DNA from: Candidatus Buchananbacteria bacterium CG10_big_fil_rev_8_21_14_0_10_33_19
GTDB taxonomy: Bacteria > Patescibacteriota > Patescibacteriia > 2-01-FULL-39-33
Direction of reading: 5' to 3'
NCBI GenBank assembly: GCA_002773855.1
Contig: PEZY01000012.1
Location: 367,847-431,846 of the forward strand
Length of the DNA stretch: 64,000 nucleotides
The translations under genes and the position numbers were made by a program. Under the pieces are notes generated by a model. The model was not told the origin of the DNA. It was given only the letters and a program-made list of their open reading frames with translations, and did no database searches. This document shows, piece after piece, positions 1 through 64,000 of this stretch. Within the stretch, counting starts at the first letter, position 1, and each line of letters starts with the position of its first letter.

Positions 1-72
1 ATAGCACACTCAATGAATTTTGTCAATAGCTAAGCCCTAAAAATCAAATAAAATACCTAAATTTAGATAAAA

Positions 73-672
73 ATGAAGTACCCGCTCATCATCCAAAACC
101 TCATAGATCAATTTTCTAGACTGCCAAGCATTGGTCCTAAAAGTGCTGAACGCTTAGTTTTCCACATGCTGTATCGACCCCAAAATGAACTTCATGCGTT
201 TAGCCAAGCCATAGATAATCTCAAAAGTAATGTTAAGCAATGCCAAATTTGCTTTAATTTCTCTGAAAGCAACCCTTGCTATATCTGTAATAATCCCAAA
301 AGAAACAAAACTATAGTTTGTGTCGTCACCAAACCTCAAGATATGGCTATTATCGAAAAAACTGCCTCTTTTGATGGCCTCTATCATATCTTAGGCGGCA
401 ATATCAACCCACTAGAAAACATTTCTCCAAAGCAGATCAAAATTCAAGAATTACTTAATAGAATTAAAACAGATAATGTAACAGAAGTTATATTAGCTCT
501 TAATCCGGATATGAGCGGTGAAACTACTTCTATCTATTTAACCAAGCTCATCAAGCAATTTCCCAACATTAAAGTCACTAGATTAGCCAGAGGCTTACCC
601 ATGGGTGCTGACCTAGAATATGCTGATGAAATCACTTTAGAGAACGCTCTCAAAGATCGCCGAGAATTATAA
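73..672 (+). CDS. recR: Recombination protein RecR (C4 zinc finger + Toprim)
   Basis: N-terminal HhH (IGPKSAERL), CQIC...CYIC zinc finger and a Toprim-like C-terminal half; about 200 aa is typical for RecR; hairpin+T terminator follows. Confidence 0.85.
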   Translation: MKYPLIIQNLIDQFSRLPSIGPKSAERLVFHMLYRPQNELHAFSQAIDNLKSNVKQCQICFNFSESNPCYICNNPKRNKTIVCVVTKPQDMAIIEKTASFDGLYHILGGNINPLENISPKQIKIQELLNRIKTDNVTEVILALNPDMSGETTSIYLTKLIKQFPNIKVTRLARGLPMGADLEYADEITLENALKDRREL

Positions 673-684
673 AAAATCCAAAAC

Positions 685-712
685 AAAAATCCCGCCAGAA
701 GCGGGATTTTAT
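685..712 (+). terminator. Rho-independent terminator after recR
   Basis: aaatcccgc-cagaa-gcgggattt hairpin followed by T-rich run. Confidence 0.7.
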
Positions 713-723
713 AATTATCTAAA

Positions 724-2904
724 TTATAAAGTTAAAGGTTCTCCCCTACTATAATCATTTTCAAAACCATTTTGAATTTTAATAACCTCTGATTCCCAAT
801 TATTACCATACAATTCTAGTAATACATCACTGGTGGCATAATTAATAACTGCTCCATCAGACACAATATAAATTCTAGGACTGTTATAAAATCTAATTAA
901 TTTACTATCTGGCTTCACGGTTATATGCTCTCCTTCTTCTAAAGCATCAAAATCCTCTTGAGATATAGTTTCTAAATTTTGATCAGCCCAAGTACCTGTA
1001 TGCCAAGTCCAATAAGTTACACTATTAGGATATAAATGTCTTTTGCCATCATCGGTAATATGATAAACGGCATCACTATCAGCGGTTTTAATTACTCGAC
1101 CACTAGCATAGGAATAAATCTTTACACCTAAAACCTGTGGGGCTGGAGCGGATCCTCCACCACCACCTCCGCCACCAGCACTAGCAACAATAATATTCCA
1201 AGTAGCCGTAGTTGGATTGGTACCTATATCTTGCCAATTACCAGCTAAATCCTGACCAATAACTTCTAAGGTGTGTGAACTAATAGATAAAGTAGTTAAA
1301 GTTATTGGTGTCGCAATAGCCGTCGCTCCACTCACGGCTCCACCGTCTAAGCGATATTTATAATTAAGAACATCAGTGCCAGCTACTGTAATACTAAAAC
1401 TATTATCAGTGGTTTCGGCGGCTGGTGTATTGGATAAAGTAGATGTTGGAGCAACAGTATCAATTACTATGTAGCGACTACCAAAATAAACATCATCTGC
1501 GCTCAAAGTAGTTTGATGATTTCCAGCCTGATCATAAATATCGCCAGTGATACCCGATATATACAATCTGTCTGAATTATAACCATTAATAATAGAATAC
1601 TCGCAGCTAGCCGTGGTAGCTGGTGCTGAGGTAATAGCCAAATTACAAGAACCAATGTCAAAACTAATAGTTGAAGTGGCAACTAATGAAACAGCTTCAG
1701 AAAATGTTACCGTAAAAATTGCCGAACCCACCCCATAACTACTATCCGCTGCCGGATCAGTTAATCTTACTGTTGAAATTAGCGGCAGAACACCATCAAT
1801 AATAATATCAGAATTATCATCAATGTTTTCGTCTCTAATCTTGTAATTTAATAATATATTAGTTGAAGCCACACTATAAATACTACCAGTAATACTACTC
1901 ACACTTAAATCGGCTGTAGAATCATTTGCTCCCACTACATAATTACAAGAACCAGTGGTTAATGGTGATGAAGTAGCTATTTGAAAAGCACAACTACCCG
2001 TAGCACTAGCATTGAGATTAATAGTAATATCACTACTAGAATAAACTGACTCGGAAAATGTTAAATGAATAGGTACAATATCACCAATTTTATAGCGACC
2101 ATCACTAGCTGTACTAGTAGCCACAATAAGTCTGGGACTATCAGTATTAATGTGAATGCCATTGGCTAAATTACTATTAATATAACCAAAGGTGTTGCCA
2201 GCTAAATCATATATATTACCAGTAATACTACTGACACTTAAATTACTAGCATCATCGTTTGCCCCCACTATATAATTACAAGAACCAGTAGTTGATGGTG
2301 ATGATGTAGCTATCTGAAAAGCACAACTAGCTGTGGAACTAGCATTAAGATTAATAGTAATTTCACCGCCAGCATAGACTGATTCTGAAAATTTAACATT
2401 AATAGGAATAATATCACCAGCATCATAATAATCATTTATAACTGTGGTAGTTATAGTGGCATTAGGATTGCTAGTATCTACAATAATATTTTTTAACGAC
2501 GACATATAAACAGCCGGGACAAACGATGTCATAGCATTGCCAGTCTCATCATATATATCACCAGTAAGATAACGCAAATCCAAATCATTAGAACTATCAC
2601 CATTACTAACCGTATAAATACACGATGCGGTGGAACTAGCCGATGATTGATCAATGGAAAAATAACAACGAGTCAGCAAGCCTGATGTTAAAACTATAGT
2701 AGAAGTTCCTACCGTATAAACTGGCTCAGAAAAATTAACTCTAATTGTTATCTCATCTCCAGCTATGTAATAACCATCCGGACTATCACTAGTAATTTGA
2801 GTGATAGTGGGAGCTACTGTATCAACAGCTTCAACCGATTGACCTAGACCAAAAATTGCTAAAATAGCAACCACCATTATAAGTGGGTTTCTTACCGCTT
2901 TCAT
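724..2904 (-). CDS. Secreted surface protein with tandem ~100-aa Ig-like repeats, poly-Gly linker and a conserved C-terminal module
   Basis: Signal peptide (MKAVRNPLIMVVAILAIFGLGQSVEA); two near-identical internal repeats (…INLNAS.TASCAFQIATSSP.TTGSCNY.VGAND…); GGGGGGGGS linker; C-terminal ~130 aa homologous to the C-terminus of the 1352-aa protein at 9691-13749. Confidence 0.6.
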   Translation of the reverse strand: MKAVRNPLIMVVAILAIFGLGQSVEAVDTVAPTITQITSDSPDGYYIAGDEITIRVNFSEPVYTVGTSTIVLTSGLLTRCYFSIDQSSASSTASCIYTVSNGDSSNDLDLRYLTGDIYDETGNAMTSFVPAVYMSSLKNIIVDTSNPNATITTTVINDYYDAGDIIPINVKFSESVYAGGEITINLNASSTASCAFQIATSSPSTTGSCNYIVGANDDASNLSVSSITGNIYDLAGNTFGYINSNLANGIHINTDSPRLIVATSTASDGRYKIGDIVPIHLTFSESVYSSSDITINLNASATGSCAFQIATSSPLTTGSCNYVVGANDSTADLSVSSITGSIYSVASTNILLNYKIRDENIDDNSDIIIDGVLPLISTVRLTDPAADSSYGVGSAIFTVTFSEAVSLVATSTISFDIGSCNLAITSAPATTASCEYSIINGYNSDRLYISGITGDIYDQAGNHQTTLSADDVYFGSRYIVIDTVAPTSTLSNTPAAETTDNSFSITVAGTDVLNYKYRLDGGAVSGATAIATPITLTTLSISSHTLEVIGQDLAGNWQDIGTNPTTATWNIIVASAGGGGGGGGSAPAPQVLGVKIYSYASGRVIKTADSDAVYHITDDGKRHLYPNSVTYWTWHTGTWADQNLETISQEDFDALEEGEHITVKPDSKLIRFYNSPRIYIVSDGAVINYATSDVLLELYGNNWESEVIKIQNGFENDYSRGEPLTL

Positions 2905-2913
2905 ACTTTAAGA

Positions 2914-4698
2914 CTAAATAATTATTAAAATAATCAAAAGACTAATAAACACCAAACTAGATATTATCATCTTAAGATTTTGTTTTTTAAATTGAATAAA
3001 TATATTAATCAAGAGCGTTGCAACAATCAAACCTAACATTATTTTATAAATAGTCGCTGAAATCGAGAATAACCAATTAACATTGCCAGATTTACTATCT
3101 TTAGCAAAAAAATACTGTTGGGTTAAAGAAGCTTTAACTGGTTTAATGCCATCCCATGATACGTCGGTTGTTACTGAATTGCCAGCGTAGTCGGTCGCTG
3201 TAACACTAGGCAAAACCACTGGATTAAATAACTGTTCATTTTCTTGATTAAATATAATAGTGCTGCCAGTCCATTTGGTTGGCAAGCTAATATCTGGCTG
3301 AAGATCTATTTTATAATTACCAAATGAAACACTAGCGTTTTTAGTATCACTATCTAAGAAAACTTCAGCTCTAACTATTTTTTGCTCTTTGTCGTTAGCC
3401 TCTAGGACAAATAGTTTACTGGCTTCAATATTAATAGCTGGTGGAATTTGATCCAATGACACCCTATAAACATCTGAAGACAACGTTTTTGAACCATTAC
3501 TAGCTTCAAATCTTAAATTATTTTCACCTTCACTCAAAGACAAGCTAAATTCAAAATTACCGTCTTTAGAATTAGTTAACTCTAAATATTTTACATCATT
3601 TAAATAGACATTTAGTGTCTTAGCCGATACAGCTAGAACACTAAAATAAGTGGGATTTTCATTAACCACTGAATCATTTTTAGGATAAGACAAGATCGGC
3701 ACAGACAAAGAAGATGCAATAATCTTTTCACCAAAAACTTTTTGACTGGAATCACTAACAACAGTATTTTCATTTGGTTCTCGTGTTACTATATTAGCTA
3801 CCGGAATATCATTAACAGACCCAAAAAACTGAGCTACTAGCGTCGTATCATAACCATTAAACTTACCACTTACCACTCCCACACCAATTTCAGTAAAATC
3901 TGGATCAATTATATTAGCATAATGAGTCTTACTCTGAACCCAAGCATTAACCACGTCAGCCGCATCAACAAAACCCATGGCTAAATTTTCACCAGCCGTG
4001 CTATAAGTATAATTATTTTTCCGTAACCAATAACCTAACCCCTTCTTTTTTGGACTAACATGAGCAAAATACTGTTCAGTTAACATATCCTGAGCTTTTT
4101 CATAAGCGCCTTTATTTAGAACATCATTTTTGATCAATAAGTTTAAACCCAAACTACTTCTAATTTCATTGGTTAAATTTATAATTTTCTCCGCTTGCTT
4201 TTTAGAAACATCTGGCGTCACCCAAGCACTTAACGGTAAACTAACTACAAATATTACAATTAATAGTTTAATAGCAATAGCCGATACTCCATAAGCAAAT
4301 AAACTATTGGTTTTTAAAATTTTTGGTGAAAACTGATTACCTGAATAAGAAAAAAATAAATCCTTCAAATAACCACCACCTCTAGGATTTTTACCTTGTT
4401 TAATAGCCTCACCATCTGGCACACCATCACCATCAGAGTCAGGATTATTAGGATCGGTTTGATAAATTTTTATTTCTTCGTAATCAGAAATACCATCACC
4501 ATCCGAGTCGGGGTTATTGGATTTAGTGCCATAAAGCTTTTCTTGATAATCACTTAGACCATCACCGTCGGTATCAGCCATTATTCGAATTCTGTCTGAT
4601 AATTCTTTTACTTTTAGTTCTAATTTTTTAGACTTTAAATCAATATCACTTTTAGGTGTGACAATTATTTTTTTTCTACTTTTAATAGTCTTTTTCAT
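2914..4698 (-). CDS. Membrane-anchored protein with thrombospondin type-3-like Ca-binding repeats and a CAP/SCP (PR-1, YkwD-like) domain
   Basis: Three D.DGDG..D repeats (DTDGDGLSDYQE, DSDGDGISDYEE, DSDGDGVPDGEA); CAP motifs (HYANIIDPDFTEIGVGVV, GENLAMGF); internal and C-terminal TM helices. Confidence 0.6.
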   Translation of the reverse strand: MKKTIKSRKKIIVTPKSDIDLKSKKLELKVKELSDRIRIMADTDGDGLSDYQEKLYGTKSNNPDSDGDGISDYEEIKIYQTDPNNPDSDGDGVPDGEAIKQGKNPRGGGYLKDLFFSYSGNQFSPKILKTNSLFAYGVSAIAIKLLIVIFVVSLPLSAWVTPDVSKKQAEKIINLTNEIRSSLGLNLLIKNDVLNKGAYEKAQDMLTEQYFAHVSPKKKGLGYWLRKNNYTYSTAGENLAMGFVDAADVVNAWVQSKTHYANIIDPDFTEIGVGVVSGKFNGYDTTLVAQFFGSVNDIPVANIVTREPNENTVVSDSSQKVFGEKIIASSLSVPILSYPKNDSVVNENPTYFSVLAVSAKTLNVYLNDVKYLELTNSKDGNFEFSLSLSEGENNLRFEASNGSKTLSSDVYRVSLDQIPPAINIEASKLFVLEANDKEQKIVRAEVFLDSDTKNASVSFGNYKIDLQPDISLPTKWTGSTIIFNQENEQLFNPVVLPSVTATDYAGNSVTTDVSWDGIKPVKASLTQQYFFAKDSKSGNVNWLFSISATIYKIMLGLIVATLLINIFIQFKKQNLKMIISSLVFISLLIILIII

Positions 4699-4847
4699 GA
4701 TTAGGCCTGTTGAGTAATCATTTTCGTAGCGAAATTTTCATATTTTGAGATAAATTTTTGGAAATTTAACCGAAATATGAAAATTATAGTAGCAAATTAT
4801 TGTTTAATAGACCCCTGTATTATCTCATAAATATTACTCCAAATCAA

Positions 4848-4890
4848 GAAAAAAATAAAAGCAATACTGTAGTTTAGTATTGCTTTTGAA
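4848..4890 (-). terminator. Hairpin terminator downstream of purF (A-tract/T-tract flanked, possibly bidirectional)
   Basis: aagcaatact-gtagttt-agtattgctt hairpin with flanking A and T runs. Confidence 0.55.
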
Positions 4891-6243
4891 TTAAATTGGA
4901 TAATCACCGGTCATACAAGCAAAACAATAATCATCTGGATTATCGACTAAGCTTTTCAAATCTTCAACTGATAAAAATTCCAAAGAATCAGCACCGCATT
5001 CTTGTCTAATTTCTTCTTTAGAATGATTGGCTGCTATTAATTCACTTTTATTAGGTGTGTCTATACCATAATAACATGGTGAAATTATCATTGGAGAAAC
5101 AATGCGTAAATTAATACTTTTAGCGCCAGCAAATCTAATTAAACCCACTAAACCACGCATAGTTGTTAATCTAACGATCGAATCATCCACTACCACCACA
5201 TCCTTACCTTCAACTAATCGACGAATAATGATAAATTTTTTGCGGACTGCCAAGTCTCTAAGATATTGAAATGGTAAAATAAATGTCCTACCAATATAAT
5301 GATGCCGAGCAATGGCCCTGACAGAGCTAATCCCCATTTCATTAGCATAGCCCTCTGCGTGATAAACTGCCGAATCAGGCACACCAACAACACAATTAGT
5401 ATTAGTTGGGCAAACTTGGCAAAGTTTTTTACCAGCTCGCAAATGAAAATCTACTACCGCTTCATCAAAAACCACACTACCAGGATGAGAATAATATATT
5501 TTTTCAAAAATACATTGTGCTTTTTTATGGTTAGTTGGACTAATATAAATAGAATTTTCGTCAAAAAAATATGACTTAGATTCATTTTTACTGACAATTA
5601 ATATCTCGCCTGGCTGAACACTTCTTTTAGTGTTAACGCCCAAGCTTTCAAATGAAACTGTTTCTGACGAAAAGTAAAGACTATCGCCAAATTCACCTAT
5701 CGATAAAGGGCGATTTCCCCATGGATCACGTATAGCAATAACTGTATCATCAAACAAAATTAACAGCGAATAACTGCCTCGTAAAAATTTAACCGAGTCA
5801 TAAATCCTATCAACCAAACTCTCAGCCAATGACTCACAAAATAATCGTAAAATTATTTCAGTATCTATTTTTGTTTTTAGTCTTTCAGGGTGTTTTAATT
5901 TAGTTATTAATTCTGAGTAATTAACCAAATTACCATTATGAGCAATGGCTACTTCCCGATTATTAAAAACTCCTAAAATCGGTTGGGCATTATCTGCCTT
6001 AGGATTGTCTTCAACTGTTGAATAGCGAATATGACCAATGGCACATTTACCATGAAGCTTATCCAAGGTATCTTGATCAAAAACTTCTTGAACAATACCC
6101 TTGGCCTTATGACAAAAAATATTTGAACCGTCACTAGAGGCTATGCCAGCATACTCTTTGGCTCGATGCTGGATAGCATGACCCATAACATAGCAGATTT
6201 CTGCTGCTTTACGACAATTAAAGGCACCGAAGACTCCACACAC
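4891..6243 (-). CDS. purF: Amidophosphoribosyltransferase (glutamine-PRPP amidotransferase)
   Basis: N-terminal MCGVFG (Ntn Cys), class-II GATase fold, PRTase motif VVVVDDSIVRLTT, C-terminal Cys cluster. Confidence 0.8.
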   Translation of the reverse strand: MCGVFGAFNCRKAAEICYVMGHAIQHRAKEYAGIASSDGSNIFCHKAKGIVQEVFDQDTLDKLHGKCAIGHIRYSTVEDNPKADNAQPILGVFNNREVAIAHNGNLVNYSELITKLKHPERLKTKIDTEIILRLFCESLAESLVDRIYDSVKFLRGSYSLLILFDDTVIAIRDPWGNRPLSIGEFGDSLYFSSETVSFESLGVNTKRSVQPGEILIVSKNESKSYFFDENSIYISPTNHKKAQCIFEKIYYSHPGSVVFDEAVVDFHLRAGKKLCQVCPTNTNCVVGVPDSAVYHAEGYANEMGISSVRAIARHHYIGRTFILPFQYLRDLAVRKKFIIIRRLVEGKDVVVVDDSIVRLTTMRGLVGLIRFAGAKSINLRIVSPMIISPCYYGIDTPNKSELIAANHSKEEIRQECGADSLEFLSVEDLKSLVDNPDDYCFACMTGDYPI

Positions 6244-6311
6244 ATCCTTCTCCTTTGTTGTTAAGGTACAAAAATAAAATTCGCTCCAACTAGTGGAACG
6301 AATTTATTATT

Positions 6312-6614
6312 TTAAATTTTGTTTATTTCTACTTCTACAAACTCTTGACGATGTCCGAATTTCTTAGCTTGTCTGGTTTTTGGCTTATACTTAACACCAG
6401 TTACTTTTCTAGCCTTGCCAAAAGCCAAAACTTTACCTTCAACCTTAGACTTAAGTAGAGGTGCTCCAAGATCCATTTTATCACCATCAACCAGTAATAA
6501 AGTATCAAATTCTACCTTATCACCAGTTTCTACCTTAAGCTTTTCAATTTTTATTTTATCTTTTTCTTTGACAACGTATTGTTTGCCACCAGTTTTAATA
6601 ACTGCAATTTTCAT
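6312..6614 (-). CDS. rplU: 50S ribosomal protein L21
   Basis: MKIAVIKTGGKQYVV… is a typical L21 N-terminus; about 100 aa; basic. Confidence 0.85.
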   Translation of the reverse strand: MKIAVIKTGGKQYVVKEKDKIKIEKLKVETGDKVEFDTLLLVDGDKMDLGAPLLKSKVEGKVLAFGKARKVTGVKYKPKTRQAKKFGHRQEFVEVEINKI

Positions 6615-6687
6615 AATGTTTATTACAAAAGTGATTTATACAACGATTACATATTACACTTTTTAGATTTATTTGTCAAATAATATC

Positions 6688-7173
6688 CTAAAGACTAATT
6701 TTAACAATATCCCCTATTCTGAGGCTATATTTATCCACAAAGCCTGAATTTACCTCTAAAACATAGTTAACAAAAGACTTTGGTCTATAAATTGGTAAAT
6801 TAAGATTATCCCGCTGAGGCTCTAAATTCCTCTCATAACCAATCACCATATCGTCTTTTATCCAAATAATATCAATGGGGATAATCATATTTTTCATCCA
6901 AAAATTTGGCAATATATAGTCATCATAAACAAATAACATACCATTATTTGATGGCATTTTTTTAACATAACCCAAGCCTAATTGCTGTTCTGATGGAGTT
7001 TTAGCTAATCTTAATTTTATTTGTTGACCGGCAATATCGATAGTTTGCAAATTTGCTAGTGCCTGTTTGTTTTTAACAATTATTGCCAACGATACAAACA
7101 AAAGAATAGTAACAACAAAAACTATACTTAGTAGTCTAAAATTAACTTTTATTTTTTTGGGTTGACTTTCCAT
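6688..7173 (-). CDS. DUF192 (COG1430) family protein
   Basis: N-terminal TM; GMLFVYDD…PIDIIWI…VLEVNSGF pattern of the DUF192 family. Confidence 0.55.
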   Translation of the reverse strand: MESQPKKIKVNFRLLSIVFVVTILLFVSLAIIVKNKQALANLQTIDIAGQQIKLRLAKTPSEQQLGLGYVKKMPSNNGMLFVYDDYILPNFWMKNMIIPIDIIWIKDDMVIGYERNLEPQRDNLNLPIYRPKSFVNYVLEVNSGFVDKYSLRIGDIVKISL

Positions 7174-8206
7174 AGATTACTAAAATAATTAAACACATAA
7201 AAACAACTAAAACCCCTAAGCTAAATAATTTTCCCAGACTATTGCTTAATATGCCAAGTAGACCAAAAGTAATTGCTATTAAATATAGTAGTAATACTGC
7301 CTCTCTTTGACCAAAACCCACATCTAATAATTGAAAATGTAAATGTTTTCTATCAGCATGAGAAAATGGCGATTCGCCTCTTAAGAATCTTCTAATAATG
7401 ACAATTAAAACGTCTAAAGCCGGAATACCAATCACCAATAGAGTGGTAGCAATTTTAGAACCAGAGATTATAGATAATACACCCAACATAAAACCCATAA
7501 AAATGCTGCCACCCTCACCTAAAAATATCTTAGCTGGATAAAAATTAAAAACCAAAAACCCAATTGAAGCCCCAAATAAAACTAGAGCCCAAACACTAGT
7601 AGCTGACATATAAACATCCCAACTTAAACTAAGGATAAAAATCATAAAAGCCGCCACACTAGTAATGCCAGTAACTAGTCCATCCAAACCATCCAATAGT
7701 TTAGTAGTATACATTAAGCCCATTAGCCAAATAAAGGAAACCAAAGTACCTAATATTGGTGTTAAATAAACAATAGCATTGGTAGGGCCGCCAATAGGAT
7801 TAGTGATATAAGTAATTTTAATACCAACTAATAAAACCACTGTCGCCGCTAAGAGTGGCCAAATTATTTGTTGCCATGGTTTTAAATTATATTTATCATC
7901 TAATGTTCCACCAATCATAATTAACAAACCACCAATAAAAACCGCTAATATAAAATTAGCGCCAACACCAGAAAAATCAGCTAAGTTAAATAATTTAAAA
8001 ATAAAAACCGAAATAAAAATGGCTAAAAAAATAGCCCAGCCACCTAGCAACGGTACGGGGTTTTTGTGGATTTTTCTATCAGCTGAGTTTGGTTTGTCTA
8101 ATATATTAAAATAATGAGAAATTTTAATAACTAGTGGGGTAACCAAAAATGATATTAATAAGCCAATAGATACAGCTAAAAAATAAGCATAATTTATATT
8201 TATCAT
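7142..8206 (-). CDS. MraY/WecA-family polyprenyl-phosphate N-acetylhexosamine-1-phosphate transferase (GT4)
   Basis: About 10 TM helices; DDKYNL, LDGLDGL and NxxNxxDGxDGL-like motifs of the MraY/WecA family; I cannot distinguish MraY from WecA from sequence alone. Confidence 0.6.
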   Translation of the reverse strand: MININYAYFLAVSIGLLISFLVTPLVIKISHYFNILDKPNSADRKIHKNPVPLLGGWAIFLAIFISVFIFKLFNLADFSGVGANFILAVFIGGLLIMIGGTLDDKYNLKPWQQIIWPLLAATVVLLVGIKITYITNPIGGPTNAIVYLTPILGTLVSFIWLMGLMYTTKLLDGLDGLVTGITSVAAFMIFILSLSWDVYMSATSVWALVLFGASIGFLVFNFYPAKIFLGEGGSIFMGFMLGVLSIISGSKIATTLLVIGIPALDVLIVIIRRFLRGESPFSHADRKHLHFQLLDVGFGQREAVLLLYLIAITFGLLGILSNSLGKLFSLGVLVVFMCLIILVIYGKSTQKNKS

Positions 8207-8234
8207 GAAATAATTATAGCAAAATAATTGATAT

Positions 8235-8262
8235 TAAAAAATCCCAGAAATTAAACTGGGAT
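8235..8262 (-). terminator. Terminator of small gene 8266-8520
   Basis: tcccag-aaattaaa-ctggga hairpin with U-tract on the minus strand. Confidence 0.6.
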
Positions 8263-8265
8263 AAA

Positions 8266-8520
8266 TTACCTAGTAACATCTAATAAGCCGCGGGAATTAT
8301 AGATACCTATAACCGGTTGAACTATTTCCCATTCTTGACGGCTCTTAGCTTTTTCTGAAGCAACCAGAGCTGCTTTAGATATGGTTACATTTACTCCCAG
8401 GTAATTTGATACTAATCCATTAGACTCTGCCTGTAACATCAAAGCTAGCCCCTGATGCGATCCTGAATGTGATAAACGGTAACTTTCACCAATAGTCGTT
8501 GGCAAAGCATGTCCAAGCAT
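8266..8520 (-). CDS. Small hypothetical protein (84 aa) forming its own transcription unit
   Basis: Consensus promoter TTGACA-17-TATGGT at 8556-8584 and GGAG RBS 8 nt before the internal ATG (MLGHALPTT…). The ORF-track start at 8565 lies inside the -10 box, so it is probably not used. A terminator follows. Sequence is GC-richer than its surroundings. Confidence 0.45.
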   Translation of the reverse strand: MLGHALPTTIGESYRLSHSGSHQGLALMLQAESNGLVSNYLGVNVTISKAALVASEKAKSRQEWEIVQPVIGIYNSRGLLDVTR

Positions 8521-8555
8521 TTTACTATCTCCAAGGTTAAAAGACCTAACACTAA

Positions 8556-8584
8556 ACCATAGCAAAAAATTTAGACCTTGTCAA
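8556..8584 (-). promoter_or_regulatory. Sigma70-like promoter (TTGACA-17-TATGGT) for small gene
   Basis: Exact -35 hexamer, 17-nt spacer, TATGGT -10. Confidence 0.55.
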
Positions 8585-8597
8585 TAATAATTTAAAA

Positions 8598-9680
8598 TTA
8601 AAATTTACCTTTTTTAATTTCTATTCGCAAATCACTCATCATCGAAAGATAAAACTCTAAATTATTTAAAGTCGCTAGTCGCATACCCAGTGGTTCATTG
8701 GTTTTAAATAATTGATATAAATAAGCTCGACTGTATTGTTTTAAATTAGTTTTATTAATTGAAGATTTATCATTTTTAAACTTAGCGTTAGCAATATTAA
8801 TAGTTTCATAAAAACCAGCACCAAAGCCTGATTTTTTTCTAATATACAACCTGCCGTGTCTCGCTTCTCGAGTCGGAATAACACAATCAAACATATCTAC
8901 TCCCCGCTTAACCGCTGCGACAATATTGTCTGGCGTGCCTACGCCCATTAAGTATCTGGGTTTATCTTCTGGCATTTGATTTACTAAATAATCTAACACC
9001 GAATACATTTCTTGATTACTTTCACCCACGGCCAAACCACCAATAGCATAACCATCAAAGTCCAACTTCACTAAGTCCTTTAAACTTCTTTCTCTTAAAT
9101 CTTGATGTAATCCGCCCTGAACAATACCAAACATTAATTGTTTAGAGTTGAGCGTTTTTTTATACTTCTTCGCTTCTTTGGCCCAAGCGGTAGTTAAATC
9201 AACCGCTTCTCTAATTTTTGCCTTAGAGTCTTTGGAACTAGGACATACATCTAAAATCATCGCAATGTCCGAACCAATAATTTTTTGGATTTCTAAAACT
9301 TTTTTCGGTGTTAAGGTGTGCCGACTACCATCAATATGTGAATTAAATTCTACACCATGTGGCATTATTTTTCTAATCTTAGACAGAGAGAAAACTTGAA
9401 AACCACCACTGTCAGTTAGAATTGGCCCAGACCAATTCATCATTTTATGTAGTCCACCTTGTTTTTTTAGAACATCTAAACCAGGCTGAAGATATAAATG
9501 ATAAGTATTCGAAAGTATAATCTGAGCACCTAGTGATTTAACCTCACCCGTAGTCAGATGTTTGACCGCTGCTTTGGTAGCGATTGGCATAAAAAATGGT
9601 GTCCCAATAAAACCATGAGCGGTTTTTAATTTACCAAGTCTAGCTTTAGTCTTTTTAGATTCTTTTAAGATTTCATACAT
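8598..9680 (-). CDS. tgt: Queuine tRNA-ribosyltransferase
   Basis: Conserved Tgt N-terminus (…GTPFFMPIATKAAVKHL…ILSNTYHL…TDSGGFQ) and zinc-site Cys/His at the C-terminus. Confidence 0.85.
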   Translation of the reverse strand: MYEILKESKKTKARLGKLKTAHGFIGTPFFMPIATKAAVKHLTTGEVKSLGAQIILSNTYHLYLQPGLDVLKKQGGLHKMMNWSGPILTDSGGFQVFSLSKIRKIMPHGVEFNSHIDGSRHTLTPKKVLEIQKIIGSDIAMILDVCPSSKDSKAKIREAVDLTTAWAKEAKKYKKTLNSKQLMFGIVQGGLHQDLRERSLKDLVKLDFDGYAIGGLAVGESNQEMYSVLDYLVNQMPEDKPRYLMGVGTPDNIVAAVKRGVDMFDCVIPTREARHGRLYIRKKSGFGAGFYETINIANAKFKNDKSSINKTNLKQYSRAYLYQLFKTNEPLGMRLATLNNLEFYLSMMSDLRIEIKKGKF

Positions 9681-9690
9681 AATTTAACAA

Positions 9691-12600
9691 CTATTCCCAA
9701 GCTTCTAGCGGTTCACTGGTACTATACTCGACTGATTCAGGCACATCCTTAACGATATCAATATCTTTGAAGCCATTACTACTAAAGACATTGGAAGTTA
9801 CTAATCTTTTCGCATTATTTTCAATATACCAGATATCAGAAGAGTTAACATACTGAATAAGTGAACCATCGGGATACATTAAGGTATCGGCACTAATAGC
9901 ACAACTATCATCTCGAGTATAATCCGATTCAAACGAATTTTGAATTATAACTAATCTTTCCATCCATTTATCACCAAAGCCAAAAGTCGCTGGACAAAGC
10001 ACATCACCAGCTTTCACTACATAAATAATATTACTACCCTTGAACTGAATAAGCTTACTGCCAGGCCTAACTGTAACATTCTTAGCCACTGGGATAGCAT
10101 CAAATTCCGATTGTGTTACCACCTCGACTAAATGATCAGCCCAAGTGCCAGTTCGCCATGACCAAAAAGTTGGTGAGTTAACAAACAACCGTCTTTTACC
10201 ATCTATAGCTACATGATAAACTGCTGGATCATTAGCCACTTTAATTAACCTACCAGTATAAAATTTCTGTCTAATTAATTCTGTTTTAATAATAACGTTA
10301 TTAACAGTATCATCAGTATCAGTAGATGGAGCTCCAGCGCCTGCTGCTCCGCCACCAGCAGTAGCAGTACAACTAGTAGTTTCATTGGGCTTACCTTCTG
10401 GGATATTACAATTGTTAGTATCACTACATGACCTAGATTTAGAACTAGTAACACAGGCTGACCAAGAAGTGCACGTCCAATTAGGCGTACAAGTCACGCT
10501 ACAACCCTGAACCAAAGTTGGTTTGTCTAAAATAGTACCACAAGCGTTTGCATCAGTACAAGTTCTAGATTGAGAGCTACTGGTACAAGTTGACCAAGCA
10601 CTACAAGACCAATTTTCGATACAGGCTGGAGCAATGTCATACACTCTTTCCTTAACCACTTCAGCATTACCAGAAACATCACTAGCATAGAATCTTAAAG
10701 TTTTAGAAGTTGAAATAGCTAAAGCTGAATTATAAACAGCATTTGGTGTACAACCAACACCTAGACAATAATAAATAGTAGCTGGTTCGCTAGCCGACAA
10801 AGTTACTGATATAGCTGAGCTATAAGTACCACTAGCTTTAGAAGCAGTGGTCACTGGCTTAATCGTATCGGCAGCAGCGGAAGCGGTAGAAAAATAGCCA
10901 AAAACGGCCGCTGTTCTAGTTAAATCATCAATCACAAATTCACTGTATTTAGTAATATTAAAATTATCTAAGTATTTTCGGGCTGTTGGATAACCAGGGC
11001 TACCATAGTAAGCTGGATAAGCATTATCTAAAACCGCAATGTAATAACTCTTATATGGCAATGCATTAGCCGGACCATAAACACTAAACCCGGGTATTGG
11101 CTGAGCAATACCATCAAATTCAGACACTTTATTTAATGGATCAACTACCGGATTATCCCCAATGCCAGTAATAAACACTTTAGACAGTGGATTAGCTCCA
11201 AGTTGAAAATCTATATTCTGCTTAGCCCTATCTAAATAATAACTATTACCAGTTAGTTCATGGGCTAAAATGTAAATAAATGAATACCGAGTACTCATTG
11301 ACAATGTACCAAAGCCAACATTAATAAAATCTTTTTCGGCCACCTTATAATTCCACTGGTCTTCATCTTTCTTAAATTTATCCATTAGCTGACTAAAAGC
11401 TGTCATATAGACCGCTTTTCTCTCAGAATTAGCTCCAGCAATATTATAATAATCCCAACCTCGTCTTAGATTAGAAGCACTATAATAATAATCCGTTTTA
11501 GTCCAACTATTTAATTCATTGGTTGGAACCAAGTTAGTAAAAACATCCTCGTATTTTTGTTCGCCAGTTAAAGCATAAAGTTCTATAGCCGCCCAAGCTC
11601 TAGAATCTCTATTATCATTACTCCAATAACAACCAGAACTAACATCGGTTATACCTAAAGCCGGATTACCCTTAGGATTACAATAGGCCTCTTGTTCTGT
11701 TTTTGTAGTATATGGTGGCGGGTTTTGTTCTGGATGGGCTTCTAAGCATTGCCACGCCAGTAGCGCCTTGTCCCTATACCGCTGAGCATCCGTTGGGAAA
11801 AATGGTTGCATAATCCTAGCGGCTTTAGCTAATATGGCGGCGGCAAAACCAGTATCTTCTGTAGATTTAGTAATCACCCAGTGTTTTCTGGTGTCCAAAT
11901 CAGGCATTTTATCAGACCAAGTTTCAAAAGCCACTTTATTAAAAGTACAACCATTACTACTTACCATTTTAGCTATCCAATCTAACTCCCATTTAGACTC
12001 ATCCAATATATCTGGGACTCCATTATGACTCTCTGGAATATTTAATTGATTATCGGAAAAATGGGTTGGTACTATTTCATACATAGTGAAGTAATTATCC
12101 ACTGCTTCAGCCGCTGTTCTAATATATTTATTATAATCAGCCGCATCAAACCAACCACCAGTAAAGTCAGCTTGAGCACCAATTGGCTCGTTGGCATATA
12201 AATCCGGAGATTTATCTTTAATAGAATTATGATAATAACCAGCCGTTGGTTGAGCCGCTCCTCTGCTCCAAATACCGGCATATTGCGAGGTTAAGGCCAT
12301 GCCACTGCGCTGATAATACAGCGCTCTGGCTGTAGTGTAAAAAACATCATTATATATATTATCTCTAATATCAAAATCATAACTTCTACCAATACCATCT
12401 ATCTGTATATAATACGAACCGGGGGTTTCAAAATTTGTAAAATCCAAATACCACACATCCTCCCCAGTGAAAGGCCGAACGCTGTCATTAATATAAAAAT
12501 TATCTGATTCTGATGATTTTATTAAGGCTCCAGTCAAAACTACTTGACCAGTCGTTTTATTTTTAATCTTTGCTATTAGACCAGCGCTTAAAGTCATTTG

Positions 12601-13749
12601 TCCAGCGTCACCTAAGTAGTTACCCACATAAACCCGTTTTGGTGATTTTGGCAGATAACCAACTTGATTTACTTTAATACTAGAACTAATGTCATTATTA
12701 AAATCAAAAGAAAAATTAACACCTCCAACTTTAGGTAGATTACCTATTATATCCTTGACTTGTATAGAAAGGCTATAATTAGCATTGGAAGAAATTGGTG
12801 ATGCTAAATCTAAATAAATATAATCTTTTACCACAGGAGAAAATGAACTTCCGCTAAAATCAGTCACAAACCTCCTTATGCCCACTGAAGAAACATTTAT
12901 TTTACTATTGTCACTGGAATTCACCAGAGTATAATTGGCGACATTTCTAGCTGATGCGAAATTTAATTTTTCATCAATAGTTAACATTAGATTTTTACTG
13001 TCTAAAACCTCTATAGCCTCTACAACCAAACCTTGGGTGTCCTCTAGAGTAATATCATCAATATAAAAACTTTTTGGAGTTTGACTAGCAGGAACAGAAA
13101 AATAAATATTTCTAAAAGCTCCACCAAAATTACCAACAAAAGCACTGCCAGGTATTACCACTTGTCGATAAGTCCCATCTATGACGCCACCACTCACGTA
13201 GGGTAATATATTTAAATTTTGAGAGGCATCATTACCACCAGAATACTGAATCACTATATCTAATGTATTTGCATAAGTACCGGATGTTGTTCTAATCCAA
13301 AATTTAATAGAATCAACCTCACTAAAATTTAAAACGCCCTGGTTGCCATAACCCACGTCTAACCTTGATTTTGTATGATTACCATCAGGCATATCCATTT
13401 TTAAAGCCTTATTGCCTGTCTTAGATAATAATGGATCACTGATAACTGTCAAAGCGTAACCAGTTGTCAACGCTTCAAAATCCTTATCTTCTTCAAAAAT
13501 TACTTTTTTAACCTCATTTACACAAGAAGCCGAACAACCGTCATAGCTATCCACATTACCATCATCACATTGCTCTGCTAAATCAACTACACCATCACCA
13601 CAAGTAGTAGCCGCAATTGTGAAATCACCTAAAACCATCGATTTTGACTTTATTTTAAATAAAACAAAAATCAAACCCATTATACAAATAATTAATATAA
13701 ACAAAGTCAAGAAATATTTTTTTGATGGTCCTAATTTGAATGTTAGCAT
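9691..13749 (-). CDS. Giant membrane-anchored surface protein with a glycoside hydrolase family 9-like catalytic domain, Cys-rich repeats and a shared C-terminal module
   Basis: N-terminal signal anchor; CGDGVVD…CDDGN Cys-rich repeat; GGWFDAADYNKY resembles the GH9 GGWYDAGD signature, with Gly to Ala in the DAGD box; Fn3/CHB_HEX_C-like segment; two C-rich repeats; G/A linker; C-terminal ~130 aa homologous to the C-terminus of ORF 724-2904. Confidence 0.55.
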   Translation of the reverse strand: MLTFKLGPSKKYFLTLFILIICIMGLIFVLFKIKSKSMVLGDFTIAATTCGDGVVDLAEQCDDGNVDSYDGCSASCVNEVKKVIFEEDKDFEALTTGYALTVISDPLLSKTGNKALKMDMPDGNHTKSRLDVGYGNQGVLNFSEVDSIKFWIRTTSGTYANTLDIVIQYSGGNDASQNLNILPYVSGGVIDGTYRQVVIPGSAFVGNFGGAFRNIYFSVPASQTPKSFYIDDITLEDTQGLVVEAIEVLDSKNLMLTIDEKLNFASARNVANYTLVNSSDNSKINVSSVGIRRFVTDFSGSSFSPVVKDYIYLDLASPISSNANYSLSIQVKDIIGNLPKVGGVNFSFDFNNDISSSIKVNQVGYLPKSPKRVYVGNYLGDAGQMTLSAGLIAKIKNKTTGQVVLTGALIKSSESDNFYINDSVRPFTGEDVWYLDFTNFETPGSYYIQIDGIGRSYDFDIRDNIYNDVFYTTARALYYQRSGMALTSQYAGIWSRGAAQPTAGYYHNSIKDKSPDLYANEPIGAQADFTGGWFDAADYNKYIRTAAEAVDNYFTMYEIVPTHFSDNQLNIPESHNGVPDILDESKWELDWIAKMVSSNGCTFNKVAFETWSDKMPDLDTRKHWVITKSTEDTGFAAAILAKAARIMQPFFPTDAQRYRDKALLAWQCLEAHPEQNPPPYTTKTEQEAYCNPKGNPALGITDVSSGCYWSNDNRDSRAWAAIELYALTGEQKYEDVFTNLVPTNELNSWTKTDYYYSASNLRRGWDYYNIAGANSERKAVYMTAFSQLMDKFKKDEDQWNYKVAEKDFINVGFGTLSMSTRYSFIYILAHELTGNSYYLDRAKQNIDFQLGANPLSKVFITGIGDNPVVDPLNKVSEFDGIAQPIPGFSVYGPANALPYKSYYIAVLDNAYPAYYGSPGYPTARKYLDNFNITKYSEFVIDDLTRTAAVFGYFSTASAAADTIKPVTTASKASGTYSSAISVTLSASEPATIYYCLGVGCTPNAVYNSALAISTSKTLRFYASDVSGNAEVVKERVYDIAPACIENWSCSAWSTCTSSSQSRTCTDANACGTILDKPTLVQGCSVTCTPNWTCTSWSACVTSSKSRSCSDTNNCNIPEGKPNETTSCTATAGGGAAGAGAPSTDTDDTVNNVIIKTELIRQKFYTGRLIKVANDPAVYHVAIDGKRRLFVNSPTFWSWRTGTWADHLVEVVTQSEFDAIPVAKNVTVRPGSKLIQFKGSNIIYVVKAGDVLCPATFGFGDKWMERLVIIQNSFESDYTRDDSCAISADTLMYPDGSLIQYVNSSDIWYIENNAKRLVTSNVFSSNGFKDIDIVKDVPESVEYSTSEPLEAWE

Positions 13750-13767
13750 ATGATAAAACTATTTTAA

Positions 13768-15792
13768 TTACTGAACTATACCCTTGATTTTACCAAGAAT
13801 TGGATCATCAAAGCTAGTGGTAATAGCTTTAACATCCTTGGTAATTAATGTCCCTGTATTAGAATCTTTAGCCGATAAACTAATACCGGATAACAGTATT
13901 AATACTCGACCACGATCATTATTTGTTGGTTTAATATTAATATTAAATGATGCGATTACATCTTTAGCTGATCTTTTAAGGTTAGAAATATTCCAAATCA
14001 CTTCATTAGTAGCCGCATTATACGATAGATCGCCAATATCATGATTTTCCCGATTAGACCATGATACATTATTTGGCAATTTAGATCTAACCTGAACATT
14101 TTCTACGTCATGAAGGCTATTAGATAACTGTAAATAAATATTATAAGTTGACTCTTCACCAACTCTGGGCTCAGTTGGCCCAAGCCCTAGTGGGACGTTT
14201 TCTTCATCATAATACCTAGCCACTGCTTCAATGGCCAAATCAGAGTTAACTGAGTTAATAATTGATTTGGTAATAACAGAGGACTCTCCGGTTAACTGAC
14301 CTTTTTGATTAGCCTTAGCTTCAATATAACTTTCAACACTAAATTTACCAATTTTAGAATCACCCACAACCGAAGCATCACTAACTCTAATTTGCCACGA
14401 AATATCACCCTCTTCGTTAGCACCTAATTTTAGAAGTTTAGGCACATTTCGACCAATCCAAATAATAGAATTTTTATCAACAGTGCCATTGTTTTCATCT
14501 TTTAAGGTTGACCAATCAAGTATTTCTGAATTCAAAGTGGCTTTAATTTGAATATTTTCTAAACTTTCCTCACCTGTATTTTTGTAATGCAATGTGTACA
14601 CCAATAGATCACCCAAACCAATCGACTGATCTTCTGCTGAGCCGTTAGTAATTAATTGCAAACTTAGCTGATCTTTTATAACATTAGTTATCAAAGTCTC
14701 TTCATTTTGTGGGTAATAGTCATTATTGTAGTTCAATTGCATTCTAGCCACAAAATCCCTGTTACCACCAAATTCAGCTGTCGAATAGTTACCCTTAATT
14801 TTAATCTCCCCTTTTTCTCCAGCTTTTAACTCTTTTATATCCCAAATATCATTTGTTTCTTTGCTAGCTGCTGGTTCCGATGAACTAAACACAAAAGATT
14901 CTGAATAGTCCACTACTATTTGAATATCAGAAAAAACTTCTTCCGATAAATTTTCATACTTTAAAATATATTCCAAATCTTGATTGGCTAGTGCCTTATC
15001 TGGACCTTCAATATCTAAACTTAAAACTGATGAGGAAACAATTACATCAACAATAGTCTCTTGTTTAAAATTAGCATTTAAATTGGCTGGCTTAAAATTC
15101 AAAACTCCTCTAAAAGTTTGAGTGGAATTTAAAGCAGCAATTGTCTTACCTTTTAGTTCTATGGTTTTACTTTCACCAATGTTTAAAACGCTAAAATTCC
15201 ATTTATTGTTTTTATCACCACTAGCTTTTGGCAATGAATCAACATATTCAAAATTATCCGGATAAAAAAGCTCTAAATCTAAATTATAGAGGTTAACCTT
15301 TTCTTTATTAGTAATAGTAATTGTGTATAGTCCCTCTTGTCCAGACACAATAGTAATTGGCGTGTCTATTTTTAAACTTATTTTTTCATTGGTAAAATTA
15401 TTAGTTTCCAGTTTAGAAAAAACAAAAAATCCAGCCAAAGCCACTATTAAAAATACAGAAAAAACCCCAATCAATGAATACAAAATAGTTTTCCAAAGTG
15501 GTCGCTCGTTCTTTTCTAATTTAGTTAAATCTGGTATTGCTCCATCTTTATCAGTATAAACTTCAGTTAACTTTCTCTGTATTTCCACGTCACTAGCCGA
15601 ACTACTGCTAAATGTTTCCACAATCTTTCTTTTAGGCTTATTTTTTTTAGTAATCAAACCCGCTAAGTCATCTTGCATAGTATTTACAGATTTCTTTTTT
15701 TTGACATTAGATTTACTGATCTGTGCTTTTGTTTTTGATAATGACTTTACTTCTTCATCAAAATTTTCAGCTGGATAGTTTTGAACAGGCAT
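13768..15792 (-). CDS. Membrane-anchored extracellular repeat protein (hypothetical)
   Basis: Basic cytoplasmic N-terminus, single TM (LWKTILYSLIGVFSVFLIVALAGFFVF), long beta-rich ectodomain. Confidence 0.4.
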   Translation of the reverse strand: MPVQNYPAENFDEEVKSLSKTKAQISKSNVKKKKSVNTMQDDLAGLITKKNKPKRKIVETFSSSSASDVEIQRKLTEVYTDKDGAIPDLTKLEKNERPLWKTILYSLIGVFSVFLIVALAGFFVFSKLETNNFTNEKISLKIDTPITIVSGQEGLYTITITNKEKVNLYNLDLELFYPDNFEYVDSLPKASGDKNNKWNFSVLNIGESKTIELKGKTIAALNSTQTFRGVLNFKPANLNANFKQETIVDVIVSSSVLSLDIEGPDKALANQDLEYILKYENLSEEVFSDIQIVVDYSESFVFSSSEPAASKETNDIWDIKELKAGEKGEIKIKGNYSTAEFGGNRDFVARMQLNYNNDYYPQNEETLITNVIKDQLSLQLITNGSAEDQSIGLGDLLVYTLHYKNTGEESLENIQIKATLNSEILDWSTLKDENNGTVDKNSIIWIGRNVPKLLKLGANEEGDISWQIRVSDASVVGDSKIGKFSVESYIEAKANQKGQLTGESSVITKSIINSVNSDLAIEAVARYYDEENVPLGLGPTEPRVGEESTYNIYLQLSNSLHDVENVQVRSKLPNNVSWSNRENHDIGDLSYNAATNEVIWNISNLKRSAKDVIASFNINIKPTNNDRGRVLILLSGISLSAKDSNTGTLITKDVKAITTSFDDPILGKIKGIVQ

Positions 15793-15817
15793 GATAATTA
15801 TATATTAATATTGTAAT

Positions 15818-18616
15818 TTAATTTTTAAGACCCACAAAATAAAATAAATCTTTAGATATTTTTGAACTATAAACACTCTCATGGTCATTGTTTTGTACCT
15901 CACTAGGATAAGTGACGCCTACAGACACACTATTTGGATAATCTACTTTACTAACAAATTTATCATCACCACTACCAGATTGTTTTTGTATCAACAAACT
16001 ATAAGAATCACTAGAAATTTGTGATGCAAAGAGACTCTTAATTTTATTAACCAATCCAGGATCTGCTACCTCTTGTTTAGTAATATTAACTTTAAATGGT
16101 AATTTATAAACTAGTAACATCTCCTTAGACTCGCCTGGCTTAACAGTCACCCAATTAGCAAAAACCGTTTTATTACCCTCATTGTATATTTTAGTCAAAC
16201 TATCTTTATCAGTAATAGCTAATTTTTCATTTTCTAGTCTTTTATCTGGTTCTAAATACTCGTCTGGCTGTCTAAATTCTTCATAGTTAGGATAATTAAA
16301 TCCCTCAGCTTTAATTAATTGACTACCTAACGGCACATAAACTCTCATAAAACTGCGATTAGACACATTAGTAAAAACATCATCAACTGGTCCAAAATCG
16401 CTTCTATTTATCACTACACTATCAATGATCGAGCCGTCCTCAGCGATAGAAGCTTTATGATAAATTTCCTGATTAATAACATTATCAGTTTTACCACCAG
16501 CAATATTAGTAGCAACAACACTTAAATAATCCTTATTGGTATTTTTCACTCTACCGTCCCAATTATTTTCCGCCACAAACTTTTGTTCAGTTTCATTAAA
16601 CAAATATATCTGAATATCTTTATCTTTTAAGCCTTTACCAAAAGTATTAACTAAACTCAATACACTATCAGGTTCAATGTTAAAAATACCATCAATTAAT
16701 TTTGGTGCTAGATCGCCTAATATTTTTTTAGGCTCCTTCTTATTGGTGTATTCAATTTCTACACTTTTTTGTAGTTCAATTTCAAAATTAGATGACGAAA
16801 TTGTCTTATGATAATCAGGCATTTCAATTGGCCCGACAACATCCAATAAACTACCAAGCCAATCTGAATTAATAGCAATAACACCATCAATGGTAGCGCC
16901 ATCACTTTTATTATAAAAATAAGCAATATTATTGGCTGTAGTGGGAAAATCAGACCACCAATTAGAATCTTGAAATTCCCATTTGGGGTTTACCAATCTC
17001 AAAGGTTCTGGTGACTGTAATAATTCTGTTAGCCCAGCTCGTAAATCATAGGTGCCACCAGCTGGCATATTAATACCATCCAGATTACCATTTTTAAAAT
17101 CAGCCAAAGCTAAACTACCCATAAAGCCGCCGCTAGCCCTAAGCTCATTATCATTTTGAAAAATTATTAAATATTTTCTTAAGTCTCTTTCACCCAAAAA
17201 ATTAATAGCAAATTCCATAGTTTCATCTGACTTCTTTAGACTGGCAATAAATAGTGGCAAATTATCTTTGAGTTTAGAAAATTTTTCTCGATTATCCTCT
17301 GGTAAATGCTTAATATTAATTTTATTTAAATTATCCTCCGCTGCTTCCAATTGAGCCAATGCTTCCAAATTACTAGCTTTAAAATTTTTAATTCTAGATG
17401 ATAGGGAAAAATCAGATTGAGCAGAAAAATCATTCAAACCAGTAATTAAATACTCACCAGCCTTGGTTAATTTTTCGCCTAACTCCAATAAATTCTTGCC
17501 ACTTTTAAAAGTATTATTCACTGGGATAGTTGCAGCCAAGACAGTTAAAAAAGATTTAATTTCATTTAATTGATCCTGGGCTGAAATAAAATCAGCATTA
17601 GCGTCAACTATATGAGCCCGAGCATCTTCTAAATTAAGGTTAGCCAAATCATTTTGAACTGACTCTAAATTAAATAAAGCTTCTTCGGCTTGACCTAATA
17701 CCCGGCCCCTTGCATTTTGAGCGCTCTGTAAATAAAAGTACGACCTAAGTGGTACTGCGATTACTATAGCGATAGCAAAAAAAGCTAGCAGCGGTTTCAA
17801 AGAAACTCGACTAAGATTTAAACTATTTATCAAACTATAAAAATTAAAGCTATTTTTAGACTTATATTGTGAATAATCAATCTTCTCTTCCATCGCTTCA
17901 GTATTTGATATTGACTTTAAAGCTATAGATTTTTGCGGCTCAAAACCAAAAACTTCATCTTGTTTTAAATACTGTCTGATGGTTTTAGAATAAGCTCCAG
18001 CAAAAACACTAAAAACCAAATCAAATACACTACGTGCTTTAACTACTATAAAAACTATCAGGTTAACAACTGAGATCTCTTGCCAAACATCAGACCTATT
18101 TAAAGCCATGACTCTTCTAGATACCGGCAATTTAGGAGAAGTATCTATACGATAAAATATATTTTTAAATAACAAATTTAATCTACGCCAATTTTTCTTG
18201 AAAAAACTTATGATTTCGCTATTTTCAATAGACAATAAATCAAAAATTCCAATTTTTGCCAAAAAGTTACCGCCTGGCAAATCATTATAACTCAGACTTG
18301 CGGTGTTATCCAGAGACGGTCTAACTTTCTCTATGTATTTTTGAACTGATAAATTAAGTAAGTAAGGAGAGGAATATTGATCCAACGGATGATTAATAAC
18401 ATTAATACTAATATTATCACTAGGCATTGCTTTAATTGGAACATAAGAAAAATCATTTGATTTATCATAATCAAACATAACTACACCAAACGATTTATCA
18501 TCAGAGCCAACAAGTTTTTTGACTTTGTTAGATAGAATCGCCTTTTTTTTCGCAAGCCTTTTTTTAACCTTAGTTTTTAAAGTTTTTTTGGTTGCATTTT
18601 GTTTTTCTTGAGGCAT
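15818..18616 (-). CDS. Large membrane protein, possibly DUF4012-like (envelope polysaccharide locus)
   Basis: Lys-rich N-terminus, central TM, extracellular domain with RASGGFMGS…GVIAINSDWLGSLL segment; first gene of a GT/PGT cluster. The DUF4012 assignment is from memory and uncertain. Confidence 0.35.
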   Translation of the reverse strand: MPQEKQNATKKTLKTKVKKRLAKKKAILSNKVKKLVGSDDKSFGVVMFDYDKSNDFSYVPIKAMPSDNISINVINHPLDQYSSPYLLNLSVQKYIEKVRPSLDNTASLSYNDLPGGNFLAKIGIFDLLSIENSEIISFFKKNWRRLNLLFKNIFYRIDTSPKLPVSRRVMALNRSDVWQEISVVNLIVFIVVKARSVFDLVFSVFAGAYSKTIRQYLKQDEVFGFEPQKSIALKSISNTEAMEEKIDYSQYKSKNSFNFYSLINSLNLSRVSLKPLLAFFAIAIVIAVPLRSYFYLQSAQNARGRVLGQAEEALFNLESVQNDLANLNLEDARAHIVDANADFISAQDQLNEIKSFLTVLAATIPVNNTFKSGKNLLELGEKLTKAGEYLITGLNDFSAQSDFSLSSRIKNFKASNLEALAQLEAAEDNLNKINIKHLPEDNREKFSKLKDNLPLFIASLKKSDETMEFAINFLGERDLRKYLIIFQNDNELRASGGFMGSLALADFKNGNLDGINMPAGGTYDLRAGLTELLQSPEPLRLVNPKWEFQDSNWWSDFPTTANNIAYFYNKSDGATIDGVIAINSDWLGSLLDVVGPIEMPDYHKTISSSNFEIELQKSVEIEYTNKKEPKKILGDLAPKLIDGIFNIEPDSVLSLVNTFGKGLKDKDIQIYLFNETEQKFVAENNWDGRVKNTNKDYLSVVATNIAGGKTDNVINQEIYHKASIAEDGSIIDSVVINRSDFGPVDDVFTNVSNRSFMRVYVPLGSQLIKAEGFNYPNYEEFRQPDEYLEPDKRLENEKLAITDKDSLTKIYNEGNKTVFANWVTVKPGESKEMLLVYKLPFKVNITKQEVADPGLVNKIKSLFASQISSDSYSLLIQKQSGSGDDKFVSKVDYPNSVSVGVTYPSEVQNNDHESVYSSKISKDLFYFVGLKN

Positions 18617-18727
18617 TTAAAATTTATCTTTCAAAATGAATAAATTTTTATCTGTTTATGAGTATTATTATAACATAAAATAACTAAGTAAACCAAACTA
18701 AATTATCATAACTGGGGATAAAAAAAT

Positions 18728-18750
18728 AGACAGATCAGTGTGATCTGTCT
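18728..18750 (-). terminator. Terminator after glycosyltransferase cluster
   Basis: agacagatca-gtg-tgatctgtct perfect hairpin, A-tract upstream on the plus strand. Confidence 0.6.
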
Positions 18751-18768
18751 AAAGGTTAGTTTAAACGC

Positions 18769-19884
18769 CTACATTTGATATTGTTCTATGGTTTTTAAAG
18801 CACACTGATGCCAAGAATATTGTTTCAAATTATTATACCCTCTATTTCTCAAATCATCCATAGTTTGCTGATTACCTAAAACCTCAATAATCAACCTGGC
18901 TAATTCACTAGCATTATTAGGATTAAAATACAAAACACTATCACCTAAAATTTCTGGTAAACAGGAATTAAAGGAGCTGAGCACTGGCAAACCATAACTT
19001 TGAGCTTCCAAAGGCGGCAAGCCAAAGCCTTCTATTAGACTAGGAAAAATGTACAGTCTAGCTTCTCTATACAAGCAAGCTAGATCACTATCACTTAAAT
19101 AATCAGTCAAAATAACAGATTCATCCAAATCTGCTTTTTTAACCTCATTAGCTAGCTGACTGTAAAAATAATTTTTACTGCCAACTAATACTAATTGCAA
19201 AGTATTATTTACCAATAAAACTTGACCAAAGGCTTCAATTAATTTTTCTAAATTTTTATGAGGATAAGCCGAACCAACATATAATAAAAAATCTCTATTT
19301 ATACCCAAATCTTTCTTAATTTGATCACATTTAATCTGTCCAAGACTCGGCAAATCAACTCCTTCATAAGTAACTATTACTTTTGACTCTTTTATTTTCA
19401 ATAATTGAACAATGTCTTTCTTACTATACTCTGATACTGTAATTATTTTTTGAGCTTTATTGGCAATTATATTTATAATTAATTTATAAAAAAATAATTT
19501 TATTTTATAAATAACAATATTCTTAGTAGTAGCTCGGCTATTAGGATAATGAGAAATAATTAAATCGTGAATTGTCACTATGAACTGACTACGGTACAAT
19601 ATTGGCGCATTAAAATGAGTGAAATGTACCAAATCAAGTTGATATTTTTTTAATAAAAATGGAAATATAAATTGTTCACTAAAACCATAAACCTGAAAAT
19701 CAGCTAATACCTTAACGAAATGCTTACTATTTGGTTTATAACTATCAAAATTACTTTTTTGCAAAAAAACATAATACTGATTACTGCTATCAATAATTTC
19801 TAATTGCTTAATTAAATTTTCTATATAGCGTCCAATACCGCCATGTTTTGAGCCATATAGTCTAGCATCAATACCTATTTTCAT
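18769..19884 (-). CDS. Glycosyltransferase family 1 (GT4)
   Basis: EGFGLPPLEAQSYGLPVLSS motif of GT-B retaining glycosyltransferases. Confidence 0.75.
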   Translation of the reverse strand: MKIGIDARLYGSKHGGIGRYIENLIKQLEIIDSSNQYYVFLQKSNFDSYKPNSKHFVKVLADFQVYGFSEQFIFPFLLKKYQLDLVHFTHFNAPILYRSQFIVTIHDLIISHYPNSRATTKNIVIYKIKLFFYKLIINIIANKAQKIITVSEYSKKDIVQLLKIKESKVIVTYEGVDLPSLGQIKCDQIKKDLGINRDFLLYVGSAYPHKNLEKLIEAFGQVLLVNNTLQLVLVGSKNYFYSQLANEVKKADLDESVILTDYLSDSDLACLYREARLYIFPSLIEGFGLPPLEAQSYGLPVLSSFNSCLPEILGDSVLYFNPNNASELARLIIEVLGNQQTMDDLRNRGYNNLKQYSWHQCALKTIEQYQM

Positions 19885-19885
19885 G

Positions 19886-21001
19886 TTAATAGTTTAATGT
19901 TTTAAATACGTTAACCACTTCATAAGCGGTTTTGTCCCAACTATACTCGTTAGCTACCGAAAATCCATTGCTAATTAAATCTTTTTTGAGTTCATCATTA
20001 TTTAAAATTGCCGTCATAGATTCATGAAGTTCATTAACATTATAAGGATCAACTAATATAGCACCATTTTTTACAATCTCTACCTGAGAAGAGTTGGAAC
20101 CAGAAATAACAGGTGTCCCACAAGCCATGGCTTCAATTGGTGGCAAACCAAAGCCTTCATAATATGATGGGTAAACAAATAAACCAGCTAAGTTATACAA
20201 ACCTCGCTTATCAGACTCATTAATGTATCCAATTATTTTAATTTTATCATTTTTCTTAGCTAATTGCATTATTTTCTTCGATTTCCACCCGCCACCACCA
20301 CTAATTACCAAATAATAATCAGTATTTAATTTACTATAAGCTTCGACAATGCTTTCAATATTTTTTCTCGGCTCCAAAGTTCCCAAATATAAAATAAATT
20401 TAGCTGGTAATTTATACTTTTTAACCACTCTATTTAATTCTATTTGGTTAGTTACTACTCTAAATTTTGAATCAACACCTTCATAAACTACTCTCACGCC
20501 ATATGGGTCTACTTTAAGTAGATCAATTAAATCATTTTTAGTACTTTCTGAAACCGCAATTACTACTTCCGATTTTTCGATAATTCTTTTGACCATCAAT
20601 ATTTTATGCCAAAACCTAGATTTTAAAGTTAAAAACTGAGGATATCTTAGATAAGACAAGTCATGAACTGTAATAACTTTTTTACAATTATTTGATAAGG
20701 CAGAAAAATTAATATTTGGCATAAAAAATATATCCACCTCCCCTATTAATTTATCAATACTTGGTTTATTAAATAACAGAAATGACAAGTTTAAGATTTT
20801 ATTGGAATATTTAAAGCCAGAAAATGTCACATTTTTAGATGAAAATTTTGGCAATTTAAATGGTTTAGAATTATTATAAAAAAGAATATATTCATTATTT
20901 TTATCTAATTCAAAAATAGCTTGAAGCAAATTAAAGGTATACCAAGCAATACCAGAATAATTATCAGACATTAAACACCTTATATCAATACCTATTTTCA
21001 T
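19886..21001 (-). CDS. Glycosyltransferase family 1 (GT4)
   Basis: EGFGLPPIEAMACGTPVISG motif; adjacent paralog. Confidence 0.75.
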   Translation of the reverse strand: MKIGIDIRCLMSDNYSGIAWYTFNLLQAIFELDKNNEYILFYNNSKPFKLPKFSSKNVTFSGFKYSNKILNLSFLLFNKPSIDKLIGEVDIFFMPNINFSALSNNCKKVITVHDLSYLRYPQFLTLKSRFWHKILMVKRIIEKSEVVIAVSESTKNDLIDLLKVDPYGVRVVYEGVDSKFRVVTNQIELNRVVKKYKLPAKFILYLGTLEPRKNIESIVEAYSKLNTDYYLVISGGGGWKSKKIMQLAKKNDKIKIIGYINESDKRGLYNLAGLFVYPSYYEGFGLPPIEAMACGTPVISGSNSSQVEIVKNGAILVDPYNVNELHESMTAILNNDELKKDLISNGFSVANEYSWDKTAYEVVNVFKTLNY

Positions 21002-22079
21002 AGTTTTCTTTTAAAACTTCATTTATTTGTACCTTAAAATTATCAATACTAAATTTTTTAGCATGAGTCCTGATAAAATTGGGGTCGTATTTATTTTCAT
21101 CGAATCTAATAACTTTATCGGCTAATTCTTCCCACCATTGTTCCTCAAAAAATTCACCAGTTTGCCCTTCAATAATTGTTTCGGTGGCCCCACCGGACCT
21201 ATAGGCAATAACTGGTCGACCAGAAGCCATCGCTTCAATAGCCGTAATACCAAAATCCTCCTCTTGAGGATTAAGATAGGCTAAACAACCAGCATATAAA
21301 TCTTTCTTTTGATTGTCAGACACTTTGCCTAAAAATTCAATGTTAGATTTAGCTAAACTTTTTAAATATTTCATTTCTGGTCCAACTCCAAAAATTTTAA
21401 GTGGCACACCTAACCTAGAAAAAGCCTTAACCGCTAAATCCAATTTTTTATAAGGCACCAATCTACCACCGGCCAAATAGTACTTCTTAGGCTTATTAGA
21501 AATATAAAAGTTATCAATATCAACTGGTGGATAAATTACTCGACTATCACGACTATAATATTTTTTAATTCTACTTTTAACCGTGCTAGAATTAGCCACA
21601 AACAAATCTACCCTATCAGCTGCTAACCTATCCCATTGCCTTAATTTTCTCAGAGTAAATGGTAAAACAATTTTAACCAATGGATTAACCTTAAGGCCCT
21701 CAACATAAGAATAGGTATCGGTCCATAAAAATCTAGTTGGCGTATGACAATAACAAATATGTAAACTATTAGGATTGGTAATAACCCCCTTAGAAAAAGC
21801 TGAGGAGCTAGATATTACCAAATCATAGTCCATTAAATTATGACCCTCGGTGGCCATTGGCATTAGGGCCAACCACCACTGATATTTATTAACACCTAAG
21901 GATATTCTTTGTAAAAAAGAAGTTACGATTTTTTTATCGTGAAAAAATGTATGAGTGTGTTTTTTATCAATTAACAAAGTAAAAATAGGAGCTTCAGGAA
22001 ACATTTCCTTAAGCACCATTAAAACCCTCTCTGCGCCGCCATCCTGAGCCAGATGGTCATGAACTAAAGCAACTTTCAT
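20985..22079 (-). CDS. Glycosyltransferase family 1 (GT4)
   Basis: EDFGITAIEAMASGRPVIAYRSGGATETI motif. Confidence 0.7.
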   Translation of the reverse strand: MKVALVHDHLAQDGGAERVLMVLKEMFPEAPIFTLLIDKKHTHTFFHDKKIVTSFLQRISLGVNKYQWWLALMPMATEGHNLMDYDLVISSSSAFSKGVITNPNSLHICYCHTPTRFLWTDTYSYVEGLKVNPLVKIVLPFTLRKLRQWDRLAADRVDLFVANSSTVKSRIKKYYSRDSRVIYPPVDIDNFYISNKPKKYYLAGGRLVPYKKLDLAVKAFSRLGVPLKIFGVGPEMKYLKSLAKSNIEFLGKVSDNQKKDLYAGCLAYLNPQEEDFGITAIEAMASGRPVIAYRSGGATETIIEGQTGEFFEEQWWEELADKVIRFDENKYDPNFIRTHAKKFSIDNFKVQINEVLKENYENRY

Positions 22080-22156
22080 AGTAATTATCTTAACAAAAAT
22101 AGTCCTTTTTTAGCAAATAAAAAAGTAGGCAATCTACCTACTAATTATTCGATATC

Positions 22157-23560
22157 TTACTCCGTTTTTCTTTTCTTTAAGACAGCTAATGGCGTCCTAA
22201 ATAAAATCATTAGATCTAATTTGGGACTCCAATTTTCCATATACCAAATATCTAGCCGAATTTCATCATCAAAGTTTAAATCAGATCGTCCAGAAACTTG
22301 AGCCATACCAGTCATACCTGGCTTGATAGTCAAAACTCGCTTTTGATGACTATTATATTTAGCCACTTCCTCAACTTCATGAGGCCTAGGACCGACTAAA
22401 CTCATGCGACCTATTAAAACATTAAATAATTCCGGCAATTCATCAATAGAAAATCTTCTGATTATTTTTCCTACTCTGGTAATCCTCGGATCATCTTTTA
22501 ATTTAATCATCGGAGTACCAGCTCGTAAATTCTCATGAGTGGCCATAAATTCTTCATCAAATCTTTTTTGATGAGCATTTTTTACCATCGAACGAAATTT
22601 AAAATATTTAAATGGCCGGCCAAATTGCCCAATCCGTTGATAAGAAAAAAATATCTGCCCTCTGGAATCTATTAATATTAAAAATGAAATCAGCAGTAGA
22701 AATGGAATAATAAGGGTAATTAAAAAAGTAGAAATAACTACATCAAAAACTCTTTTATAAATTTTGCCCCATCCATCGAGTCTAGTTTTTTTGACCTCAA
22801 TAATCGGTAGACCAGCAATAGTATTGAATTCAAAATTAGTAATAGGCGTGTCAAATATGCCAGCTACAAATTTTAAGGTGATATGATTTAAATAAGAAAA
22901 ATCATTTAACCTGGTCACTTGTTCATTAGGAATACTAGCATCAGCGATTAATATCTCATCAAATTTATCACTCATCAGTAGCTGATAAATTTCTTTTTCA
23001 GACTCTAAACTAAAATCTGAAAATTTGCCAACTACTTTAAAACCAGCCTTCACATCTTTTTTAAAATTTTCTTCTACCTCTTGAGCTAATTTACCACGAC
23101 CAATAATTATCACTCGATGGACTCCTAAGCCATATTTATATAATGAATGTTGAATCAATCTGATCAAGCCACGACTAGTGATAACAAAAATTGTCGAAAA
23201 AATCCAACCAGCAATAATAATAAAACGAGAATCAAACAAATTACGAGAAAAGAAAAATATAAACATCAAAATAGCCACCGCCGTCGATGAACCCAAAATA
23301 ATTTTATAAATTTCATCAATCGGCCGTCTAGTGCCGCGCATTGAATAAAGTCCAGCTATTGCAAAACCAAATATCCAAATTGCCGATATCCCCCAAAGAA
23401 ACCCCAGATATGAATTAAATGACAATTCAAAAATAGCCGGTCTAATCTCTTGAACTGGCTGCCAAAAACGAATGGAATATGAAGCGATGCCAGCTAGAAC
23501 CACTGTTAAATAATCAATGGGCACTAGGCTAGCAGAAATCGCTATTTCTGATCTTTTCAT
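22157..23560 (-). CDS. Polyprenyl-phosphate glycosyl-1-phosphate transferase (WbaP-like bacterial sugar transferase, initiating PGT)
   Basis: N-terminal multi-TM domain; C-terminal PF02397-like motifs (FKFRSM…DELPELFNVLIGRMSLVGPRP). Confidence 0.8.
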   Translation of the reverse strand: MKRSEIAISASLVPIDYLTVVLAGIASYSIRFWQPVQEIRPAIFELSFNSYLGFLWGISAIWIFGFAIAGLYSMRGTRRPIDEIYKIILGSSTAVAILMFIFFFSRNLFDSRFIIIAGWIFSTIFVITSRGLIRLIQHSLYKYGLGVHRVIIIGRGKLAQEVEENFKKDVKAGFKVVGKFSDFSLESEKEIYQLLMSDKFDEILIADASIPNEQVTRLNDFSYLNHITLKFVAGIFDTPITNFEFNTIAGLPIIEVKKTRLDGWGKIYKRVFDVVISTFLITLIIPFLLLISFLILIDSRGQIFFSYQRIGQFGRPFKYFKFRSMVKNAHQKRFDEEFMATHENLRAGTPMIKLKDDPRITRVGKIIRRFSIDELPELFNVLIGRMSLVGPRPHEVEEVAKYNSHQKRVLTIKPGMTGMAQVSGRSDLNFDDEIRLDIWYMENWSPKLDLMILFRTPLAVLKKRKTE

Positions 23561-23565
23561 ACATA

Positions 23566-23641
23566 TATTTTAACACATAATACTACCATATAAAAGCTAA
23601 ATTGTCAATAAAAAAACCCAGTATATAACTGGGTATAATAA
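23566..23641 (-). promoter_or_regulatory. Compact terminator/promoter module (hairpin + T7 + ATTGACAA-17-TAGTAT) between the 189-aa gene and the PGT gene
   Basis: acccagttatatactgggt hairpin + ttttttt + TTGACA then 17 nt then TAGTAT, read on the minus strand. Confidence 0.5.
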
Positions 23642-24211
23642 TTATCCGAAAACAATCAATGAACAAATAAGAGAAATAACTAAAAAAATAACTACATGAC
23701 ATACAGCTGAAACCGTTTCCCAACTAACTTCGCCATGACTAGCTTCCGCAAATTTATACCTTCGCACATAAGAATAACTGCCATCCTCATTTTTTATACG
23801 ATCGGCCTTATGATAATAACTATATGATCTTAAAATAAAAGTACCAATAACTACCCAAACTAAACTACCACCGATTATCGACCAAACATCTTCGCCAACC
23901 ATTTTCCAGATAATAATACCCACCACCATAATACCAACTGGAGTTTTAACAAACTCGTTGACCTGTGTACCTAACTGATCACAGGCTCCAGAAATCGCTG
24001 TACCAATATTGACGCCAATATTTGTCCACTTTTCAGCCTGATCAGCCATCTCCAGTGGTGTAATCTCACCACTAGCGATTTTTTGCGCCTGTAACACTTG
24101 AGCCGCAGTTTCCGGATCAAGCTTATTCAAATCAATACTAATTTTATTACCCTGAGCAAAAATAGTACCACAAATAAGCACAAAAGCCAGAAAAATAGAT
24201 AATCTTTTCAT
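23642..24211 (-). CDS. Secreted/membrane hypothetical protein
   Basis: Signal peptide (MKRLSIFLAFVLICGTIFAQG), two C-terminal TM segments; promoter TTGACA-17-TATGTT at 24250-24311. Confidence 0.45.
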   Translation of the reverse strand: MKRLSIFLAFVLICGTIFAQGNKISIDLNKLDPETAAQVLQAQKIASGEITPLEMADQAEKWTNIGVNIGTAISGACDQLGTQVNEFVKTPVGIMVVGIIIWKMVGEDVWSIIGGSLVWVVIGTFILRSYSYYHKADRIKNEDGSYSYVRRYKFAEASHGEVSWETVSAVCHVVIFLVISLICSLIVFG

Positions 24212-24319
24212 GTTTCTGATTCCTTCTAGTTGAAAGGTGCTACTAGTGCTAAGATTGGCTTAGCACTTTCTGATCTATAACATAAAACAATATTAGAAAA
24301 TTGTCAATAAAAAAAGAGC

Positions 24320-24519
24320 CACCAGCAGCTCTTTGACTTTGTGTCTTGCATTCGGTCGTCCCTACTAACAAGCAAGCTAGCGAATCAATATTAGCTGGAG
24401 GCGAACCTCATAAGCCTATGGTACAACCAGTGTCTACTAGACATGGCGGAGATATTGATTCTACTGGTGACTAGGCCAAGACCTTAGAGAAACGCTTTTG
24501 GCCCAATTACGCTTCAGGT
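24320..24519 (-). ncRNA. Unclassified structured small RNA (~200 nt) with its own promoter and terminator
   Basis: Minus-strand promoter TTGACA(24549-24554)-17-AGTAAT(24526-24531). GC-rich (~50%) transcript with several stable hairpins (GGCCAA…UUGGCC; GAGG-UUCG-CCUC tetraloop; AGCUA…UAGCU). Ends in GAGCUGCUGGUGGCUC + U7. No ORF with an RBS. Confidence 0.4.
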
Positions 24520-24587
24520 AATTTCATTACTGTAAATATAAATTAATTTGTCAATAAAAAAACAGCTTGTCTAAAGCCGTTCTTTTT

Positions 24588-25140
24588 TGTCTAGATAAAT
24601 CTATAAGCCGAATTCTGTTCCTGATGGGTCTGTCTCCAAATAGTCTTTTGTTTATAAGTTTTCACAATTTTGAAATAAATTTTTTAAACAATTTTTAAAG
24701 TTTAGTGGAGCTAAGCTGAAAAAATTTTTATAAAATTTAGACAAAATTTGGAAATTTTAACAAATATGCTATTTGGTGACAGACCCATACAAAGAGATGA
24801 CAATCTATCTGGATTAACTATTACTAGTTAATTCTAGCCCCCTACTATATTTGGGGTTGCACTAAGTAGAGTTTACCACGAACTGCCGGTCACCGACAGC
24901 TGAGTCACGTAGCTTTAGACTAAGGGGATATCCCGTTCTTATTCTAAAACATCATGACACTTTTCACCTTTCATTTGCCGAAGCAAACTAGTATTGTCTC
25001 TGTGGCACTGGTCCTAACTATACCTCGCGATATAGCTGGTGGGCGTTACCCACTACCATGACTTTAATCATAGTGATTAAAGAGTGTTCGGACTTTCCTC
25101 TCCGATTAAAACCGGAGTAGTCATCCAACTTATCTAGACA
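24588..25140 (-). ncRNA. rnpB: RNase P RNA (bacterial type A) with a long AT-rich insertion
   Basis: Ordered conserved elements on the minus strand: P1 (5' gucuagauaag / 3' cuuaucuagac), P3 hairpin, P4 5' strand GAGGAAAGUCCGAAC, GGUAACGCC, AGUGCCACAGAGA, GGUGAAA, GGUAAACUC, and P4 3' strand ACAGAAUUCGGCUUAU with compensatory GG/CC to AA/UU change versus E. coli. A consensus promoter puts the TSS at P1. Confidence 0.8.
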
Positions 25141-25145
25141 GTCAT

Positions 25146-25174
25146 ATTGTATCATAAATATAGTAAAATGTCAA
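25146..25174 (-). promoter_or_regulatory. Promoter of rnpB (TTGACA-17-TACAAT)
   Basis: -35 TTGACA (complement of 25169-25174), 17-nt spacer, -10 TACAAT (complement of 25146-25151); predicted TSS coincides with the 5' end of RNase P P1. Confidence 0.65.
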
Positions 25175-25236
25175 TACTTATTTTAAAATAAATAACAAAA
25201 AAATCCACCTCAAAAATGTTAACTTTTAATATCTTT

Positions 25237-25641
25237 TTATTTTTTTAACGCTTTATCAATAGCTTCGTTAACTAGTTTATCCGCTTCAACATTAGACTCT
25301 CGAAAAACATGAATAAATTTGATTTTTTTAAATTGCTGAGATAAATTATGCACCTTAACGAATAAGGACGCTAAACCGGCATTTTTTACCTTATACTCAT
25401 GATTCAATTGCTTGACTACCAATTCAGAATCCAAATAACAATCCACTTCCTCAGCTTTAGCTTTTATCGCTTCTTCTAAACCCAAAATTAAAGCCTGGTA
25501 CTCAGCCTGATTATTTGTTGATTCACCAATATATTTTTTAAATAATTTCTTTTTGTCGCCAATTTCTAACACCACACCAATCCCCGCTGGACCAGGATTA
25601 CCTCTAGCGCCACCGTCTGAATGCAAAATTACCTTAGTCAT
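25237..25641 (-). CDS. rnhA: Ribonuclease HI
   Basis: MTKVILHSDGGARGNPGPAGIGVVLE… with RNase H type-1 catalytic Asp/Glu pattern; about 134 aa. Confidence 0.85.
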   Translation of the reverse strand: MTKVILHSDGGARGNPGPAGIGVVLEIGDKKKLFKKYIGESTNNQAEYQALILGLEEAIKAKAEEVDCYLDSELVVKQLNHEYKVKNAGLASLFVKVHNLSQQFKKIKFIHVFRESNVEADKLVNEAIDKALKK

Positions 25642-25645
25642 AAAT

Positions 25646-25681
25646 TTAAATACGTATTTAAATACGTATTTAAATACGTAT
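25646..25681. repeat. Three tandem copies of a perfect 12-bp palindrome (TAAATACGTATT/AAATACGTATTT) immediately upstream of the rnhA start
   Basis: taaatacgtatt x3 read directly at 25646-25681; each unit is self-complementary (AAATAC|GTATTT). Confidence 0.8.
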
Positions 25682-25723
25682 TTTTTTATTATAACAAAAA
25701 AGTTTCAAAATAAAAATCAAAAA

Positions 25724-27451
25724 CTACTTAGCACTTTCCATTAAATCTACTATTTTTAGCTGTAATTCTTTATTACCGTTCCATTCATTAACTCCTATTT
25801 CAAAAACGACATCAATATTATCACCGACATTTAATTTGGCACACCAATCACCAAAAGAAAAACCAATCATTTTATGAATGACTGGATGATTAGTTTGACT
25901 AACCATCGCCCGTAAATGCTTGCCATCACTACCCACTGTTTGAACTTGTTCAATTTTTAAATTCCTAATCAAAAACAATGGCATATCATTAGCCTCGCCA
26001 AATGGTTCAAATTTTTCTAACTTATAATAAAAATTCCAATCAATATCTGCTAGTTCAATTTCGGCTTCAATTTTTAATATTTCTCGAAGATCAGCATCTT
26101 TTAAAGCCTCCGTAGCAATAGCTACCATTTTTTTATGAAAATTATCTAAATTTTCTTTACCAATAATCGTAAAACCACAAGCCTGTGGATGGCCACCAAA
26201 TTTTTCTAAATACTCACTACATTCACTTAAAGCACTAGTAATATCAAAACCATTTACACTTCGGCCAGAACCCACATATTTATCACCATCCTGAGATATA
26301 ATAATAGCTGGTAAATTATATTTATCACTAATTCTACCAGCCACCAAACCTACCACCCCCGGATGCCAACTTTCACCGGATGCCAACAATAATTTATCAT
26401 CTTTTATCTGACTAACGATTTTGTCAGCTTCTTTCATCATTGTCACTGTTATAGATTGTCGTCTAGTGTTTTCTTCTTCTAATTTTTGTACTAATTTATC
26501 AGATTCATCATCATTATCAGAAATAAGTAATTCAAAGGCTAGTGAAGCGTGATTTATTCGTCCAGCCGCATTTAGTCGTGGCACTATGCGCCAGCCAATA
26601 TATTGAGTATCCAGCTTACCGCTAAAATGATTAAGCTTTTCAACTATTTTCATAATACCCTTGCGTCTAGTTTTATCTAGAACAATCAAGCCATATTTTA
26701 CAAAAATTCGGTTTTCACCCAAAAGCGGCATAATATCTCCCACTGTGGCAATCGCTACTAAATCAAGCAGCCATTTATCAAAGCCAAGCGGTAATTTATT
26801 AGCCCATACAAACTCATCTTGAGTTTTGAGTAGTCCTTGAACGACCTTAAAAGCTACACCAGCACCACATAATTTTCGAAAAGGATACTGACAATCATTG
26901 AGTGATGGATTAATAATAGCATAAGCGTCTAACGGCAATTCCTGTGGCTCCTTATGGTGGTCGGTGACAATTATATCAACCTTATTTTTTTTAAACTCAG
27001 ATACTTCTTCTTTATTAGAAATACCACAATCGACAGTGACTACTAATTTATAACCACTATCACTTATTTCTTGAACCGCTGTCATATTCAAACCATAGCC
27101 CTCACCTTCTCGAAAAGGAATTCTAATGTCAACATCAGCGCCTAACTTTTTAAGCGCACTATAAATGACCGCCGTTGAACAAACACCATCAGCATCATAA
27201 TCACCATAAATCATGATTTTTTCTTTATCCTTAATAGCCTGAAGTATTCTAGTAGTCGCCTTTTTCATATCTGCAAACAAAAAAGGATCAGCAACTTGCT
27301 CATCATAATTAGGACTTAAAAAATCATTAATTGATTTTTTATCATCAAAACCTCGATTATGTAATAACTGTAAAATTATTTTGTTTTCAGATGGTAAAAT
27401 TTTCACTAAATCTCCACCCATAACCTCAGATACCTGCCATTTTTTATGCAT
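25724..27451 (-). CDS. recJ: Single-stranded-DNA-specific exonuclease RecJ
   Basis: DHH motifs (IMIYGDYDADGV; VTDHH), DHHA1 region, C-terminal OB-like domain. Confidence 0.8.
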   Translation of the reverse strand: MHKKWQVSEVMGGDLVKILPSENKIILQLLHNRGFDDKKSINDFLSPNYDEQVADPFLFADMKKATTRILQAIKDKEKIMIYGDYDADGVCSTAVIYSALKKLGADVDIRIPFREGEGYGLNMTAVQEISDSGYKLVVTVDCGISNKEEVSEFKKNKVDIIVTDHHKEPQELPLDAYAIINPSLNDCQYPFRKLCGAGVAFKVVQGLLKTQDEFVWANKLPLGFDKWLLDLVAIATVGDIMPLLGENRIFVKYGLIVLDKTRRKGIMKIVEKLNHFSGKLDTQYIGWRIVPRLNAAGRINHASLAFELLISDNDDESDKLVQKLEEENTRRQSITVTMMKEADKIVSQIKDDKLLLASGESWHPGVVGLVAGRISDKYNLPAIIISQDGDKYVGSGRSVNGFDITSALSECSEYLEKFGGHPQACGFTIIGKENLDNFHKKMVAIATEALKDADLREILKIEAEIELADIDWNFYYKLEKFEPFGEANDMPLFLIRNLKIEQVQTVGSDGKHLRAMVSQTNHPVIHKMIGFSFGDWCAKLNVGDNIDVVFEIGVNEWNGNKELQLKIVDLMESAK

Positions 27452-27669
27452 TGATATAAACTAAGTAATTATAAGAATAGATTGATTTTATCAAAGATAG
27501 TACTAATTGACAATTAATAACATTTTTAATATCATTGATAGTGTTATGAAAAAGAAAAAATTACAAAAATTTGCTTGGACAATTATTGTCATAATTATGA
27601 TATTATCTATGGTTATTTTTAGCTTATCTCCTATCTTATAAAGTCAAAATTCCAAGAAAGGACACTTAA

Positions 27670-28008
27670 GTGAACAGTGACAGGAAACATAAACTCGAAA
27701 TAACTGATTTAAAAAGACAGTTAGCTCGAGCTAAACGACGCATTAACGAATTAGAAAATGTCGCTCATATTCGTCGAGAAGCCTATGTTAATATCCGCGA
27801 TGACGCCTTTCATTTTTGTCAACAATGGTTGGAATGTTTAAAACTTTTTGATAATACTTGGCGATCAAGATTTGTAGCCAAAGAAGCTTGGTTTGAACAT
27901 TGTATGGAAGTTTTTCCAAAATCTGAAGCAGACTTAATGTCAAAAATGCATCAAAGTCGATTATTTGAAAATGGTGAAGTCCCACCAATCAAAAAACCCC
28001 TTAAATAA
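27670..28008 (+). CDS. Hypothetical protein (GTG start), Cys/His/Trp-rich
   Basis: AAAGGA RBS 8 nt before GTG; terminator aaaaaacccctt-aaata-aaggggtttt at 27990-28020; isolated plus-strand gene next to the lepA 3'-end duplication. Confidence 0.45.
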   Translation: MNSDRKHKLEITDLKRQLARAKRRINELENVAHIRREAYVNIRDDAFHFCQQWLECLKLFDNTWRSRFVAKEAWFEHCMEVFPKSEADLMSKMHQSRLFENGEVPPIKKPLK

Positions 28009-28032
28009 AGGGGTTTTATATTTCCTAAAATT

Positions 28033-28100
28033 ATTTTTTCAGCACTGCCAAAAAAGCATCTGATGGAATATCTACTTTTCCAATACTCATCATTTTCTTT
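28033..28100 (-). pseudogene. Displaced duplicate of the lepA 3' end (last ~20 codons + stop)
   Basis: About 80% nucleotide identity to 28961-29030; minus-strand translation reads KKMMSIGKVDIPSDAFLAVLKK* versus genuine LepA C-terminus KKMMSIGRVDIPSDAFLAVLRK*. Confidence 0.7.
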
Positions 28101-28448
28101 ATTAAAATTATTAAATAGTAAAATTTGGACGCAATACATAAAAAAATAATTTATTCGTTCCTTTAACTAATGTTTTTTAATGAGTAAAAACAATTTTTTT
28201 AATACCTTGTATATACCAATCCAAAAATCAAACCAACACCCTTTATTCCTTCTCCTAATATTCCACCTATATAAAATGCTATTGTATAAGCGATAAGTGA
28301 TATTAAAAAACATTTTAAAACTTACATGTCGCCAATCATTTTTGCTAGTTTCATAGTTTGATAAATTTATTTTTTATTCATATAGTTAGATATACTTTTT
28401 TATGTGATGTAGTCTGAAATTTCACTTCCTTATTATCTTTTTGGAAAT

Positions 28449-28814
28449 TTATTTTGTCTTTGTTGCTTTTGGATCAGGACCATATTTATTATCACCTTTT
28501 GTTCCGTCGGTAATTGCTATAATCAAACTATAAATCGGGATTAAAAGAAACCAACCACTTTTATTTACATCGTGCATTCTACGGACGCTTACTGCAATAA
28601 ACGGAATCAATGTAGCTAACTGATAAATGTAAATTAATATAATTTCCCAATATATTTCAGCATCAATTCCCATTATCCCTTCAATGAAACCAATAACAAA
28701 ACTAAAACCATAAACAATAATAATATTAAACAGAAAAAAATACCAATATTCTGCCCTGCGTGCACGACCACTGAATATTGCGTACTTTTTCAAAACTGAT
28801 AAATAGTAATTCAT
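28449..28814 (-). CDS. DUF805 family inner-membrane protein
   Basis: GRARRAEYW…, three TM helices, C-terminal GDNKYGPDP motif typical of DUF805/YhaH-like proteins; lies between the two lepA 3'-end copies. Confidence 0.65.
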   Translation of the reverse strand: MNYYLSVLKKYAIFSGRARRAEYWYFFLFNIIIVYGFSFVIGFIEGIMGIDAEIYWEIILIYIYQLATLIPFIAVSVRRMHDVNKSGWFLLIPIYSLIIAITDGTKGDNKYGPDPKATKTK

Positions 28815-28958
28815 AGTTATTTTTTAAAATTTAAAACTGATTAAATTATATCACAAACATAAATAATCTAAAATTATACACATATTATACAAAAAAACAT
28901 TAGAGTTATAGATACAGGGGATATTAAAGAAAATACAACTCCATAAAACTATTTTACT

Positions 28959-30746
28959 TTATTTTCTCAACACGGCTAAAAAGGCGTCTGAAGGAATATC
29001 CACTCGACCGATACTCATCATTTTCTTCTTACCCTTCTTCTGTTTTTCTAATAATTTTTGACGACGACTCCAATCACCACCATATAACTTTGCCGTTACG
29101 TCTTTTTTAAGAGCTGATATTCGCTCAGAGGCTATCACTTTACCCCCAATTGCCGCCTGAATTTTAACCACAAACTGCTGACGACTTAATTCATTTTTTA
29201 AAATATTAACTATTTTTTTACCAACTTCATTAGCCGTGTCCTTATAAGTAATCAAAGATAAAGCTTCAATTTTGTCCTCAGCTACTAGTATATCCATTTT
29301 TACCACATCAGCTCTTTGATGCTCATAATAATCATAATTTAAACTAGCATAGCCAGAAGACACGGATTTTAAACGATCATAAAAATCAACTATTAATTGA
29401 GTAAGTGGGACATAATAATGCAGGATTGCTACATCCTTATCCAAATATTCAGTATTAATATAAACTCCTCTTTTTTCAGTCGCCATTTGCATAATACCAC
29501 CCAAATATTCTTTAGGGGTAAATATATCTACTCTCATAATTGGCTCTTCAACACGATCAATAAAAGTTGGATCTGGAAATTCCATGGGATTATAAATCAT
29601 TTTTTCACTACCATCCTTATAAAAAACTTTATAAGCCACGCTCGGTGTAGTAACGATTAAATCCAAATCAAATTCACGACTCAATCTTTCCTGAAAAATT
29701 TCTAAATGCAATAAACCAAGAAAACCACACCGAAAACCAAAACCTAAAGCTTGAGAATTTTCTGGTTCATACATCAAACCAGAATCATTTAATTTTAATT
29801 TTTCTATCGCTTCTCTTAATTTAGAATAATCGCTCCCGTCCTTACAAAAAACACCAGCAAACACCATCGGTTTCACCTCTTGAAAACCTGGCAACAATTC
29901 TGCATTGGCGTTTTGCAAAGTAATTGTATCACCTACTTTTACCTGAGACACATCTCGTAAACCAGTTACTATATAACCAATTTCACCAGTTTCTAGTTTA
30001 CCGGTTTTAACATATTTAGGTGAAAAATAACCAACTTCAATAGCATGAGCTAATTTTTTATTCGAAACAAATTTTATTTGCTCATTACTTTTAATTTCAC
30101 CTTCAAAAACTCTAATATAAGCAATCACTCCCTTGTACTCATCATAAATAGAATCAAATATCAAAGCTCTTAAATCTTTTTTATCAGTAAAAACTTTGGG
30201 CGGTGGGACTAATTTAATAACTGCCTGCAACACTTCTGGCACACCTTCGCCGGTCTTAGCTGACACCTTATAAATTTCCTCCGGCTGACAACCCAATATA
30301 CCTACAATTTCCGCTAATACCTTTTCCACATTAGAATTGGGTAAATCAATCTTATTAATCACCGGAATTATTTCTAAATTTTGATCTAAAGCTAAATATA
30401 AATTAGCTAGGGTTTGAGCCTGAATACCTTGAGTCGCATCCACCAATAAAACTGCCCCCTCCACAGACATCAAGCTACGAGAAACTTCATAGGTAAAATC
30501 AACATGCCCTGGAGTATCAATTAAATTAAGCTCATAACCATCATAACTCATCCGCACTGGCTGTAATTTAATAGTAATACCTCTTTCCTGCTCAATATCC
30601 ATTTGATCCAAGAGCTGGGCTTTCATGTTTCTTTTATCAATTGTACCGGTTACTTCCAACATTCTATCAGCCAAGGTAGATTTACCATGATCAATATGAG
30701 CGATGATACAAAAATTTCTAATTTTTTCTTTATTTAAAACTGACAT
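28959..30746 (-). CDS. lepA: Elongation factor 4 (LepA)
   Basis: G-domain motifs (AHIDHGKST, DTPGHVDF, NKID), EF-G-like domains, unique LepA C-terminal domain. Confidence 0.9.
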   Translation of the reverse strand: MSVLNKEKIRNFCIIAHIDHGKSTLADRMLEVTGTIDKRNMKAQLLDQMDIEQERGITIKLQPVRMSYDGYELNLIDTPGHVDFTYEVSRSLMSVEGAVLLVDATQGIQAQTLANLYLALDQNLEIIPVINKIDLPNSNVEKVLAEIVGILGCQPEEIYKVSAKTGEGVPEVLQAVIKLVPPPKVFTDKKDLRALIFDSIYDEYKGVIAYIRVFEGEIKSNEQIKFVSNKKLAHAIEVGYFSPKYVKTGKLETGEIGYIVTGLRDVSQVKVGDTITLQNANAELLPGFQEVKPMVFAGVFCKDGSDYSKLREAIEKLKLNDSGLMYEPENSQALGFGFRCGFLGLLHLEIFQERLSREFDLDLIVTTPSVAYKVFYKDGSEKMIYNPMEFPDPTFIDRVEEPIMRVDIFTPKEYLGGIMQMATEKRGVYINTEYLDKDVAILHYYVPLTQLIVDFYDRLKSVSSGYASLNYDYYEHQRADVVKMDILVAEDKIEALSLITYKDTANEVGKKIVNILKNELSRQQFVVKIQAAIGGKVIASERISALKKDVTAKLYGGDWSRRQKLLEKQKKGKKKMMSIGRVDIPSDAFLAVLRK

Positions 30747-30848
30747 AATAGTTAAGTGAATTAAAGCATATTATAACAGTAATAACTTTAAAAATCAAGT
30801 AAAATAAAACTCGCTAAAGTTAAGTATTAACGAGTAAAATAAGCTTAA

Positions 30849-32552
30849 TTAAACTCCAGTACCCTCTTGACTGGTGTCTTCTATGACTGTTACCTTTCTA
30901 AATAATTTACGGTGCATCGAAGAAACAAAAATACTCATCTCCTCCATATTAAGCAGATAACCCAGTAATCCATAACCCAATAGACCCACACTACCAGCTA
31001 CAAAACCTTGAAATAAAATGCCCAAAAAGGTTTCGGTGACCACATACATATTAATCAAGTACAGCGATGAGTATGTGAACAAGCCGGCACCCAATGAGGC
31101 AAAGACGATTCTAAAAGATGAGTCCATTATTTTACGACCATCTAACCTGCCAATACTATGTCTTAAGGCCAACATTAAAATAAGCAAATTAAACAACGCT
31201 GCGACCGATATAGCCATTGGCATGGATAAGATTCGTAAATCAGTAGTGTGCCATAAATCTGGCACTTTTAAAATAGCTACTACAAAAAATGAAAACCAAT
31301 TATCAAAACTAAACACCCAGGCAAAGAAAAATAAACTACCTAAGTTAATAAATAAATCTACTATCCCAATAAAAAATGGCGTCTTGGTGTTATGCAAAGC
31401 GTAAAATCCCCTGACTATCAGAGGTAGTGCTCCTTGAGCAAACAAACTAATAGAAAATATAGCCAAAGCTGCTGCCGTTAATCTAGTATCTGTCCAACTA
31501 AACTGCCCGCTACCCAAAATCACCCGAACAATTTGAGCTCGCAAGACATATAACAAAACCGACACTGGCACAATAAAAAATAATATTTGTCGAAAAGTGG
31601 TCGAAATTGTAGCCACAAAATCATCCATTTTTTTACTAGTCGCCAAGCTCGACAAAACTGGCAAAGCGGCTACCGCAAAAGACACACCAAAAATTCCCAA
31701 AGGAAAACTTTGCAAATTATTGGCCAAATTATATATCGCCAAAGAACCAACCATTAATGTTGAAGCAAAAATAGTAGTGATTAAAAAATTAAGTTGATTA
31801 ATAATTAAGGTCAAAGTTCTTGGGATCATTAATTTACCAACTTTTCTAACATTGCGATTATTCAGACCAAAAACTAATTCATAGCGGTAACCAGTAAAAA
31901 ATGTGGCTGGCAACTGAACCAACATATGCATCAAAGAACCTAGGACTACTCCCCAGGCTAAGCCATAAACGCCAAAATATTCTACCAAATACAGAGCTCC
32001 AATAATAATACCGACATTATAAAAAACTGGAGCCAAGGAATAAATAAAAAATCGTTTGTGAGATTGTAAGATAGAACTAAATATAGCCGAGATACCTAAA
32101 AATATAGGACTCAAAAACATTATCCTAGACAAACCAACAACCATGTTTAATTTTTCACCAGAAAATCCTGGTGTTATCAGTGACATAAGTTGTGGTGCCA
32201 GAATAAATAAAGTAGCACAAACTAAAACTACTGCCAAAAAAGCAATATTTAAAATACTATTTATTAAATACCAAGCTTCTTTTTTATTGCCAAATTTTTT
32301 ATTTAGTAATGCTATAAAAACCGGAATTACGCCGGCTGAAATAGCCCCTAAAATTAATAGATTATAAACCAAATCTGGTAATCTAAAAGCCGCATAATAA
32401 GCATCCAACACATCCCCCGCCCCAAACTGAGCGGCCAATACTCGATCACGAAATATACCTAAAAATCGACTCACTAAAGACAAGGCGCCGATGATAATCG
32501 CCGCTGAAGTAATATTTTTAGCTTGGGAATTGATTATTTTTTTAATCATCAA
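30849..32552 (-). CDS. murJ: Lipid II flippase MurJ (MviN)
   Basis: 14-TM MOP-superfamily protein with MurJ N-terminus (LGIFRDRVLAAQFGAGDVLDAYYAAFRLPD). Confidence 0.75.
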   Translation of the reverse strand: MMIKKIINSQAKNITSAAIIIGALSLVSRFLGIFRDRVLAAQFGAGDVLDAYYAAFRLPDLVYNLLILGAISAGVIPVFIALLNKKFGNKKEAWYLINSILNIAFLAVVLVCATLFILAPQLMSLITPGFSGEKLNMVVGLSRIMFLSPIFLGISAIFSSILQSHKRFFIYSLAPVFYNVGIIIGALYLVEYFGVYGLAWGVVLGSLMHMLVQLPATFFTGYRYELVFGLNNRNVRKVGKLMIPRTLTLIINQLNFLITTIFASTLMVGSLAIYNLANNLQSFPLGIFGVSFAVAALPVLSSLATSKKMDDFVATISTTFRQILFFIVPVSVLLYVLRAQIVRVILGSGQFSWTDTRLTAAALAIFSISLFAQGALPLIVRGFYALHNTKTPFFIGIVDLFINLGSLFFFAWVFSFDNWFSFFVVAILKVPDLWHTTDLRILSMPMAISVAALFNLLILMLALRHSIGRLDGRKIMDSSFRIVFASLGAGLFTYSSLYLINMYVVTETFLGILFQGFVAGSVGLLGYGLLGYLLNMEEMSIFVSSMHRKLFRKVTVIEDTSQEGTGV

Positions 32553-33697
32553 CTTGTCTTAACAATTTCTCGTGCGATCATTAATTCTTCATTAGCCTCA
32601 ATTACTATATTTTTAAATTTGGATAAATGTCTAATTTTATCCAAAACAATTTTTCGCACCGCCGGACTTCTTTCGCCAATCCCGCCAGTAAAAACTATTA
32701 AATCTACACCATCCATAGAAATGGCCAGTTGACCAATATATCTAACCACATCATAAACAAACATATCCAAAGCTAATTGAGCTTTGGCTTTTTGATTATC
32801 AGTAAATATTTTGTTACTAGAATAATCCAAAACTTTATGTCCACTAGCTAGCAGTATCTCTCGCATATCCATGGTGCCAGCAATAGCTAACAGCCCAGAT
32901 TCTTGATTAAAAACTTTAGTGATCTCACTGGTAGACATTTTTAATTCATTAATCATATATAACGGAATAGAAGCGTCTAAATCCCCGGCTCTAGTTGACA
33001 TGGTTAAGCCCTCAAGTGGTGTAAAGCCCATGGTAGTATCAATAGCTAATCCATTTTTAGTAGCCGTAATACTACACCCACTACCTAAATGACAAGTAAT
33101 AATTTTAGCTTTACTAATTTTTAGTTTAGCTTTTTTAGCACCTTCAATTGCTGAATACTGATGAGACAAGCCATGAAAACCATAACGCCTAATACCTAAT
33201 TTATAAAACTTGCTTGGCAAGGCATAGCGATGTATGTATTCGGGAATATCTGCGTAATAGGCCGTATCAAAAACTGCTACATGCTTGGCCTGAGGTAATA
33301 ACTTTAAAGCCGACTCCGCACAAGCTAAATTAATCGGATTGTGTAGCGGGGCTAATTTATTATACTTAGCCAATTTATTAATTATCCCTTGATTTAATTT
33401 TAAAGGTTGATTGTATGTGCCGCCACCATGAACTACCCGATGACCAACCAATTTTATATCCGGCAAAATAGTTTTAAGTTGCAACAGCACTTCGGCTAGT
33501 GCTTGTTCATAATCTAAAATCCCTGGAGGATATTTTTTGAGCAATCTATCTTTACCTAGACCATCGACAGACATAAAAGAATTTTTAAGACCAATTCTCT
33601 CCACAATGCCGCTTAGTTCTTCTGATAAATTTGAAGCCGAAAAAACCTTGAATTTCAAGGTGGCGCTGCCAGAATTAATGACTAATATTTTTTTCAT
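32549..33697 (-). CDS. ackA: Acetate kinase
   Basis: MKKILVINSGS.TLKFKVF N-terminus, HGGG and ASKHD-like fold motifs; 4-bp overlap with murJ. Confidence 0.8.
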   Translation of the reverse strand: MKKILVINSGSATLKFKVFSASNLSEELSGIVERIGLKNSFMSVDGLGKDRLLKKYPPGILDYEQALAEVLLQLKTILPDIKLVGHRVVHGGGTYNQPLKLNQGIINKLAKYNKLAPLHNPINLACAESALKLLPQAKHVAVFDTAYYADIPEYIHRYALPSKFYKLGIRRYGFHGLSHQYSAIEGAKKAKLKISKAKIITCHLGSGCSITATKNGLAIDTTMGFTPLEGLTMSTRAGDLDASIPLYMINELKMSTSEITKVFNQESGLLAIAGTMDMREILLASGHKVLDYSSNKIFTDNQKAKAQLALDMFVYDVVRYIGQLAISMDGVDLIVFTGGIGERSPAVRKIVLDKIRHLSKFKNIVIEANEELMIAREIVKTS

Positions 33698-33832
33698 TTA
33701 TAGATTAACTTAACTTTGATTGAACCAATAAAACCACAATAACTCCCACCGCGATTACACCGATAAAAACGTAAATCATATTTTATATATTTATTAATTT
33801 TTTACTCTTGTTGCAATAATAAAAAATCTAAC

Positions 33833-34411
33833 TTATTTCTTGGTTATTAATTCTCCAAAACCACACACGCCATCCGGCATAGCCGCATTGCCCTCATCGG
33901 TATCTAGATGAACCGACAAATCAAAATCATCCCTGATCCTAACTACCACATTATGAAAAGTGACACTTCTCTCACCGGCTGTTTTAACTGATACTAGTTG
34001 ATTGTTTTTTAAGCCTAATTTTTTAGCTTGGGCTGGATTACAATGCAAATGGCGATGAGTAACAATAATACCGGATTTTATTTTTACTTGTCCCTTGGGA
34101 CCAATTAACATTGCCCCGATAGATCCTTCTAGATCACCAGAAATTTTAAGTGGCGGTTTTATTTTTAGCTTTCTAGCAACAGTTAAAGTTAACTCAATTT
34201 GAGTTTGATCTCGCACTGGTCCAACTATTCGCACATTATCTAATTGACCACCCTTAGTTTTAATCGCAATAGTCTCTTGAGCAGCAAATTGTCCTTTTTG
34301 TGATATGGATTTAAGCGGTTTTAACTTATAACCAACGCCAAAAAGTTTATCCAAATCACTTTGAGATAAGTGACAATGTCGAGCTGAAACTTCTATTCTA
34401 ATTTTTGACAT
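33833..34411 (-). CDS. PduL-type phosphate acyltransferase (phosphotransacetylase analogue)
   Basis: Two PduL half-repeats with RHCHLS / THRHLHC metal-binding His motifs; about 190 aa; adjacent to ackA. Confidence 0.6.
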   Translation of the reverse strand: MSKIRIEVSARHCHLSQSDLDKLFGVGYKLKPLKSISQKGQFAAQETIAIKTKGGQLDNVRIVGPVRDQTQIELTLTVARKLKIKPPLKISGDLEGSIGAMLIGPKGQVKIKSGIIVTHRHLHCNPAQAKKLGLKNNQLVSVKTAGERSVTFHNVVVRIRDDFDLSVHLDTDEGNAAMPDGVCGFGELITKK

Positions 34412-34461
34412 AAATTGATAAATTGATAATTTATATTGGTAATTTTATCATTTTTTGGCAA

Positions 34462-34492
34462 ATAAAAAAAGCCCCGCAATTGCAGGGCTAGG
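34462..34492 (-). terminator. Terminator downstream of lipoprotein gene 34505-35287
   Basis: agccccgcaa/ttgcagggct hairpin with A-tract upstream on the plus strand. Confidence 0.55.
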
Positions 34493-34504
34493 ATTTTGAC
34501 TCAA

Positions 34505-35287
34505 TTAATAATTGAAGCCGATGTTGACATTAACGATGCCACCAGAGTATGGGATTAGAACTAACCCCGCAATGGCGTCGAAGATATCGAAATTCAGATA
34601 GGTGGAATATGGAGTGCCGATCAAATCAACCAGTTGAATAGTGGCATGATGACCATCAAAGCCAATAGGCAACCAACCAGCAAAATGCAGGGCGGTACCA
34701 ACTTTGGTATAAGCCATGAAATACTGATCACCAGTGTCGGTGACAATAGTCGCGTCACCACTTGCACTCCAATCACCTGGCATGTTATCAATTTGGAATT
34801 CAAAGAAATAGGAATCCACCAATTCGAACATGATGTTCAAGTTAGTAGTACTGCCAGCTGTCACGACCACGATCACAGAATCAAAAAACAATCTTTTATC
34901 GTGAACGTCATAAGCTTCGATCCAAACACTATAATTTGCTGGTACAATGGACAATTCGCCAAAGTAATTACCAGCGGCATCGACATCGATGACAAACGGA
35001 TCAGCATAAGCATTTGTTTGTGCTGGTGGGACACTAGAGTCTTCACCAAACCAAATGCTAATATAATCGATATTGTCTCGAAACATGTCGCCAATCTGGG
35101 TTTGAGTGTGGCTGAGTTTGGCACTTTGGTAATCATAAATATTACCAGAAACTACAACCTTCCCGGTTGTCGACGGAATTGGTGGTTCGTCTGCCGACGG
35201 ACCACTATATTGATCCGTCGGAGGACAACCCATATTAATTGAAGCCATGATTATAGCCAAAATTAAATAGGATGTTCTCGGTTTCAT
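34505..35287 (-). CDS. Lipoprotein, GC-rich, paralog of 35490-36323
   Basis: Lipobox (INMGC); C-terminal ~130 aa aligns with the neighbouring paralog (DNMPGDW…FDG…FDIFD…VNV.F); local GC is well above genome background. Confidence 0.55.
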   Translation of the reverse strand: MKPRTSYLILAIIMASINMGCPPTDQYSGPSADEPPIPSTTGKVVVSGNIYDYQSAKLSHTQTQIGDMFRDNIDYISIWFGEDSSVPPAQTNAYADPFVIDVDAAGNYFGELSIVPANYSVWIEAYDVHDKRLFFDSVIVVVTAGSTTNLNIMFELVDSYFFEFQIDNMPGDWSASGDATIVTDTGDQYFMAYTKVGTALHFAGWLPIGFDGHHATIQLVDLIGTPYSTYLNFDIFDAIAGLVLIPYSGGIVNVNIGFNY

Positions 35288-35447
35288 GTTGTTTTCCTTC
35301 TTGGCCTGGCCCTAATTGGACTCAGGTGTTGGTGGTGGTGGGGAGAATTCCCCTTTTCCAATCTAACTGAAGTTGGTTGGAAGGTACAATGAACTGTTAA
35401 TATTAGCATAGAGAGTCATTATTGTCAATAGCTGACCAAAAATAAAA

Positions 35448-35473
35448 CCCGCGATCACATTGTGACCGCGGGG
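35448..35473 (-). terminator. Terminator after lipoprotein gene 35490-36323
   Basis: cccgcgatcaca-t-tgtgaccgcggg long hairpin, A-tract on plus / U-tract on minus. Confidence 0.6.
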
Positions 35474-35489
35474 TACTCTTAACAGTAGG

Positions 35490-36323
35490 CTAATACTCTT
35501 GGAAATAAACGTTGACGTCCAAGCGTCCCAGCCATTCGGGGAAGATGTACGGTACGTTCATAAACCAGTAATCATTCTCCCGCAGCACATCAATGTCGAA
35601 GATGTTGAACTGCAACTCGGTAGCATAGTCCTTGCCATCCAGATCAGTGACAATCAAAGCCGATTCATCGACTCGACCATCAAAATCAATCGGCAAACTG
35701 GCCCGAAAAAGAACCACATATTCATTACTGCCCGAGTAAGGATAAACGCGCGAATACTGGCAGTAGTAGCCTTCCCCATTGACCACGAGATTGGCATAGC
35801 CATACTCACTATAGTCACCGGGCAGATCATCGACCACAAACTGAAACAGATAATGCTCGGACAAACCCAGTAATACTCCAAGTCGTCCGGATCTACCAGC
35901 GACTACGACCAAACTGGTGTTATAGACAAAAGTCTCCATGCCTAATTCATCGTAGGCCGTCACATACAAATTGTATTCACCGGCCGGTACCAATATACTG
36001 CCACTGTACGACCCATTAATTACATCAATGGAGTGGTAGTAAGATCCAATTTCCATCCCACCACCGCCTTTACCAATACCGCTGTCGGCCGGGAAAAAAA
36101 CGAAGGCCAACTGCCGAATCCGCGGCTTATGAAACTCCACAATGTCGTTCCAGTCCATCAGGGCCTTGCTCTCGTTGAAGTCGCCTTCAATGATGACATT
36201 GCCCATGCCGGCGGGGATTAAGAGTTCTTCCTCTACCGGTTCGCTGATCGGTGTGGTCGCTGGACAACCAGTTAACCCCACTACCAACATCAAGGTGGCC
36301 AGGATCACAAGAATTTTCTGCAT
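35490..36323 (-). CDS. Lipoprotein, GC-rich, paralog of 34505-35287
   Basis: Probable start MQKILVILATLMLVVGLTGC (lipobox) with AAGGAAGAG RBS; the ORF-track start at 36398 is an upstream extension; consensus promoter TTGACA-17-TATAAT at 36442-36470. Confidence 0.55.
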   Translation of the reverse strand: MQKILVILATLMLVVGLTGCPATTPISEPVEEELLIPAGMGNVIIEGDFNESKALMDWNDIVEFHKPRIRQLAFVFFPADSGIGKGGGGMEIGSYYHSIDVINGSYSGSILVPAGEYNLYVTAYDELGMETFVYNTSLVVVAGRSGRLGVLLGLSEHYLFQFVVDDLPGDYSEYGYANLVVNGEGYYCQYSRVYPYSGSNEYVVLFRASLPIDFDGRVDESALIVTDLDGKDYATELQFNIFDIDVLRENDYWFMNVPYIFPEWLGRLDVNVYFQEY

Positions 36324-36441
36324 GTTCTCTTCCTTTCGAATTAAGGTTATTAGCACCATACTAACAACCGATTGATGGAAATAAACCCGACTAGACAAAT
36401 CGAATTTACCATTTAACTATGTCAATGTTCTAATGTTTTGT

Positions 36442-36470
36442 TATTATATCATATATATTACACTTTGTCA
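36442..36470 (-). promoter_or_regulatory. Consensus sigma70-like promoter (TTGACA-17-TATAAT) for lipoprotein gene
   Basis: Exact -35 and -10 hexamers with a 17-nt spacer, read on the minus strand. Confidence 0.6.
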
Positions 36471-36580
36471 ATCAAATCCATAAATAATCACTCTTAAACG
36501 GCTATATTAGGCTATTTTTACTCAAAAACCTAAAAACCCAGCAACCACTGGGTTTTTAAATAATCCAATTCTTTGTATCT

Positions 36581-39232
36581 CTATTTTCTCTCACGAATAA
36601 CAGCTTGAGCCGCGGCTAATTTGGCAATTGGCACCCTAAATGGCGAACAGGACACGTAATCAAAACCTTCTCGATGACAAAACTCCACACTACTTGGCTC
36701 ACCACCGTGTTCACCACAAATCCCAACCTTTAAATTACTGCGAACACTTCTTCCTTTGGCGACCGCAATTTTCATCAATTCCCCCACTCCCTCTTGATCC
36801 AACACCTCAAACGGATCAGACTCATAAATACCTTTGGCAACATATTCTTTCAAAAATTTACCAGCATCATCTCGACTAAAGCCGCAACCCATCTGAGTTA
36901 AATCATTTGTACCAAAAGAGAAAAACTCCGCTTCCTCGGCAATCTTGTCGGCAGTGACCGCCGCTCTTGGAACTTCAATCATCGTGCCAATTTTATAATC
37001 CATTTGTATGCCAGCATTTTTTATAATCGTGTCTGCAATTACTACGGCTCTCTGTTTCAAAATAGAAAATTCTCGACTACTACCAATAAGTGGAATCATA
37101 ATTTCGGGCACGATTGGATTGCAACGACCACAAGTCGGACACTCACTAGAAACTTCAACTGCCGCTTCCATAATTGCTTGGACTTGCATATCATAAATTT
37201 CCGGATAAGTAATGGCCAGACGACAACCGCGATGACCCAACATCGGATTAAATTCGTGTAAATCAGAAATTTTGGCTTTTAATGTTCCTGCATCCACTTC
37301 CATTTCTCTAGCTAGTTCATAAATATCTTTTTCACTAGTCGGCAAAAATTCATGTAACGGTGGATCTAAAAGTCTAATAGTCACAGCATAACCTTCCATA
37401 GCATGAAATAAACCAATAAAATCTTTCTTTTGGTATGGTAATAGTTTGGCCAAAGCTTTTTTACGACCTTCCAGATCAGCTGACAAAATCATTTCCCGAA
37501 CCGCTTTAATTCTATCACCTTCAAAAAACATATGTTCAGTTCGGCATAGACCAACGCCTTCAGCTCCAAACCTTCTGGCCACCTTAGCATCATGAGGTGT
37601 ATCCGCATTAGTTCTAATCTTCAATCTTTTGATTTCGCTGGACCAATTCATAATTGTTCCAAAATCACCACTTAATTCCGGATCTTGAGTATTTAATTTC
37701 CCCAAATAGACTGTGCCATCTCCCCCATCTAAAGTGATAAAATCACCTTCTTTAACTACTTCACCAGTAGTCTTCAAAGTAAACTTGCGACCTTTTTCAT
37801 CAATAGAAATATCAGCACAACCAGCTACACAACAAGTACCCATGCCTCTAGCCACCACGGCGGCATGTGAAGTCATACCACCTCGAGCGGTCAAAATACC
37901 TTTAGCACTAAGCATACCATCAATATCTTCTGGTGATGTTTCTATCCGCACCAAAATCACATCTAGTCCAGCCTGAGTCTTAGCAAAGGCATCAGCAGCT
38001 GTAAAAGTAACTTGACCAACTGCGGCCCCCGGAGAAGCTGGCAAACCAGTCGCTACCACTTCTGCCTCACCCTTTGATATTGGATCTAATTGTTTGTGTA
38101 ATAATTGATCTAATTGATTGGGATCGACTTTCATCAACGCCTCTTCTCGATTCAAAACTCCCTCTTTGACCAATTCCACAGCAATTCGCACCGCCGCTGC
38201 CGCTGTTCTTTTGCCATTTCTAGCTTGTAATATATATAATTTACCCTCTTGAATAGTAAATTCCATGTCCTGCATATCACGGTAGTGTTTTTCTACTCGA
38301 TCACAAACAGTCACCAGTTCATCATAAATAACTTTATTTTGAGTTTCAAGATCTGATACCGGTTTAGGCGTTCTAATGCCAGCTACCACATCTTCACCTT
38401 GGGCGTTCATTAAATACTCACCATAAAATTTATTTTCACCAGTACTAGGATTACGAGTAAAGCAAACACCAGTGCCAGAATTATCATTCAAATTTCCAAA
38501 AACCATCGCCTGAATATTTACAGCGGTACCAATTAAATGCTTAAGATTGTTTAATTCTCTGTATCTTTTAGCTCGATAATTATGCCAAGAATTAAACACC
38601 GCATCAATAGCCAACTGTAATTGCTCTCTCGGATCTTGGGGGAAATCCACACCCTTTAATTCGACAATCTTAGCACGATATCTTTTGACAATTTCCTCTA
38701 AATGGCCGGCTGTTAAATCGGTATCGTATTCTGCGCCCACTGTATCCTTAACATTTTCTAAAATCTCTTCAAACTCACTACCGTCAACTTCCATTACTAC
38801 ATCACCAAACATCTGAATAAACCGACGATAAGAATCCCAAGCAAATCTAGGATTATTAGATTTTTCGGCCAAAGCTTCAACTGACTTATCATTTAAACCT
38901 AAATTTAAAATTGTATCCATCATACCTGGCATAGAAGCAGCCGCACCAGACCGAACAGAAACTAAGAGTGGATCATGAGTATCACCCAATTTCTTGCCCA
39001 TTTTTTCTTCTAATTCATTAAGTTTTTTTTCTATCTGATCACGCACCGCTTGTGGATAATTTTTGTCATTTTTATGATAAGTCTCACATACTTCAGTAGT
39101 CACTGTAAACCCAGGCGGCACCTTAATACCAAGACTACTCATTTCAGCTAGATTTGCACCCTTACCACCTAAAACTTCTTTTAAATCCTTATTTCCCTCT
39201 TCAAAGGAATAAACATATTTTTTTTCAGACAT
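36581..39232 (-). CDS. ppdK: Pyruvate, phosphate dikinase
   Basis: About 880 aa; ATP-grasp N-domain, central phospho-His domain (GGMTSHAAVVARGMG), C-terminal PEP-utilising TIM barrel. Confidence 0.9.
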   Translation of the reverse strand: MSEKKYVYSFEEGNKDLKEVLGGKGANLAEMSSLGIKVPPGFTVTTEVCETYHKNDKNYPQAVRDQIEKKLNELEEKMGKKLGDTHDPLLVSVRSGAAASMPGMMDTILNLGLNDKSVEALAEKSNNPRFAWDSYRRFIQMFGDVVMEVDGSEFEEILENVKDTVGAEYDTDLTAGHLEEIVKRYRAKIVELKGVDFPQDPREQLQLAIDAVFNSWHNYRAKRYRELNNLKHLIGTAVNIQAMVFGNLNDNSGTGVCFTRNPSTGENKFYGEYLMNAQGEDVVAGIRTPKPVSDLETQNKVIYDELVTVCDRVEKHYRDMQDMEFTIQEGKLYILQARNGKRTAAAAVRIAVELVKEGVLNREEALMKVDPNQLDQLLHKQLDPISKGEAEVVATGLPASPGAAVGQVTFTAADAFAKTQAGLDVILVRIETSPEDIDGMLSAKGILTARGGMTSHAAVVARGMGTCCVAGCADISIDEKGRKFTLKTTGEVVKEGDFITLDGGDGTVYLGKLNTQDPELSGDFGTIMNWSSEIKRLKIRTNADTPHDAKVARRFGAEGVGLCRTEHMFFEGDRIKAVREMILSADLEGRKKALAKLLPYQKKDFIGLFHAMEGYAVTIRLLDPPLHEFLPTSEKDIYELAREMEVDAGTLKAKISDLHEFNPMLGHRGCRLAITYPEIYDMQVQAIMEAAVEVSSECPTCGRCNPIVPEIMIPLIGSSREFSILKQRAVVIADTIIKNAGIQMDYKIGTMIEVPRAAVTADKIAEEAEFFSFGTNDLTQMGCGFSRDDAGKFLKEYVAKGIYESDPFEVLDQEGVGELMKIAVAKGRSVRSNLKVGICGEHGGEPSSVEFCHREGFDYVSCSPFRVPIAKLAAAQAVIRERK

Positions 39233-39330
39233 AATAGATGTTGTTAATTAAATTATTTAAAATAGTTGTTTAAAACAAAAAGATAGGCCACTTTGGTCCT
39301 ATCACTTTCCAATCTAGCTAGTCAAAACTA

Positions 39331-40323
39331 TCAGCCAATTTGCCGCTTGGAAAGCAATCCATTCTGAGCTCCAATTTTTTTAATGACTGAAGCTGAATTA
39401 TTTACCCCCCACTTTAGGGCTGTCTTAATAGTCTTATCATACAGTAAAGCTGCTGTAAAGGCAGACGAAAAAGCATCACCAATACCTACTGTATCGGCAC
39501 TTTTTACCTTGCTAGCTTTCATAAAATAATATTTTTTTCCATCATAGGCGTAAGCCCCAGTCGCTCCATCAGTAATCACTACCACTTCTGGTCCCAAGCC
39601 TTGGATATACTTTATCAAACCTTTGGTATTTTTTAATTTTTTAAATTCTAAAGCCTCATCTTTATTTAAAAATAATAACTTAACTTTTGGTAAATATTTT
39701 TTTAGTCTCGACGTACGCTTGAGCTGGGCACTACCAGGATTCCAAGCAATCTGACTGCCAGTTTTAACAATGGCATCGATAATCCCCTCCCAACCAATTT
39801 TAGGTAGTGAAGAAATATAAAACCAATCAGTTTTAAATTTATTTAAAGATAGATCCTTAGCGGCCAAGCCATCACTCGCCCCCCGATGCGCAAAAATTAT
39901 ATGTTCATTATCAGCACCCTTAACAGTTAAAATCATGGAAAAAGCTGTGGCCTTATTTTTATCAATTTTAATTAAATCAGAATTAACACCCTGACTTTTT
40001 AAATTAGCTAAAACTTTCTGACCATTATCATCCAAACCAACTTTTGCTATCACCCCAACTTTTAAACCTAATTTAGCTAATGACACCGAACTATTAGCTG
40101 CACCACCACCATAGGTTTGATAAATTTTATCAGCCAATATTTTAGCGCCGTACTCAAAAGCTAGTAATTTCTGTTTGGTCAAATTACTAGTAGAGATTAA
40201 TTCGCCCTCGCCAGAATAAAACATTAAATCACTAGTGGCCCCGCCAATAGAAACAATATCAAATTTTGAGGTTTTTAATTTAGTCATAATCAAATTATAG
40301 CAAAAAAATATTAAATTTGACAA
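39331..40323 (-). CDS. PfkB-family carbohydrate kinase (ribokinase-like)
   Basis: GG motif (GGATSDLMF), C-terminal DTVGIGDAFSSAF anion-hole motif; true start is probably the MTKLKTSKFDIV Met, 12 codons in. Confidence 0.65.
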   Translation of the reverse strand: MSNLIFFCYNLIMTKLKTSKFDIVSIGGATSDLMFYSGEGELISTSNLTKQKLLAFEYGAKILADKIYQTYGGGAANSSVSLAKLGLKVGVIAKVGLDDNGQKVLANLKSQGVNSDLIKIDKNKATAFSMILTVKGADNEHIIFAHRGASDGLAAKDLSLNKFKTDWFYISSLPKIGWEGIIDAIVKTGSQIAWNPGSAQLKRTSRLKKYLPKVKLLFLNKDEALEFKKLKNTKGLIKYIQGLGPEVVVITDGATGAYAYDGKKYYFMKASKVKSADTVGIGDAFSSAFTAALLYDKTIKTALKWGVNNSASVIKKIGAQNGLLSKRQIG

Positions 40324-40414
40324 TTAACTTTTTAAAACTCAGAAAATAGAGAACTAAAAAACCACTCATAAATATTGACGACTTAAAATAAATAATCAAC
40401 TATCTATTTATATA

Positions 40415-40867
40415 TTACCTAGTTATACTAATAGTGGCACTATTTTCGGCATTCGGAGCTGAAACAGTCACCCTGCCAGTCGTAGAATTTTTAAAAATAG
40501 TATACCCAACACCTTCACCAACTGAAGCTATGATACTTGGATCAACTGGCATAGACAAGATGTAATTTGGCACTAAATCTGTACTTAATATAATTAAAGA
40601 TGGACATGTTTCATCGTCTAAACAAATTTCTGTAGCTGTATTATTAATAGTTAATGGCAACGTTCCATTATTGTCCAAGGAAAATTGATAAACGGCATTT
40701 AAAATGATACTCACATCTATTCGTCTTTGAGCATTTCTAGTATCACCTAATTGTTTATTAGGGTTAATAGCAATAATAACAATACCGGCCAAAATACCAA
40801 TCGCCACTACCACTAATAAGATTTCTAAAAGAGTAAAACCTTTGAGTTGTGGTGGTATTTTTATCAT
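40415..40867 (-). CDS. Type IV pilin-like / pseudopilin (prepilin N-terminal methylation domain)
   Basis: KGFTLLEILLVVVAIGILAGIV: a G|FTLLE prepilin peptidase cleavage/methylation site followed by a hydrophobic helix. Confidence 0.7.
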   Translation of the reverse strand: MIKIPPQLKGFTLLEILLVVVAIGILAGIVIIAINPNKQLGDTRNAQRRIDVSIILNAVYQFSLDNNGTLPLTINNTATEICLDDETCPSLIILSTDLVPNYILSMPVDPSIIASVGEGVGYTIFKNSTTGRVTVSAPNAENSATISITR

Positions 40868-40928
40868 ACTTAAATTAATTATTTAATAATTAAATATATT
40901 ATCACACTTTATAAACCAATAAAAACAA

Positions 40929-42128
40929 TTATTTTTTTATAACCACTACTCCCTCTCTTAAAACTATGATATTACCAGCTTCTATTTTTACTAAAGTCGA
41001 TGGCGAAGATTCTAATTTACCACGATCAATATAAAAATCTACCATATTGCTAAAATATTTTTTAGCTTGACGAATAGTTAAGGCTGGATCTAAGCCTTCT
41101 GGATTAGCACTCGGTGCTACTAATGGTCCAGTTTTCCTCAGTAAAAATCTCAACCACTTATTATCTGGCAATCGAAAAGCCAAGGAATTAGTACCGCGAT
41201 GTAAATAATCTAATTTTTTATGACAACCCAAGATAACACTCACCTGGCCTGGCCAGTATTTTTGCAATATTTTTTTAGTTTTATTATCTATTTTTACGCC
41301 AAATTTATTTAAATCAGAAATTTGGCTAATTAAAATTATAAGTGGCTTATCAGGACTTCTTTTTCTAACTTTATAAATTCTTTCCACTGTATTTTTATTC
41401 AAAGCTTTACCAACTAAGCCATAAATAGTATCGGTTGGTACTACGCCAATACCGCCTTTTTTTAATATATCAATCTGTTGTTTAAAATACTTTTTAGACA
41501 ATTCATCAACACTTAATGTTTTTTTTAAATTAAAATCTCCTACTTTAGTTCTTTTTAACCCAGACATATAAGCACCCGTGTTTAAACTGGTACCAATATC
41601 TCGGGCCAAAGATCTAATATAAACTCCAGAACCACAAACCACCTTTATTTGAAGATCGGGAAATTTATACTTTAAAATTTTTATACTTTTAATTTCAACC
41701 GGTCTAGCTTGAAGTTCTATTGATTCACCATTTCTAGCTAGCTTATAAGATCTTCTCCCATGGACTTTGATGGCACTATACACAGGTGGAATTTGATTTA
41801 TCACACCAATAAATTTACTTATTGAGCTACTAACCTCATTACGCGTTATGTGTTTTATGTTTTGCATTATGTGTTTTATACCCTCTTCATCATCGGTCGT
41901 ACTAGAAATACCTAATTTAATATCAGCTACATATTCTTTTTCACCTCGAACAATATTGTCTAGTTGTCTAGTAGCTTCTCGTCCCAAGCCTACCACTAAA
42001 ATACCCTCAGCGAGCGGATCTAAAGTACCAGCATGACCAACCCTTTGTTCGCCGGTCGCTTTTTTAATTTGAGCAATTAAACTATAAGAGCTAGGCCCTT
42101 TTGGTTTATAAACTGCAAAGATATTCAT
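40929..42128 (-). CDS. Fusion protein: tRNA pseudouridine-55 synthase TruB (N-terminal) + L-threonylcarbamoyladenylate synthase TsaC/YrdC domain (C-terminal)
   Basis: N-terminus: GHAGTLDPLAEGILVVGLG catalytic Asp motif of TruB. C-terminus: VVPTDTIYGLVG, KPLIILIS and PSANPEG motifs of YrdC/Sua5. Confidence 0.65.
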   Translation of the reverse strand: MNIFAVYKPKGPSSYSLIAQIKKATGEQRVGHAGTLDPLAEGILVVGLGREATRQLDNIVRGEKEYVADIKLGISSTTDDEEGIKHIMQNIKHITRNEVSSSISKFIGVINQIPPVYSAIKVHGRRSYKLARNGESIELQARPVEIKSIKILKYKFPDLQIKVVCGSGVYIRSLARDIGTSLNTGAYMSGLKRTKVGDFNLKKTLSVDELSKKYFKQQIDILKKGGIGVVPTDTIYGLVGKALNKNTVERIYKVRKRSPDKPLIILISQISDLNKFGVKIDNKTKKILQKYWPGQVSVILGCHKKLDYLHRGTNSLAFRLPDNKWLRFLLRKTGPLVAPSANPEGLDPALTIRQAKKYFSNMVDFYIDRGKLESSPSTLVKIEAGNIIVLREGVVVIKK

Positions 42129-42224
42129 AACTTTGACATTACTAATTTAATCAGATATAATATATTTCTGTCGCACATTTAAAGAACAATATCTAAAAAC
42201 AAAAACCAGAAGGATATTTACCAA

Positions 42225-42386
42225 TATGTTTTTAGTAGCCCAAGAAAAATGTGGCTGCCTCTGCCATACCCTGGCCGGAGGCATGACGCATAAAATTAAT
42301 TGTTGTAAAACCTGTCCCTATTGTCAGAAAAATATTAAACCAGAATTCTACAGAAAACATACCAAAAGATGTAAAAAAGAACACAC
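42225..42386 (+). CDS. Small Cys/His-rich zinc-finger protein, family member 1 (53 aa; below the ORF-track size cutoff)
   Basis: MFLVAQEKCGCLCHTLAGGMTHKINCCKTCPYCQKNIKPEFYRKHTKRCKKEHTNN; shares the C.C.CH…CC..CP.C…(I/F)…(K/E)H…C pattern with three downstream genes; own terminator at 42404-42436. Confidence 0.5.
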
Positions 42387-42403
42387 TAATAACTAGATTG
42401 TTA

Positions 42404-42436
42404 TTGCCCCTTAACTCACTAAGGGGCTTTTTTTAT
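42404..42436 (+). terminator. Terminator after zinc-finger gene 1
   Basis: gcccctt-aactcact-aaggggc + T7. Confidence 0.7.
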
Positions 42437-42542
42437 TTAAAAAAAATACACTTTTAATTATTGACTTTATACCTATAATATGGTAATTTTTAATTAGTGG
42501 TTTATATGATTTAATTAGCAATTCTCTTTGGAGGATCTCAAG

Positions 42543-42737
42543 ATGTTTAAGCCAAAGAATGTTTTTAGAATTGAAATTTGTCATTGTGATGACAGTGGTC
42601 AAGATAATAAAAACAAAGACACTAAAACACCTTGTCATGCCATCTGTCCATTTTGTAATGAGAAAATTAGAATCAATTTTTTAGTCAAACATCTAACTGT
42701 TTGTGAAAAAAGACGTCCAGCTAAACATAAACTTTAA
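42543..42737 (+). CDS. Small Cys/His-rich zinc-finger protein, family member 2 (64 aa)
   Basis: GGAGG RBS 8 nt before ATG (the ORF-track TTG start at 42528 is unlikely); ICHCDD…CHAICPFCNEKIRINFLVKHLTVCEKRR. Confidence 0.55.
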   Translation: MFKPKNVFRIEICHCDDSGQDNKNKDTKTPCHAICPFCNEKIRINFLVKHLTVCEKRRPAKHKL

Positions 42738-42785
42738 ATCAATAATAGCACATTATCACAACTCAAAACAAGAAAGGGTGGCATC

Positions 42786-43016
42786 ATGGACCACTTTGGT
42801 GAATGTGATTGTGATTGTCATAATCCAAACATTATAGGTCAAATTAATCATGTTGGGCCATGTTGTTATGAATGCCCATATTGTCAAATGCGAATCACTC
42901 CGGGGTTTATTGATTTTCATAAGGCGGAGTGTCAAAAGAAAATTGAAGAGTATCTTAAGACGCAAGACACTTTTAATCCTATTGACTCCAACAAAACAGA
43001 AAACAAGAAAGGGTAA
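42786..43016 (+). CDS. Small Cys/His-rich zinc-finger protein, family member 3 (76 aa)
   Basis: GECDCDCHNPN…CCYECPYCQMRITPGFIDFHKAECQKK; aaGGGTGG RBS. Confidence 0.55.
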   Translation: MDHFGECDCDCHNPNIIGQINHVGPCCYECPYCQMRITPGFIDFHKAECQKKIEEYLKTQDTFNPIDSNKTENKKG

Positions 43017-43020
43017 TACC

Positions 43021-43347
43021 ATGGTCGTGAATGATTTTGAAATTTGTCATTGTAGATGTCATAATAATCCAAACATAATGCACTGCATGCCTTGTTGTCT
43101 ACCTTGTCATTATTGTGGAGCTAATATTAAACATTTTTATTTTGAAAAACATGTAACTGATTGTCAAGCGGCCATCAAAAATCAATGTACTAGTGACAGC
43201 GAATTATGTGATTGCGCCTTTCATCAATTACCAAGCCGTTGTTCGCCAGCTTGCTGTAAAGAATGCCCTAAATGTAAGTTGCACATTAAAGAAAAATTCT
43301 TTGCTGAGCATCTAGAAAAATGCTCGGGTAAAAAACCCAAAAAATAA
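43021..43347 (+). CDS. Small Cys/His-rich zinc-finger protein, family member 4 (two tandem finger modules, 108 aa)
   Basis: The ATG at 43021 follows the same aacaagaaagggt RBS context as member 3; ICHCRCHNNPN…CCLPCHYCGANIKHFYFEKHVTDC plus a second CDCAFH…CCKECPKCKLHIKEKFFAEHLEKC module; the ORF-track frame 42850-43347 is an upstream extension overlapping gene 3. Confidence 0.5.
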   Translation: MVVNDFEICHCRCHNNPNIMHCMPCCLPCHYCGANIKHFYFEKHVTDCQAAIKNQCTSDSELCDCAFHQLPSRCSPACCKECPKCKLHIKEKFFAEHLEKCSGKKPKK

Positions 43348-43348
43348 A

Positions 43349-43376
43349 AGTCTCAGACAATGAGACTTTTTTTATT
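43349..43376 (+). terminator. Terminator after zinc-finger array
   Basis: agtctca-gacaa-tgagact + T7. Confidence 0.7.
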
Positions 43377-44547
43377 TACCAACACTATAAAATCTATTGC
43401 GTCTTTTGCGTCGCCCCGCCGAATTACCAAATCGATGAGCTTCATCTCTAGCTTTAGTAATTAATTCCCGTTGGGACTTAGCCAACTCTTTAACGGCCAT
43501 ACTAGTTTTAATTGGAAAAACCATTCTATCTCCGGCCAATTTAGACAAGCCAATAATTGGAATACTAATACCAATTCTTTTTAAAACTTGATTGACATAA
43601 TCAATCTGTGGCTTACCGCCATCAATTAAAATTAAATTAGGAAATGGCCACTCAATGTGTTTAAATCTTCTCGTCAACATTTCTTCTAGACTTCTCAAAT
43701 CATCACTAGCTGGCGCCGTTTTAATATTAAACAAGCGATACTGATCTTTAGCTAATTGACCATTAATAACCACTGACATCGCGCCAACCGTTTCTTGACC
43801 AGTAAAGTGTGAAATATCATAACCCTCTATTCGATTTTTACCATGATTATTACTAAGTTCATCTTTGGTAATTAGTGTCACATCTTGAATATTTTTTAAA
43901 GCCGATAACACTTCGGGATTTTCTTTTTTTAATTTTGCCAGCAACCTTTTCTTTTCACCTTTAAACAATAAAACAATATTTAAAATATTTTTCTTATAAT
44001 CTTTTTTATTAATTTCCCCAATACAAGTACCGGGACATAATCCCACTTGATAATCAAAACAGGGTTTACCAGAATTTGGCGTGCAAGTACTATAAGGGAA
44101 AATCCGTCTGATAATTCGTAAAGTATTTTTTAACAACGTGGCATTTTGATAAGGTCCAAAAATATAAGCATCGGTAGTTGGAAACTTATTTAATTCTCGT
44201 TCCCGAATAATAATGGGGTAAGCATAATCTTTTTTAGAAATTACAATAAAAATAAACGACCGATGATCCTTATCCTTCACATTATACTTAGGCCAATGTT
44301 TTTTAATCAAATTAGCTTCCAAAATAATCGCTTCTAACACTGTGTCGGTTTGCTGGTGTTTAATATTTTGCGCTAAAGACACCATTTCACTAATTCGCGA
44401 ATCAATATCGAGTCGAAAATATTGCAAAACTCGACGCCGCAGACTAGTGGCGCGACCAATATAAAGAATCTCGCCCTTTTGGCCGATGAACATATACACC
44501 CCCGGTGTTAATGGTAAATTTTTCGCTAAATCTTTAATGTTTTTCAT
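43372..44547 (-). CDS. uvrC: UvrC-like excinuclease, short form (GIY-YIG + RNase H-like endonuclease domain; no UVR or (HhH)2 domains)
   Basis: N-terminal GIY-YIG (GVYMFIGQKGEILYIGRATSLRRR), Cys-rich box CFDYQVGLCPGTC, C-terminal IEGYDISHF…LILIDGGKPQI endonuclease domain; only 391 aa. Confidence 0.65.
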   Translation of the reverse strand: MKNIKDLAKNLPLTPGVYMFIGQKGEILYIGRATSLRRRVLQYFRLDIDSRISEMVSLAQNIKHQQTDTVLEAIILEANLIKKHWPKYNVKDKDHRSFIFIVISKKDYAYPIIIRERELNKFPTTDAYIFGPYQNATLLKNTLRIIRRIFPYSTCTPNSGKPCFDYQVGLCPGTCIGEINKKDYKKNILNIVLLFKGEKKRLLAKLKKENPEVLSALKNIQDVTLITKDELSNNHGKNRIEGYDISHFTGQETVGAMSVVINGQLAKDQYRLFNIKTAPASDDLRSLEEMLTRRFKHIEWPFPNLILIDGGKPQIDYVNQVLKRIGISIPIIGLSKLAGDRMVFPIKTSMAVKELAKSQRELITKARDEAHRFGNSAGRRKRRNRFYSVGK

Positions 44548-44560
44548 AAATTAACTGCTA

Positions 44561-44589
44561 TTGACAAAATACCATAAATATGATATAAT
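44561..44589 (+). promoter_or_regulatory. Perfect consensus promoter TTGACA-17-TATAAT
   Basis: TTGACA at 44561-44566, 17-nt spacer, TATAAT at 44584-44589; drives small gene 44638-44832. Confidence 0.65.
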
Positions 44590-44637
44590 TACAACAGTGT
44601 TGTACATTACTTTTGGCAAAAATTGGAGGAACTTGTT

Positions 44638-44832
44638 ATGCTCTGGATTATCCTGCGTGATTTCCACGCATCACTTGCAGACATGAAGGCCGCTGTCGAA
44701 CTTTTCAAGGAAGTTCATAGCGCTGAATCTCGGGGCCTTGGTCCAGCGATGATTGGCGGTCTCGTTTTCGAGACCAAGGGTGATATTCCATCTGAAGACC
44801 AGCTGGTCTTGGGCATCATCCCCTTCAGCTAG
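44638..44832 (+). CDS. Small hypothetical protein (64 aa) with atypical GC-rich codon usage
   Basis: GGAGG 8 nt before ATG; strong hairpin terminator at 44858-44898; codons mostly G/C-ending (ctg cgt gat ttc cac gca…), unlike the surrounding genome. Confidence 0.5.
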   Translation: MLWIILRDFHASLADMKAAVELFKEVHSAESRGLGPAMIGGLVFETKGDIPSEDQLVLGIIPFS

Positions 44833-44857
44833 CCTTTGACTAGTGGACATCAATTTT

Positions 44858-44898
44858 GGACTCTTAACTGCTAATCACAGTTAACGAGTCCTTTTTTA
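44858..44898 (+). terminator. Terminator after small gene
   Basis: ggactcttaactg…cagttaacgagtcc long hairpin + T6. Confidence 0.7.
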
Positions 44899-44944
44899 TT
44901 TTACCATAAATTGTTATACTAGCCTTATCGTGGAGGAAAAAATC

Positions 44945-45223
44945 ATGTTCATTCACAAAGAAATATATAACAAAATTTTCCACCAACCATTATTTCAACT
45001 AGATTTAAGTGGCGGTAAAGGTATACTTCTGATTCACAATTTACTTTGGGTTGTCGGTTTTACTATGATTATTACCGCTGTCGGCTATGCCTTGGGTCTT
45101 TATGATGAAACTGAAAATAAAAAAGATTTCAAAATTCCCAAAGATGTTATTTATATTTTCTTTATCGGACTAGCAATATTTTTAGCTAGTTTTTATGTTC
45201 CTATCCCTATTGTGCGTCAATAG
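44945..45223 (+). CDS. Small membrane protein (2 TM), hypothetical
   Basis: GGAGG RBS before MFIHKEIY…; two hydrophobic helices; the ORF-track start at 44930 is less likely. Confidence 0.4.
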   Translation: MFIHKEIYNKIFHQPLFQLDLSGGKGILLIHNLLWVVGFTMIITAVGYALGLYDETENKKDFKIPKDVIYIFFIGLAIFLASFYVPIPIVRQ

Positions 45224-45257
45224 GGATTTTTTATCATATAAATATCTTCATAAACCT

Positions 45258-45481
45258 GCGACAATTAAAAAATTTAAGGAGAAGATGAAACGAGAGCCCT
45301 GGCGATTGGGCGTCGTCTACATCCAAAATTTTCAACTGTTTGAACCATTTTCGACATATCTAGAATAATGAAAATGGTGAGTTTTGAAAATTAGCCAGGC
45401 GAAGTTTTAGATTCGACTATAAATTTTTTACTGTCGCGATTTTTGCGGTACTTTTTCTAAAAAAGTACCAAGGTGATTTAG
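45258..45481. repeat. Copy A of a ~225-bp hairpin-rich direct repeat (downstream of uvrA)
   Basis: About 85% identical to 48125-48356; conserved blocks gcgacaatt…aaggagaagatgaaacgagagccct.gcgattgggcgt.gtctac…gttttgaaaattagc…cgaagttttag.ttcgactataaattttttactgtcgcgatttttgcggtactttttctaaaaaagtacca. Confidence 0.75.
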
Positions 45482-45520
45482 AATAAAATTAGAAATTGAA
45501 AATTGAAAATTAATCCAAGT

Positions 45521-48115
45521 CTATTTCAAATACTCCTTAATATACTTGCCGGTCACACTCTTGGGGTCTTTCATCACCTGCTCTGGTGTCCCCTTAGCTA
45601 CAATATAGCCACCACGGTCGCCACCCTCGGGACCTAAATCAATTACATAATCAGCGGCATGAATAATATGTAAATTATGTTCAATGACGGCAATGCTATT
45701 TTGTCGATCGATTAATTTGTTTAATACTCCTAACAACAGTTCAATATCATGATAATGTAAACCAACAGTTGGCTCGTCCAGTAAATACAAAGTTTTTCGA
45801 CCCAAAGTATGCGTTAACTCTCTAGCCAATTTTATCCGCTGAGCTTCACCACCAGACAAAGTGGTCGCACTTTGACCTAATTGTAAATAACACAAGCCAA
45901 CTTCCTGTAAGACCTTTAATTTATCAGTGATCTGATAATGAGTATCAAAATAATCTATGGCCTCATCAATGGTTAAAGCTAGTACTTCGGAAATATTTTT
46001 ACCCTTATATTTCACCTGCAAAGTCTCCCGATTAAAACGCTTGCCATGACAGACTTCACACTCCACTGTTACCGCTGGCAAAAAATGCATTTCAATTAAA
46101 TTAACACCAGCCCCATCACAAGCTTCACACCGACCGCCCGGACGATTAAAAGAAAACCGCGACAAAGTATAACTTCGCTCTCGTGATTCTGGCAACATAG
46201 CAAAGAATTCTCTAATTGGTGTAAAAATACCGGTGTAAGTGGCTGGATTAGACCGAGGCGTTCGACCAATTGGCGATTGATCCACAATCACCACCCGATT
46301 AATATATTCAGTGCCAATAATTTTTGACACATCTTCTAAGTCCTCTTTTTTAACATTGGTCGCCAGTCGTGGATTGGCTTTTATTTTTTGAACATTTTTA
46401 TATAAGACATCATATAACAAAGATGATTTACCGCTACCAGACACCCCAGTAATACAGACCATTTTTCTAAGTGGAATATCCACTTGAACATTTTTTAAAT
46501 TATTAGCTCGCGCCCCAATAATTTTAATGGCTTCGCTAGTTGTCGTTCTTCTATTTGAGGCAGTTTCAATAAATCTCTCGCCTCGTAAATATTCTAAAGT
46601 CAAAGATTTTTGGGGATTAGTCTTTTTTAATAATTCTTTAGTCTCACCAATCGCTACTACTTCACCACCATGACGTCCAGCCAGTGGCCCTAAATCCACT
46701 AGATAATCCGAAGCCATAATTGTCCGCTCATCATGCTCGACAATAATCACGCTATTACCCTGATCTTTTAAAGCTTTTAGAGTTTTAATTAATCTTTCGG
46801 TATCTCTTTCGTGTAAGCCAATAGTTGGCTCGTCAAGTACATAAAGGGTTTTAGACAAATGCGAACCGATTTGTGAACCCAGTCTAATTCGTTGCGCCTC
46901 GCCACCAGATAATGTTTCCGCTTCGCGACTAAGCGACAAATAATTTAAACCTACCTGCAACAAGAAATCCAAACGATCACCAATCTCAATCACGACATTT
47001 TCGGCAATTTCTTTTTGACGGCTGGTCATTTTATTATGATAATCCACAAAAAAAGCATAAGCCTGTTCTATCGACAACGCACTGACTTCGGCTATATTTT
47101 TTTTATTAATTTTAACTGCCAATGGTTCGGCTCGCAATCTTTGGCCATGACACGACAAACAAGGTTCAATATTTTTCTCATATTTATTTTTATACTCACC
47201 TATTTCTTCGCCTTGATCATCAAATTTCTTTTTGGCTCCCCATTCTACTACTCGGCCTAAACCATTACACTTCTCACAAGCTCCGTGTGGACTATTAAAA
47301 GAAAATAATCTTGGCTCCACTTCAGGAAAGGCAAAGCCATCATTAGGGCAAGTCCAATTAGAGGACAACAAAAATTCTGGACTATCTTGTTTCTTTTCTC
47401 TAAACAAAGCAATAGCCAGTCCAGTGGCATAATTAATTGAATTTTCTACCGCTTCCGACAAACGACCTTCATCACTAATCATCACGCGATCAATCACAAT
47501 ATCAATACTGTGCTTGCTATGTCTAGCTAGTTTTACTTTTTCATGTAGCGAATAAAATTGACCATCAATTCTAGCTTCGGAAAAACCCAAAGCTAAATAA
47601 TCATAAAGCAACTGATAATATTCCCCTTTTCTATCGACGACAACAGGTGAAAGAATAGTAACATATTCTTCGTCCAACTCTTTGGCCCGGGATTTGATGA
47701 TATCAATCATCTCATCGAGTGCTAATTTATCAATTTTATGATTACATTTTGGACAATAAACTTCTCCTAACCGAGCATATAAAACGCGCAAATAATCATA
47801 AATTTCAGTCAGGGTGCCGACGGTAGACCGTGGATTATGCGACAAAGCCTTTTGGTCAATAGAAATAGATGGCGCTAGGCCAATGATTTCATCAACATCA
47901 GCCGGTTTCATTTGGCCCAAAAATTGCCGGGCATAAGGTGACAAAGATTCGATATAGCGTCGTTGGCCTTCAGCAAAAATGGTATCAAAAGCGAGTGATG
48001 ATTTACCACTGCCGGAGACACCAGTAAAAGCCACCAACTTGTTATGGGGTATTTCTAAACTAACATTTTTTAAATTGTGTACCCGCGCTCCACGGATGAT
48101 TATACTATCTTTCAT
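45521..48115 (-). CDS. uvrA: Excinuclease ABC subunit A
   Basis: Two ABC ATPase modules ([10 protein letters not shown] twice; LSGGEAQRI signature twice); zinc-finger Cys pairs. Confidence 0.9.
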
Positions 48116-48124
48116 ATTATATAA

Positions 48125-48356
48125 ATAAATTAATGCGACAATTTTAAAATTTAAGGAGAAGATGAAACGAGAGCCCTAGCGATTGGGCGTTGTCTACGCC
48201 CAAAATTTTCAATGTTTGAGAAACTTGTTCACTTATTTAAATAAAAAAGTTTCGAGTTTTGAAAATTAGCGGGACGAAGTTTTAGCTTCGACTATAAATT
48301 TTTTACTGTCGCGATTTTTGCGGTACTTTTTCTAAAAAAGTACCAATGTGATTTAG
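48125..48356. repeat. Copy B of the ~225-bp direct repeat (between uvrB and uvrA)
   Basis: See copy A; contains hairpins gggcgttgtctacgccc, cgaagc…cttcg and ggtactttttctaaaaaagtacc. Confidence 0.75.
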
Positions 48357-48382
48357 TGATATAAAAAACTATCCCAAAAAAC

Positions 48383-50224
48383 TTATTTCTCCACCACATC
48401 CAACATACTCTCAATATCTTTTTTAATCGTCTGAGGCGTAATCTTATATTTTTTATTGTAAGCCAATTGTAATTTCCTTCTTCTTTCTACTTCTTCAATC
48501 GCCCGCTTCATTGAACCGGTTTTTTTATCAGCATATAAAATCACTTTACCATCCACATTTCTCGCCGCTCGACCCATGGTCTGAATAAGCGCTTCCTCGC
48601 TTCGCAAGAAACCTTCTCGGTCAGCATCCATAATCGCCACCAGTGTTACCTCTGGTAAATCTAAGCCCTCGCGCAGTAGATTAACCCCCACCAAAATATC
48701 AAACTGACCCTCTCTAAACTCTTGCAAAATCTCGGTGCGTCTAAAAGTTTTGACATCACTATGCATATAGGCCGCTTTAAAGCCATTTTTCTGTAAATAA
48801 GCATCCAAATCTTCAGCCATTTTCTTGGTCAAGGTGTTAACAATCGCTCGTTCGCCTTTTTTAATTACTAATTTTAATTCTTCAATCAAATCGTCTACTT
48901 GGCTAATATTTTTCTTTTTATCAAACACTTGTCTAATTTCTATCGGTGGATCCACTAAGCCAGTTGGTCTAATCACTTGCTCGGCAATCGTCTTTGAATG
49001 TTTTATCTCCCAATCCCCTGGTGTCGCTGAAGTAAAAACCGTTTGACCAATACGTTCTAAAAATTCATCAAATTTTAATGGTCGATTGTCGAGGGCACTT
49101 GGTAATCGCCAGCCGTACTTAATTAAATTTTCTTTTCTGGCTTTATCGCCAGCATACATACCTCTGACCTGTGGTAAACCAATATGCGACTCATCCATCA
49201 CTAATAAAAAGTCTGGTTGGCCATTTTTATCCTTCGGGAAATAAGATAACAACGAATCTGGCGCCTCGCCAGATAATTTACCGGTCAAATGCCGAGAATA
49301 ATTTTCAATCCCATGACAATACCCCAAACTCCTTAACATTTCCATATCGTATTTAGTTCGACGTTCTAATCTTTCGGCTTCCAAATATAAATTATTTTTG
49401 TTATAAAATTTTAAACGATCTTTTAACTCCACTTTAATATCAGTAATAGCTCTCTCTATTTCTGGTTTAGTGGAAATAAAATGCTTGGGTGGAAAAATAA
49501 TGATATCTTTTAAACCCTCTATAATATGCCGAGTGGTTTTATCAACAATACCAATATCACTAATTTTTTGATCAGCTAATTCTAACCGATAGATTACATC
49601 CTCACCGGCTGGCCGAATTTCAAAGACATCGCCTCTTACCCGAAATGATCCCCTTACCAATTCACCAGTAGTTCTAGTAAATTGAATTTTAACTAACTGA
49701 GAAATTAAATCATGGCGAACAATATTTTGATCAATTTCTAAATGAAGTGATGACTGAGTATAGCTAACTGGTAAACCCAAATTATAAATACAGGACACGC
49801 TGGCTACAATGATGACATCACGCCTAGTCGCTAGAGCACTAGTCGCTTGATGACGCAATCTGTCTATTTCTTCGTTGATCATCGCTTCCTTTTCAATATA
49901 AGTATCACTAGTTGGCATATAAGCCTCTGGCTGATAATAATCATAATAAGATACAAAAAAATTAACACTGTTATCCGGAAAGAAATTTTTATACTCACGA
50001 TAAAGCTGAGCGGCCAAAGATTTATTTGGTGCCATTACCAAAACTGGCCGATTAAAATCAGTTATCAAATTAGCGGCCGTAAAGGTTTTACCAGAGCCCG
50101 TCACTCCTAGTAAGGTTTGAAAATCATTACCTATCTTAAGACTCTTAATTAGAGACCTAATCGCTTGGGGCTGATCACCAGTTGGCTGAAATTTTGATTT
50201 TAACTTAAATATTTTATCTGTCAT
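48383..50224 (-). CDS. uvrB: Excinuclease ABC subunit B, short form (no C-terminal UVR domain)
   Basis: Helicase motifs (GVTGSGKTF, DESH, QTMGRAARN), beta-hairpin region; 613 aa, ends before the UvrC-interacting coiled-coil (no …LEFEEAA..RD… motif). Confidence 0.85.
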   Translation of the reverse strand: MTDKIFKLKSKFQPTGDQPQAIRSLIKSLKIGNDFQTLLGVTGSGKTFTAANLITDFNRPVLVMAPNKSLAAQLYREYKNFFPDNSVNFFVSYYDYYQPEAYMPTSDTYIEKEAMINEEIDRLRHQATSALATRRDVIIVASVSCIYNLGLPVSYTQSSLHLEIDQNIVRHDLISQLVKIQFTRTTGELVRGSFRVRGDVFEIRPAGEDVIYRLELADQKISDIGIVDKTTRHIIEGLKDIIIFPPKHFISTKPEIERAITDIKVELKDRLKFYNKNNLYLEAERLERRTKYDMEMLRSLGYCHGIENYSRHLTGKLSGEAPDSLLSYFPKDKNGQPDFLLVMDESHIGLPQVRGMYAGDKARKENLIKYGWRLPSALDNRPLKFDEFLERIGQTVFTSATPGDWEIKHSKTIAEQVIRPTGLVDPPIEIRQVFDKKKNISQVDDLIEELKLVIKKGERAIVNTLTKKMAEDLDAYLQKNGFKAAYMHSDVKTFRRTEILQEFREGQFDILVGVNLLREGLDLPEVTLVAIMDADREGFLRSEEALIQTMGRAARNVDGKVILYADKKTGSMKRAIEEVERRRKLQLAYNKKYKITPQTIKKDIESMLDVVEK

Positions 50225-50350
50225 AATTATTATTTTTCATATACGCAAAAATGGCCGTGATTCACGACGTATAGGGGTATATTATAACAAAATTAGACTT
50301 TTAGCAAATAAAAACAGCCCTTTTGAGGGCTGTTTTAAAAATCAACTTAA

Positions 50351-50872
50351 CTATTCTACAATCAACTGACCAAACATACCATTAGCTCGATGTTGACCAA
50401 CACTACAGTAATACTCAAAAGTACCAGTTTTATCCGCTATAAACTCTACTGTTTTTGACTCCCCAGCTCTAATTTGACCAGTATTAACTCCAAATTCATC
50501 AATAATTAAATCATGAAAGCCTTCGATATTATTGAAAGTAATTTTTACTTTATCACCCTGTTTAACTTTTATTTCTTTCACAGAAAAAGCAAAGTTATCA
50601 CCTTCAACAGTAAACTCCTTAACATCACTCATCATTTCATCACCACTAACCTGACCATCCCCACCTACCATCATTTCGTCAACACCTTCACCAGATTCAT
50701 CTGATGCTGGCATGGTTAAATTAATATCATCACCATCTTGATCATTAATCTGATCACCCATCATATAATCATCACCCAAACTTTCTTTAGTCATTTTAGT
50801 ATAACCATAATAACCACCAGCTAAAACGATAATTACCAAAGCTACAATTAATAATATTTTATTAGTACCCAT
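50351..50872 (-). CDS. Membrane-anchored cupredoxin (type-1 copper protein, plastocyanin/azurin-like)
   Basis: N-terminal TM, acidic linker, C-terminal cupredoxin with H…C…H…M ligand set (FHDL; YYCSVGQHRANGM). Confidence 0.6.
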   Translation of the reverse strand: MGTNKILLIVALVIIVLAGGYYGYTKMTKESLGDDYMMGDQINDQDGDDINLTMPASDESGEGVDEMMVGGDGQVSGDEMMSDVKEFTVEGDNFAFSVKEIKVKQGDKVKITFNNIEGFHDLIIDEFGVNTGQIRAGESKTVEFIADKTGTFEYYCSVGQHRANGMFGQLIVE

Positions 50873-50886
50873 ATTTTTTTATTTAA

Positions 50887-51540
50887 TTATTTAGAATTAT
50901 TATAATATTCATTAACCTGTTCCCAGTTAATTACATTAAAAAATGCTTCAATGTATTCTGGTCGACGATTTTGATATTTTAGGTAATAAGCATGTTCCCA
51001 AACATCTAGTCCCAAAATTGGCATTTGACCACTACTAATTGGGGTGTCTTGATTGGCAGTAGTTACAATTTCTAATTGACCATTAGCTACCACTAGCCAA
51101 GCCCAACCACTACCAAAAACTTTTAAAGTGGCATCCGTAAATTGAGCTTTAAACTCAGATAAACTGCCAAATCTTTCATCGATAGCTGTAGCTATGTCGC
51201 CGGAAATCGCTACATCTTTTTTAAGTAACTGCCAAAACATCGCGTGATTTAGAGCACCACCACCATTATTTCTAACGGCTGATCTAATGCTATCTGGAAT
51301 ATCATTTAGATTTTTAAGCAAATCTTCTAATGATTTGTCTTGTAAATCTGGATGTGGCTCTAAGGCCGCATTTAACTTATCCACATAACCCACATAATGC
51401 TTATCATGGTGAATTTCCATGGTTTGTTGGTCAATAAATGGTTCCAAAGCATTGTAGTCATATGACAAGTCTTCAGCTGTATATTTCATATTTTCAATGT
51501 TATTAATTAAGCTTCTATTGTCTAGTAAATAGCTAGGCAT
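50887..51540 (-). CDS. sodA: Fe/Mn superoxide dismutase
   Basis: HHDKHY, DVWEHAYYL metal-ligand motifs; true start is probably MKYTAEDLSYDYNALEP, 17 codons in. Confidence 0.85.
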   Translation of the reverse strand: MPSYLLDNRSLINNIENMKYTAEDLSYDYNALEPFIDQQTMEIHHDKHYVGYVDKLNAALEPHPDLQDKSLEDLLKNLNDIPDSIRSAVRNNGGGALNHAMFWQLLKKDVAISGDIATAIDERFGSLSEFKAQFTDATLKVFGSGWAWLVVANGQLEIVTTANQDTPISSGQMPILGLDVWEHAYYLKYQNRRPEYIEAFFNVINWEQVNEYYNNSK

Positions 51541-51585
51541 TTATTTTTATAAATTATAATCTAACCGTTCAAGTTAATCAATACC

Positions 51586-51939
51586 TTAAGTAGCTTTAAT
51601 AAATCGCACACTAAAGGCTGGTTGATACTTGTTTTCATATTCATCAGTGATTTCCACTGTCTCCCCTTTCATTAATTGAGTTAAAGCTAGATCACCTAAA
51701 AGTTCATTATCAGTTTTAATGTCCAATTTTAAACCCTCTAGTTGCTCTAATTCATTTTTAAATTGAACTTTAACATCTTGTTCAATTTTTTTCTTTTTAT
51801 CTTTTATGGCCTCAAATTCTACCAAAATATCCTGATAATCTTTAGAAGTGGCCAAAGCATCTTTATATATCAATCTAATCTCTCGTTGTTCTTTCTTAGA
51901 ATCTTTAATACGATTAAAAACCTCTTCTAAACTAGCCAT
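51586..51939 (-). CDS. Hypothetical coiled-coil protein
   Basis: ORF with charged heptad-like N-terminal half; no recognisable motif. Confidence 0.35.
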   Translation of the reverse strand: MASLEEVFNRIKDSKKEQREIRLIYKDALATSKDYQDILVEFEAIKDKKKKIEQDVKVQFKNELEQLEGLKLDIKTDNELLGDLALTQLMKGETVEITDEYENKYQPAFSVRFIKAT

Positions 51940-52083
51940 AAAAAATTAATTTAATTTATTAAAACTATGACACTCAAGAAGTGACATAGTAGAATCAATT
52001 TTAACATAAATTTGCTAAATAAAAAATAAAAATAAAAAACCTCGAAATTACTTCGAGGAATTAACTAATTATGAATCTATATT

Positions 52084-52341
52084 TTAAGATTCAATTTCAA
52101 TTTTGACAAAAAACCATTGCCGAATACCAACGGCAAAAATTACCGTATAAACCAGACTCATTAGAAATAAGCCCCACTGCTGGTGATATAAAGTGGTAAA
52201 ATACCAGAAAGGCTGATGGAGTAGGCCAATTACGTTGCCCCATTTATTTTTAAAACAAGAAAGCAATAAAATAGTGCTTAAACCAATAATAAAAATAAGT
52301 ACCTGTGACAATATATCAAGCAGTTGCCAAGTATCCACCAC
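52084..52341 (-). CDS. Small membrane protein, hypothetical
   Basis: Two hydrophobic helices; W-rich. Confidence 0.3.
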   Translation of the reverse strand: MVDTWQLLDILSQVLIFIIGLSTILLLSCFKNKWGNVIGLLHQPFWYFTTLYHQQWGLFLMSLVYTVIFAVGIRQWFFVKIEIES

Positions 52342-52365
52342 AACCTCCTTTTGAGTAAATTATAA

Positions 52366-53079
52366 CTAGTCATTATTAATCAAAACAATCTTGGCCATAA
52401 ACTTTTGTGGTTTTACGTATTCTTCAAAATATGGATCCACTCGTTCTACTATAAATGCCAAAGCTTCTTCTGGTGTTTTATGAAGACTACCAACATCTCG
52501 TTTTAATCTTCTTTTCACCATAATATCATGGTCAGTATCGATAAAAATTGTAATAATATCACACATAACTTTTTGTAAAGCTACAATAGCAAATAAACCT
52601 TCAACAATAATTACTGAACTAGGTCCCACTAATCGCTTTTTACCCTTGAGGCGTTTACTAATTTTCTTATCGTAAGTCGGAACCTTCACCGATTTACCAG
52701 CTAATAAAAATTTCAAATCACGACGCAACTCAGCTAACAAATAAGATTGAGGCAAGTCATATATAGCTCGATATTCGGCATCAAAGGGAAAATCAGGATG
52801 ATCATAATCTTTATAATAATCATCTAAATTAAGCACTGTTGTGCTATGACTAGCATTAGTAATAGATTGAGCTAGTTTAATAGCCAATGAACTCTTGCCA
52901 GAACAGGTCCCACCAGCGATAGCTATTACCAAGCCCTCGGAATCAGTGGATTTTAGAAATATATCCACTGTTATAGTCAAATCTTTCACGCAATTATCAA
53001 CACCAATAGTCGATATTTGAACCATGCAATCATACTCCTGTTTGGTTATTATTAAGGTACAGACACTGAATAATAGCAC
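52366..53079 (-). CDS. Uridine kinase / PRK-family P-loop nucleoside kinase
   Basis: Walker A IAIAGGTCSGKSSLA, NLDDYY and lid motifs of the uridine kinase family; real start is probably MVQISTIG. Confidence 0.6.
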   Translation of the reverse strand: MLLFSVCTLIITKQEYDCMVQISTIGVDNCVKDLTITVDIFLKSTDSEGLVIAIAGGTCSGKSSLAIKLAQSITNASHSTTVLNLDDYYKDYDHPDFPFDAEYRAIYDLPQSYLLAELRRDLKFLLAGKSVKVPTYDKKISKRLKGKKRLVGPSSVIIVEGLFAIVALQKVMCDIITIFIDTDHDIMVKRRLKRDVGSLHKTPEEALAFIVERVDPYFEEYVKPQKFMAKIVLINND

Positions 53080-53161
53080 CTTTATTAAAAAATGTCAAAG
53101 CCAAGTTTTTTATTTGTTAAATTAAGATGTTATAATTAAATATTAAACAACTAATTATCCT

Positions 53162-55702
53162 ATGGATATATTTAAGTATACTCTTAAATCAGAAGCAGAA
53201 ACTATCAAAGAATTTAACTCCAGCTCAACTACTGGCTTGTCATCTAAAACCGCCAAAGAACTCCAAAAACAACACGGTAAAAATGTTTTAATAAACGGTG
53301 AACTCAGTTGGTGGAAAATATTGCTCCGTCAGTTTAAATCGGCTTTTATCTACCTATTAATTTTTGCGGCTATTATCGCTCTGGGCTTGGGCGAAATCAT
53401 TGAGGGCTTAATGATTATGTTATTTTTGCTGATTAATGCTGGTTTGGGCTTTTTTCAGGAATATCGCTCTGAAAAAACTGCCCAACTTTTAAAAAAATAT
53501 ATCATATCTTATGTTAAAATTTTACGTGATGGTAAAAAAATAATTTTAAAATCCGAAGAATTAATCCCAGGCGATATTATCTTTTTAGAAACCGGCGACA
53601 AAATACCAGCTGATGTGCGTTTTCTAAGTTTAGAAAGTTTAAGTGTTGATGAATCTATCTTAACCGGTGAAACCATACCAGTTAACAAAACCACCGCCTC
53701 ACTCAAAAAATTAGCTATCGATTATTATCAAGCCAGCAATTTGGGCTTCTCTGGCACCTCTATTATAAATGGCAAGGCTAAAGCTATTGTTATATCTTCT
53801 GGTGCCAAAACCGCTGTTGGTAAAATTGCCAAACTTTCTACCGAAACCAAAAGAATCAGTAACTTTGAAAAAGGTATTGCTAAATTTTCTAATTTTATTT
53901 TAAAATTAGTTATTTTTACTTTATTAATTGTTTTTTTAGTCAATGTTTTAATTAAAGGTGATTCGCTAAACATTGTTGAAATGATCATCTTTTCTATCGC
54001 TTTAACGGTTAGTGTTATTCCTGAAGCCCTGCCACTAGTAACAACTTTTTCCCTGTCTCGTGGGGCCATGAATTTAGCTAAGAAAAAAATTATCGTCAAA
54101 AGATTATCGGCGATAGAAGATTTGGGTAGTATCGAAGTGTTATGTACCGACAAAACTGGCACTCTCACTCAAAATAAATTATCCGTGGCCGATGTTTATA
54201 GCTCGAGCCAAAACCACGAAGCAATATTATTTTGTGCCAATTTAGCTTCGGCCTTTGATCAAGAAAAAAAACTCGAGCCATTTGACATTGCTCTTTGGGA
54301 TAAATTAACCAAAACCCAGCAAAAAGACATCTTAACCTACACCAAAATTAATGAAAATACTTTTGACCCAAAAATAAAACGTAACATTGTCTTAGTTGGT
54401 CAAAACAAAAAACATACCATCATCACTCGTGGAGCTTACGAATCAATTATGCCATTATGCCAAAACCTATCAACCAAAAATAAAAAGGATATCGAAGCCT
54501 GGATTGAAACCGAAGGCAAACTAGGCCACCGTACCATGGCTATTGCCCAAAAAGCCGACGGTAAAGCTACCACCAAATTAGACCAACAAACTAATTTTAC
54601 TTTTTTAGGTTTAATTTCTTTTGTGGATAGTATTAAGCAAAGTGCTTACCAAATTGCCAAGCAGGCCAAAATCCTAGGAGTAGATATTAAAATTATTACC
54701 GGCGACAGCAAAGATGTCGCTGGAGCCGTGGCCTACAAAATTGGCTTAACCGCTTCACCAGATGAAGTAATAACAGCCGAAGAATTAGATAAGTTAAGCC
54801 CATTAAAAAGAGTTGAAGCTCTAGAAAAATATGCTGTTTTTGCTAGAGTCTCACCCGAGCAAAAATACGCTATTATTGAAACTTTACAATTAAATCATGA
54901 GGTGGGCTTTCTTGGTGAAGGTATTAACGATGCCCCAGTCCTTAAAATTGCCGGCGTGTCCATAGTAGTTGACAGTGCTTCTGATATTGCCAAAGAAGCC
55001 GCTGATATTCTACTCCTCCAAAAAGATTTAAAAGTCATCTTAGATGGTATTTCCGAAGGTCGAAAAATATTTGCCAACACCACTAAATACATCAAAACCA
55101 CTTTAGTATCTAATTTTGGTAACTTTTTTGCGGTGGCGGCCGCCTCTTTGATGATCGATTTTTTACCGATGCTGCCTTTACAAATATTACTAGTTAACCT
55201 ACTGTCTGATTTTCCAATGATTGCTATTGCCACTGATTCAGTGGATGACAGTGAACTAAAATCTCCCAAAAAATATGAAATTAATAATATTATAATTTTC
55301 TCAATTGTCTTAGGCTTGCTAAGTATGATTTTTGATTTTATCTTCTTTGGCTTATTCTATAAAATATCACCGAGTGTTTTACAAACTAATTGGTTTATTG
55401 GTAGTATTTTAACTGAGCTGGTTCTAATATTTTCTATCCGTACTAAATCATTCTTCCCTACTAGCAAAAAACCTTCCGGCATACTATCTAGCTTAGCTGT
55501 ACTAGCAGCTGTTGTCACTCTAGCTGTTCCATTTACTTCTTGGGGCCAAGAAGTATTTAAATTTACCGCCCCATCACTTAATCATCTAGCTATAATTTTA
55601 GTCATTGTCATTGTCTATTTTATTGGTACCGAAGCCTTAAAATTATTTTTTACTTATAAATTTAAAGAGATCAATCATAAAAATAAATTAGCTACTACTT
55701 AA
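53162..55702 (+). CDS. P-type cation-transporting ATPase (type II/III; Ca2+/Mg2+-like)
   Basis: TGES-like actuator, phosphorylation motif CTDKTGTLT, hinge GEGINDAPVLK, 10 TM segments. Confidence 0.85.
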   Translation: MDIFKYTLKSEAETIKEFNSSSTTGLSSKTAKELQKQHGKNVLINGELSWWKILLRQFKSAFIYLLIFAAIIALGLGEIIEGLMIMLFLLINAGLGFFQEYRSEKTAQLLKKYIISYVKILRDGKKIILKSEELIPGDIIFLETGDKIPADVRFLSLESLSVDESILTGETIPVNKTTASLKKLAIDYYQASNLGFSGTSIINGKAKAIVISSGAKTAVGKIAKLSTETKRISNFEKGIAKFSNFILKLVIFTLLIVFLVNVLIKGDSLNIVEMIIFSIALTVSVIPEALPLVTTFSLSRGAMNLAKKKIIVKRLSAIEDLGSIEVLCTDKTGTLTQNKLSVADVYSSSQNHEAILFCANLASAFDQEKKLEPFDIALWDKLTKTQQKDILTYTKINENTFDPKIKRNIVLVGQNKKHTIITRGAYESIMPLCQNLSTKNKKDIEAWIETEGKLGHRTMAIAQKADGKATTKLDQQTNFTFLGLISFVDSIKQSAYQIAKQAKILGVDIKIITGDSKDVAGAVAYKIGLTASPDEVITAEELDKLSPLKRVEALEKYAVFARVSPEQKYAIIETLQLNHEVGFLGEGINDAPVLKIAGVSIVVDSASDIAKEAADILLLQKDLKVILDGISEGRKIFANTTKYIKTTLVSNFGNFFAVAAASLMIDFLPMLPLQILLVNLLSDFPMIAIATDSVDDSELKSPKKYEINNIIIFSIVLGLLSMIFDFIFFGLFYKISPSVLQTNWFIGSILTELVLIFSIRTKSFFPTSKKPSGILSSLAVLAAVVTLAVPFTSWGQEVFKFTAPSLNHLAIILVIVIVYFIGTEALKLFFTYKFKEINHKNKLATT

Positions 55703-55707
55703 TAAAT

Positions 55708-56217
55708 ATGCAACCAAATTTAATCGTCAAAAAATCAGGTATCGCTGGACAAGGTGTTTTTACTACCGTTAACTTTAAAGCTGGACAATTAATCACTGCG
55801 CTAATCGGCCGACGAATGTCAATGGAAGAAATGATCAAGACTGTTGATGCTGGCCTCGAAGCTGGCTCTGACCCCTTGCAAATCGGCGATGAAACTTATT
55901 TAGATTTAGAAGAATTATACAGAAGCATCAATCATTCCTGTGATCCCAACAGCTATATTAGTGGTGAAAATAAGTTAAAAGCGCTTAAAGCGATCAAACC
56001 TGGCGAAGAAATAACCTTTGACTACTCCACCACTATGAACGACAATGAGGCCAAGTTACTAGAGAGTGATAGCATCCTCTGGACGTGTAAATGTAAGTGC
56101 GGAGCCAAAAATTGTCGAAAAATCATTGATCAATTCAAAACTCTACCCCAGTGTCGTCAAAAATTTTATTTAGACAATAAACTAGCACCGGATTTTATTT
56201 TGAAAAAGTTTGGTTAA
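55708..56217 (+). CDS. SET-domain protein lysine methyltransferase (with post-SET Cys cluster)
   Basis: GQGVFT, NHSCDPN and EITFDYS SET signature motifs; C-terminal WTCKCKCGAKNC post-SET; 5 nt downstream of the ATPase. Confidence 0.7.
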   Translation: MQPNLIVKKSGIAGQGVFTTVNFKAGQLITALIGRRMSMEEMIKTVDAGLEAGSDPLQIGDETYLDLEELYRSINHSCDPNSYISGENKLKALKAIKPGEEITFDYSTTMNDNEAKLLESDSILWTCKCKCGAKNCRKIIDQFKTLPQCRQKFYLDNKLAPDFILKKFG

Positions 56218-56228
56218 AATTATCAACC

Positions 56229-56256
56229 AAAAAACCACCAAACGGTGGTTTTTTAA
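56229..56256 (+). terminator. Terminator after SET-domain gene
   Basis: aaaaccacc-aaac-ggtggtttttt. Confidence 0.7.
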
Positions 56257-56271
56257 ATTTAAATTAAGCTA

Positions 56272-57012
56272 TTATCTCAAAGTCCAGCCACCATCTACCA
56301 CAATCACCTGACCAGTTATATAACTAGCCATATCAGAGGCCAAAAATACTGTAGCACCAGCTATATCTTCTGGCTTACCCATGCGTGACAACGGAATCAT
56401 GGCAATGGTCTGTTTTACGCTATCAGGAGTGCTGGCTTTACTAGCCCCAGGAGTTTCAATCGCTCCAGGCGCCACGGCATTAACAGTAATTTTCTTAGGC
56501 GCTAATTCCAAGGCTAAAGCTCTAATTAAGCCATTAACACCACCTTTAGAAGCGCAGTAGTGTACTAATCCCTCAAAGCCCACAAAAGAAGCAATGGAGG
56601 AGATATTAATAATTTTACCACCTATTGGCATGACTTTAACTGCCGCCTGAGAGCATAGAAAAATACTTTTTAAATTAACATCTATCACTTTGTCCCAATC
56701 CGCTTCTGTCATTTTTTCAAAAGGCACAAAAGGAAAAATACCAGCATTGTTGACTAAAATATCAATCTTACCGAAAGTTTTAGCCGCTTTTTTAAACAAA
56801 TCAGCTACCGATGATTTTTTAGATACGTCGCATTTAACTGCTAATGCCTCGACTCCCAACTTCTTTAATTCTGCCACTACACTTTGGCAATTTTTTAAAT
56901 CTAAATCAGACACCACTACATTGCACTTTTCTTTAGCTAAAGCCAAAGCAATCCCCCGACCGATACCGCGTCCGGCGCCAGTAACGACAGCAGTTTTATT
57001 GTCTAATAACAT
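56272..57012 (-). CDS. Short-chain dehydrogenase/reductase (FabG-like 3-oxoacyl-ACP reductase)
   Basis: TGAGRGIGRGIA Rossmann motif, NNAG, catalytic YCASK. Confidence 0.75.
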   Translation of the reverse strand: MLLDNKTAVVTGAGRGIGRGIALALAKEKCNVVVSDLDLKNCQSVVAELKKLGVEALAVKCDVSKKSSVADLFKKAAKTFGKIDILVNNAGIFPFVPFEKMTEADWDKVIDVNLKSIFLCSQAAVKVMPIGGKIINISSIASFVGFEGLVHYCASKGGVNGLIRALALELAPKKITVNAVAPGAIETPGASKASTPDSVKQTIAMIPLSRMGKPEDIAGATVFLASDMASYITGQVIVVDGGWTLR

Positions 57013-57043
57013 ACTTTAATATATTAACTTATTTAATAAGTAA

Positions 57044-57316
57044 TTATTTCTTGCCTTTGATTTTTTGAGCACCAATAATCCCAGCAATAATGGCCGCGGC
57101 ACTGGCGACGCCAGCTACGATTTGTTTTTTAGTTTTATCGTCGGTGCTATCGTACTTCTTTTTGGCCTCCTGAGTTAGAGAGATAATCTTCTTTTTTAGC
57201 ATTTTGATATCATCAGTAATCTCTTTCTGGATTTTTTCAGATTTAGAAGCTGGTTTTTTAGTAACAGTTTTTTTAACCGCTTTTTTTACGGTTTTTTTAA
57301 TTGGAGTTTTTGGCAT
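57044..57316 (-). CDS. Small Lys-rich protein with C-terminal TM helix (hypothetical)
   Basis: KKTVKKAVKKTVTKKPASK N-terminus, IVAGVASAAAIIAGIIGA hydrophobic C-terminus. Confidence 0.35.
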   Translation of the reverse strand: MPKTPIKKTVKKAVKKTVTKKPASKSEKIQKEITDDIKMLKKKIISLTQEAKKKYDSTDDKTKKQIVAGVASAAAIIAGIIGAQKIKGKK

Positions 57317-57433
57317 GGGTTTAAGTTAAATTAATATTATAATTAGTATAACACTTTTACTGAGTTATATAAAATAGATTAATTCAACAATTAAAAAATC
57401 GCCCTCCATATTATGGAGCGCGATTGTAAATGA

Positions 57434-58030
57434 TTAGGGGTATATCCACATACCCAGACGCCGAATGGCTAATATCTCTACCCCAATGACATCCCTGTCA
57501 TTATTATTATCAATTTTTGTAAGTCTCACCTTAAAGCCACTTTTAAGAGCTATTACCTCATCAAAAACTAATTTATTTGGATAGGCCTGCCGTATTTCTT
57601 TACCAGATTTATTTATTTTCACCAATACATCAGAAAAAATCTTATACGATTTATCTTCCAAAAAAACGTCATCAAAACCATAAGCTAAGCAAATTCTTTT
57701 CTTAATTAAAAAATCATGAATAATATTAATATAGGAATTAAAAGGAATTTTATACACGTAGTCACTCAAACCTTTAATTGTATGCTTATATAAAAAATAT
57801 CTCTCTAATATAATCCACGAAATAAAAAATAATTCAGAGATAACCATCACACCAATCACCATCCAAAGACTCGGCACATGATGTCCAAGAACTGGTTCGA
57901 GAATATAAGCTTCAATTAAAATAATTATTGGCGCCAAAACAATCATAATCAGAGCCAAAACCTCTAGTATTCCTTGAGAAACATAACAATAACGATAATT
58001 AGGCAATTGATCCATAACTGGTAAATACAT
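57434..58030 (-). CDS. Membrane protein, hypothetical
   Basis: Two N-terminal TM helices; soluble C-terminal domain. Confidence 0.35.
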   Translation of the reverse strand: MYLPVMDQLPNYRYCYVSQGILEVLALIMIVLAPIIILIEAYILEPVLGHHVPSLWMVIGVMVISELFFISWIILERYFLYKHTIKGLSDYVYKIPFNSYINIIHDFLIKKRICLAYGFDDVFLEDKSYKIFSDVLVKINKSGKEIRQAYPNKLVFDEVIALKSGFKVRLTKIDNNNDRDVIGVEILAIRRLGMWIYP

Positions 58031-58120
58031 GACTAAGTTCTCCCGTTGGTTGAATTAAAAGGTACAGATACTAAAAGACTACTATAAAGACAGTGTTTTG
58101 TCAATATTAAGGTTTGAGAT

Positions 58121-58279
58121 TTATCTTGTCCAATCTCTAATTGTGATACCCTTGCCTCTTTTGGTAATAACTAGTTTTTGGCGTTCTTTGATTTTTAGTT
58201 CTTTAATGATTTCGGCTGGAATGACTATTGATAAGCTACCCTGGCCAACACGGGTAACTTTTCTGATGTATTTTTTCAT
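58121..58279 (-). CDS. AbrB/MazE (SpoVT_AbrB)-family small DNA-binding protein (52 aa; not in ORF track)
   Basis: MKKYIRKVTRVGQGSLSIVIPAEIIKELKIKERQKLVITKRGKGITIRDWTR matches the swapped-hairpin AbrB/MazE pattern (…VG.kG.vtIP.eiR..L.i..Gd.l.i…); a perfect 14-bp inverted repeat lies immediately upstream. Confidence 0.5.
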   Translation of the reverse strand: MKKYIRKVTRVGQGSLSIVIPAEIIKELKIKERQKLVITKRGKGITIRDWTR

Positions 58280-58296
58280 AAATTTGCCTGTTACCT

Positions 58297-58328
58297 AACT
58301 AGTTACGTAATGAGTTACGTAACTAGTT
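58297..58328. promoter_or_regulatory. Perfect 14-bp inverted repeat AACTAGTTACGTAA-N4-TTACGTAACTAGTT (candidate operator/terminator)
   Basis: Read directly; it sits between the DUF1697 stop and the AbrB-like start; a T-rich run follows on the plus strand. Confidence 0.6.
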
Positions 58329-58343
58329 ATTTTATTTTTTTAA

Positions 58344-58886
58344 TTAATTTTTTAACATCAATAAAGCAAGTTTTCGCACAGTATTAATATTTCGCGCGGT
58401 CATATTTTTGTATACCTCACTGCCAATAAAATTATTCATTTTACTTTTAGAATAATCTGTCTTTTTTAGGTGCCAGATTATAGCGCCATCAACATACATC
58501 AAAGAATCGACTTTTGGATTAATTTCAATTAATTTTAGAGTCTTGCTATTAGCAAATTTTTCCCACAAAAACAACACGTCAGTTTTATGGTCCTGATCAT
58601 TAACCCAAGTTTTAGGAACTTTACTACAAATTTTTTCAATATTATTTTGATCACGCAATACAACTCTAATATTCAGGCCAAACGTTTTTTTTATTATTTT
58701 TTCAATCTCACTGGTAATTTCAGCAATATCTTGCTTTTTGGTATCAAAAATAACATTACCTGAATTTATATAAGTAATGACATTAGTACAATAAAGGGAC
58801 TCAAAACACTTTTTGAGTTTTGGCATTTCAATTTTATTGTTACCACCGACATTAATGCCGCGCAGTAGGGCTACGTATGTTTTCAT
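58344..58886 (-). CDS. DUF1697 family protein
   Basis: ALLRGINVGGNNKIEM…VITYINSGNVIF N-terminal pattern characteristic of DUF1697. Confidence 0.55.
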   Translation of the reverse strand: MKTYVALLRGINVGGNNKIEMPKLKKCFESLYCTNVITYINSGNVIFDTKKQDIAEITSEIEKIIKKTFGLNIRVVLRDQNNIEKICSKVPKTWVNDQDHKTDVLFLWEKFANSKTLKLIEINPKVDSLMYVDGAIIWHLKKTDYSKSKMNNFIGSEVYKNMTARNINTVRKLALLMLKN

Positions 58887-58945
58887 AATTAAAGTATATC
58901 AATAATTTAAAAAGAAGAATACTTTAATTTGTTTTATGCTCGGGG

Positions 58946-59108
58946 GCAGGGATTTACGACGTAAACCGCCTGCCAAAAGCAGGACGGTTTACTCTGTCCT
59001 GGGTTGGCGTCTAATCTGCCACCGGCAGATTATTCGACGTTCGCTGTGTCGTTTCGGCTTCCGCCTCCACTCCTGGCTCACTTCCAACCCGTTCGAATCC
59101 CTGCCCCC
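58946..59108 (+). other. GC-rich structured element (~165 nt) of unknown function beside tRNA-Gln; tRNA-derived ends
   Basis: Closed by a 13-bp helix (5' gggggcagggatt / 3' aatccctgccccc). The 5' end belongs to a 27-nt direct repeat of the tRNA-Gln 3' end. The 3' end is an inverted 18-nt copy of the tRNA T-loop/acceptor. Internal hairpins (caggac…gtcctg; atctgcc-acc-ggcagat). A bidirectional terminator follows at 59121-59152. Confidence 0.4.
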
Positions 59109-59120
59109 TCCGAAAAATAA

Positions 59121-59152
59121 AACAAAAACACCGCTTCCAGCGGTGTTTTTGT
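59121..59152. terminator. Bidirectional hairpin terminator (A-tract/T-tract flanked)
   Basis: acaccgc-ttccag-cggtgt hairpin between aaaaataaaacaaaa and tttttgtttt. Confidence 0.65.
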
Positions 59153-59158
59153 TTTATG

Positions 59159-59229
59159 CTCGGGGGCAGGGATTCGAACCCCGATACCTTGGACCAGAAC
59201 CAAGAGTCCTACCGTTAGACGACCCCCGA
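59159..59229 (-). tRNA. tRNA-Gln (anticodon CUG)
   Basis: Minus-strand cloverleaf folded by hand: acceptor UCGGGGG/CCCCCGA (U1:A72), D-arm GUCU-AACGGUA-GGAC, anticodon arm CUUGG-UUCUGGU-CCAAG, T-arm CGGGG-UUCGAAU-CCCUG, discriminator G; CCA not encoded. Confidence 0.8.
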
Positions 59230-59370
59230 ATAATATACTTTTTATATATAATAGCTACAATATCCCCCTATAATACCACAAAAAGACTTAAATATCAATA
59301 TTAACTCTACTCAAAATCATTAAATCAAGTTATAATAGCCTTAGAACCTTTATAACCAAGGAGTGAACCA

Positions 59371-59667
59371 ATGGACACCAATATAACTGGCAGCCTAGAA
59401 ATTGCTAAAGCTATTTTAGCTATGAAAGAGACTGAACTGCAAATGTTAGTTACTGTTCTTCAAGAAGCTCATTATTTAAGTGATGAATTAGTTTGTTTAT
59501 TAGCTGAATTTTGGGGTGTAGCCAAACAAGAAGCACAAGCTTTAGCAGAGGCTATTACCTCATTAGAACAACAAAAAGAAATATTTGGTAATATCGGATT
59601 GCCCAAAGAAATCGAAATTGCCTCCAAAGAAGACTATCCCGATGACCAGCAACCGACTGGTAATTAA
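59371..59667 (+). CDS. Hypothetical acidic protein
   Basis: GGAG RBS before ATG; 98-aa ORF; no motif recognised. Confidence 0.35.
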   Translation: MDTNITGSLEIAKAILAMKETELQMLVTVLQEAHYLSDELVCLLAEFWGVAKQEAQALAEAITSLEQQKEIFGNIGLPKEIEIASKEDYPDDQQPTGN

Positions 59668-59730
59668 AATCGTAAGCCACTGGCCTACGATTTTTTAAAT
59701 TATAGTTTATTTATATACCTCCTTAAAACC

Positions 59731-61494
59731 TCAAAACATACTAATCACATCCTGACTGACATCGGCTGGCTTATCCAAAGATATTTTCTCAACACTGGCG
59801 GACAAGTTTAGGCTTGGCGTCGCCGAGCTAATAGCTTGGCTACTGGGCGCTCCACTAGCAATTCCCACTCCTTCTATCTCCATCGGCATAGGAGTAGCGT
59901 TTTCTTTAATTACCGGTTTTATTTGCACTTCGATTTTTAAAACTTCTGACATTATCCTTTCTACCAACAACTTATTACTATGATCGGTAATTCTGTCGTA
60001 ATAAAACTTATTTTTTACACCCAATTCCACTACATTATTATCACACTTAAGTGGTTCGCCAATTCTAAGCAGTGATGACAAGGTATAGTTTTCTTCTAAC
60101 AATTTAACTACAATATCTTTCCAGCTCTCTTTGACTTTGCTAAATTTAATAGATTTAACATCACCTAATTTGCCATCAGTTGAGTTTAAATCAATTTTAA
60201 TTTCACTGGCCACTACCTCCTCTTTTTTCAAATCAATATTCTCTAGGGCTACTACCTCTTCCTTGTGCTTGATTGGATTTAAATATGATAATTTATCTTT
60301 AATTTTTTCTTTCACCTTTTGAGTCCTAGAAACATCATCACCAACTAGTTTACTACCACCATCTAAATCATCATCACTCTCATCATCTTTTCTAACAAAT
60401 ACTGGTTTTTCCTGAGTTAATTGAATCACGGCGATTTCCAGTGGAAACTGTTGAATTAAGGCAGATTTAATTTCTTGTCTTTTTATTACAAACAAATCTA
60501 TAGTCAAAACTAGTTTGACATAATCAAACCGTCTAGCCAAATCCTCAGCTGATTTTTGTGAACCCTCATCAAGCTCAATACCAAAATCACTTAAATCACC
60601 ATTGACCTTTAACAACATTATTTTACGTAAAAATTCTAATAAATTTTCTACAAATATCTGCAAGTCAAAACCATCTTCCACTAAATTATTAATTAGTTCG
60701 ATGCCAGCTGTAGTATTATTTTCAACAATGAAGCTCAAAAACTGAGCCACTTTATTAAAATCTGATCGAGGTAAAATAATTTCGGCCTGTTCGGCAGTAA
60801 TATCATTGCCTAAAGTAAATACTTTACCCAATAAACTCTCGGCATCACGGACACACCCCTCAGAATGAATAACAATATTATCCAAAACCGAACTTTCAAT
60901 TTTAATGTTTTCAGTTTTAGCAATTTTTTCTAAGCGATTTTTTAAATCCTTCGAAGACACTTTCTTTAAATCAAAACGCTGACACCTAGATATAATTGTT
61001 TGTGGTAATTTATGAGTTTCGGTGGTACACAAAATAAAAATAGCATGAGCTGGTGGCTCTTCGAGAGTTTTTAGTAGAGCATTAAAAGCCGAAATCGAAA
61101 GCATATGGACTTCATCGATAATGAAAACTTTATACTGACTAGAATTTGGAGTAAACCGAGCATTTTCGATAATATTTTCTCGAACATTATCCACCCCAGT
61201 ATGAGAAGCAGCGTCAATTTCTATAATATCCATAGAACTGTTAGTAGTAATGCTAGTGCAGGATCGACATTCATTGCATGGTTCACTACTACCCTCTTTT
61301 CTATTCTCACAATTTATCGCTTTAGCAAAAAGTCTGGCTAAAGTGGTTTTACCCAAACCCCTGGGGCCACAAAAAAGATAAGCATGACCAATTTGGCCCT
61401 GCTCAATCTCGTGTTGCAAAGTTATTTTAACGTGATTTTGACCGATAACATCAGCAAACTTCTGCGGTCGATATTTACGATAAATAGTAGACAT
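59731..61494 (-). CDS. dnaX: DNA polymerase III subunit gamma/tau
   Basis: AAA+ clamp-loader motifs (GPRGLGKTT, DEVHML, SRC), zinc module CNECRSC. Confidence 0.85.
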   Translation of the reverse strand: MSTIYRKYRPQKFADVIGQNHVKITLQHEIEQGQIGHAYLFCGPRGLGKTTLARLFAKAINCENRKEGSSEPCNECRSCTSITTNSSMDIIEIDAASHTGVDNVRENIIENARFTPNSSQYKVFIIDEVHMLSISAFNALLKTLEEPPAHAIFILCTTETHKLPQTIISRCQRFDLKKVSSKDLKNRLEKIAKTENIKIESSVLDNIVIHSEGCVRDAESLLGKVFTLGNDITAEQAEIILPRSDFNKVAQFLSFIVENNTTAGIELINNLVEDGFDLQIFVENLLEFLRKIMLLKVNGDLSDFGIELDEGSQKSAEDLARRFDYVKLVLTIDLFVIKRQEIKSALIQQFPLEIAVIQLTQEKPVFVRKDDESDDDLDGGSKLVGDDVSRTQKVKEKIKDKLSYLNPIKHKEEVVALENIDLKKEEVVASEIKIDLNSTDGKLGDVKSIKFSKVKESWKDIVVKLLEENYTLSSLLRIGEPLKCDNNVVELGVKNKFYYDRITDHSNKLLVERIMSEVLKIEVQIKPVIKENATPMPMEIEGVGIASGAPSSQAISSATPSLNLSASVEKISLDKPADVSQDVISMF

Positions 61495-61582
61495 AAAAAC
61501 TTAAAAAAACGGCCAATCAAATATAAAAATCAGCCCTCTTAATATGTATTATAAACCAATAAACTACTACCTGCAAGCCAAC

Positions 61583-61620
61583 AAAAAAACCGCCTGTTAT
61601 CACCTAACAAGCGGCCTTTT
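61583..61620 (-). terminator. Terminator between 84-aa gene and dnaX
   Basis: ccgcctgtta…taacaagcgg hairpin with A7 upstream and T4 downstream. Confidence 0.55.
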
Positions 61621-61636
61621 ATCAACAATAAAACGA

Positions 61637-61891
61637 CTAGTCCTCAGTTTTACTTAAATGATCAATGATTTGGCCATCTATATCGGCTAGTGCCTGAGAT
61701 TCTACTTTTTCTAAATCATTATTTATTTTATCCATAGCCTTAAAGCCAGCATTAACATCACTAATTATTTTATTAGTCTTGTTGGCGAATTGAGCATTAG
61801 TTAAATTAATATCATCTAGTAGTATATCAGCTTGATTAATTACATCTTTAGGATCAATTTGAGTCATATATTTAAAATTAATGAATGCCAA
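61637..61891 (-). CDS. Hypothetical small protein
   Basis: 84-aa ORF overlapping the end of the upstream gene by 14 nt; no motif. Confidence 0.3.
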   Translation of the reverse strand: MAFINFKYMTQIDPKDVINQADILLDDINLTNAQFANKTNKIISDVNAGFKAMDKINNDLEKVESQALADIDGQIIDHLSKTED

Positions 61892-63719
61892 AATAGGCTC
61901 TTAATAAATTGATTTTCTCTGTAGTTTTATTTTTTAATTGTCGTTCATTTAAACCTTTAAACCTAGTGGTTTTAACAATACTCTCTAATCTTTTAATATT
62001 TAAATCACCATGTTTGGCTAAAATTTGCTCTGGCATCAAAAGCATACCATCATTTTTAGAAAACGAATTCCATTTATCCACATAAGCCTTGGCCGAGAAA
62101 ACTGGCGTCTCTCTGGCCGAGCCTTCGGACTCTCTAGATCGGATTTGTGGTATATAGCCAGGACTAATTACTTCTCGCTCTTTTTCTTCTCGCTTTTTAG
62201 CCGCTTCTTGCAAATCACCTCTGATATTTTGCCATTTTTCTATTCTAGATTCTTCTTTGTTGATACGACCATTAATTTTAATGATATTATCTTCTAATTT
62301 ATCTATATTTTTCTGCGATACCTTAAGGGCCGCCTCAATATCATCTACCTTTCTTTTTAACACAGCTTTAAAAGATTTTTTAGCTTGAGTTGGCATAGTC
62401 ACTTCATCTAATTCTAATATCCGATTTTTTAAATTCAATAAACGACCTGAAAATTCATCGGCGACTACTTCAAAATTATCTTTCTCGGCTACTAAATCCA
62501 ACCGGCTACTCTCTAATTTAGACATTTCCGTCTGATACGGTTCTAATTTAGAATCTATCGCTTGTTCCAATTTAACCATATTTGCCACCAAACCAACTTC
62601 TAGTTCTGCTCTACCAGTATCTTCAATTTTTAATTTTTCAGCTAATTTTATCTTGGCTTTTTCGGCGGTCTGTATTTTAGTTTCTAAATCTTTCCGGCTT
62701 TTTTCAATAGCTTTTAATTCACGAGGCTTTAACTCGCCAGTCATTTTGCCAGACATCTCCTCTATATTTAGAAGCTTGTCTTTAAGCTCTTCGATATTGT
62801 CTTCTGATTTTAATAAATCCTTATTTAAATTGTGAATTTTATCACTTGATCGTTCAATCAATTTTTGACCCTTATTAATTTCTTGTTGGCCGCGATACTT
62901 AAAAGTTAAATCCGCAAATACTTGTCTGGCTTCTTGACTCATTTTAGTAAAAACACCAACATTCTTTTTGGTTCTAAGTGGCACGTCAACTTTTTCATCA
63001 TTTTCCCGAGGATTTTCCAAAACTACAGACGTATCTGCCTCTTCAAACAAACCAAAATCTATTGACCCAGATTCAATTGAATCTATTTCCGGATTAACAA
63101 AAGTTGTGGCTTCTGTTGGCACCTCATCTAATATATCAGCCCAATCATCTGGCTGTTTTTCAACAGATAATTTAGAATCTAAATCTAAATTATTATCTGA
63201 TTTTTGGTTTAAAGTTATTTCTCTTGCAGATCTTAAGCCCTGTTCTACGTCTGATAATCCAGTAATCCATTCCAGTGGCTGAGTTTTTTGGTAGTTCCAT
63301 TTTTTTCTTAAAGCTACTAAACGATCACTGTCAGACAAAATTTCTTCAACTCGTTCTTTAAATTCATCGGCGGCATCGCTGGTTCTGCCCAATAAATCAT
63401 TTTCTGCTTCAGCTAATTCTGACTTAATCGGCTCAGTCTCCATTCCCAAATCAGCTTCAGTCAACTGCTCATCCACCAATTGCTCTGAAGATTCAACCAA
63501 ACTAGTTACCGAATCAGCTTCTTGACTATATTCTTTATCTACTTCACCTAATAACTCTTGCATTTTTTCCAAAGCACTCATTGGCTTTTCAGCTAACTCT
63601 TCTATTAAATCTACTGCTTTTTCCAACCCTAAATCAGAGCCGCTGGTTTTTTCAGAGGTCTTAGTATTAATTGATTTTCTTAAAATATCACCAGGTCTTG
63701 TTGGGTTTTCTTCTACCAT
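61878..63719 (-). CDS. Large acidic coiled-coil protein, hypothetical
   Basis: 613-aa ORF, strongly charged, long heptad-like segments; no catalytic motif recognised. Confidence 0.4.
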   Translation of the reverse strand: MVEENPTRPGDILRKSINTKTSEKTSGSDLGLEKAVDLIEELAEKPMSALEKMQELLGEVDKEYSQEADSVTSLVESSEQLVDEQLTEADLGMETEPIKSELAEAENDLLGRTSDAADEFKERVEEILSDSDRLVALRKKWNYQKTQPLEWITGLSDVEQGLRSAREITLNQKSDNNLDLDSKLSVEKQPDDWADILDEVPTEATTFVNPEIDSIESGSIDFGLFEEADTSVVLENPRENDEKVDVPLRTKKNVGVFTKMSQEARQVFADLTFKYRGQQEINKGQKLIERSSDKIHNLNKDLLKSEDNIEELKDKLLNIEEMSGKMTGELKPRELKAIEKSRKDLETKIQTAEKAKIKLAEKLKIEDTGRAELEVGLVANMVKLEQAIDSKLEPYQTEMSKLESSRLDLVAEKDNFEVVADEFSGRLLNLKNRILELDEVTMPTQAKKSFKAVLKRKVDDIEAALKVSQKNIDKLEDNIIKINGRINKEESRIEKWQNIRGDLQEAAKKREEKEREVISPGYIPQIRSRESEGSARETPVFSAKAYVDKWNSFSKNDGMLLMPEQILAKHGDLNIKRLESIVKTTRFKGLNERQLKNKTTEKINLLRAYFGIH

Positions 63720-64000
63720 ATTTTAAATATTTAACTTTCTTTTTAAACTCGAAATTTTTTTATCGTCAATTTTTTGTAAAATTTTATCAATTTTATTATG
63801 ATAATCACCTTTAGCCGATTCAACCTTAGCTGTAAAATCAGCTAAAGCCTTAGTTAATTCAGTTTTATATTTATCTTCACTCATATTTTTATTGCTTAGA
63901 AATTATATTTTTTTAATATTTTTTATCATCATTAAATTGCGGAGCCACTTTCTTCCTCGTCATTGCGAAGAAGCGGAGCGTATGAAGCAATCTAATTTCA

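What the first reader, a model, noticed from the sequence alone, without database searches (positions are those of the whole stretch)
724..13749. Two giant surface proteins share a previously unrecognised C-terminal ~130-aa module behind poly-Gly/Ala linkers; one carries a GH9-like domain with DAAD in place of DAGD
ORF 724-2904 and ORF 9691-13749 end with homologous domains (…YH(I/V)..DGKR.L(Y/F).NS.T(Y/F)W(T/S)W.TGTWAD…ET.SQ(E/S)(D/E)FDA…(V/I)(K/R)PGSKLI(R/Q)F…N.(F/S)E.DY(S/T)R). Each follows a G/A-rich linker (GGGGGGGGSAPAP and TATAGGGAAGAGAP). That position and architecture fit a cell-surface anchoring or sorting module. The larger protein contains GGWFDAADYNKY, close to the GH9 endoglucanase signature GGWYDAGD but with Gly to Ala. 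It also has Cys-rich CxDGN repeats and an Fn3-like module, which suggests a surface glycan-degrading or glycan-binding function. The smaller protein has two nearly identical ~200-bp internal repeats at about 1870-2060 and 2215-2405, a substrate for copy-number variation.
Basis: partly seen in the sequence, partly recalled or inferred. Interest (0 to 1): 0.55.

Follow-up and report, generated by a model that had tools for sequence, protein, structure and literature searches.

The report
Unnamed wall-binding-like repeat module, Patescibacteria
Two exported proteins of a candidate-phyla-radiation bacterium, one of them a family-9 glycoside hydrolase, share a repeat module that no domain library searched here names; it occurs in thousands of Patescibacteria surface proteins and probably holds them on the cell wall.

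Summary
The shared module is real: 45% identity over 125 aa, E 3e-32. No Pfam, NCBIfam or PDB sequence matches it. It is neither rare nor a C-terminal sorting signal.

An exhaustive profile search finds 3,634 cluster representatives. Every hit that carries an organism name is from Patescibacteria. In 264 carriers examined, the module lies just after the signal peptide in 209, at the C-terminus in 41 and internally in 14.

It consists of tandem ~55-60-aa units (three strands, helix, strand, helix). The usual form has three units, R1-R2-R3 (179 of 264). ORF2 has all three; ORF1 has only R1-R2. AlphaFold2 models are confident (pLDDT 94). Their best structural neighbours are weak but consistent: EccB repeats and phage-lysin wall-binding domains (PlyCB, LysIME-EF1, Lys170). 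Partner domains are diverse exo-enzymes.

My best reading is a non-covalent cell-wall retention module. This is inferred, not shown.

ORF2 is a true GH9 with a CelD_N domain (E 1e-46). DAAD is a subfamily trait (22 of 120 homologue clusters), and both catalytic Asp and the catalytic Glu are kept.

The ORF1 DNA repeats are only 78% identical. They are diverged Ig-like domain copies, not near-identical repeats.

The parts
724..2904 (-). ORF1, 726 aa: signal peptide, four ~111-aa Ig-like repeats, a ~105-aa domain, a poly-Gly linker, then module units R1-R2
   Evidence: There is a single N-terminal hydrophobic segment. The only Pfam hit is a weak Big_12 match (21 bits, below the 27-bit cut-off).
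2827..2904 (-). ORF1 signal peptide (aa 1-26, ...GQSVEA|VD)
   Evidence: Sequence; hydropathy. The cleavage site is inferred.
1498..2823 (-). ORF1: four Ig-like domain repeats. Copies 2 and 3 correspond to the DNA repeat 1867-2118 / 2200-2451, which is 78% identical.
1138..1176 (-). ORF1 linker GGGGGGGGSAPAP (aa 577-589)
739..1116 (-). ORF1 module: R1 (aa 597-657) and R2 (aa 663-722), with no R3
   Evidence: AlphaFold2 model pLDDT 93.6, pTM 0.80.
9691..13749 (-). ORF2, 1352 aa: N-terminal membrane anchor, DUF4215, unassigned beta-rich region, CelD_N, GH9, CHB_HEX_C_1, Cys-rich repeats, linker, module R1-R2-R3
13654..13722 (-). ORF2 N-terminal hydrophobic helix (aa ~10-32). It is complete only if translation starts at the ATG at 13749.
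   Evidence: Metagenome gene callers start at Met24 (P0002).
13522..13605 (-). DUF4215 / myxo_disulf_rpt Cys-rich repeat (aa 49-76)
12388..12687 (-). CelD_N Ig-like domain (aa 355-454)
   Evidence: E 2.8e-15
10927..12354 (-). GH9 catalytic domain (aa 466-941). DAAD at 12136-12147, PLNK in place of PHHR at 11128-11139, catalytic Glu937 at 10939-10941.
10651..10836 (-). CHB_HEX_C_1 domain (aa 972-1033)
   Evidence: E 2.1e-9
10369..10632 (-). Two Cys-rich ~43-aa repeats (C..NW.C..WS.C...S.SR.C.D.N.C), with no Pfam hit
10327..10368 (-). ORF2 linker TATAGGGAAGAGAP (aa 1128-1141)
9715..10260 (-). ORF2 module: R1 (aa 1164-1221), R2 (aa 1227-1281), R3 (aa 1291-1345)
   Evidence: (pLDDT 94.2, pTM 0.86)

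Best explanation
Both ORFs encode exported cell-envelope proteins of a Patescibacteria (CPR) bacterium. They share a lineage-typical domain that no library searched here models. It is a tandem array of ~55-60-aa units, each with three strands, a helix, a strand and a helix: R1-R2 in ORF1 and R1-R2-R3 in ORF2.

The most likely role is a non-covalent cell-wall binding module. It would bind peptidoglycan or a wall-associated polysaccharide and so keep secreted enzymes, adhesins and S-layer-like proteins on the surface of a cell with no outer membrane. This is analogous in use to SLH, CWB2, LysM or phage-lysin wall-binding domains.

ORF2 would then be a GH9 beta-glycanase tethered at both ends: a membrane helix at the N-terminus and the wall-binding module at the C-terminus. 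Its catalytic residues are intact. ORF1 would be a secreted Ig-like-repeat protein, structural or adhesive, held on the wall by its C-terminal R1-R2.

Shown here: the homology, the family size, the repeat anatomy, the confident predicted fold, the variable position and the partner domains. Inferred: wall binding, the ligand, and whether the wall is the cell's own.
For: - Pair homology: E 3e-32.
- Family size: 3,634 cluster representatives at E<=1e-3 and 1,858 at E<=1e-10. A second search found 1,177 clusters at 90% identity with E<=1e-5.
- Taxonomy: every hit that carries an organism name is from Patescibacteria, Parcubacteria, Buchananbacteria, Falkowbacteria, Kuenenbacteria or WWE3, or is labelled only 'bacterium'. 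One Buchananbacteria MAG has at least four loci.
- No library match: no Pfam model covers the module in 85 carriers, nor at E<=10 on the isolated module. NCBIfam and PDB sequence searches were also negative.
- Partner domains are extracellular and unrelated to one another: Peptidase_S8, alkaline phosphatase, GH9, CARDB, PKD, fn3, TSP3, cupredoxin, beta-helix.
- Position is variable (N-terminal 209, C-terminal 41, internal 14), and R1-R2-R3 is the dominant form at 179 of 264.
- The units are homologous to one another by profile comparison: R1-R3 93% probability, E 3e-7; R1-R2 E 9e-5.
- AlphaFold2 models: pLDDT 94.2 / pTM 0.86 and pLDDT 93.6 / pTM 0.80, with the same order of secondary-structure elements.
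- Foldseek: the top 10 PDB hits are all EccB proteins.
- Literature: EccB1 repeats are reported as PlyCB-like (PMC4769845). PlyCB and the LysIME-EF1 C-terminal domain are wall-binding components (PMC7098653).
- A homologous set of about 20 cluster representatives of 1,130-1,290 aa carries the module at the N-terminus. The four family members whose composition was computed are acidic, nearly Cys-free and about 50% T/S/A/G/N, and four members scanned have no Pfam hit. This is S-layer-like composition with an N-terminal anchor.
- Window context includes MurJ, an MraY/WecA-type transferase and a cluster of three GT4 genes plus Bac_transf and DUF4012, so wall polymers are made.
Confidence: 0.55

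Rival explanations
1. The module is a host-adhesion domain. It binds the cell wall or surface glycan of the partner organism on which the episymbiotic CPR cell lives, and so delivers enzymes such as the GH9 to the host surface.
For: The fold neighbours are the same: phage-lysin domains that recognise foreign walls. The family is confined to a lineage thought to be largely episymbiotic. Partner domains include hydrolases such as S8 proteases and glycosidases.
Against: The module is also attached to cupredoxins, alkaline phosphatase and S-layer-like giants, which fit self-retention better. One genome carries many copies on different proteins. ORF2 also has a membrane anchor, so it stays on the producer cell.
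Confidence: 0.2
2. The module is a protein-protein assembly or docking module. It would mediate oligomerisation (PlyCB forms rings; EccB repeats are structural) or docking onto an S-layer or pilus, rather than glycan binding.
For: The top structural neighbour, EccB, is a scaffold of a secretion machine with no proven peptidoglycan binding. PlyCB and the LysIME-EF1 wall-binding domain act as oligomeric rings.
Against: Conserved positions are rich in exposed-type aromatic and polar residues (W, Y, F, N, Q), as is typical of glycan binders. The module is fused to many unrelated enzymes, as retention modules are.
Confidence: 0.15
3. The module is a substrate-targeting carbohydrate-binding module for the GH9 and other glycosidases.
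For: It is C-terminal in ORF2 and in the glycosidase-like proteins P0004 and P0005.
Against: Most carriers are not glycosidases: proteases, phosphatase, cupredoxins, or proteins with no catalytic domain. None of 120 GH9 homologue clusters carries it.
Confidence: 0.07
4. The module is a C-terminal sorting or secretion signal, comparable to LPXTG, PEP-CTERM or the T9SS C-terminal domain.
For: It is C-terminal behind flexible linkers in the two window proteins.
Against: It is N-terminal in 79% of carriers, internal in some and duplicated in others. It is a well-folded ~125-185-aa globular repeat. There is no C-terminal hydrophobic segment or sorting motif.
Confidence: 0.02

Closest known systems
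PlyCB and enterococcal phage endolysin wall-binding domains (LysIME-EF1, Lys170)
   Different: No detectable sequence similarity. Here the units are covalently tandem (two or three per chain), whereas the phage domains assemble as rings of separate subunits. The proteins here are cellular and exported by the Sec pathway, not phage lysins.
EccB repeat domains of mycobacterial type VII (ESX) secretion systems
   Different: No match to any Pfam family, including the EccB family, was returned for the module. There is no central domain, no ESX context and a different lineage. The Foldseek E-values are not significant.
SLH domain triplets of S-layer and exo-proteins in monoderm bacteria
   Same: An analogy in use only: three tandem ~55-aa units placed at the N- or C-terminus of S-layer-like proteins and assorted exo-enzymes. 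The SLH properties cited are from my own knowledge.
   Different: No SLH Pfam hit. The predicted fold is mixed strand and helix, whereas SLH is, from my own knowledge, a helical bundle. The ligand is unknown.
GH9 glycoside hydrolases with an N-terminal CelD_N Ig-like domain (PDB 3X17 endoglucanase, BoGH9A xyloglucanase, C. thermocellum CelD)
   Same: PF00759 E 1.4e-46 and PF02927 E 2.8e-15. PDB 3X17 matches at E 1.5e-61. Both catalytic Asp and the catalytic Glu are conserved.
   Different: DAAD replaces DAGD, a trait shared with 22 of 120 homologue clusters. PLNK stands where most homologues have PHHR. The combination with a membrane anchor, DUF4215, CHB_HEX_C, Cys repeats and the CPR module is unique among the proteins examined.

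Membership tests
Glycoside hydrolase family 9 (ORF2 aa 466-941) | Pfam PF00759 match above the gathering score | tested here: met
   160.2 bits against a 27.7-bit cut-off, profile positions 1-435 of 444. PDB 3X17 matches at E 1.5e-61.
Glycoside hydrolase family 9 (ORF2 aa 466-941) | Two catalytic Asp in the D-A-G-D motif | tested here: met
   D535 and D538 are present and invariant in 61 of 61 aligned homologues. The intervening Gly is Ala, as in 13 of 61 aligned sequences and 22 of 120 clusters.
Glycoside hydrolase family 9 (ORF2 aa 466-941) | Catalytic acid Glu near the C-terminus | tested here: met
   E937 aligns with Glu in 59 of 61 homologues, and D928 with Asp in 52 of 61.
Glycoside hydrolase family 9 (ORF2 aa 466-941) | PROSITE GH9 signature-1 His-x-Arg (P-H-H-R). 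The signature is recalled from my own knowledge. | tested here: not met
   ORF2 has PLNK at aa 871-874. Its nearest relatives have PH[NSC]K, and many DAGD homologues also lack the His. This position is variable in this clade and is not a universal requirement.
Glycoside hydrolase family 9 (ORF2 aa 466-941) | Hydrolysis of beta-1,4-glycans | not testable with these tools
   Needs an enzyme assay.
PlyCB-like / EccB-repeat fold (module units) | Significant 3-D similarity of one unit to PlyCB, phage wall-binding domains or EccB repeats | tested here: inconclusive
PlyCB-like / EccB-repeat fold (module units) | Sequence or profile similarity to those families | tested here: not met
   No Pfam, NCBIfam or PDB sequence hit.
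PlyCB-like / EccB-repeat fold (module units) | Binding to cell wall material | not testable with these tools
   Needs a binding assay.
Known wall-anchoring domains (SLH, LysM, CW_binding_1/2, SH3b, PG_binding, GW) | Pfam match in the module region | tested here: not met
   None in the two ORFs at E<=0.1, none in the isolated modules at E<=10, and none covering the module in 85 carriers.
C-terminal sorting signals (LPXTG/sortase, PEP-CTERM, T9SS C-terminal domain) | Obligate C-terminal position, with a motif plus hydrophobic tail or a recognised C-terminal-domain profile | tested here: not met
   The module is N-terminal in 209 of 264 carriers. There is no C-terminal hydrophobic segment and no Por_Secre_tail or similar hit.
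DUF4215 / myxo_disulf_rpt (ORF2 aa 48-79) | Profile match above the cut-off | tested here: met
   TIGR02232: 37.9 bits against a 20.8-bit cut-off. PF13948: 27.3 against 27. One copy only.
Big_12 bacterial Ig-like domain (ORF1 repeats) | Pfam match above the gathering score | tested here: not met
   21 bits against a 27-bit cut-off. The Ig-like nature is inferred from this weak hit and the repeat pattern.

The most novel reading that the evidence does not exclude
The R1-R2-R3 module is the Patescibacteria counterpart of the SLH triplet. It would be a lineage-specific wall-anchoring domain, not modelled in the libraries searched here, that defines the non-covalently attached surface proteome of CPR bacteria. 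That proteome would include a family of ~1,150-1,290-aa, Pfam-less proteins (acidic and Cys-poor in the four members computed) that would be their S-layer proteins.
Probability: 0.35. Interest if true: 0.65.

Novelty: new variant of a known kind. Interest (0 to 1): 0.45.

Why it matters
CPR/Patescibacteria make up a large share of bacterial diversity, and most live attached to other cells. How their surface proteins are displayed is largely unknown, and most of those proteins are annotated as 'hypothetical'. A single profile for this module would label thousands of protein clusters as extracytoplasmic and surface-retained. It would nominate candidate S-layer proteins. It would also supply a concrete, expressible ~130-185-aa domain for testing what wall polymer CPR cells, or their hosts, expose. 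By itself the GH9 is an ordinary member of its family. Its interest is that a glycanase without named CPR relatives has been joined to CPR-specific anchoring parts.

Tried and rejected
- The word-index homologue search with the two-sequence profile returned only one hit. That suggested a rare module, but the exhaustive HMM search overturned it.
- The PDB sequence search gave only 3lat_A at E 0.81, which is not significant.
- A PHROGs search gave only weak hits to families of unknown function.
With the three-sequence alignment it reached only close relatives.
- Literature searches for a description of this domain in Patescibacteria found nothing specific.
- Pseudo-enzyme reading of the GH9 because of DAAD: rejected. 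Both Asp and the Glu are conserved and DAAD is a clade trait. The loss of the signature-1 His is noted but is common in this clade.
- Sorting-signal reading: rejected on the position data.
- Hyper-variable repeat reading: rejected on 78% identity and an invariant protein across at least 24 contigs.
Full report
**What is in the sequence**

The interval holds two minus-strand ORFs, 724-2904 (ORF1, 726 aa) and 9691-13749 (ORF2, 1352 aa). Housekeeping genes lie between them: an amidophosphoribosyltransferase-like gene, rplU, a Glycos_transf_4 (MraY/WecA-type) transferase and tgt.

The window has about 33% G+C and nearly all genes are on one strand. Identical copies of both proteins occur on 20 or more metagenome contigs of up to 438 kb. 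Close relatives of the shared module lie in Candidatus Buchananbacteria and other Patescibacteria MAGs. The organism is therefore a CPR bacterium.

**The shared module is real**

BLASTP aligns ORF1 aa 598-722 with ORF2 aa 1162-1281 at 45% identity, E 3e-32. A tblastn search and unit-level HMM searches of all six reading frames find no further copy in the 64 kb.

**It is not named in the libraries searched, but it is far from rare**

- Pfam and NCBIfam give nothing on the module, even at E<=10 on the isolated segments.
- A profile search of PDB sequences gives nothing significant.
- A word-index search found only one relative.
- An exhaustive HMM search of 1.84 billion cluster representatives found 3,634 hits at E<=1e-3 and 1,858 at E<=1e-10.
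- A second word-index search with a broader profile found 1,177 clusters at E<=1e-5.
- Every hit that carries an organism name is 'hypothetical protein' from Patescibacteria, Parcubacteria, Buchananbacteria, Falkowbacteria, Kuenenbacteria or WWE3, or is labelled only 'bacterium'.
- A Pfam scan of 85 full-length carriers never covers the module.

**Anatomy**

AlphaFold2 on ORF2 aa 1160-1352 with a 119-sequence alignment gives pLDDT 94.2 and pTM 0.86. The model shows three tandem units, each with three strands, a helix, a strand and a helix. ORF1 aa 597-726 gives pLDDT 93.6 and pTM 0.80, with two such units in the same order.

Profile-profile comparison shows that the units are homologous to one another: R1-R3 93% probability, E 3e-7; R1-R2 E 9e-5; R2-R3 E 1e-3. 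Among 264 carriers, 179 are R1-R2-R3, 67 are R1-R2 and 8 are (R1-R2)x2. ORF2 has the full triplet and ORF1 a truncated doublet.

**Position and partner domains**

The module begins within the first 70 residues, right after a signal peptide, in 209 of 264 carriers. It is C-terminal in 41 and internal in 14. This sample is biased toward short proteins.

Partner domains are extracellular and mutually unrelated. They include TSP3 repeats, subtilases, CARDB, PKD, fn3, alkaline phosphatase, Laminin_G_3, beta-helix and cupredoxin, plus GH9 only once, in ORF2 itself. This is the behaviour of a mobile targeting or retention module, not of a C-terminal sorting signal.

**Fold neighbours**

- Foldseek's top ten PDB hits are all EccB1, EccB3 or EccB5, but none reaches E<=1e-3.
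- In the viral library the best hit is an uncharacterised Rhodococcus phage protein (E 1.1e-5). Non-significant single-unit matches to phage lysozyme, CHAP and amidase proteins follow.

**Supporting context**

About 20 cluster representatives of 1,130-1,290 aa carry the module at the N-terminus and share homologous bodies beyond it. The four family members whose composition was computed are acidic (pI 4.8-5.8), almost Cys-free and about 50% T/S/A/G/N. Four members scanned have no Pfam hit. That composition, with an N-terminal anchor, is what S-layer proteins of monoderm bacteria look like. This comparison is my inference.

The window also encodes MurJ, an MraY/WecA-type transferase, and a cluster of three GT4 glycosyltransferases plus a Bac_transf sugar transferase next to a DUF4012 protein. 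The cell therefore makes wall polymers that could serve as ligands.

**Most likely mechanism**

The module most likely binds a wall polymer non-covalently and retains exported proteins on the cell (confidence about 0.55). ORF1 has a cleavable-looking signal peptide and no other hydrophobic segment. ORF2 has one N-terminal transmembrane helix, which is complete only with the ATG at 13749; metagenome gene callers start at Met24 instead.

The rivals are adhesion to a host cell wall (0.2), a protein-protein docking or oligomerisation module (0.15), a substrate-targeting carbohydrate-binding module (0.07) and a sorting signal (0.02).

**The GH9 domain**

ORF2 aa 355-941 is an unambiguous CelD_N plus GH9 pair: E 2.8e-15 and E 1.4e-46 in Pfam, and PDB 3X17 at E 1.5e-61, aligning TGGWHDAGDYGKY with TGGWFDAADYNKY.

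Among 120 homologue clusters, DAAD occurs in 22, including the five closest at 43-55% identity. One of those is named Kiritimatiellales, and none is named as CPR. D535 and D538 are invariant in the 61-sequence alignment and E937 is conserved in 59 of 61. The Gly-to-Ala change is a clade trait and not a sign of inactivation.

A less expected difference is PLNK where most homologues have PHHR. The nearest relatives have PH[NSC]K, and many DAGD homologues also lack the His. None of the 120 GH9 homologues carries the module. ORF2 looks like a GH9 core combined with CPR-typical envelope parts. Its substrate is unknown.

- The 'CxDGN repeats' are a single DUF4215 / myxo_disulf_rpt unit.
- The 'Fn3-like' module is CHB_HEX_C_1.
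- The ORF1 DNA repeats lie at 1867-2118 and 2200-2451. They are 78% identical overall and 89% over the best 100 nt, and the longest exact run is 18 nt.
- They are copies 2 and 3 of four ~111-aa Ig-like domains.
- The exact ORF1 protein recurs on at least 24 contigs.
- An orthologue with 55% identity has three repeats instead of four, so repeat number changes between species. Nothing here shows it changing within a population.

**Verdict**

The lasting result is a large Patescibacteria domain family without a Pfam or NCBIfam model. It has a confident predicted fold of tandem units that weakly resemble PlyCB and EccB repeats. It is a new variant of a known kind, namely non-covalent surface-retention repeats. 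Interest is moderate (0.45).

Noticed in passing
window 10369-10632 (ORF2 aa 1040-1127): Two ~43-aa Cys-rich repeats (C..NW.C..WS.C...S.SR.C.D.N.C...KP) lie between CHB_HEX_C_1 and the linker. The W-x-x-WS-x-C pattern is reminiscent of thrombospondin type-1 repeats (from my own knowledge). No Pfam hit even at E<=10.
   Followed up: partly
window 12700-13512 (ORF2 aa 80-350): About 270 aa between DUF4215 and CelD_N have no Pfam match. From the sequence they look like a beta-sandwich, carbohydrate-binding-like domain followed by an Ig-like domain.
   Followed up: partly
window 13654-13749: Metagenome gene callers start ORF2 at Met24 (P0002, 1329 aa), which cuts the only transmembrane helix in half. 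The ATG at 13749, 18 nt after the upstream stop codon, gives a complete helix.
   Followed up: partly
proteins P0008, P0033, P0077, P0082, P0083, P0106, P0115, P0150 and others (not in the window): A homologous family of 1,130-1,290-aa proteins with the module at the N-terminus. The four members whose composition was computed are acidic, nearly Cys-free and rich in T/S/A/G/N, and four members scanned have no Pfam hit. These are candidate Patescibacteria S-layer proteins.
   Followed up: partly
window 15818-23560: A DUF4012 protein (932 aa) is followed by three GT4 glycosyltransferases and a Bac_transf sugar transferase. This is a surface or wall polysaccharide synthesis cluster directly adjacent to the ORF2 and DUF11 surface-protein genes. 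MurJ lies at 30849-32552.
   Followed up: partly
window 2914-4698 and 13768-15792: The neighbours of the two ORFs are also envelope proteins. One has TSP3 repeats, a CAP/SCP domain and Ig-like parts, with a C-terminal hydrophobic tail. The other is a DUF11-repeat protein with an N-terminal transmembrane segment.
   Followed up: no
window 11128-11139 (ORF2 aa 871-874): The GH9 'PHHR' motif is PLNK here. The four nearest relatives keep the first His (PH[NSC]K), so the His-to-Leu change is specific to this protein among the close homologues.
   Followed up: partly
L005, L009, L010, L012, L015, L016: Several genome records that carry close relatives of the module are titled 'uncultured Gammaproteobacteria bacterium' (TPA assemblies). 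These may be mislabelled CPR bins; I did not check.
   Followed up: no
window 24757-25136 and 59159-59229: The only Rfam matches at gathering score are bacterial RNase P class A RNA and a single tRNA.
   Followed up: no
window 8266-8565: A 99-aa ORF (called as 84 or 99 aa in metagenome annotations) lies between the transferase gene and tgt and has no Pfam hit.
   Followed up: no

What the first reader, a model, noticed from the sequence alone, without database searches (positions are those of the whole stretch)
24320..24580. Independently transcribed ~200-nt GC-rich structured RNA of unknown class
A consensus-like minus-strand promoter (TTGACA-17-AGTAAT) starts a transcript at about 24519 that runs to a weak GC hairpin plus U7 at about 24320. 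The segment is about 50% GC against roughly 30% background. It has no ORF with an RBS. It folds into several strong local helices, including a GAGG-UUCG-CCUC tetraloop hairpin and GGCCAA…UUGGCC. It sits between rnpB and a secreted-protein gene. I could not match it by eye to SRP RNA domain IV, tmRNA or 6S. It could be a divergent housekeeping RNA, a riboswitch-type leader for the downstream 189-aa gene, or a novel sRNA.
Basis: partly seen in the sequence, partly recalled or inferred. Interest (0 to 1): 0.62.

Follow-up and report, generated by a model that had tools for sequence, protein, structure and literature searches.

The report
Orphan structured small RNA beside rnpB
A roughly 215-nucleotide RNA gene sits just after the RNase P RNA gene of a tiny groundwater bacterium (Candidatus Falkowbacteria); it is conserved, folds into a pseudoknot plus a multi-helix domain backed by compensatory mutations, matches no known RNA family, and its function is unknown.

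Summary
Minus strand ~24524-24309 carries a 216-nt segment of 44.9% GC (window mean 34.3%). It lies between a TTGACA-17-AGTAAT promoter-like site and a hairpin followed by seven U.

Full-length homologues exist in two related Falkowbacteria-like contigs (L117, L131). A 5' fragment is in a more distant one (L015), and the last 16 nt are in a fifth genome (L130). In every case the RNA lies directly downstream of rnpB, while the next gene differs. It is therefore not a leader of the 189-aa gene.

Pairwise RNA identity is 86-87%, against 53-61% at third codon positions of the neighbouring gene. All 14 variable columns inside helices P2, P3a, P3b and P4 keep pairing, and 5 pairs changed on both sides. 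The UUCG loop is not conserved.

Rfam gives nothing even at E<=10, and ARAGORN gives nothing. Four close relatives lack the RNA at this site, so it is either dispensable or relocated.

Verdict: a genuine new, narrowly distributed structured RNA family. It most likely acts in trans as a stable, protein-binding RNA. That function is inferred, not shown. Interest is moderate.

The parts
24549..24554 (-). -35 hexamer TTGACA of the RNA's own promoter
   Evidence: Read directly. TTGAC is aligned and invariant in window, L117 and L015, and is also present in L131. It is part of the repeated junction T7-ATTGACAA.
24526..24531 (-). -10 hexamer AGTAAT, 17 nt after the -35; imperfect (G at position 2)
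   Evidence: the scanner did not call it. Homologous positions read AATAAT in L117 and L131 and TAAAAT in L015.
24309..24524 (-). The RNA gene (216 nt as modelled). The 5' end is predicted near 24519-24524 and the 3' end within the U7 tract.
   Evidence: Model R1 scores 250 bits here, 267.5 in L117 and 267.9 in L131. Pairwise identity is 86-87%, against 53-61% at codon position 3 of the neighbouring gene. GC is 44.9%.
24509..24515 (-). Pseudoknot stem S1, 5' strand GAAGCGU (RNA positions 10-16)
   Evidence: It pairs with GCGUUUC in all four sequences. There is one wobble change (window) and one both-sided change, U.G to A-U (L015).
24489..24495 (-). Pseudoknot stem S1, 3' strand GCGUUUC (RNA positions 30-36), lying inside the loop of P2
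   Evidence: CGUUUC is invariant in all four sequences.
24473..24504 (-). P2 (pseudoknot stem S2): GGGCCAA (21-27) paired with UUGGCCU (46-52)
   Evidence: C-G changes to U-A in L117 (compensatory). All cells are paired.
24462..24472 (-). P3a 5' strand AGUCACCAGUA (53-63)
   Evidence: 11 bp with positions 198-208. It shows one compensatory change (C-G to U-A in L117) and two one-sided changes that keep pairing.
24317..24327 (-). P3a 3' strand UGCUGGUGGCU (198-208). It overlaps the loop and 3' arm of the local terminator hairpin.
24453..24461 (-). P3b 5' strand GAAUCAAUA (64-72)
   Evidence: 9 bp with positions 135-143. One pair runs A-U, then G.U, then G-C across window, L117 and L131.
24382..24390 (-). 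P3b 3' strand UAUUGAUUC (135-143)
24427..24446 (-). P4 hairpin (79-98), with a variable loop
   Evidence: Two pairs changed on both sides and one on one side. The bulged C is deleted in relatives.
24393..24416 (-). P5 hairpin (109-132): GGC..GAGG-loop-CCUC.AGCU.
   Evidence: The stems are invariant, so they carry no covariation information. The loop is UUCG, UUUA or CUUG in the three homologues.
24328..24381 (-). Highly conserved 54-nt segment (144-197) between the 3' strands of P3b and P3a. It may form an extra arm: P6 (147-151 with 194-198) and P7 (153-157 with 176-180).
   Evidence: Only 6 variable columns. P6 and P7 are consistent with all three sequences but essentially invariant. The MFE hairpin at 144-161 is broken in L117.
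24309..24334 (-). Local intrinsic-terminator hairpin AAAGAGC-UGCUGGUG-GCUCUUU plus U7. It is mutually exclusive with P3a and with tentative P6.
   Evidence: The sequence is invariant in the three homologues apart from loop positions that co-vary with P3a.
24279..24307 (-). Separate promoter (TTGACA-17-TATGTT) of the downstream 189-aa ORF, starting 2 nt after the RNA's U tract
   Evidence: The junction T7-ATTGACAA is repeated at 24549-24560, 24302-24313 and 23603-23614.
24561..25136 (-). Context: rnpB and its terminator, immediately upstream of the RNA in every genome that has the RNA
   Evidence: Rfam RF00010, 126 bits at 24757-25136. The true 3' end (ACAGAAUUCGGCUUAU) and terminator at about 24561-24620 were read. 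The same rnpB-RNA order appears in L117, L015 and L131.

Best explanation
This is a genuine, separately transcribed gene for a stable, highly structured RNA of about 215 nt. It founds a new family that is so far confined to a small clade of Candidatus Falkowbacteria (Patescibacteria/CPR).

Proposed working: a sigma-70-type promoter fires about 70 nt after the rnpB terminator. The 5' 52 nt fold into an H-type pseudoknot (S1 of 7 bp, S2/P2 of 7 bp). The pseudoknot abuts a long-range helix, P3a, which pairs the region just after it with the extreme 3' end. P3a encloses P3b, a three-way junction carrying P4 and P5, and a strongly conserved 54-nt segment.

Transcription stops at the U7 tract. This could happen through the small local hairpin or through P3a itself. 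In the finished RNA the terminator sequence is absorbed into P3a, leaving only a short U tail.

The whole length is conserved about as strongly as rnpB, not just a short seed, and the fold is multi-junction. I therefore infer that it acts in trans as a folded RNA that binds a protein partner (an RNP scaffold or decoy). I think a base-pairing riboregulator or a cis-acting leader is less likely.

Shown here: existence, conservation, strand, helices P2, P3a, P3b and P4, the pseudoknot, and independence from the downstream gene. Inferred: transcription itself, the transcript ends, and the protein-binding trans-acting role.
For: Homologues and synteny. The rnpB-RNA order is found in five genomes, with a different downstream gene each time:
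- window: a 189-aa ORF;
- L117: the sugar transferase;
- L131 and L130: a 174-aa ORF;
- L015: unknown, because the contig ends.

Selection. RNA identity is 86-87%, against 90% for rnpB and 53-61% at codon position 3 of the adjacent sugar transferase.

Structure.
- RNAalifold predicts 62 pairs, 5 of them with both-sided changes.
- 98.9% of cells are paired, against 20-44% when the partners are slid by 1-3 columns.
- 5 covarying pairs are seen, against 0-1 in the slid controls, and only 9 of 500 shuffles reach the observed value.
- All 14 variable columns in P2, P3a, P3b and P4 preserve pairing.
- Pseudoknot stem S1 is intact in all four sequences, including divergent L015, with a U.G to A-U switch.

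Strand. Numerous G.U pairs would become C.A on the other strand, which fixes the minus strand as the functional one.

Promoter. The -35 and the spacing are conserved, and relatives have better -10 hexamers.

No known family. Rfam gives nothing at the gathering threshold or at E<=10, and ARAGORN gives nothing.

No conserved ORF.

No antisense target. No predicted target in the 64-kb window stands out above shuffled controls.
Against: - There are no expression data of any kind.
- Only three full-length sequences and one fragment exist, all fairly close (86-87% identity), so the covariation statistics are thin.
- The window's own -10 hexamer lacks the critical A at position 2.
- Four close relatives lack the RNA at this locus (L004, L118, L126, L132). 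This argues against an essential role, unless a copy lies elsewhere in those genomes.
- No partner protein is identified.
- The protein-binding role rests only on the pattern of conservation and the architecture.
Confidence: 0.55

Rival explanations
1. A trans-acting base-pairing sRNA. A conserved single-stranded stretch, for example within the 54-nt segment 24328-24381, pairs with mRNA targets. The rest of the RNA is a stabilising scaffold with a terminator.
For: It has its own promoter and an intrinsic terminator with a U tail. A 20-nt invariant stretch, AGCUUGCUUGUUAGUAGGGA, has no supported pairing.
Against: Duplex scans of the conserved unpaired segments against both strands of the 64-kb window gave nothing notable. 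For the one segment tested against shuffles (143-170), the best hit (-29.1 kcal/mol) fell within the range of 12 shuffles (-26 to -32). Conservation extends over the whole 216 nt and through four helices, which is unusual for seed-type sRNAs. Only 64 kb of the genome could be scanned.
Confidence: 0.15
2. A cis-acting leader, riboswitch or attenuator. The pseudoknot domain senses a ligand or factor and shifts the balance between P3a/P6 and the local terminator hairpin. This would control read-through into the gene downstream.
For: P3a and tentative P6 are mutually exclusive with the terminator hairpin. The pseudoknot abuts P3a directly. In L117 the sugar-transferase start codon lies only 34 nt after the RNA.
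Against: The downstream gene differs in each genome: a 189-aa ORF, a 174-aa ORF or the sugar transferase. In L015 the 190-aa homologue lies upstream of rnpB. A separate TTGACA promoter starts 2 nt after the U tract. Orthologous sugar-transferase genes in L004, L126 and L132 have no such leader. No riboswitch family is matched. P3a is itself followed by the U tract, so forming it would not obviously prevent termination.
Confidence: 0.07
3. A highly diverged housekeeping RNA that Rfam models fail to recognise in CPR, such as an SRP RNA with an Alu-like 5' domain or a 6S-like RNA.
For: CPR RNase P RNAs are known to fall below Rfam thresholds and to need manual refolding (PMC8172020). The topology loosely recalls Bacillus/archaeal-type SRP RNA: 5' elements that interact through their loops, then a long helix closed by the 3' end with two hairpins at its tip. 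It is adjacent to another stable-RNA gene.
Against: No SRP, 6S or tmRNA hit appears even at E<=10 on a 224-nt slice, and ARAGORN finds nothing. There is no GNAR tetraloop: the apical loops vary (UUCG/UUUA/CUUG and UAGUA/GACGU/GCCUU). No AGCA motif occurs anywhere. The covariation-supported pseudoknot and junctions are incompatible with a 6S rod that has a two-sided central bubble. Four close relatives have no copy at this locus.
Confidence: 0.07
4. A passenger or relic of cassette-like rearrangement in a hypervariable spot next to rnpB, or a self-processing (catalytic) RNA of a mobile unit, with no host function.
For: Presence and absence are interleaved among close relatives. The module is bounded by identical T7-ATTGACAA junctions, which occur only at these three places in 64 kb. 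The neighbouring ORFs are orphans that vary from genome to genome. rnpB itself is invaded by a MITE-like element and by GIY-YIG ORFs in this clade.
Against: There is strong purifying selection and there are compensatory changes. The rnpB linkage is retained even in divergent L015. There is a single copy, with no second copy in the window or in any fetched locus. No blastn hit appears in the phage or plasmid collections and no real hit in viral contigs. No known ribozyme family is matched. The flanking repeats are duplicated promoters, which explains loss by recombination without invoking mobility.
Confidence: 0.08

Closest known systems
Orphan structured bacterial ncRNA families found by comparative genomics of GC-rich intergenic regions (for example the raiA motif RNA and other Breaker/Weinberg 'motif' RNAs; own knowledge plus PMC11109978 and PMC8632094, listed but not read)
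   Same: A GC-rich island in an AT-rich intergenic region. A length of about 200 nt, several covarying helices, its own promoter and terminator, and no known function.
   Different: No sequence or structure match to any of them in Rfam 15. The distribution seen so far is restricted to a few Falkowbacteria, with a fixed position after rnpB.
Bacillus/archaeal-type SRP RNA (Alu-type 5' domain plus helix 5 closed by the 3' end, with S-domain hairpins at the tip); compared from my own knowledge of the family
   Same: Overall topology. 5' elements interact through their loops (a pseudoknot). They are followed directly by a long helix whose other strand is the 3' end. Two hairpins branch at the distal end.
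   Different: No GNAR tetraloop, no symmetric-loop AGCA/GGA motif, variable apical loops and no UGUNR U-turn in L015. No hit to RF00169 or RF01854 at E<=10. Absent from close relatives at this locus.
6S RNA (ssrS)
   Same: A size of about 200 nt, a stand-alone stable-RNA gene, poorly conserved in sequence between phyla, and often missed by models.
   Different: 6S is a rod with a large two-sided central bubble. Here covariation supports a 5' pseudoknot and branched junctions, and the 5' strand has no unpaired bubble opposite the 54-nt segment.
Terminator-embedded closing helices of stable sRNAs, and riboswitch expression platforms
   Same: The 3' terminator sequence can adopt two mutually exclusive pairings: a local hairpin or the long-range helix P3a.
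   Different: No conserved regulated gene lies downstream, and a separate promoter follows at once. The long-range alternative is itself followed by the U tract, so it does not act as a classical antiterminator.

Membership tests
SRP RNA (RF00169 / RF01854) | Helix 8 with a GNAR tetraloop and the conserved symmetric-loop nucleotides (…AGCA… opposite …GG…) | tested here: not met
   The apical loops are UUCG/UUUA/CUUG (P5) and UAGUA/GACGU/GCCUU (P4). 'AGCA' occurs nowhere in the three sequences.
SRP RNA (RF00169 / RF01854) | Match to the Rfam covariance model | tested here: not met
   No hit at the gathering threshold or at E<=10.
6S RNA (RF00013 and relatives) | Rod-like fold: a closing stem formed by the 5' and 3' ends, a large two-sided central bubble and a terminal stem | tested here: not met
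   The 5' 52 nt form a pseudoknot that is not paired with the 3' end. P3a continues directly into P3b on the 5' strand. The distal part is a three-way junction. No Rfam hit.
tmRNA | A tRNA-like domain with a T arm and a 3' CCA-type acceptor, plus a tag-peptide reading frame | tested here: not met
   ARAGORN finds only tRNA-Gln in the window. No Rfam hit.
Riboswitch / cis-regulatory leader | Conserved association with the gene immediately downstream, which it regulates | tested here: not met
   The downstream gene is a 189-aa ORF (window), the sugar transferase (L117) or a 174-aa ORF (L131/L130). In L015 the 190-aa gene lies upstream of rnpB.
Riboswitch / cis-regulatory leader | No independent promoter between the element and the regulated ORF | tested here: not met
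   TTGACA-17-TATGTT starts 2 nt after the U tract. An equivalent promoter-like sequence (-35 TTGAC directly after the U tract) follows the RNA in L117 and L131.
Riboswitch / cis-regulatory leader | Match to a known aptamer class | tested here: not met
   Rfam 15 at E<=10 gives none.
Independent structured sRNA gene (generic kind) | Own promoter and intrinsic terminator | tested here: met
   The -35 and spacing are conserved in four genomes. The -10 hexamer is imperfect in the window and better in relatives. A hairpin plus U7 follows. These are sequence predictions only.
Independent structured sRNA gene (generic kind) | Conserved secondary structure supported by compensatory substitutions | tested here: met
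   5 pairs changed on both sides, with no disruption in P2, P3a, P3b or P4. Slid controls give 0-1, and 9 of 500 shuffles reach the observed value. The pseudoknot stem is kept in L015. Caveat: only 3-4 sequences.
Independent structured sRNA gene (generic kind) | A discrete transcript detected in cells | not testable with these tools
   No transcriptome data are available here.
Mobile-element or phage-borne RNA (for example the omega/HEARO, bridge or retron RNAs) | Adjacency to the cognate protein gene (TnpB/IscB, IS110 recombinase or reverse transcriptase), or multiple copies | tested here: not met
   The neighbours are RNase H, rnpB, orphan ORFs and a sugar transferase. There is a single copy in the window and the loci. 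No hits in the phage, plasmid or viral collections.

The most novel reading that the evidence does not exclude
The RNA is the RNA subunit of a lineage-specific ribonucleoprotein, or a new catalytic RNA, that is functionally tied to RNase P or stable-RNA metabolism in ultra-small CPR bacteria. Its constant position directly after rnpB would then reflect co-function rather than accident, and its pseudoknot would be the active or recognition site.
Probability: 0.08. Interest if true: 0.8.

Novelty: new member of a known kind. Interest (0 to 1): 0.42.

Why it matters
CPR/Patescibacteria have genomes of about 1 Mb with very little non-coding DNA, and almost nothing is known about their non-coding RNAs beyond rRNA, tRNA and RNase P RNA. 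A 215-nt RNA kept under selection as strong as that on rnpB, with a pseudoknot and two junctions, would be one of the few lineage-specific structured RNAs described in this radiation.

It would give a concrete handle (covariance model R1) for finding more members and a partner protein. Its on/off distribution among close relatives, between duplicated promoter junctions, also shows how small stable-RNA genes are gained or lost in these genomes.

The family is narrow and its function is unknown, so the present value is that of a solid new candidate rather than a surprise.

Tried and rejected
- **Metagenome pattern scan.** I scanned with GGGCCRAAN{1,3}CGTTTCTCN{5,11}GGCC. All were chance matches, mostly in GC-rich DNA, and not even the window's own JGI contigs were among them.
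- **Viral-contig scans.** Three motifs gave only chance coding matches.
- **GTDB scan with RNase H.** Only one of 11 loci (L004) had rnpB nearby, and it lacks the RNA.
- **Homologues of the 189-aa protein.** Only one exists among 5.8 billion proteins. It nevertheless led to L015.
- **Phage and plasmid collections.** blastn found nothing.
- **Antisense target search in the window.** Nothing rose above shuffled controls.
- **Pfam and PADLOC on the variable neighbouring ORFs.** No informative hits.
- **P1 hairpin (AAUUAC/GUAAUU).** Rejected in favour of the pseudoknot, because it is broken in L131 and absent in L015.
- **MFE hairpin GCUAGC/GUUAGU.** Not supported; it has a mismatch in L117.
- **Coding hypothesis.** Rejected, because there are only short TTG-start ORFs and frame-breaking indels.
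- **Opposite-strand RNA.** Rejected, because of the many G.U pairs.
- **P6, P7 and the tertiary pair GGUC:GACC.** Kept only as tentative. Thermodynamics does not favour them, and with three sequences a chance match is likely.
Full report
**1. What is at the coordinates**

On the minus strand the gene order is RecJ (25724-27451), an RNase H-family gene (25237-25641), rnpB, the candidate, a 189-aa orphan membrane ORF (23642-24211) and a sugar transferase (22157-23560).

Rfam calls rnpB at 24757-25136 (RF00010, 126 bits). The real 3' end (…ACAGAAUUCGGCUUAU) and its terminator lie at about 24561-24620, because a 161-nt insertion interrupts the 3' part of the gene.

The -10 hexamer has G where the key A should be, so the consensus scanner did not list this promoter.

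The segment ends in AAAGAGC-UGCUGGUG-GCUCUUU followed by U7 (24334-24309), which the scanner did list as terminator-like.

The 216 nt between these signals are 44.9% GC, against a window mean of 34.3% and flanking spacers of 24-32%. Only 3.4% of 216-nt windows are as GC-rich.

The organism is a Candidatus Falkowbacteria (Patescibacteria/CPR) genome recovered repeatedly from metagenomes.

**2. Known families**

- Rfam 15 finds nothing in the segment at the gathering threshold. It also finds nothing relevant at E<=10, whether 501 nt or only 224 nt are submitted, and nothing in the L131 homologue.
- ARAGORN finds no tmRNA.
- One caveat applies: CPR stable RNAs are known to escape Rfam thresholds (PMC8172020). 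I therefore also tested defining features by hand (section 6).

**3. Homologues and context**

The downstream 189-aa protein has a single homologue among 5.8 billion proteins. Its 1.5-kb contig (L015) has the order 190-aa gene, rnpB, terminator, promoter (TTGACT-17-TAAAAT), and then the first ~120 nt of a diverged copy of the candidate, cut by the contig end.

Walking through close homologues of RNase H and the sugar transferase gave further copies:
- L117 has the order RNase H, rnpB, RNA, sugar transferase. It has no 189-aa gene.
- L131 has the order rnpB terminator, RNA, a 174-aa orphan ORF, sugar transferase.
- L130 holds the last 16 nt of the RNA at a contig start, in a genome whose rnpB is on L122.

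At four equally close loci rnpB is followed directly by a promoter and either the sugar transferase or a 91-aa ORF, with no room for the RNA. These are L004, L118, L126 and L132.

Three conclusions follow:
- The RNA is linked to the 3' side of rnpB.
- It is not linked to any particular downstream gene.
- It is present or absent among close relatives.

This refutes the idea that it is a leader of the 189-aa gene.

**4. Selection and structure**

Pairwise identity of the RNA is 86-87%. That compares with 90% for the rnpB core, about 76-82% for the sugar-transferase DNA, and only 53-61% at its third codon positions. The RNA is therefore under purifying selection along its whole length.

RNAalifold on the three full sequences (alignment A3) predicts 62 pairs, 5 of which changed on both sides while keeping the pair. 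Counting on that structure gives the following:
- 98.9% of cells are paired, against 20-44% when partners are slid by 1-3 columns.
- 5 covarying pairs are seen, against 0-1 in the slid controls.
- 9 of 500 column shuffles reach the observed values.

Of 45 variable columns, the 14 that fall in P2, P3a, P3b and P4 all preserve pairing. The changes are:
- P2: GGGCCAA/UUGGCCU becomes GGGCUAA/UUAGCCU in L117.
- P3a: AGUCACCAGUA/UGCUGGUGGCU becomes AGCCAUCAGUA/UGCUGAUGGCU in L117 and AGCCACCAGUA/UACUGGUGGCU in L131.
- P3b: one pair runs A-U, then G.U, then G-C across the three sequences.
- P4: the closing pair C-G becomes U-A, and an inner pair U-A becomes G.U.

The many G.U pairs fix the minus strand as the functional one.

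Two predicted hairpins are not supported:
- The 5' hairpin AAUUAC/GUAAUU is mismatched in L131 and absent in L015.
- GCUAGC/GUUAGU is mismatched in L117.

Instead, GAARCGU (positions 10-16) pairs with GCGUUUC (30-36) inside the P2 loop in all four sequences. This includes a U.G to A-U switch in L015 and an A-U to G.U change in the window. With P2 this makes an H-type pseudoknot whose loops of 4-5, 1-2 and 8-10 nt are sterically reasonable. These motifs are also the parts best conserved in divergent L015.

Its loop is UUCG, UUUA or CUUG, so it is not a conserved UUCG tetraloop.

A 54-nt stretch (144-197) is almost invariant. It may form an additional arm (P6 and P7) and a 4-bp tertiary contact with the pseudoknot loop. 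The evidence for these is weak, and I keep them as tentative.

MFE z-scores are -2.47, -1.87 and -2.89. These are supportive but would not be convincing alone.

**5. The 3' end**

The 3' strand of P3a (198-208) is the loop plus the first bases of the 3' arm of the local terminator hairpin. The two structures are therefore mutually exclusive. P3a is the one that covaries, and it appears in the MFE of all three sequences.

The simplest reading is inference, not a shown result. The small hairpin, or P3a itself (which also abuts the U tract), terminates transcription. The finished RNA then locks its 3' end into P3a, leaving a short U tail.

**6. What it is not**

- **SRP RNA.** The topology is loosely reminiscent: loop-interacting 5' elements, then a long helix closed by the 3' end with two distal hairpins. 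But there is no GNAR loop, no AGCA symmetric-loop motif, the apical loops vary, and no model hit appears.
- **6S RNA.** The supported pseudoknot and junctions are incompatible with a rod that has a two-sided bubble.
- **tmRNA.** ARAGORN and Rfam are both negative.
- **Riboswitch or leader.** The downstream genes vary, an independent promoter starts 2 nt after the U tract, and orthologous genes lack the element.
- **Mobile or phage RNA.** It is single copy. No cognate protein lies nearby. Nothing turns up in the phage, plasmid or viral collections.
- **Coding sequence.** Only TTG-start ORFs of 23-42 aa are present, and 1-nt indels between homologues break the frames.

**7. Presence and absence**

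The 12-mer TTTTTATTGACA, within the T7-ATTGACAA junction, occurs exactly three times in 64 kb. All three are on the minus strand, at the junctions rnpB|RNA, RNA|189-aa ORF and 189-aa ORF|sugar transferase.

The sequences that follow each copy are paralogous promoters. Relatives without the RNA have a single such junction, whose promoter resembles the RNA's promoter in L131.

Loss by recombination between duplicated promoter-terminator junctions is therefore sufficient to explain the patchy distribution, as is gain by the reverse route. The region between rnpB and the sugar transferase is a small hypervariable spot filled with orphan ORFs.

**8. Most likely mechanism**

Shown:
- a conserved, strand-specific, structured element with its own promoter-like and terminator-like signals;
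- independence from the downstream gene.

Inferred:
- It is transcribed as a discrete, stable RNA of about 215 nt.
- It works in trans as a folded RNA, most likely by binding a protein.

The second inference rests on three points. Conservation covers the whole molecule at a level similar to rnpB. The architecture is complex (a pseudoknot plus junctions). No antisense target stands out.

I put about 0.9 on 'real structured RNA gene' and about 0.55 on the full statement including the trans-acting, protein-binding role. The rivals are a base-pairing sRNA (0.15), a cassette relic or ribozyme (0.08), an attenuator or leader (0.07) and a diverged housekeeping RNA (0.07).

**9. Novelty and score**

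This is a new family of a familiar kind, the orphan bacterial structured small RNA. It is confined, as far as I could see, to a handful of Falkowbacteria. It is worth a covariance-model survey and a transcript check, but it is not a major surprise. Interest is 0.42.

The main limitations are that only 3-4 sequences are available, that there are no expression data, and that my one metagenome-wide scan was lost to a cap on chance matches.

Noticed in passing
window 24626-24786 (minus strand, inside rnpB); also L122 1451-1612 and L126 9379-9540: A 161-nt, 22% GC, self-complementary element sits inside the RNase P RNA gene. It has 18-nt terminal inverted repeats (GGGTCTGTCACCAAATAG … CTATTTGGAGACAGACCC). 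In the window it replaces a small GCAA hairpin near the 3' end of rnpB, whereas in L122 and L126 it sits at a different rnpB position. It looks like a MITE-like insertion tolerated as a helix extension. No other copy exists in the 64-kb window. Because of it, the Rfam hit (24757-25136) stops about 170 nt before the true 3' end of rnpB (about 24590).
   Followed up: partly
L004 about 4478-4735 and L118 3783-4046 (relatives, inside rnpB): An 85-87-aa GIY-YIG (PF01541) ORF is inserted in the 5' part of rnpB, between the P1 5' strand and the GAGGAAAGUCCG core, in two relatives. It resembles a homing-endonuclease-type invasion of a stable-RNA gene.
   Followed up: no
window 24549-24560, 24302-24313, 23603-23614 (minus strand): The junction T7-ATTGACAA (a terminator U tract running into a -35 box) is repeated identically at three consecutive gene boundaries and nowhere else in 64 kb. 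The promoters that follow are paralogous. Relatives have one, two or three such modules, so this is a small cassette-like hypervariable spot between rnpB and the sugar-transferase gene.
   Followed up: partly
window 23642-24211 (minus strand): This is a 189-aa orphan protein that, judged by eye from its sequence, has an N-terminal signal-like segment and C-terminal hydrophobic stretches. It has a single homologue (57% identity) among 5.8 billion proteins and no Pfam or PADLOC match. In that homologue's contig the gene lies upstream of rnpB rather than downstream of the RNA. The corresponding slot holds unrelated orphan ORFs in L131 (174 aa, Cys/His-rich) and L118 (91 aa).
   Followed up: partly
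window 24212-24278 (minus strand): The 5' UTR of the 189-aa ORF contains a perfect 8-bp hairpin (GUGCUAAG-CCAAU-CUUAGCAC) between its promoter and the Shine-Dalgarno-like AGGAA. Its function was not examined.
   Followed up: no
L117 4125-4160: In L117 the sugar-transferase start codon lies only about 6 nt after the predicted -10 hexamer (TATGAT) of its promoter. This suggests a leaderless or nearly leaderless mRNA in that genome.
   Followed up: no

Follow-up and report, generated by a model that had tools for sequence, protein, structure and literature searches.

RNase P RNA and the ribosomal RNAs are thought to grow by helices added onto helices, and the source material of such additions is rarely visible. 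The M1 RNA of E. coli is ~377 nt long, and in heterocyst-forming cyanobacteria Vioque is said to have described, in 1997, STRR repeats inside the P12 helix of rnpB. For CPR bacteria, Lui, Nielsen & Arkin (2021) reported RNase P RNAs with an extended P15 and missing helices, for which models need lowered thresholds and manual refolding (PMC8172020). Absence of P16/P17 and loss of the L15 GGU are typical of CPR, the GGU being missing in about two-thirds of their RNase P RNAs (PMC8172020). The P19 helix can be missing altogether in many lineages; its length varies, and it is stacked on the axis formed by P2/P3 (PMC12974513). Here we analyze a type-A rnpB gene from an uncultured Patescibacteria (Falkowbacteria-like) host of groundwater in which a 161-bp MITE-like mobile palindrome has very probably inserted in the P19 loop.

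In the window, by which we mean the whole 64,000-nucleotide stretch of DNA that was analyzed, Rfam cmscan placed RF00010 (RNaseP_bact_a) on the minus strand with 126.3 bits (gathering threshold 100, E=2.8e-38). Type A was the best family after RNase P clan competition, and RNaseP_bact_a was the sole ribozyme of the window in the Rfam scan. No second rnpB was found in the window or in ~20 kb of extra flank. The covariance-model alignment, which covers 25136..24757, plainly goes astray towards its 3' end, where the 3' strands of P4 and P1 are put onto AT-rich sequence in low-quality columns, because the model is unable to bridge the insert. The true 3' part of the gene was taken directly from the sequence. 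The gene and its signals are laid out as follows, all on the minus strand.

25146..25174, minus strand: sigma-70-type promoter TTGACA-17-TACAAT with a TG extension (11/12 matches; conserved in L086)
24588..25140, minus strand: rnpB, RNase P RNA type A, 553 nt (392 nt without the insert), from RF00010 at 126.3 bits, the P1 pairing and the motif positions
25140..25129, minus strand: P1 5' strand TGTCTAGATAAG, pairing with the P1 3' strand in the full-length fold
25086..25099, minus strand: P4 5' strand, the universally conserved AGGAAAGUCCGAAC, from the covariance-model alignment
24796..24801, minus strand: P2 3' strand GUCAUC, pairing with GGAUGAC at 25126..25120, from the covariance-model alignment
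24604..24618, minus strand: P4 3' strand ACAGAATTCGGCTTA (RNA ACAGAAUUCGGCUUA), taken from the sequence itself; L086 and L092 have the same strand
24599..24588, minus strand: P1 3' strand TTTATCTAGACA, read from the sequence
24556..24581, minus strand: terminator-like hairpin AACGGCUU-uagac-AAGCUGUU with a U-run downstream, taken from the sequence itself

The core contains, in order, P1, P2, P3, the P4 pseudoknot strands, P5-P12, P15 and P18. P1 forms from both ends in the MFE structure computed for the 553-nt transcript (UGUCUAGAUAAG pairs with UUUAUCUAGACA). Both strands of the P4 pseudoknot are present in the sequence, the 5' strand AGGAAAGUCCG... at 25099..25086 and the 3' strand ACAGAAnnCGGCUUA at 24618..24604. 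P16/P17 are absent, and the L15 loop reads AAAUAUAGUA, with no GGU motif for pairing to the tRNA 3'-CCA. The spacing of the promoter puts the transcription start ~6-7 nt downstream, at the foot of P1. A simple terminator scanner made no call at the 24581..24556 hairpin; the sister species L086 carries a different hairpin and U-run at that position, and its promoter reads TTGACA...TGATACAAT. In two public assemblies a spurious 45-aa ORF is called over the 5' part of rnpB and nothing else is annotated there. The original prediction was thus right to describe a minus-strand type-A RNase P RNA with its landmarks in order, of about 553 nt (25140..24588), started at P1 by the TTGACA-17-TACAAT promoter (25174..25146) and missed by ORF-based annotation; the covariance-model search that it proposed scores the region above the gathering threshold. 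Judged from these elements, the gene appears functional.

The neighbors of rnpB are RNase HI, RecJ, LepA, MurJ and glycosyltransferases, and the GC content of the window is ~34%. RecJ of this locus is annotated as Candidatus Falkowbacteria in public records, where related RecJ proteins are assigned to Buchananbacteria or Patescibacteria. At least 24 contigs encode an identical RNase HI, and the longest contig with this organism's RecJ measures 565 kb. Samples that contain the organism include JGI 3300025034 and 3300007986 and ENA ERZ27293356. Over promoter, rnpB and insert, five loci, each from a different assembly (ENA and JGI), were base-for-base identical, which rules out an assembly artefact as the source of the extra block. 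The insertion is fixed, being the same in all five sampled assemblies.

Flanking DNA of relatives was obtained by exact-protein look-ups of RecJ homologues. The closest rnpB comes from a sister species with 88% identical RecJ, represented by two sequencing runs (L086 and L087) and sharing the promoter-rnpB-terminator order with the window. Its gene (L086) is 386 nt long, scores 159.6 bits and is aligned correctly from end to end by the covariance model; its P19 is a 12-nt hairpin, UUCCGCAAGGAA, in both L086 and L087. When positions 24626..24786 were deleted, the window RNA and L086 aligned end to end. Apart from the insert the two genes are ~95% identical, and the differences lie mostly in the P12 tip and P19. 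One hairpin of the P8/P9 region, aligned by eye, differs by a compensatory change from A-U to G-C between the window and L086 (CCAGCUAUA/UAUAGUUAGG to CCGGCUAUA/UAUAGUCAGG), and its tetraloop stays GNRA (GCGA to GUGA). We argue from the compensatory change and the kept GNRA loop that structural selection on rnpB has been maintained.

More distant relatives tell the same story for P19. In the outgroup L092/L093 (Buchananbacteria, RecJ 65% identical) P19 has 12 nt, UCCCUAACAGGA. A RecJ-alignment scan of a genome collection, in which the relatives were at most 48% identical among the matches listed, gave eight further Patescibacteria rnpB genes adjoining RecJ, all above the Rfam threshold. In 9/10 other Patescibacteria rnpB genes, 18-41 nt separate the J18/2 motif from the 3' strand of P4, against ~190 nt in the window; the tenth (L031) has, by eye, a spacer that is just as short. 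P19 is thus absent or short in the compared Patescibacteria rnpB. Around the RecJ homologues of 76-78% identity (L088, L090) the gene order is not conserved, and there was no rnpB in the vicinity. Large extensions of P12 were seen in L092 and L009; the P12 insert of L092 had no similarity to any other fetched sequence. By parsimony, a single gain of ~160 nt would have occurred in the lineage of the window once it had separated from the sister species.

The whole excess of the window rnpB is a single block between the 3' strands of P2 and P4, i.e. in P19, which measures ~177 nt. Comparison with related lineages, as originally suggested, therefore confines the excess to P19, and it is absent from the sister's otherwise ~95% identical gene. 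The parts of the extended P19, again on the minus strand, are listed here.

24787..24795, minus strand: 5' side of the original P19 stem, UCUUUGUAU, pairing with 24625..24619 in the folds
24626..24786, minus strand: 161-bp palindromic MITE-like element in the P19 loop, RNA positions 355-515, 25% GC, from the family HMM and its absence in the sister species
24768..24786, minus strand: left terminal inverted repeat GGGTCTGTCACCAAATAGC, from comparison with the family copies
24626..24645, minus strand: right terminal inverted repeat GACTATTTGGAGACAGACCC, from comparison with the family copies
24619..24625, minus strand: 3' side of the original P19 stem, AUCAGGA, from the folds

The segment UCUUUGUAU (24787..24795) stands where the relatives have their short P19 hairpins. 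GC content is 24% in the 157-nt insert stretch and 25% in the 161-bp element, against 41% in the remainder of the RNA. The P19 region (24800..24620, 181 nt) folds as one long hairpin of -49.8 kcal/mol (z = -7.6), and 0/200 shuffles were as stable. The termini of 19-20 bp pair with one mismatch, and the flanks of the insert pair as UUG/CAG plus AU/AU. At its base, the extended P19 has 3 bp and a bulge, then 11 bp, which an A/A mismatch separates from a further 8 bp. A partition function of the full-length 553-nt RNA gave the element ~60 expected internal pairs and 0.00 with the core. No intrinsic-terminator-like site was found inside the insert on the sense strand, and the only listed ORF overlapping it (minimum 40 aa) has 43 aa, a TTG start and the opposite orientation (24567..24698). 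At E<=10, Rfam gave no intron or ribozyme family over 24200..24850, and generic long-hairpin miRNA models stayed far below threshold. By its small size (161 bp, below ~300), its non-coding content and its terminal inverted repeats the insert resembles a MITE. The original prediction had correctly located one AT-rich excess block between GTAGGGGG and the P4 3' strand, although the distance, given as ~230 nt, measures ~220 nt to ACAGAA. Its long helix is likewise real in both arms (GGGTCTGTCACCAAATAGC/GACTATTTGGAGACAGACCC), with the enclosed segment corrected from ~130 nt and ~20% GC to 122 nt and 17% GC.

The two arms of the insert both fit the terminus pattern GGGTCTGTCNCCAAATAGY, and a metagenome scan with this pattern returned 22 matches. 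Sixteen were single-arm chance or coding-sequence matches; the other six comprised four full-length elements, a remnant in L109 and one second metagenome contig. The four full-length homologues are 158-163 bp long, share the 19-bp ends (GGGTCTGTCRCCAAATAGC ... CCTATTYGGCGACAGACCC) and occupy unrelated intergenic sites.

L094: family copy between a small ORF and tuf, in the fusA-tuf-rpsJ gene cluster
L102: family copy between a 433-aa gene and relA/spoT
L098: family copy between a terminator and the next gene's promoter
L110: family copy on a short contig

An nhmmer profile added a second copy on the L102 contig and a second L098 copy, truncated at the contig end where the assembly is broken inside the repeat; the remnant in L109 was resolved as 28 nt of one end. 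Contigs that end inside the palindrome repeats indicate that the family breaks CPR assemblies. The two copies on the L102 contig and the 93%-identical L094 copy are from the same metagenome. A leave-one-out HMM, built without the window copy, matched 24786..24626 from end to end with E=3.7e-18, and this was its only match in the 64 kb. The hosts of the copies outside the window are other CPR bacteria, namely Parcubacteria GW2011_GWC2_39_14 and a Patescibacteria MAG.

Presence and absence of the element could be compared among relatives at three sites: rnpB (window vs. L086/L087), the L098 site (vs. L117/L119) and the L102 site (vs. L121). The empty site in L117/L119 reads ...ACTCTGGTATCC... 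(longer: ...CATGACTCTGGTATCCC...), against ...ACTCTG-element-CTCTGTATCC... in L098. The filled L098 site, ...CATAACTCTG-158 bp-CTCTGTATCCC..., contains a 5-bp direct duplication (CTCTG), with a one-base strain difference. The L102 copy is flanked by TTAT/TTAT, a 4-bp duplication, and is absent in L121. As read from these sequences, duplications and empty sites are characteristic of DNA transposition, whether cut-and-paste or replicative, in which the target is cut with a stagger of 4-5 bp.

Sequence conservation in the family is limited to the ~19-bp termini; for the interiors, identity is 45-63% from one subfamily to another and rises to 92-94% among the members of the L094/L102 subfamily. 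Every copy is nevertheless 158-163 bp long and folds as a near-complete hairpin. In a six-copy alignment 22/49 consensus pairs were changed on both sides, and 86.7% of the cells were paired, vs. 77.0 +/- 1.3% in shuffles (0/500 reached the observed value) and 34-55% when the partner was slid. One copy has termini that co-vary (AGACTTGTCCCC... paired with ...GGGACAAGTCT). The better-folding strand is antisense in the window and in L094/L102 and sense in L098, and the strands are about equal in L110. With no consistent better-folding strand among the copies, selection of the hairpin on one RNA strand was dropped as an explanation, and the element is treated as a DNA-level palindrome. An orientation bias relative to neighboring genes was also dropped, the L098 copy lying between a terminator and the next promoter, where it may escape co-transcription.

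Searches for a wider affiliation of the family were negative. It matched no Rfam family; BLAST of L110:831-992 against plasmids and of the whole rnpB RNA against phages gave no match; and a scan of viral contigs for the terminus gave one match that lacked a second arm and was put down to chance. The fetched loci contained no transposase or autonomous parent whose termini match. An IS481-like element with its transposase (L123, in the extended host flank) was considered as a parent and rejected, its termini being unrelated. The terminal (G)GGGTCTGTCGCC resembles what we take to be the start of the Tn3-family inverted repeat (GGGGTCTGACGC..., with 5-bp duplications) and the ends of IS1; we claim no relationship. 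The terminus sequence does not occur in the supplement of PMC11270868. A limited literature search found no paper linking MITEs with Patescibacteria, and the palindrome repeat family is apparently undescribed.

Membership of the insert in this family is what leads us to suppose that the step into rnpB was a transposition. The window copy departs from its relatives in several ways. Its flanks, GTAT-element-ATCAGG, hold no duplication beyond 2 bp (AT/AT); its termini show three departures from the family consensus; and it is the most AT-rich copy with the weakest hairpin (-44.8 vs. -65 to -75 kcal/mol in the family). No further copy was found within ~84 kb of the window's own genome (window plus ~20 kb of flank). 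The window copy may be decaying, and the palindrome family may be extinct or nearly so in this genome. These features would fit an insertion of some age, with flanks that were altered afterwards, possibly by selection for a continuous helix. Alternatively, the genome would have been purging its repeats, and the copy in an essential RNA would be the one that could not be deleted imprecisely.

We propose the following sequence of events. A non-coding, AT-rich hairpin element with terminal inverted repeats of 19-20 bp would have landed in the terminal loop of P19. The element would pair only with itself, and the transcript would still form P1, P2 and P4. P19 would be extended by ~60 base pairs pointing away from the core, and a self-contained hairpin on P19 should leave the tRNA-binding face undisturbed. 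The simplest reason why the insertion was tolerated and fixed would be that a self-contained hairpin in the peripheral P19 loop spares the core; on the modelled fold, the hairpin would be harmless for geometric reasons. As to its fate, we favor retention of the hairpin as a ~60-bp extension of P19 in the mature RNA, a fate that we consider somewhat more likely than not.

A second fate, which we regard as rather unlikely, would resemble that of the IVSs of 23S rRNA. The ~22-bp terminal duplex would be cut by RNase III or another double-strand-specific nuclease and the ends not religated, leaving an RNase P RNA in two pieces: a 5' piece of ~360-375 nt and a 3' piece of ~40-55 nt carrying the 3' strands of P4 and P1, joined via P1, P4 and the stump of P19. 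The base of the extended P19, with its 3 bp, bulge, 11 bp, A/A mismatch and 8 bp, belongs to a length class of duplex that is a substrate of RNase III; the mismatch and the bulge in the terminal duplex of the window copy, however, count against cleavage. To our knowledge, no naturally split bacterial RNase P RNA has been described. The insert is like an IVS in standing where a terminal loop would be and in its patchy occurrence among close relatives. It has also been suggested that short insertions without ORFs in the rRNA genes of CPR are IVSs of the RNase III type (PMC11270868). Correia elements, which are hairpin MITEs, can be bound by RNase III, with cleavage or protection as the outcome (PMC2649163). 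An RNase III signature motif was not found in the window, a result that is uninformative for 64 kb of a genome. The broader proposal, that the palindrome is excised and left unjoined to give a naturally split RNase P, and that mobile palindromes in loops generally build the 'expansion segments' of CPR, we consider doubtful.

That the insertion made rnpB a recent pseudogene, with the 5' processing of tRNAs taken over by another rnpB, or by a protein-only RNase P, encoded at some other place in the genome, is in our judgment very improbable. Our view of the genome is limited to ~84 kb, which leaves room for such a gene, and the covariance-model score falls from 160 bits in the sister species to 126 bits in the window. 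This drop, however, is fully explained by the failure of the model to bridge the insert. The core motifs, the promoter and the terminator are all intact, the insertion sits at a peripheral loop, the one site class expected to be harmless, and the insert is identical in all sampled assemblies.

Still less probable, and given hardly any weight here, is an expansion segment grown in place by slippage or duplication within P19, the sense that the main wording of the original prediction carries. The block does lie at the tip of a helix and continues it, large helix extensions are known in CPR RNase P RNAs (PMC8172020), and L092 and L009 have their large P12 extensions. Growth in place is contradicted by homologues of the same length and with the same termini in the intergenic DNA of other genomes, with duplications and empty sites, and by the lack of intermediate lengths among relatives (12 nt in the sister species vs. 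177 nt in the window). Between the expansion segment and the nested insertion that had been offered together in the original prediction, the family, its duplications and empty sites, and the absence of the block in the sister species favor the insertion. A self-splicing intron or other ribozyme element that removes itself with religation is the least credible reading of all: group I and group II introns do occur in CPR structural RNAs (PMC11270868; PMC8172020), but a simple hairpin of 161 nt and 25% GC is too small, Rfam at E<=10 has no intron or ribozyme family over the insert, and the other family copies are intergenic.

The mobile palindrome inserted in P19 thus remains the reading that we develop here. 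Extended helices have been published before for the RNase P RNAs of CPR (PMC8172020); what appears to be new is a P19 extension of such size, its identity as a transposable palindrome with an identifiable pre-insertion state, and the repeat family itself. The donor of the added helix can be identified, since the sister species keeps the pre-insertion state and other genomes keep free copies, duplications and empty sites. This would offer a concrete and testable route from selfish DNA to an 'expansion segment'. Some of the many short insertions without ORFs reported from CPR rRNA genes may likewise go back to mobile palindromes. If true, mobile palindromes that land in hairpin loops would be a live mechanism acting on the structured RNAs of CPR (RNase P RNA and rRNAs) and a present-day example of the proposed accretion. 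In practical terms, covariance models truncate or under-score such genes, as seen in the 126 vs. 160 bits and the wrong 3' end.

Set against the known systems, the window rnpB shares with RF00010 type A and E. coli M1 RNA the same core elements in order, and passes the curated threshold. It differs from M1 RNA in its 553 nt and its P19 of ~177 nt, and it has neither P16/P17 nor the GGU of L15. It belongs to the same group as the CPR RNase P RNAs of PMC8172020, and in both cases helix extensions break the covariance-model alignment; no origin is given there for the extensions, whereas the present one lies in P19 and is traced to a mobile element. As in the STRR case, a genome-wide repeat family sits inside rnpB and lengthens a peripheral helix, but the STRRs are tandem heptamers in P12 and the window has a single ~160-bp palindrome with terminal inverted repeats in P19.

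With 23S rRNA IVSs and the CPR rRNA insertions (PMC11270868) the insert has in common that an AT-rich stem-loop replaces the terminal loop of an essential structured RNA, that it is sporadic among close relatives and that a horizontal or mobile origin is suspected. The host RNA here is RNase P RNA, and excision by RNase III, a feature of IVSs, is hypothetical in our case. As far as we know, families of IVSs have not in general been described as repeats scattered over intergenic DNA and flanked by target duplications. The Correia repeat enclosed elements of Neisseria (PMC2649163) are likewise non-coding, dispersed elements of ~100-160 bp with terminal inverted repeats, present or absent among strains and forming RNA hairpins on co-transcription, as in the palindrome family. 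There is no sequence similarity between the two, the target duplication is 4-5 bp in the L098 and L102 copies and TA in Correia elements, and the palindrome family keeps its whole interior palindromic by compensatory changes.

Metagenome contigs of other CPR bacteria with copies or remnants of the palindromic element inserted in the window's rnpB include:

L102:10496-10658 and 12548-12710, two copies in opposite orientation, either side of a 433-aa hypothetical gene adjoining relA/spoT
L098:1-93, partial copy; the contig begins inside it
L109:413-440, remnant, a 28-nt end only

The termini of the downstream L102 copy are non-consensus but co-varying (AGACTTGTCCCC.../...GGGACAAGTCT), and the upstream copy is absent from the related strain L121. 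Assemblies break at the palindromic repeat, which also leaves truncated ends behind. An IS481-like element in the host-genome flank has termini unrelated to those of the rnpB insert:

L123:2720-3652, IS481-like transposase gene, 310 aa (domains HTH_32, rve and rve_3), about 6-7 kb past the window's high-coordinate end; inverted repeats of ~22 bp (GTACATACATTTGGCGGTTTTC) on both sides

A second indel, adjoining rnpB, separates the window species from its sister species. It comprises a membrane-protein ORF and the ~375 nt of non-coding sequence between this ORF and rnpB (whole block, window 23642-24587):

Window 23642..24211, membrane-protein ORF, 189 aa, no Pfam match on record

Both parts are missing from the sister locus (L086), where a 467-aa sugar-transferase gene directly follows rnpB.

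Expansions at helix tips look frequent and lineage-specific in Patescibacteria rnpB. The Buchananbacteria gene at L092:6075-6598 (minus strand), like that of L093, encodes an RNase P RNA of 528 nt with a short P19 and, at the P12 tip, a 131-nt AT-rich hairpin different from the window's P19 insert. BLAST against all loci collected for comparison returned no second copy of this hairpin, which may be mobile or may have grown in place. In another Patescibacteria rnpB (L009:6328-6781), P12 is extended by ~100 nt of GC-rich sequence and P19 is ~26 nt.

Other repeats were recorded in the window:

58923-58954 / 59096-59127, arms of an inverted repeat, just beside the tRNA gene below
59158..59229, minus strand, tRNA-Gln(CUG)
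45257-45481 and 48134-48356, two direct-repeat pairs sharing 92-95% identity, 2.9 kb apart

The arms of the inverted repeat include a tRNA-3'-end-like GGGGGCAGGGATT, and the structure could be a duplicated tRNA end, for example an integration scar. The direct repeats look like tandem paralogues whose ends were recently homogenised; weaker repeats occur in the interval, at 46-48 kb.

Two features lie within the window's rnpB itself:

25018-25155 (L001/L005 3487-3624 in the matching public-assembly loci), minus strand in the window, 45-aa ORF in public gene calls, wholly within the RNA's 5' half
24839-24856, minus strand, P15 and its loop

The 45-aa ORF is almost certainly spurious. P15 directly closes a 10-nt loop (AAAUAUAGUA); P16/P17 are absent, and the P15 loop lacks the GGU that pairs with the tRNA 3'-CCA, a condition described in roughly two-thirds of RNase P RNAs from CPR bacteria (PMC8172020).

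Follow-up and report, generated by a model that had tools for sequence, protein, structure and literature searches.

In the islands that occupy the 3' ends of tRNA and tmRNA genes, the direct repeat is the 3' part of the target gene, which stays functional; the targets are RNA genes and the integrase is encoded. Prophage e14 (and phage 21) occupies the 3' end of icd, with the working gene ending in one copy of its 3' end and a second copy, icdC, stranded at the far boundary. The icd/icdC repeats that flank e14 in E. coli K-12 are 165 nt long and identical at 153 of 165 positions, and their codon differences comprise 9 synonymous and 2 conservative (D/E) changes, distributed over codon positions 1, 2 and 3 as 1, 0 and 11. 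The prophage itself spans 15.2 kb, carries intE and xisE, and can recombine its two ends on excision (PMC13626634). Displacement of gene 3' ends without any need for an integrase has precedent at rhs/CDI/T6SS loci, where incoming DNA uses the conserved 5' part of a gene as its anchor and supplies a new 3' end together with cargo, while the old 3' end is displaced downstream as an orphan (PMC5361080). This displacement changes function, because the new end specifies another toxin tip along with an immunity gene.

Here we analyze a related arrangement at the 3' end of lepA (EF4) in the window, the whole 64,000-nucleotide stretch of Candidatus Buchananbacteria DNA under study. As with e14, the working gene ends in one copy and a second copy is stranded at the far boundary, and the two lepA tails, like icd and icdC, differ almost only synonymously, plus two conservative replacements. 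In contrast with e14, the lepA insert is only 0.86 kb long and lacks a recombinase, its repeat is shorter (69 nt) and more diverged (83% identity), and its mobility is conjectural. The locus resembles those of rhs/CDI/T6SS in that the 5' part of lepA is continuous and an apparently old 3' end is kept downstream as an orphan; it differs from them in that its two ends encode nearly the same peptide and its cargo is an unrelated membrane protein. It shares with tRNA and tmRNA islands a repeat that is the 3' part of a functional target, but no tRNA is involved. The lepA islet fits a known kind of event neatly and does not represent a new kind.

The lepA 3' end is duplicated

A repeat search identified a 69-nt direct repeat (28031-28099 and 28959-29027; 57 of 69 positions identical, 83%) with a spacing of 928 nt. 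Both copies, read on the minus strand, keep the lepA frame and end in TAA. The features of the locus are as follows.

27670..28008, plus strand: convergent 112-aa gene, marking the ancestral lepA neighbor (homologue placement)
27993..28017, unstranded: bidirectional intrinsic terminator, predicted to be common to the 112-aa gene and the lepA-DUF805 transcript
28031..28099, minus strand: distal stranded tail, KKMMSIGKVDIPSDAFLAVLKK and stop (repeat search, translation)
28100..28201, minus strand: AT-rich non-coding right end of the insert, abutting the distal tail
28202..28354, minus strand: 51-codon small hydrophobic ORF with in-frame TAA, MKLAKMIGDM-stop-VLKCFLISLIAYTIAFYIGGILGEGIKGVGLIFGLVYTRY-stop (ORF reading)
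28388..28448, minus strand: DUF805 3' flank, homologous to the start of the cassette attC (nucleotide identity to locus L090)
28449..28814, minus strand: DUF805 (YhaH-like) membrane protein gene, 121 aa (PF05656, E=8e-28)
28815..28872, minus strand: cassette leader, kept in DUF805 cassettes elsewhere
28933..28949, minus strand: GTTTTATGGAGTTGTAT, possible 3' half (L'-R'-like) of an upstream attC (MAFFT alignment; weak)
28950..28958, minus strand: short stub AGTAAAATA, like the lepA 3' UTR of relatives (L097: TAAATATAAGTAAAATATAAAACCCC; direct reading)
28959..29027, minus strand: proximal functional tail, last 22 codons and stop, ending in IGRVDIPSDAFLAVLRK and stop (repeat search, translation)
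28959..30746, minus strand: lepA (EF4), intact, 595 aa (Pfam GTP_EFTU, EFG_C and LepA_C; 95% identical to P0121)

The lepA 3' end thus stands at both boundaries of the insert and the lepA ORF is full length, with a complete GTP_EFTU, EFG_C and LepA_C architecture and the same 595 aa as in the related proteins P0121-P0123. The true LepA C-terminus is KKMMSIGRVDIPSDAFLAVLRK, and the distal tail encodes KKMMSIGKVDIPSDAFLAVLKK, each followed by a stop. The distal tail is joined to no ORF, having in-frame stops upstream and only a 20-codon ATG ORF. Its amino acids are those of the LepA ends of P0121 and P0123, and the two K-to-R states of the proximal tail are absent from the five closest relatives; K/K is the ancestral state, and both K-to-R changes could date to either lineage. 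The repeat begins in a 17-nt identical stretch and extends to the stop codon. The same 17 nt (AAG AAA ATG ATG AGT AT) are also identical in L094 and L099, and codon constraint alone is enough to expect this identity between the tails.

The arrangement is present in 24 independently assembled contigs, which differ in sample, assembler and archive and reach 565 kb, and is therefore not an assembly artefact; positions 27400-29100 (1.7 kb) were identical in all seven of these contigs that were checked. Furthermore, the same scan detected no second tail copy at a threshold of at least 42 of 69 matches in 79 other lepA loci, which argues against a chance repeat. These results confirm that the tail duplication is real, in agreement with a sequence-only reading of the window that had placed the copies at 28033-28100 and 28961-29030, boundaries here refined by 1-3 nt.

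Relatives retain an empty site

That reading had proposed a synteny comparison as a check and had named the same duplication in all related genomes as the refuting outcome; this outcome was not seen, and whatever could be checked in the reading held up. In the five closest relatives (LepA 95, 90, 89, 89 and 87% identical), lepA is followed by 18-33 nt and then by the convergent 112-aa gene, with neither DUF805 nor a second tail. Homologues of the 112-aa gene lie directly after lepA in L002, L094, L095, L097, L098 and L099, and the terminator motif AAATATAAAACCCC is kept after lepA in relatives. The distal tail lies 22 nt from the stop of the 112-aa gene, with the terminator between them as the sequence-only reading had described, and this distance matches the 18-33 nt of the relatives. 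The empty site in five relatives indicates that the 928-bp unit is lineage-specific and that the distal copy sits at the ancestral position. Locus comparison shows this unit, made up of one lepA tail and 859 nt, to be an insertion specific to this lineage.

The lepA neighborhood is gene-for-gene collinear with that of the sister species L094 over +/-6 kb. Compared with L094, LepA is 95% identical and the 112-aa protein 66%; the N-terminal two-thirds of the 112-aa gene reach only 50-72% identity, against 80-93% in the flanks. Judging from this patch, the locus is otherwise recombinationally mosaic. We considered the divergence of the 112-aa gene as a sign that the distal tail and its flank had been imported, and rejected it: about 200 nt of normal, L094-like sequence lie between the tail and the divergent patch (27626-27905). 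Identity to L094 across the distal tail, the terminator and the 3' third of the 112-aa gene is 80-93%, a level normal for native sequence. An independent 431-nt insertion occupies the same lepA spacer in L098, and a related species (P0123, L100) occurs in the same sample, 3300004210.

The two tails differ almost only at synonymous sites

The tails differ at 12 nucleotides, without indels: nine synonymous differences and 3 nt in two K/R codons, with 2, 2 and 8 differences at codon positions 1, 2 and 3 (Fisher test of synonymous versus non-synonymous sites, p=4e-6). When 12 random substitutions, uniform or AT-biased, were simulated 200,000 times, two or fewer amino-acid changes with the stop kept had P<=1.5e-5. 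Three-way comparison over the 69 positions gave 57 matches between the proximal and distal tails, 60 between the proximal tail and L094, and 61 between the distal tail and L094. The codon ATT at tail nt 31-33 is common to these three sequences only; the proximal tail has GAC GCC TTT TTA in common with L094, the distal tail has CTG (nt 58) in common with it, and no derived state joins both tails against L094. The equidistance of the three sequences and their common ATT point to a donor inside the same clade.

Of 13.7 synonymous sites, 9 differ between the tails, a divergence no lower than the genome-wide one against L094 (pS 0.55-0.59, dS about 1.0-1.2). An in-situ pseudogene of such age would therefore be unrecognizable, and this species-level divergence implies that each tail has its history in a separate genome of one clade and that the two came together only recently. 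In those genomes, as the substitution pattern shows, both tails evolved under protein-level selection. The sequence-only reading, which had found the displaced copy to be in frame with only R/K changes and had invoked recombination with DNA of a related lineage in place of random decay, is supported on both counts by the synonymous-only pattern and the comparison with L094. GC3 is 0.41 in the proximal tail, 0.18 in the distal tail and 0.25 in lepA, and the distal-specific changes are mostly towards A/T, the direction of mutational bias. The higher GC3 of the proximal tail relative to lepA was withdrawn as a sign of foreign origin, since working tails in relatives have a GC3 of 0.41-0.53.

The insert carries a fragment of an integron-type cassette

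The 859 nt between the tails (28100-28958) contain DUF805 as the sole intact gene. Its PF05656 match scores 97.5 bits against a cut-off of 25.7 and covers profile positions 1-111 of 111, and its closest homologues outside the species are 74% identical. The sequence-only reading had seen nothing but DUF805 between the copies, which holds for intact genes, but the broken 51-codon small membrane ORF also lies there; it is probably a dead second cassette gene, and the loci compared contain no homologue of it.

Downstream of each DUF805 homologue (66-74% amino-acid identity) lies an imperfect inverted repeat of 110-165 nt with the geometry R''(ATAAC)-L''...L'-R'(GTTAT), the 19 pairs of which are 90% paired, eight with compensatory changes, and 0 of 500 shuffles matched the observed score. 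A covariance model detected further attC-like sites after ORFs adjoining these homologues, and an ORF plus an attC with paired R''/R' and L''/L' boxes is present for the homologues in L090, L093 and L111. In the window, 77% nucleotide identity to L090 extends about 60 nt beyond the DUF805 stop, into a 3' flank with an R''-like box (CACATAAA, 28399-28406) and an L''-like box (AAGTATATCT, 28388-28397), the remaining attC being missing or decayed. The leader contains a promoter-like site (TTTAGA-16-TATAAT with TG, 28872-28845). The insert retains a cassette leader, a promoter, the ORF and only the R''-L'' half, a decayed 5' half of attC. Taken together, these comparisons show the cargo to derive from an integron-type gene cassette, a nature that the sequence-only reading had not perceived.

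CALINs are clusters of attC sites without an integrase. The insert resembles integron cassettes and CALINs in its leader, promoter, ORF and R''-L'' half, but it lacks both an intact attC and intI, and IntI cassette insertion makes no 69-nt target duplication. A search of the 64-kb window for an intact attC with the covariance model returned nothing significant, the DUF805 flank scoring only 8.2 bits (E=10). The lepA neighborhood contains neither intI nor attI, and Pfam-annotated gene calls within +/-5 kb of the L093 array revealed no intI.

On the lepA side of the insert, likeness to lepA loci ends at the short stub (28950-28958), which is suggestive of a piece of lepA 3' UTR. The adjoining GTTTTATGGAGTTGTAT was aligned by MAFFT, without statistical support, with the L'-R' of the attC preceding DUF805 cassettes in L090, L111 and L112, and is possibly the 3' half of an upstream attC. 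At the other side, homology ends abruptly at 28099/28100, an apparently non-homologous junction (...TTTTAATA / AAGAAAATG) with no clear microhomology. Known RNA families gave only sub-threshold chance matches, at the terminator, between 27300 and 29200, and Rfam and ARAGORN-type scans found no tRNA at the insert, only a distant one.

Origin of the insertion

Our preferred reading, to which we give about as much belief as doubt, is that the insertion is a recent horizontal C-terminal displacement with sister Buchananbacteria DNA, anchored by homology. The donor DNA would have carried a lepA end, a few nucleotides of 3' UTR and a cassette-array fragment of integron type, comprising the DUF805 cassette, the dead small ORF and decayed attC parts. 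On one side it would have paired homologously with the resident lepA, and on the other it would have been joined non-homologously at codon 573, through homology-facilitated illegitimate recombination (HFIR) or, to the same effect, a small circle entering by a single Campbell-type crossover in the tail. We infer both this route and the orientation of the event; that the proximal tail arrived with the islet and the distal tail was resident seems to us somewhat the better assignment, even though the GC3 of relatives (0.41-0.53) fits the proximal and not the distal tail. The event would have left lepA full length, ending in one tail, and the other tail stranded at the old bidirectional terminator, which would end a transcript supplying DUF805 from its own cassette promoter or by lepA read-through.

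The displacement reading is favored by an insert bounded by a truncated attC and junk and not by defined element ends, by a collinear region free of integrases, by the empty site with conserved spacing in relatives and by the synonymous-only signature. The mosaic 112-aa gene, the L098 insertion and the related species in sample 3300004210 also favor it, as do the DUF805 cassettes elsewhere, which lie beside intact attC-like sites in four unrelated contexts with the neighbor's end not duplicated. In L088, L090, L093 and L111, DUF805 likewise proved to be no routine duplicator of its target's end. The displacement reading is weakened by the lack of evident microhomology at 28099/28100, by an architecture exactly such as a site-specific integrase makes, and by experimental HFIR, whose usual outcome is loss of recipient DNA and not a 69-nt duplication of the anchor (summarized in PMC5361080). 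The failure to find a donor weakens it as well: the eight lepA genes recovered by a degenerate-tail scan of metagenome contigs were all ordinary and lacked R/R. The DUF805 cluster and the LepA cluster at 90% each hold only the host species, the exact DUF805 protein occurs only in the lepA-tail context, the 112-aa gene matches its best homologue at 71% identity, and a single viral DUF805 (58%) is uninformative.

The main rival is a decayed element of the e14 type, with an integrase and an attP mimicking the last 69 nt of lepA, from which later deletions would have left 859 nt and both att repeats. The architecture is identical to that of icd/e14/icdC, the repeat runs from its 17-nt identical stretch to the stop, and protein-level selection would act on an element-borne tail in its integrated state, which would explain the synonymous pattern. 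The sequence-only reading had likewise recognized the pattern of an integrating element; the signature is indeed that of icd/icdC, but no integrase, excisionase, phage or ICE gene is present in the insert or the collinear +/-6 kb, and the 859 nt, holding DUF805 and the broken ORF, encode no tyrosine or serine recombinase. There is also no second case among 100 lepA loci, with no second tail at 79 + 5 + 8 others, no lone lepA tail in 2.9 M viral contigs and no free element; the 17-nt identity follows from codon constraint, and the cargo, a piece of cassette array with its attC cut short, has the look of an arbitrary breakpoint. No obvious integrase was seen among ORF translations in enlarged lepA-recJ gaps of 13 other Patescibacteria, and a literature search returned nothing relevant on lepA as an integration target. 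We regard this origin as possible but rather unlikely. The same tentative weight goes to a mirror-image history, in which the proximal tail belongs to the host, the cassette fragment had already entered about 10 nt past the lepA stop, and a fragment from an islet-free relative, running from 69 nt before the lepA stop into the terminator and the 112-aa gene, was then joined illegitimately to the islet end, making the distal tail foreign. The GAC GCC TTT TTA and the typical GC3 of the proximal tail, against the atypical 0.18 of the distal one, speak for it, as do the L098 insertion just past the lepA stop and the second mosaic patch in the 112-aa gene. Yet the distal tail has CTG (nt 58) like L094 and lies with its flank at native identity, the divergent patch is not contiguous with it, and recombination with islet-free DNA would normally delete the islet, so that a rarer event importing nothing selectable is needed.

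The other explanations carry far less weight. That the islet is, or was until recently, an integrase-free Patescibacteria mini-element is improbable. It would then be a cassette-array fragment with a lepA-end mimic for attachment, inserted and excised in trans by a recombinase of the host or of an integron; were this true, it would parallel the Xer-exploiting IMEX elements, with gene ends as its targets, and would offer integron cassettes a way into housekeeping loci of reduced genomes. In-situ tandem duplication of the lepA end, for instance as a long target-site duplication at DUF805 insertion, after which the distal copy would have decayed neutrally, explains a direct repeat most simply and agrees with the A/T direction of most distal-specific changes. 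It was rejected on the simulation and on branch lengths, and we consider it very improbable: each copy's branch (about 6 changes) equals the whole L094 divergence, a dS of about 1.1 that would cost a neutral copy about 40% of its sites, and the copies have neither indels nor a common derived state against L094. Metagenome assemblies can collapse or chimerize strain variants and a related species is present in the same samples, but an assembly or binning chimera of two strains' lepA ends is scarcely credible given the 24 contigs, the seven identical over 1.7 kb among them, and 859 nt of unique sequence in the insert.

Significance and DUF805 cassettes elsewhere

The organisms of the Candidate Phyla Radiation concerned here are not culturable, and their recombination biology is known only from sequence. 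The lepA locus preserves a clean trace, open to dating, of gene flow among sister species of this radiation and shows that a conserved translation gene can receive foreign DNA at its end and stay intact. The stranded tail acts as an internal clock, with no amino-acid change or frameshift since the event, against a dS of about 1.1 to the sister species.

As a separate observation, DUF805 travels as a cassette beside attC-like sites in Parcubacteria and related contigs. This suggests that integron-like cassette arrays exist in these reduced genomes, and may be of wider interest than the duplication itself.

A second lepA 3' end in an insertion limited to this species

The window comes from a Candidatus Buchananbacteria (Patescibacteria) genome. 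Its minus-strand gene order is ackA, murJ, lepA, DUF805, recJ, rnhA, and a convergent gene encoding a 112-aa protein lies between DUF805 and recJ.

Features of the lepA locus (window coordinates)
28959-30746, minus strand: lepA, 595 aa, all domains retained
28449-28814, minus strand: DUF805 gene (PF05656, E=8e-28)
28202-28354: 51-codon hydrophobic ORF with an in-frame TAA
27670-28008, plus strand: convergent 112-aa gene
25724-27451, minus strand: recJ

A repeat search returned one 69-nt direct repeat (28031-28099 and 28959-29027; 57/69 identical; 928 nt spacing), confirming the duplicated lepA 3' end proposed in a sequence-only reading of this DNA. Both copies keep the lepA frame through to a TAA stop: the proximal tail encodes the true C-terminus of LepA, KKMMSIGRVDIPSDAFLAVLRK, and the distal tail translates as KKMMSIGKVDIPSDAFLAVLKK, but in-frame stops precede the latter, which therefore lies outside any long ORF. 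As that reading had also claimed, the displaced copy differs conservatively, the 12 differences comprising 9 synonymous changes and 3 nucleotides that yield two K/R changes. By codon position they number 2, 2 and 8, for 13.7 synonymous versus 52.3 non-synonymous sites (Fisher p=4e-6), and when 12 random substitutions were simulated 200,000 times, under both uniform and AT-biased mutation, at most two amino acid changes with an intact stop arose in at most 1.5e-5 of runs. Applied to 79 further lepA loci, the same self-scan detected no second lepA tail at 42/69 or better. An assembly artefact is excluded, because 24 independently assembled contigs share the arrangement and all 7 of those checked are identical over 27400-29100.

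The order murJ-lepA-recJ-rnhA is kept in most of 80 species-level genomes, and a LepA protein search gave relatives much closer than those in that set (95% identity for P0121/L094, the sister species; 90% for L098; 89% for L099/L100 and L095/L096; 87% for L097). In L094, L095, L097 and L099, 18-33 nt separate the end of lepA from the convergent 112-aa gene, and this gap holds the AAATATAAAACCCC terminator motif. Neither DUF805 nor a second lepA tail occurs in any of the five closest relatives, the opposite of the duplication shared by all relatives that the sequence-only reading had named as contrary evidence. In the window, the distal copy and the stop of that gene are 22 nt apart, and the terminator (27993-28017) lies there as in the relatives. 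The distal copy is therefore at the ancestral lepA-end position, and the 928-nt unit, one tail plus an 859-nt islet (28100-28958), is an insertion limited to this species. In L098, lepA and the 112-aa gene are kept apart by 431 nt of unrelated inserted sequence with a 74-aa ORF (L098:2603-3033), an independent insertion in which the tail is not duplicated; within the clade, this spacer seems to be a small hot spot for insertions.

Origin of the two tails

LepA ends in ...GKVDIPSDAFLAVLKK, the amino acid sequence of the distal copy, in 5/5 relatives, and the R/R of the proximal copy is the derived state. Tail identities are similar throughout (matches of 69: proximal-distal 57, proximal-L094 60, distal-L094 61, distal-L095 61). 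Only the proximal, distal and L094 tails have ATT as the codon at nt 31-33, other relatives having ATA or ATC; these three form an unresolved trichotomy within one clade, with no derived states common to the two window tails against L094 and private branches of ~6 changes each. Genome-wide synonymous divergence to L094 is pS 0.55-0.59, with dS about 1.0-1.2 (lepA, recJ, murJ). A pseudogene neutral for that long would have lost ~40% of positions and gained indels, and a recent in-situ duplicate would be nearly identical. The sole scenario fitting these sequence data is that the tails evolved apart within working lepA genes and were joined recently. Together with the decay simulations, the placement of both tails in one clade supports the proposed recombination with DNA of a related lineage rather than random decay. 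Since the event, the stranded copy, whichever tail it is, has acquired no amino acid change, stop or frameshift.

We somewhat favor entry of the proximal tail with the islet over import of the distal tail, because the latter needs a rarer event bringing only a redundant tail, and the usual result of recombining with islet-free DNA would be loss of the islet. GAC GCC TTT TTA is common to the proximal tail and L094, whereas CCA and CTG are common to the distal tail and L094. GC3 is 0.41 in the proximal tail and 0.25 in lepA overall; a foreign proximal tail on this basis was dropped, as working tails of relatives range from 0.41 to 0.53 and the distal tail (0.18) is the odd one. The flank of the distal tail (28099-27906) has the normal level of identity to L094 (80-93%). 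The 112-aa protein shows 66% amino acid identity to its L094 counterpart, versus 95% for LepA and 88% for RecJ, and a dN of 0.23 versus 0.03-0.07. This divergence is limited to 27626-27905, not contiguous with the distal tail, and covers the N-terminal two-thirds and promoter region of the gene (50-72% identity, flanks 80-93%); it reflects either very rapid evolution or recombination with DNA foreign to the clade. The patch suggests a recombinationally mosaic locus and is silent on tail orientation. The adjoining 27506-27625, between the 112-aa gene and recJ, holds a 44-codon hydrophobic ORF (27507-27641), is 88-93% identical to L094, better conserved than adjacent genes, and may encode a genuine small membrane protein or act as a regulatory element.

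The insert as a probable excerpt of a cassette array

No DUF805 homologue above 74% identity was found outside this species, and homologue contexts are unrelated. The homologue follows a Mur ligase gene in Parcubacteria GW2011_GWA2_38_13b (L091-L093) and efp in L111, neighbours UDG and tRNAs in L088, shares its contig with IS200- and IS3-type transposases in L090, and occurs on short contigs in L112-L114. Over 475 nt the islet matches L090 DNA at 77% identity, including ~42 nt upstream of DUF805, the promoter-like leader TGTGATATAAT, and ~60 nt downstream. This downstream flank is the start of a 110-165-nt imperfect inverted repeat in L090, L093 and L111 that recurs after each neighbouring ORF, with a conserved outer pair ATAAC...GTTAT, an inner 11-bp stem and a central CCCAAATTT. 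Covariation is strong: over six copies, 19 pairs are 90% paired and 8 have compensatory changes; 0/500 shuffles match the score, and slid controls collapse. A covariance model trained on these six sites recovered three untrained ones, in L093 after adh_short (70 bits) and a 342-aa gene (58 bits), and after DUF805 in L111 (72 bits). The geometry (R''-L''...L'-R') is that of integron attC sites, so the DUF805 gene is a gene cassette in attC arrays.

attC-like repeats
L090: 528-642, 1130-1293, 2196-2321, 4535-4699
L093: 5384-5493, 5771-5934, 7080-7225, 8522-8640
L111: 2638-2796

These repeats follow successive ORFs as cassette arrays, one of them between murE and rplU in Parcubacteria GW2011_GWA2_38_13b. 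No integrase is in view at the L090, L093 and L111 arrays, and nothing on integron arrays in CPR bacteria turned up among the papers searched. The L111 cassette (L111:1217-2604) lies ~480 nt downstream of efp, which like lepA encodes a translation factor; only an L'-R' attC half precedes it, a full attC follows, and the efp end is not duplicated.

The window cassette keeps the leader, promoter, ORF and R''-L'' half (CACATAAA...AAGTATATCT, 28388-28406); the remaining attC is missing or decayed (8.2 bits, E=10), and the model has no significant match across the 64-kb window. The 51-codon ORF may be a dead second cassette gene. At the other end, the first nine nt past the proximal stop (AGTAAAATA) resemble the lepA 3' UTR of relatives and are followed by a weak L'-R'-like stretch. 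Given this partial attC and UTR-like end, the insert resembles an arbitrary excerpt from a cassette array formerly just downstream of a lepA gene, and not a unit with defined ends.

Mechanism of insertion

Two established routes lead to such an architecture. Incoming DNA could have paired by homology with the conserved part of lepA while its far end was joined illegitimately, moving the old 3' end downstream; such integrase-free C-terminal displacement has been proposed for rhs, CDI and T6SS loci (PMC5361080). The same product is expected if a small circle integrates by a Campbell-type single crossover within the tail. This recombinational route fits a sister-lineage donor, a habitat common to related species, a mosaic locus and ragged, cassette-internal ends. 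We give it about an even chance of being correct and prefer it, on evidence that separates the two indecisively, to the less probable site-specific integration by an element whose attP mimicked the lepA 3' end and whose integrase has since decayed. The textbook case, E. coli prophage e14, gives that same architecture and tail signature at icd: e14 contains the final 165 nt of icd, and icdC, at the opposite boundary, matches them at 153/165 positions (checked in E. coli K-12; PMC13626634), differing by 9 synonymous and 2 conservative (D/E) codons (positions 1, 0 and 11). However, e14 carries intE and xisE, whereas the search for integrase remnants that the sequence-only reading had suggested found no recombinase gene in the 859 nt or the neighbourhood collinear with L094. 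Neither a second lepA-targeted case among the lepA loci compared nor a lone lepA tail in viral contigs was found, and codon constraint explains a 17-nt identical "core", because L094 and L099 carry the same 17 nt. The feature is a further case of a known phenomenon, with both phylum and target gene new, and stands out chiefly for its small size, lack of a recombinase and cassette cargo.

A promoter-like site (28845-28872) precedes DUF805, which lacks its own terminator; DUF805 transcripts should therefore stop at the old bidirectional terminator (27993-28017), and the distal tail would then be their 3' UTR. Recombination between the tails could delete the islet, leaving a chimeric lepA end, and e14 excision has a like effect on icd (PMC13626634).

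Other features of the window

Two ~225-nt intergenic segments 2.9 kb apart (45257-45481 and 48134-48356; 92-95% identical) each closely follow a gene on the minus strand (864 aa and 613 aa). The pair may represent a duplicated 3' UTR, terminator or small RNA; neither segment matches an Rfam family at gathering score. A 252-nt direct repeat (1867-2118 and 2200-2451; 78% identity, 333 nt spacing) is probably an internal repeat of a gene. A bacterial class A RNase P RNA (24757-25136, minus strand, 126 bits) sits between rnhA and a 189-aa gene absent from L094.
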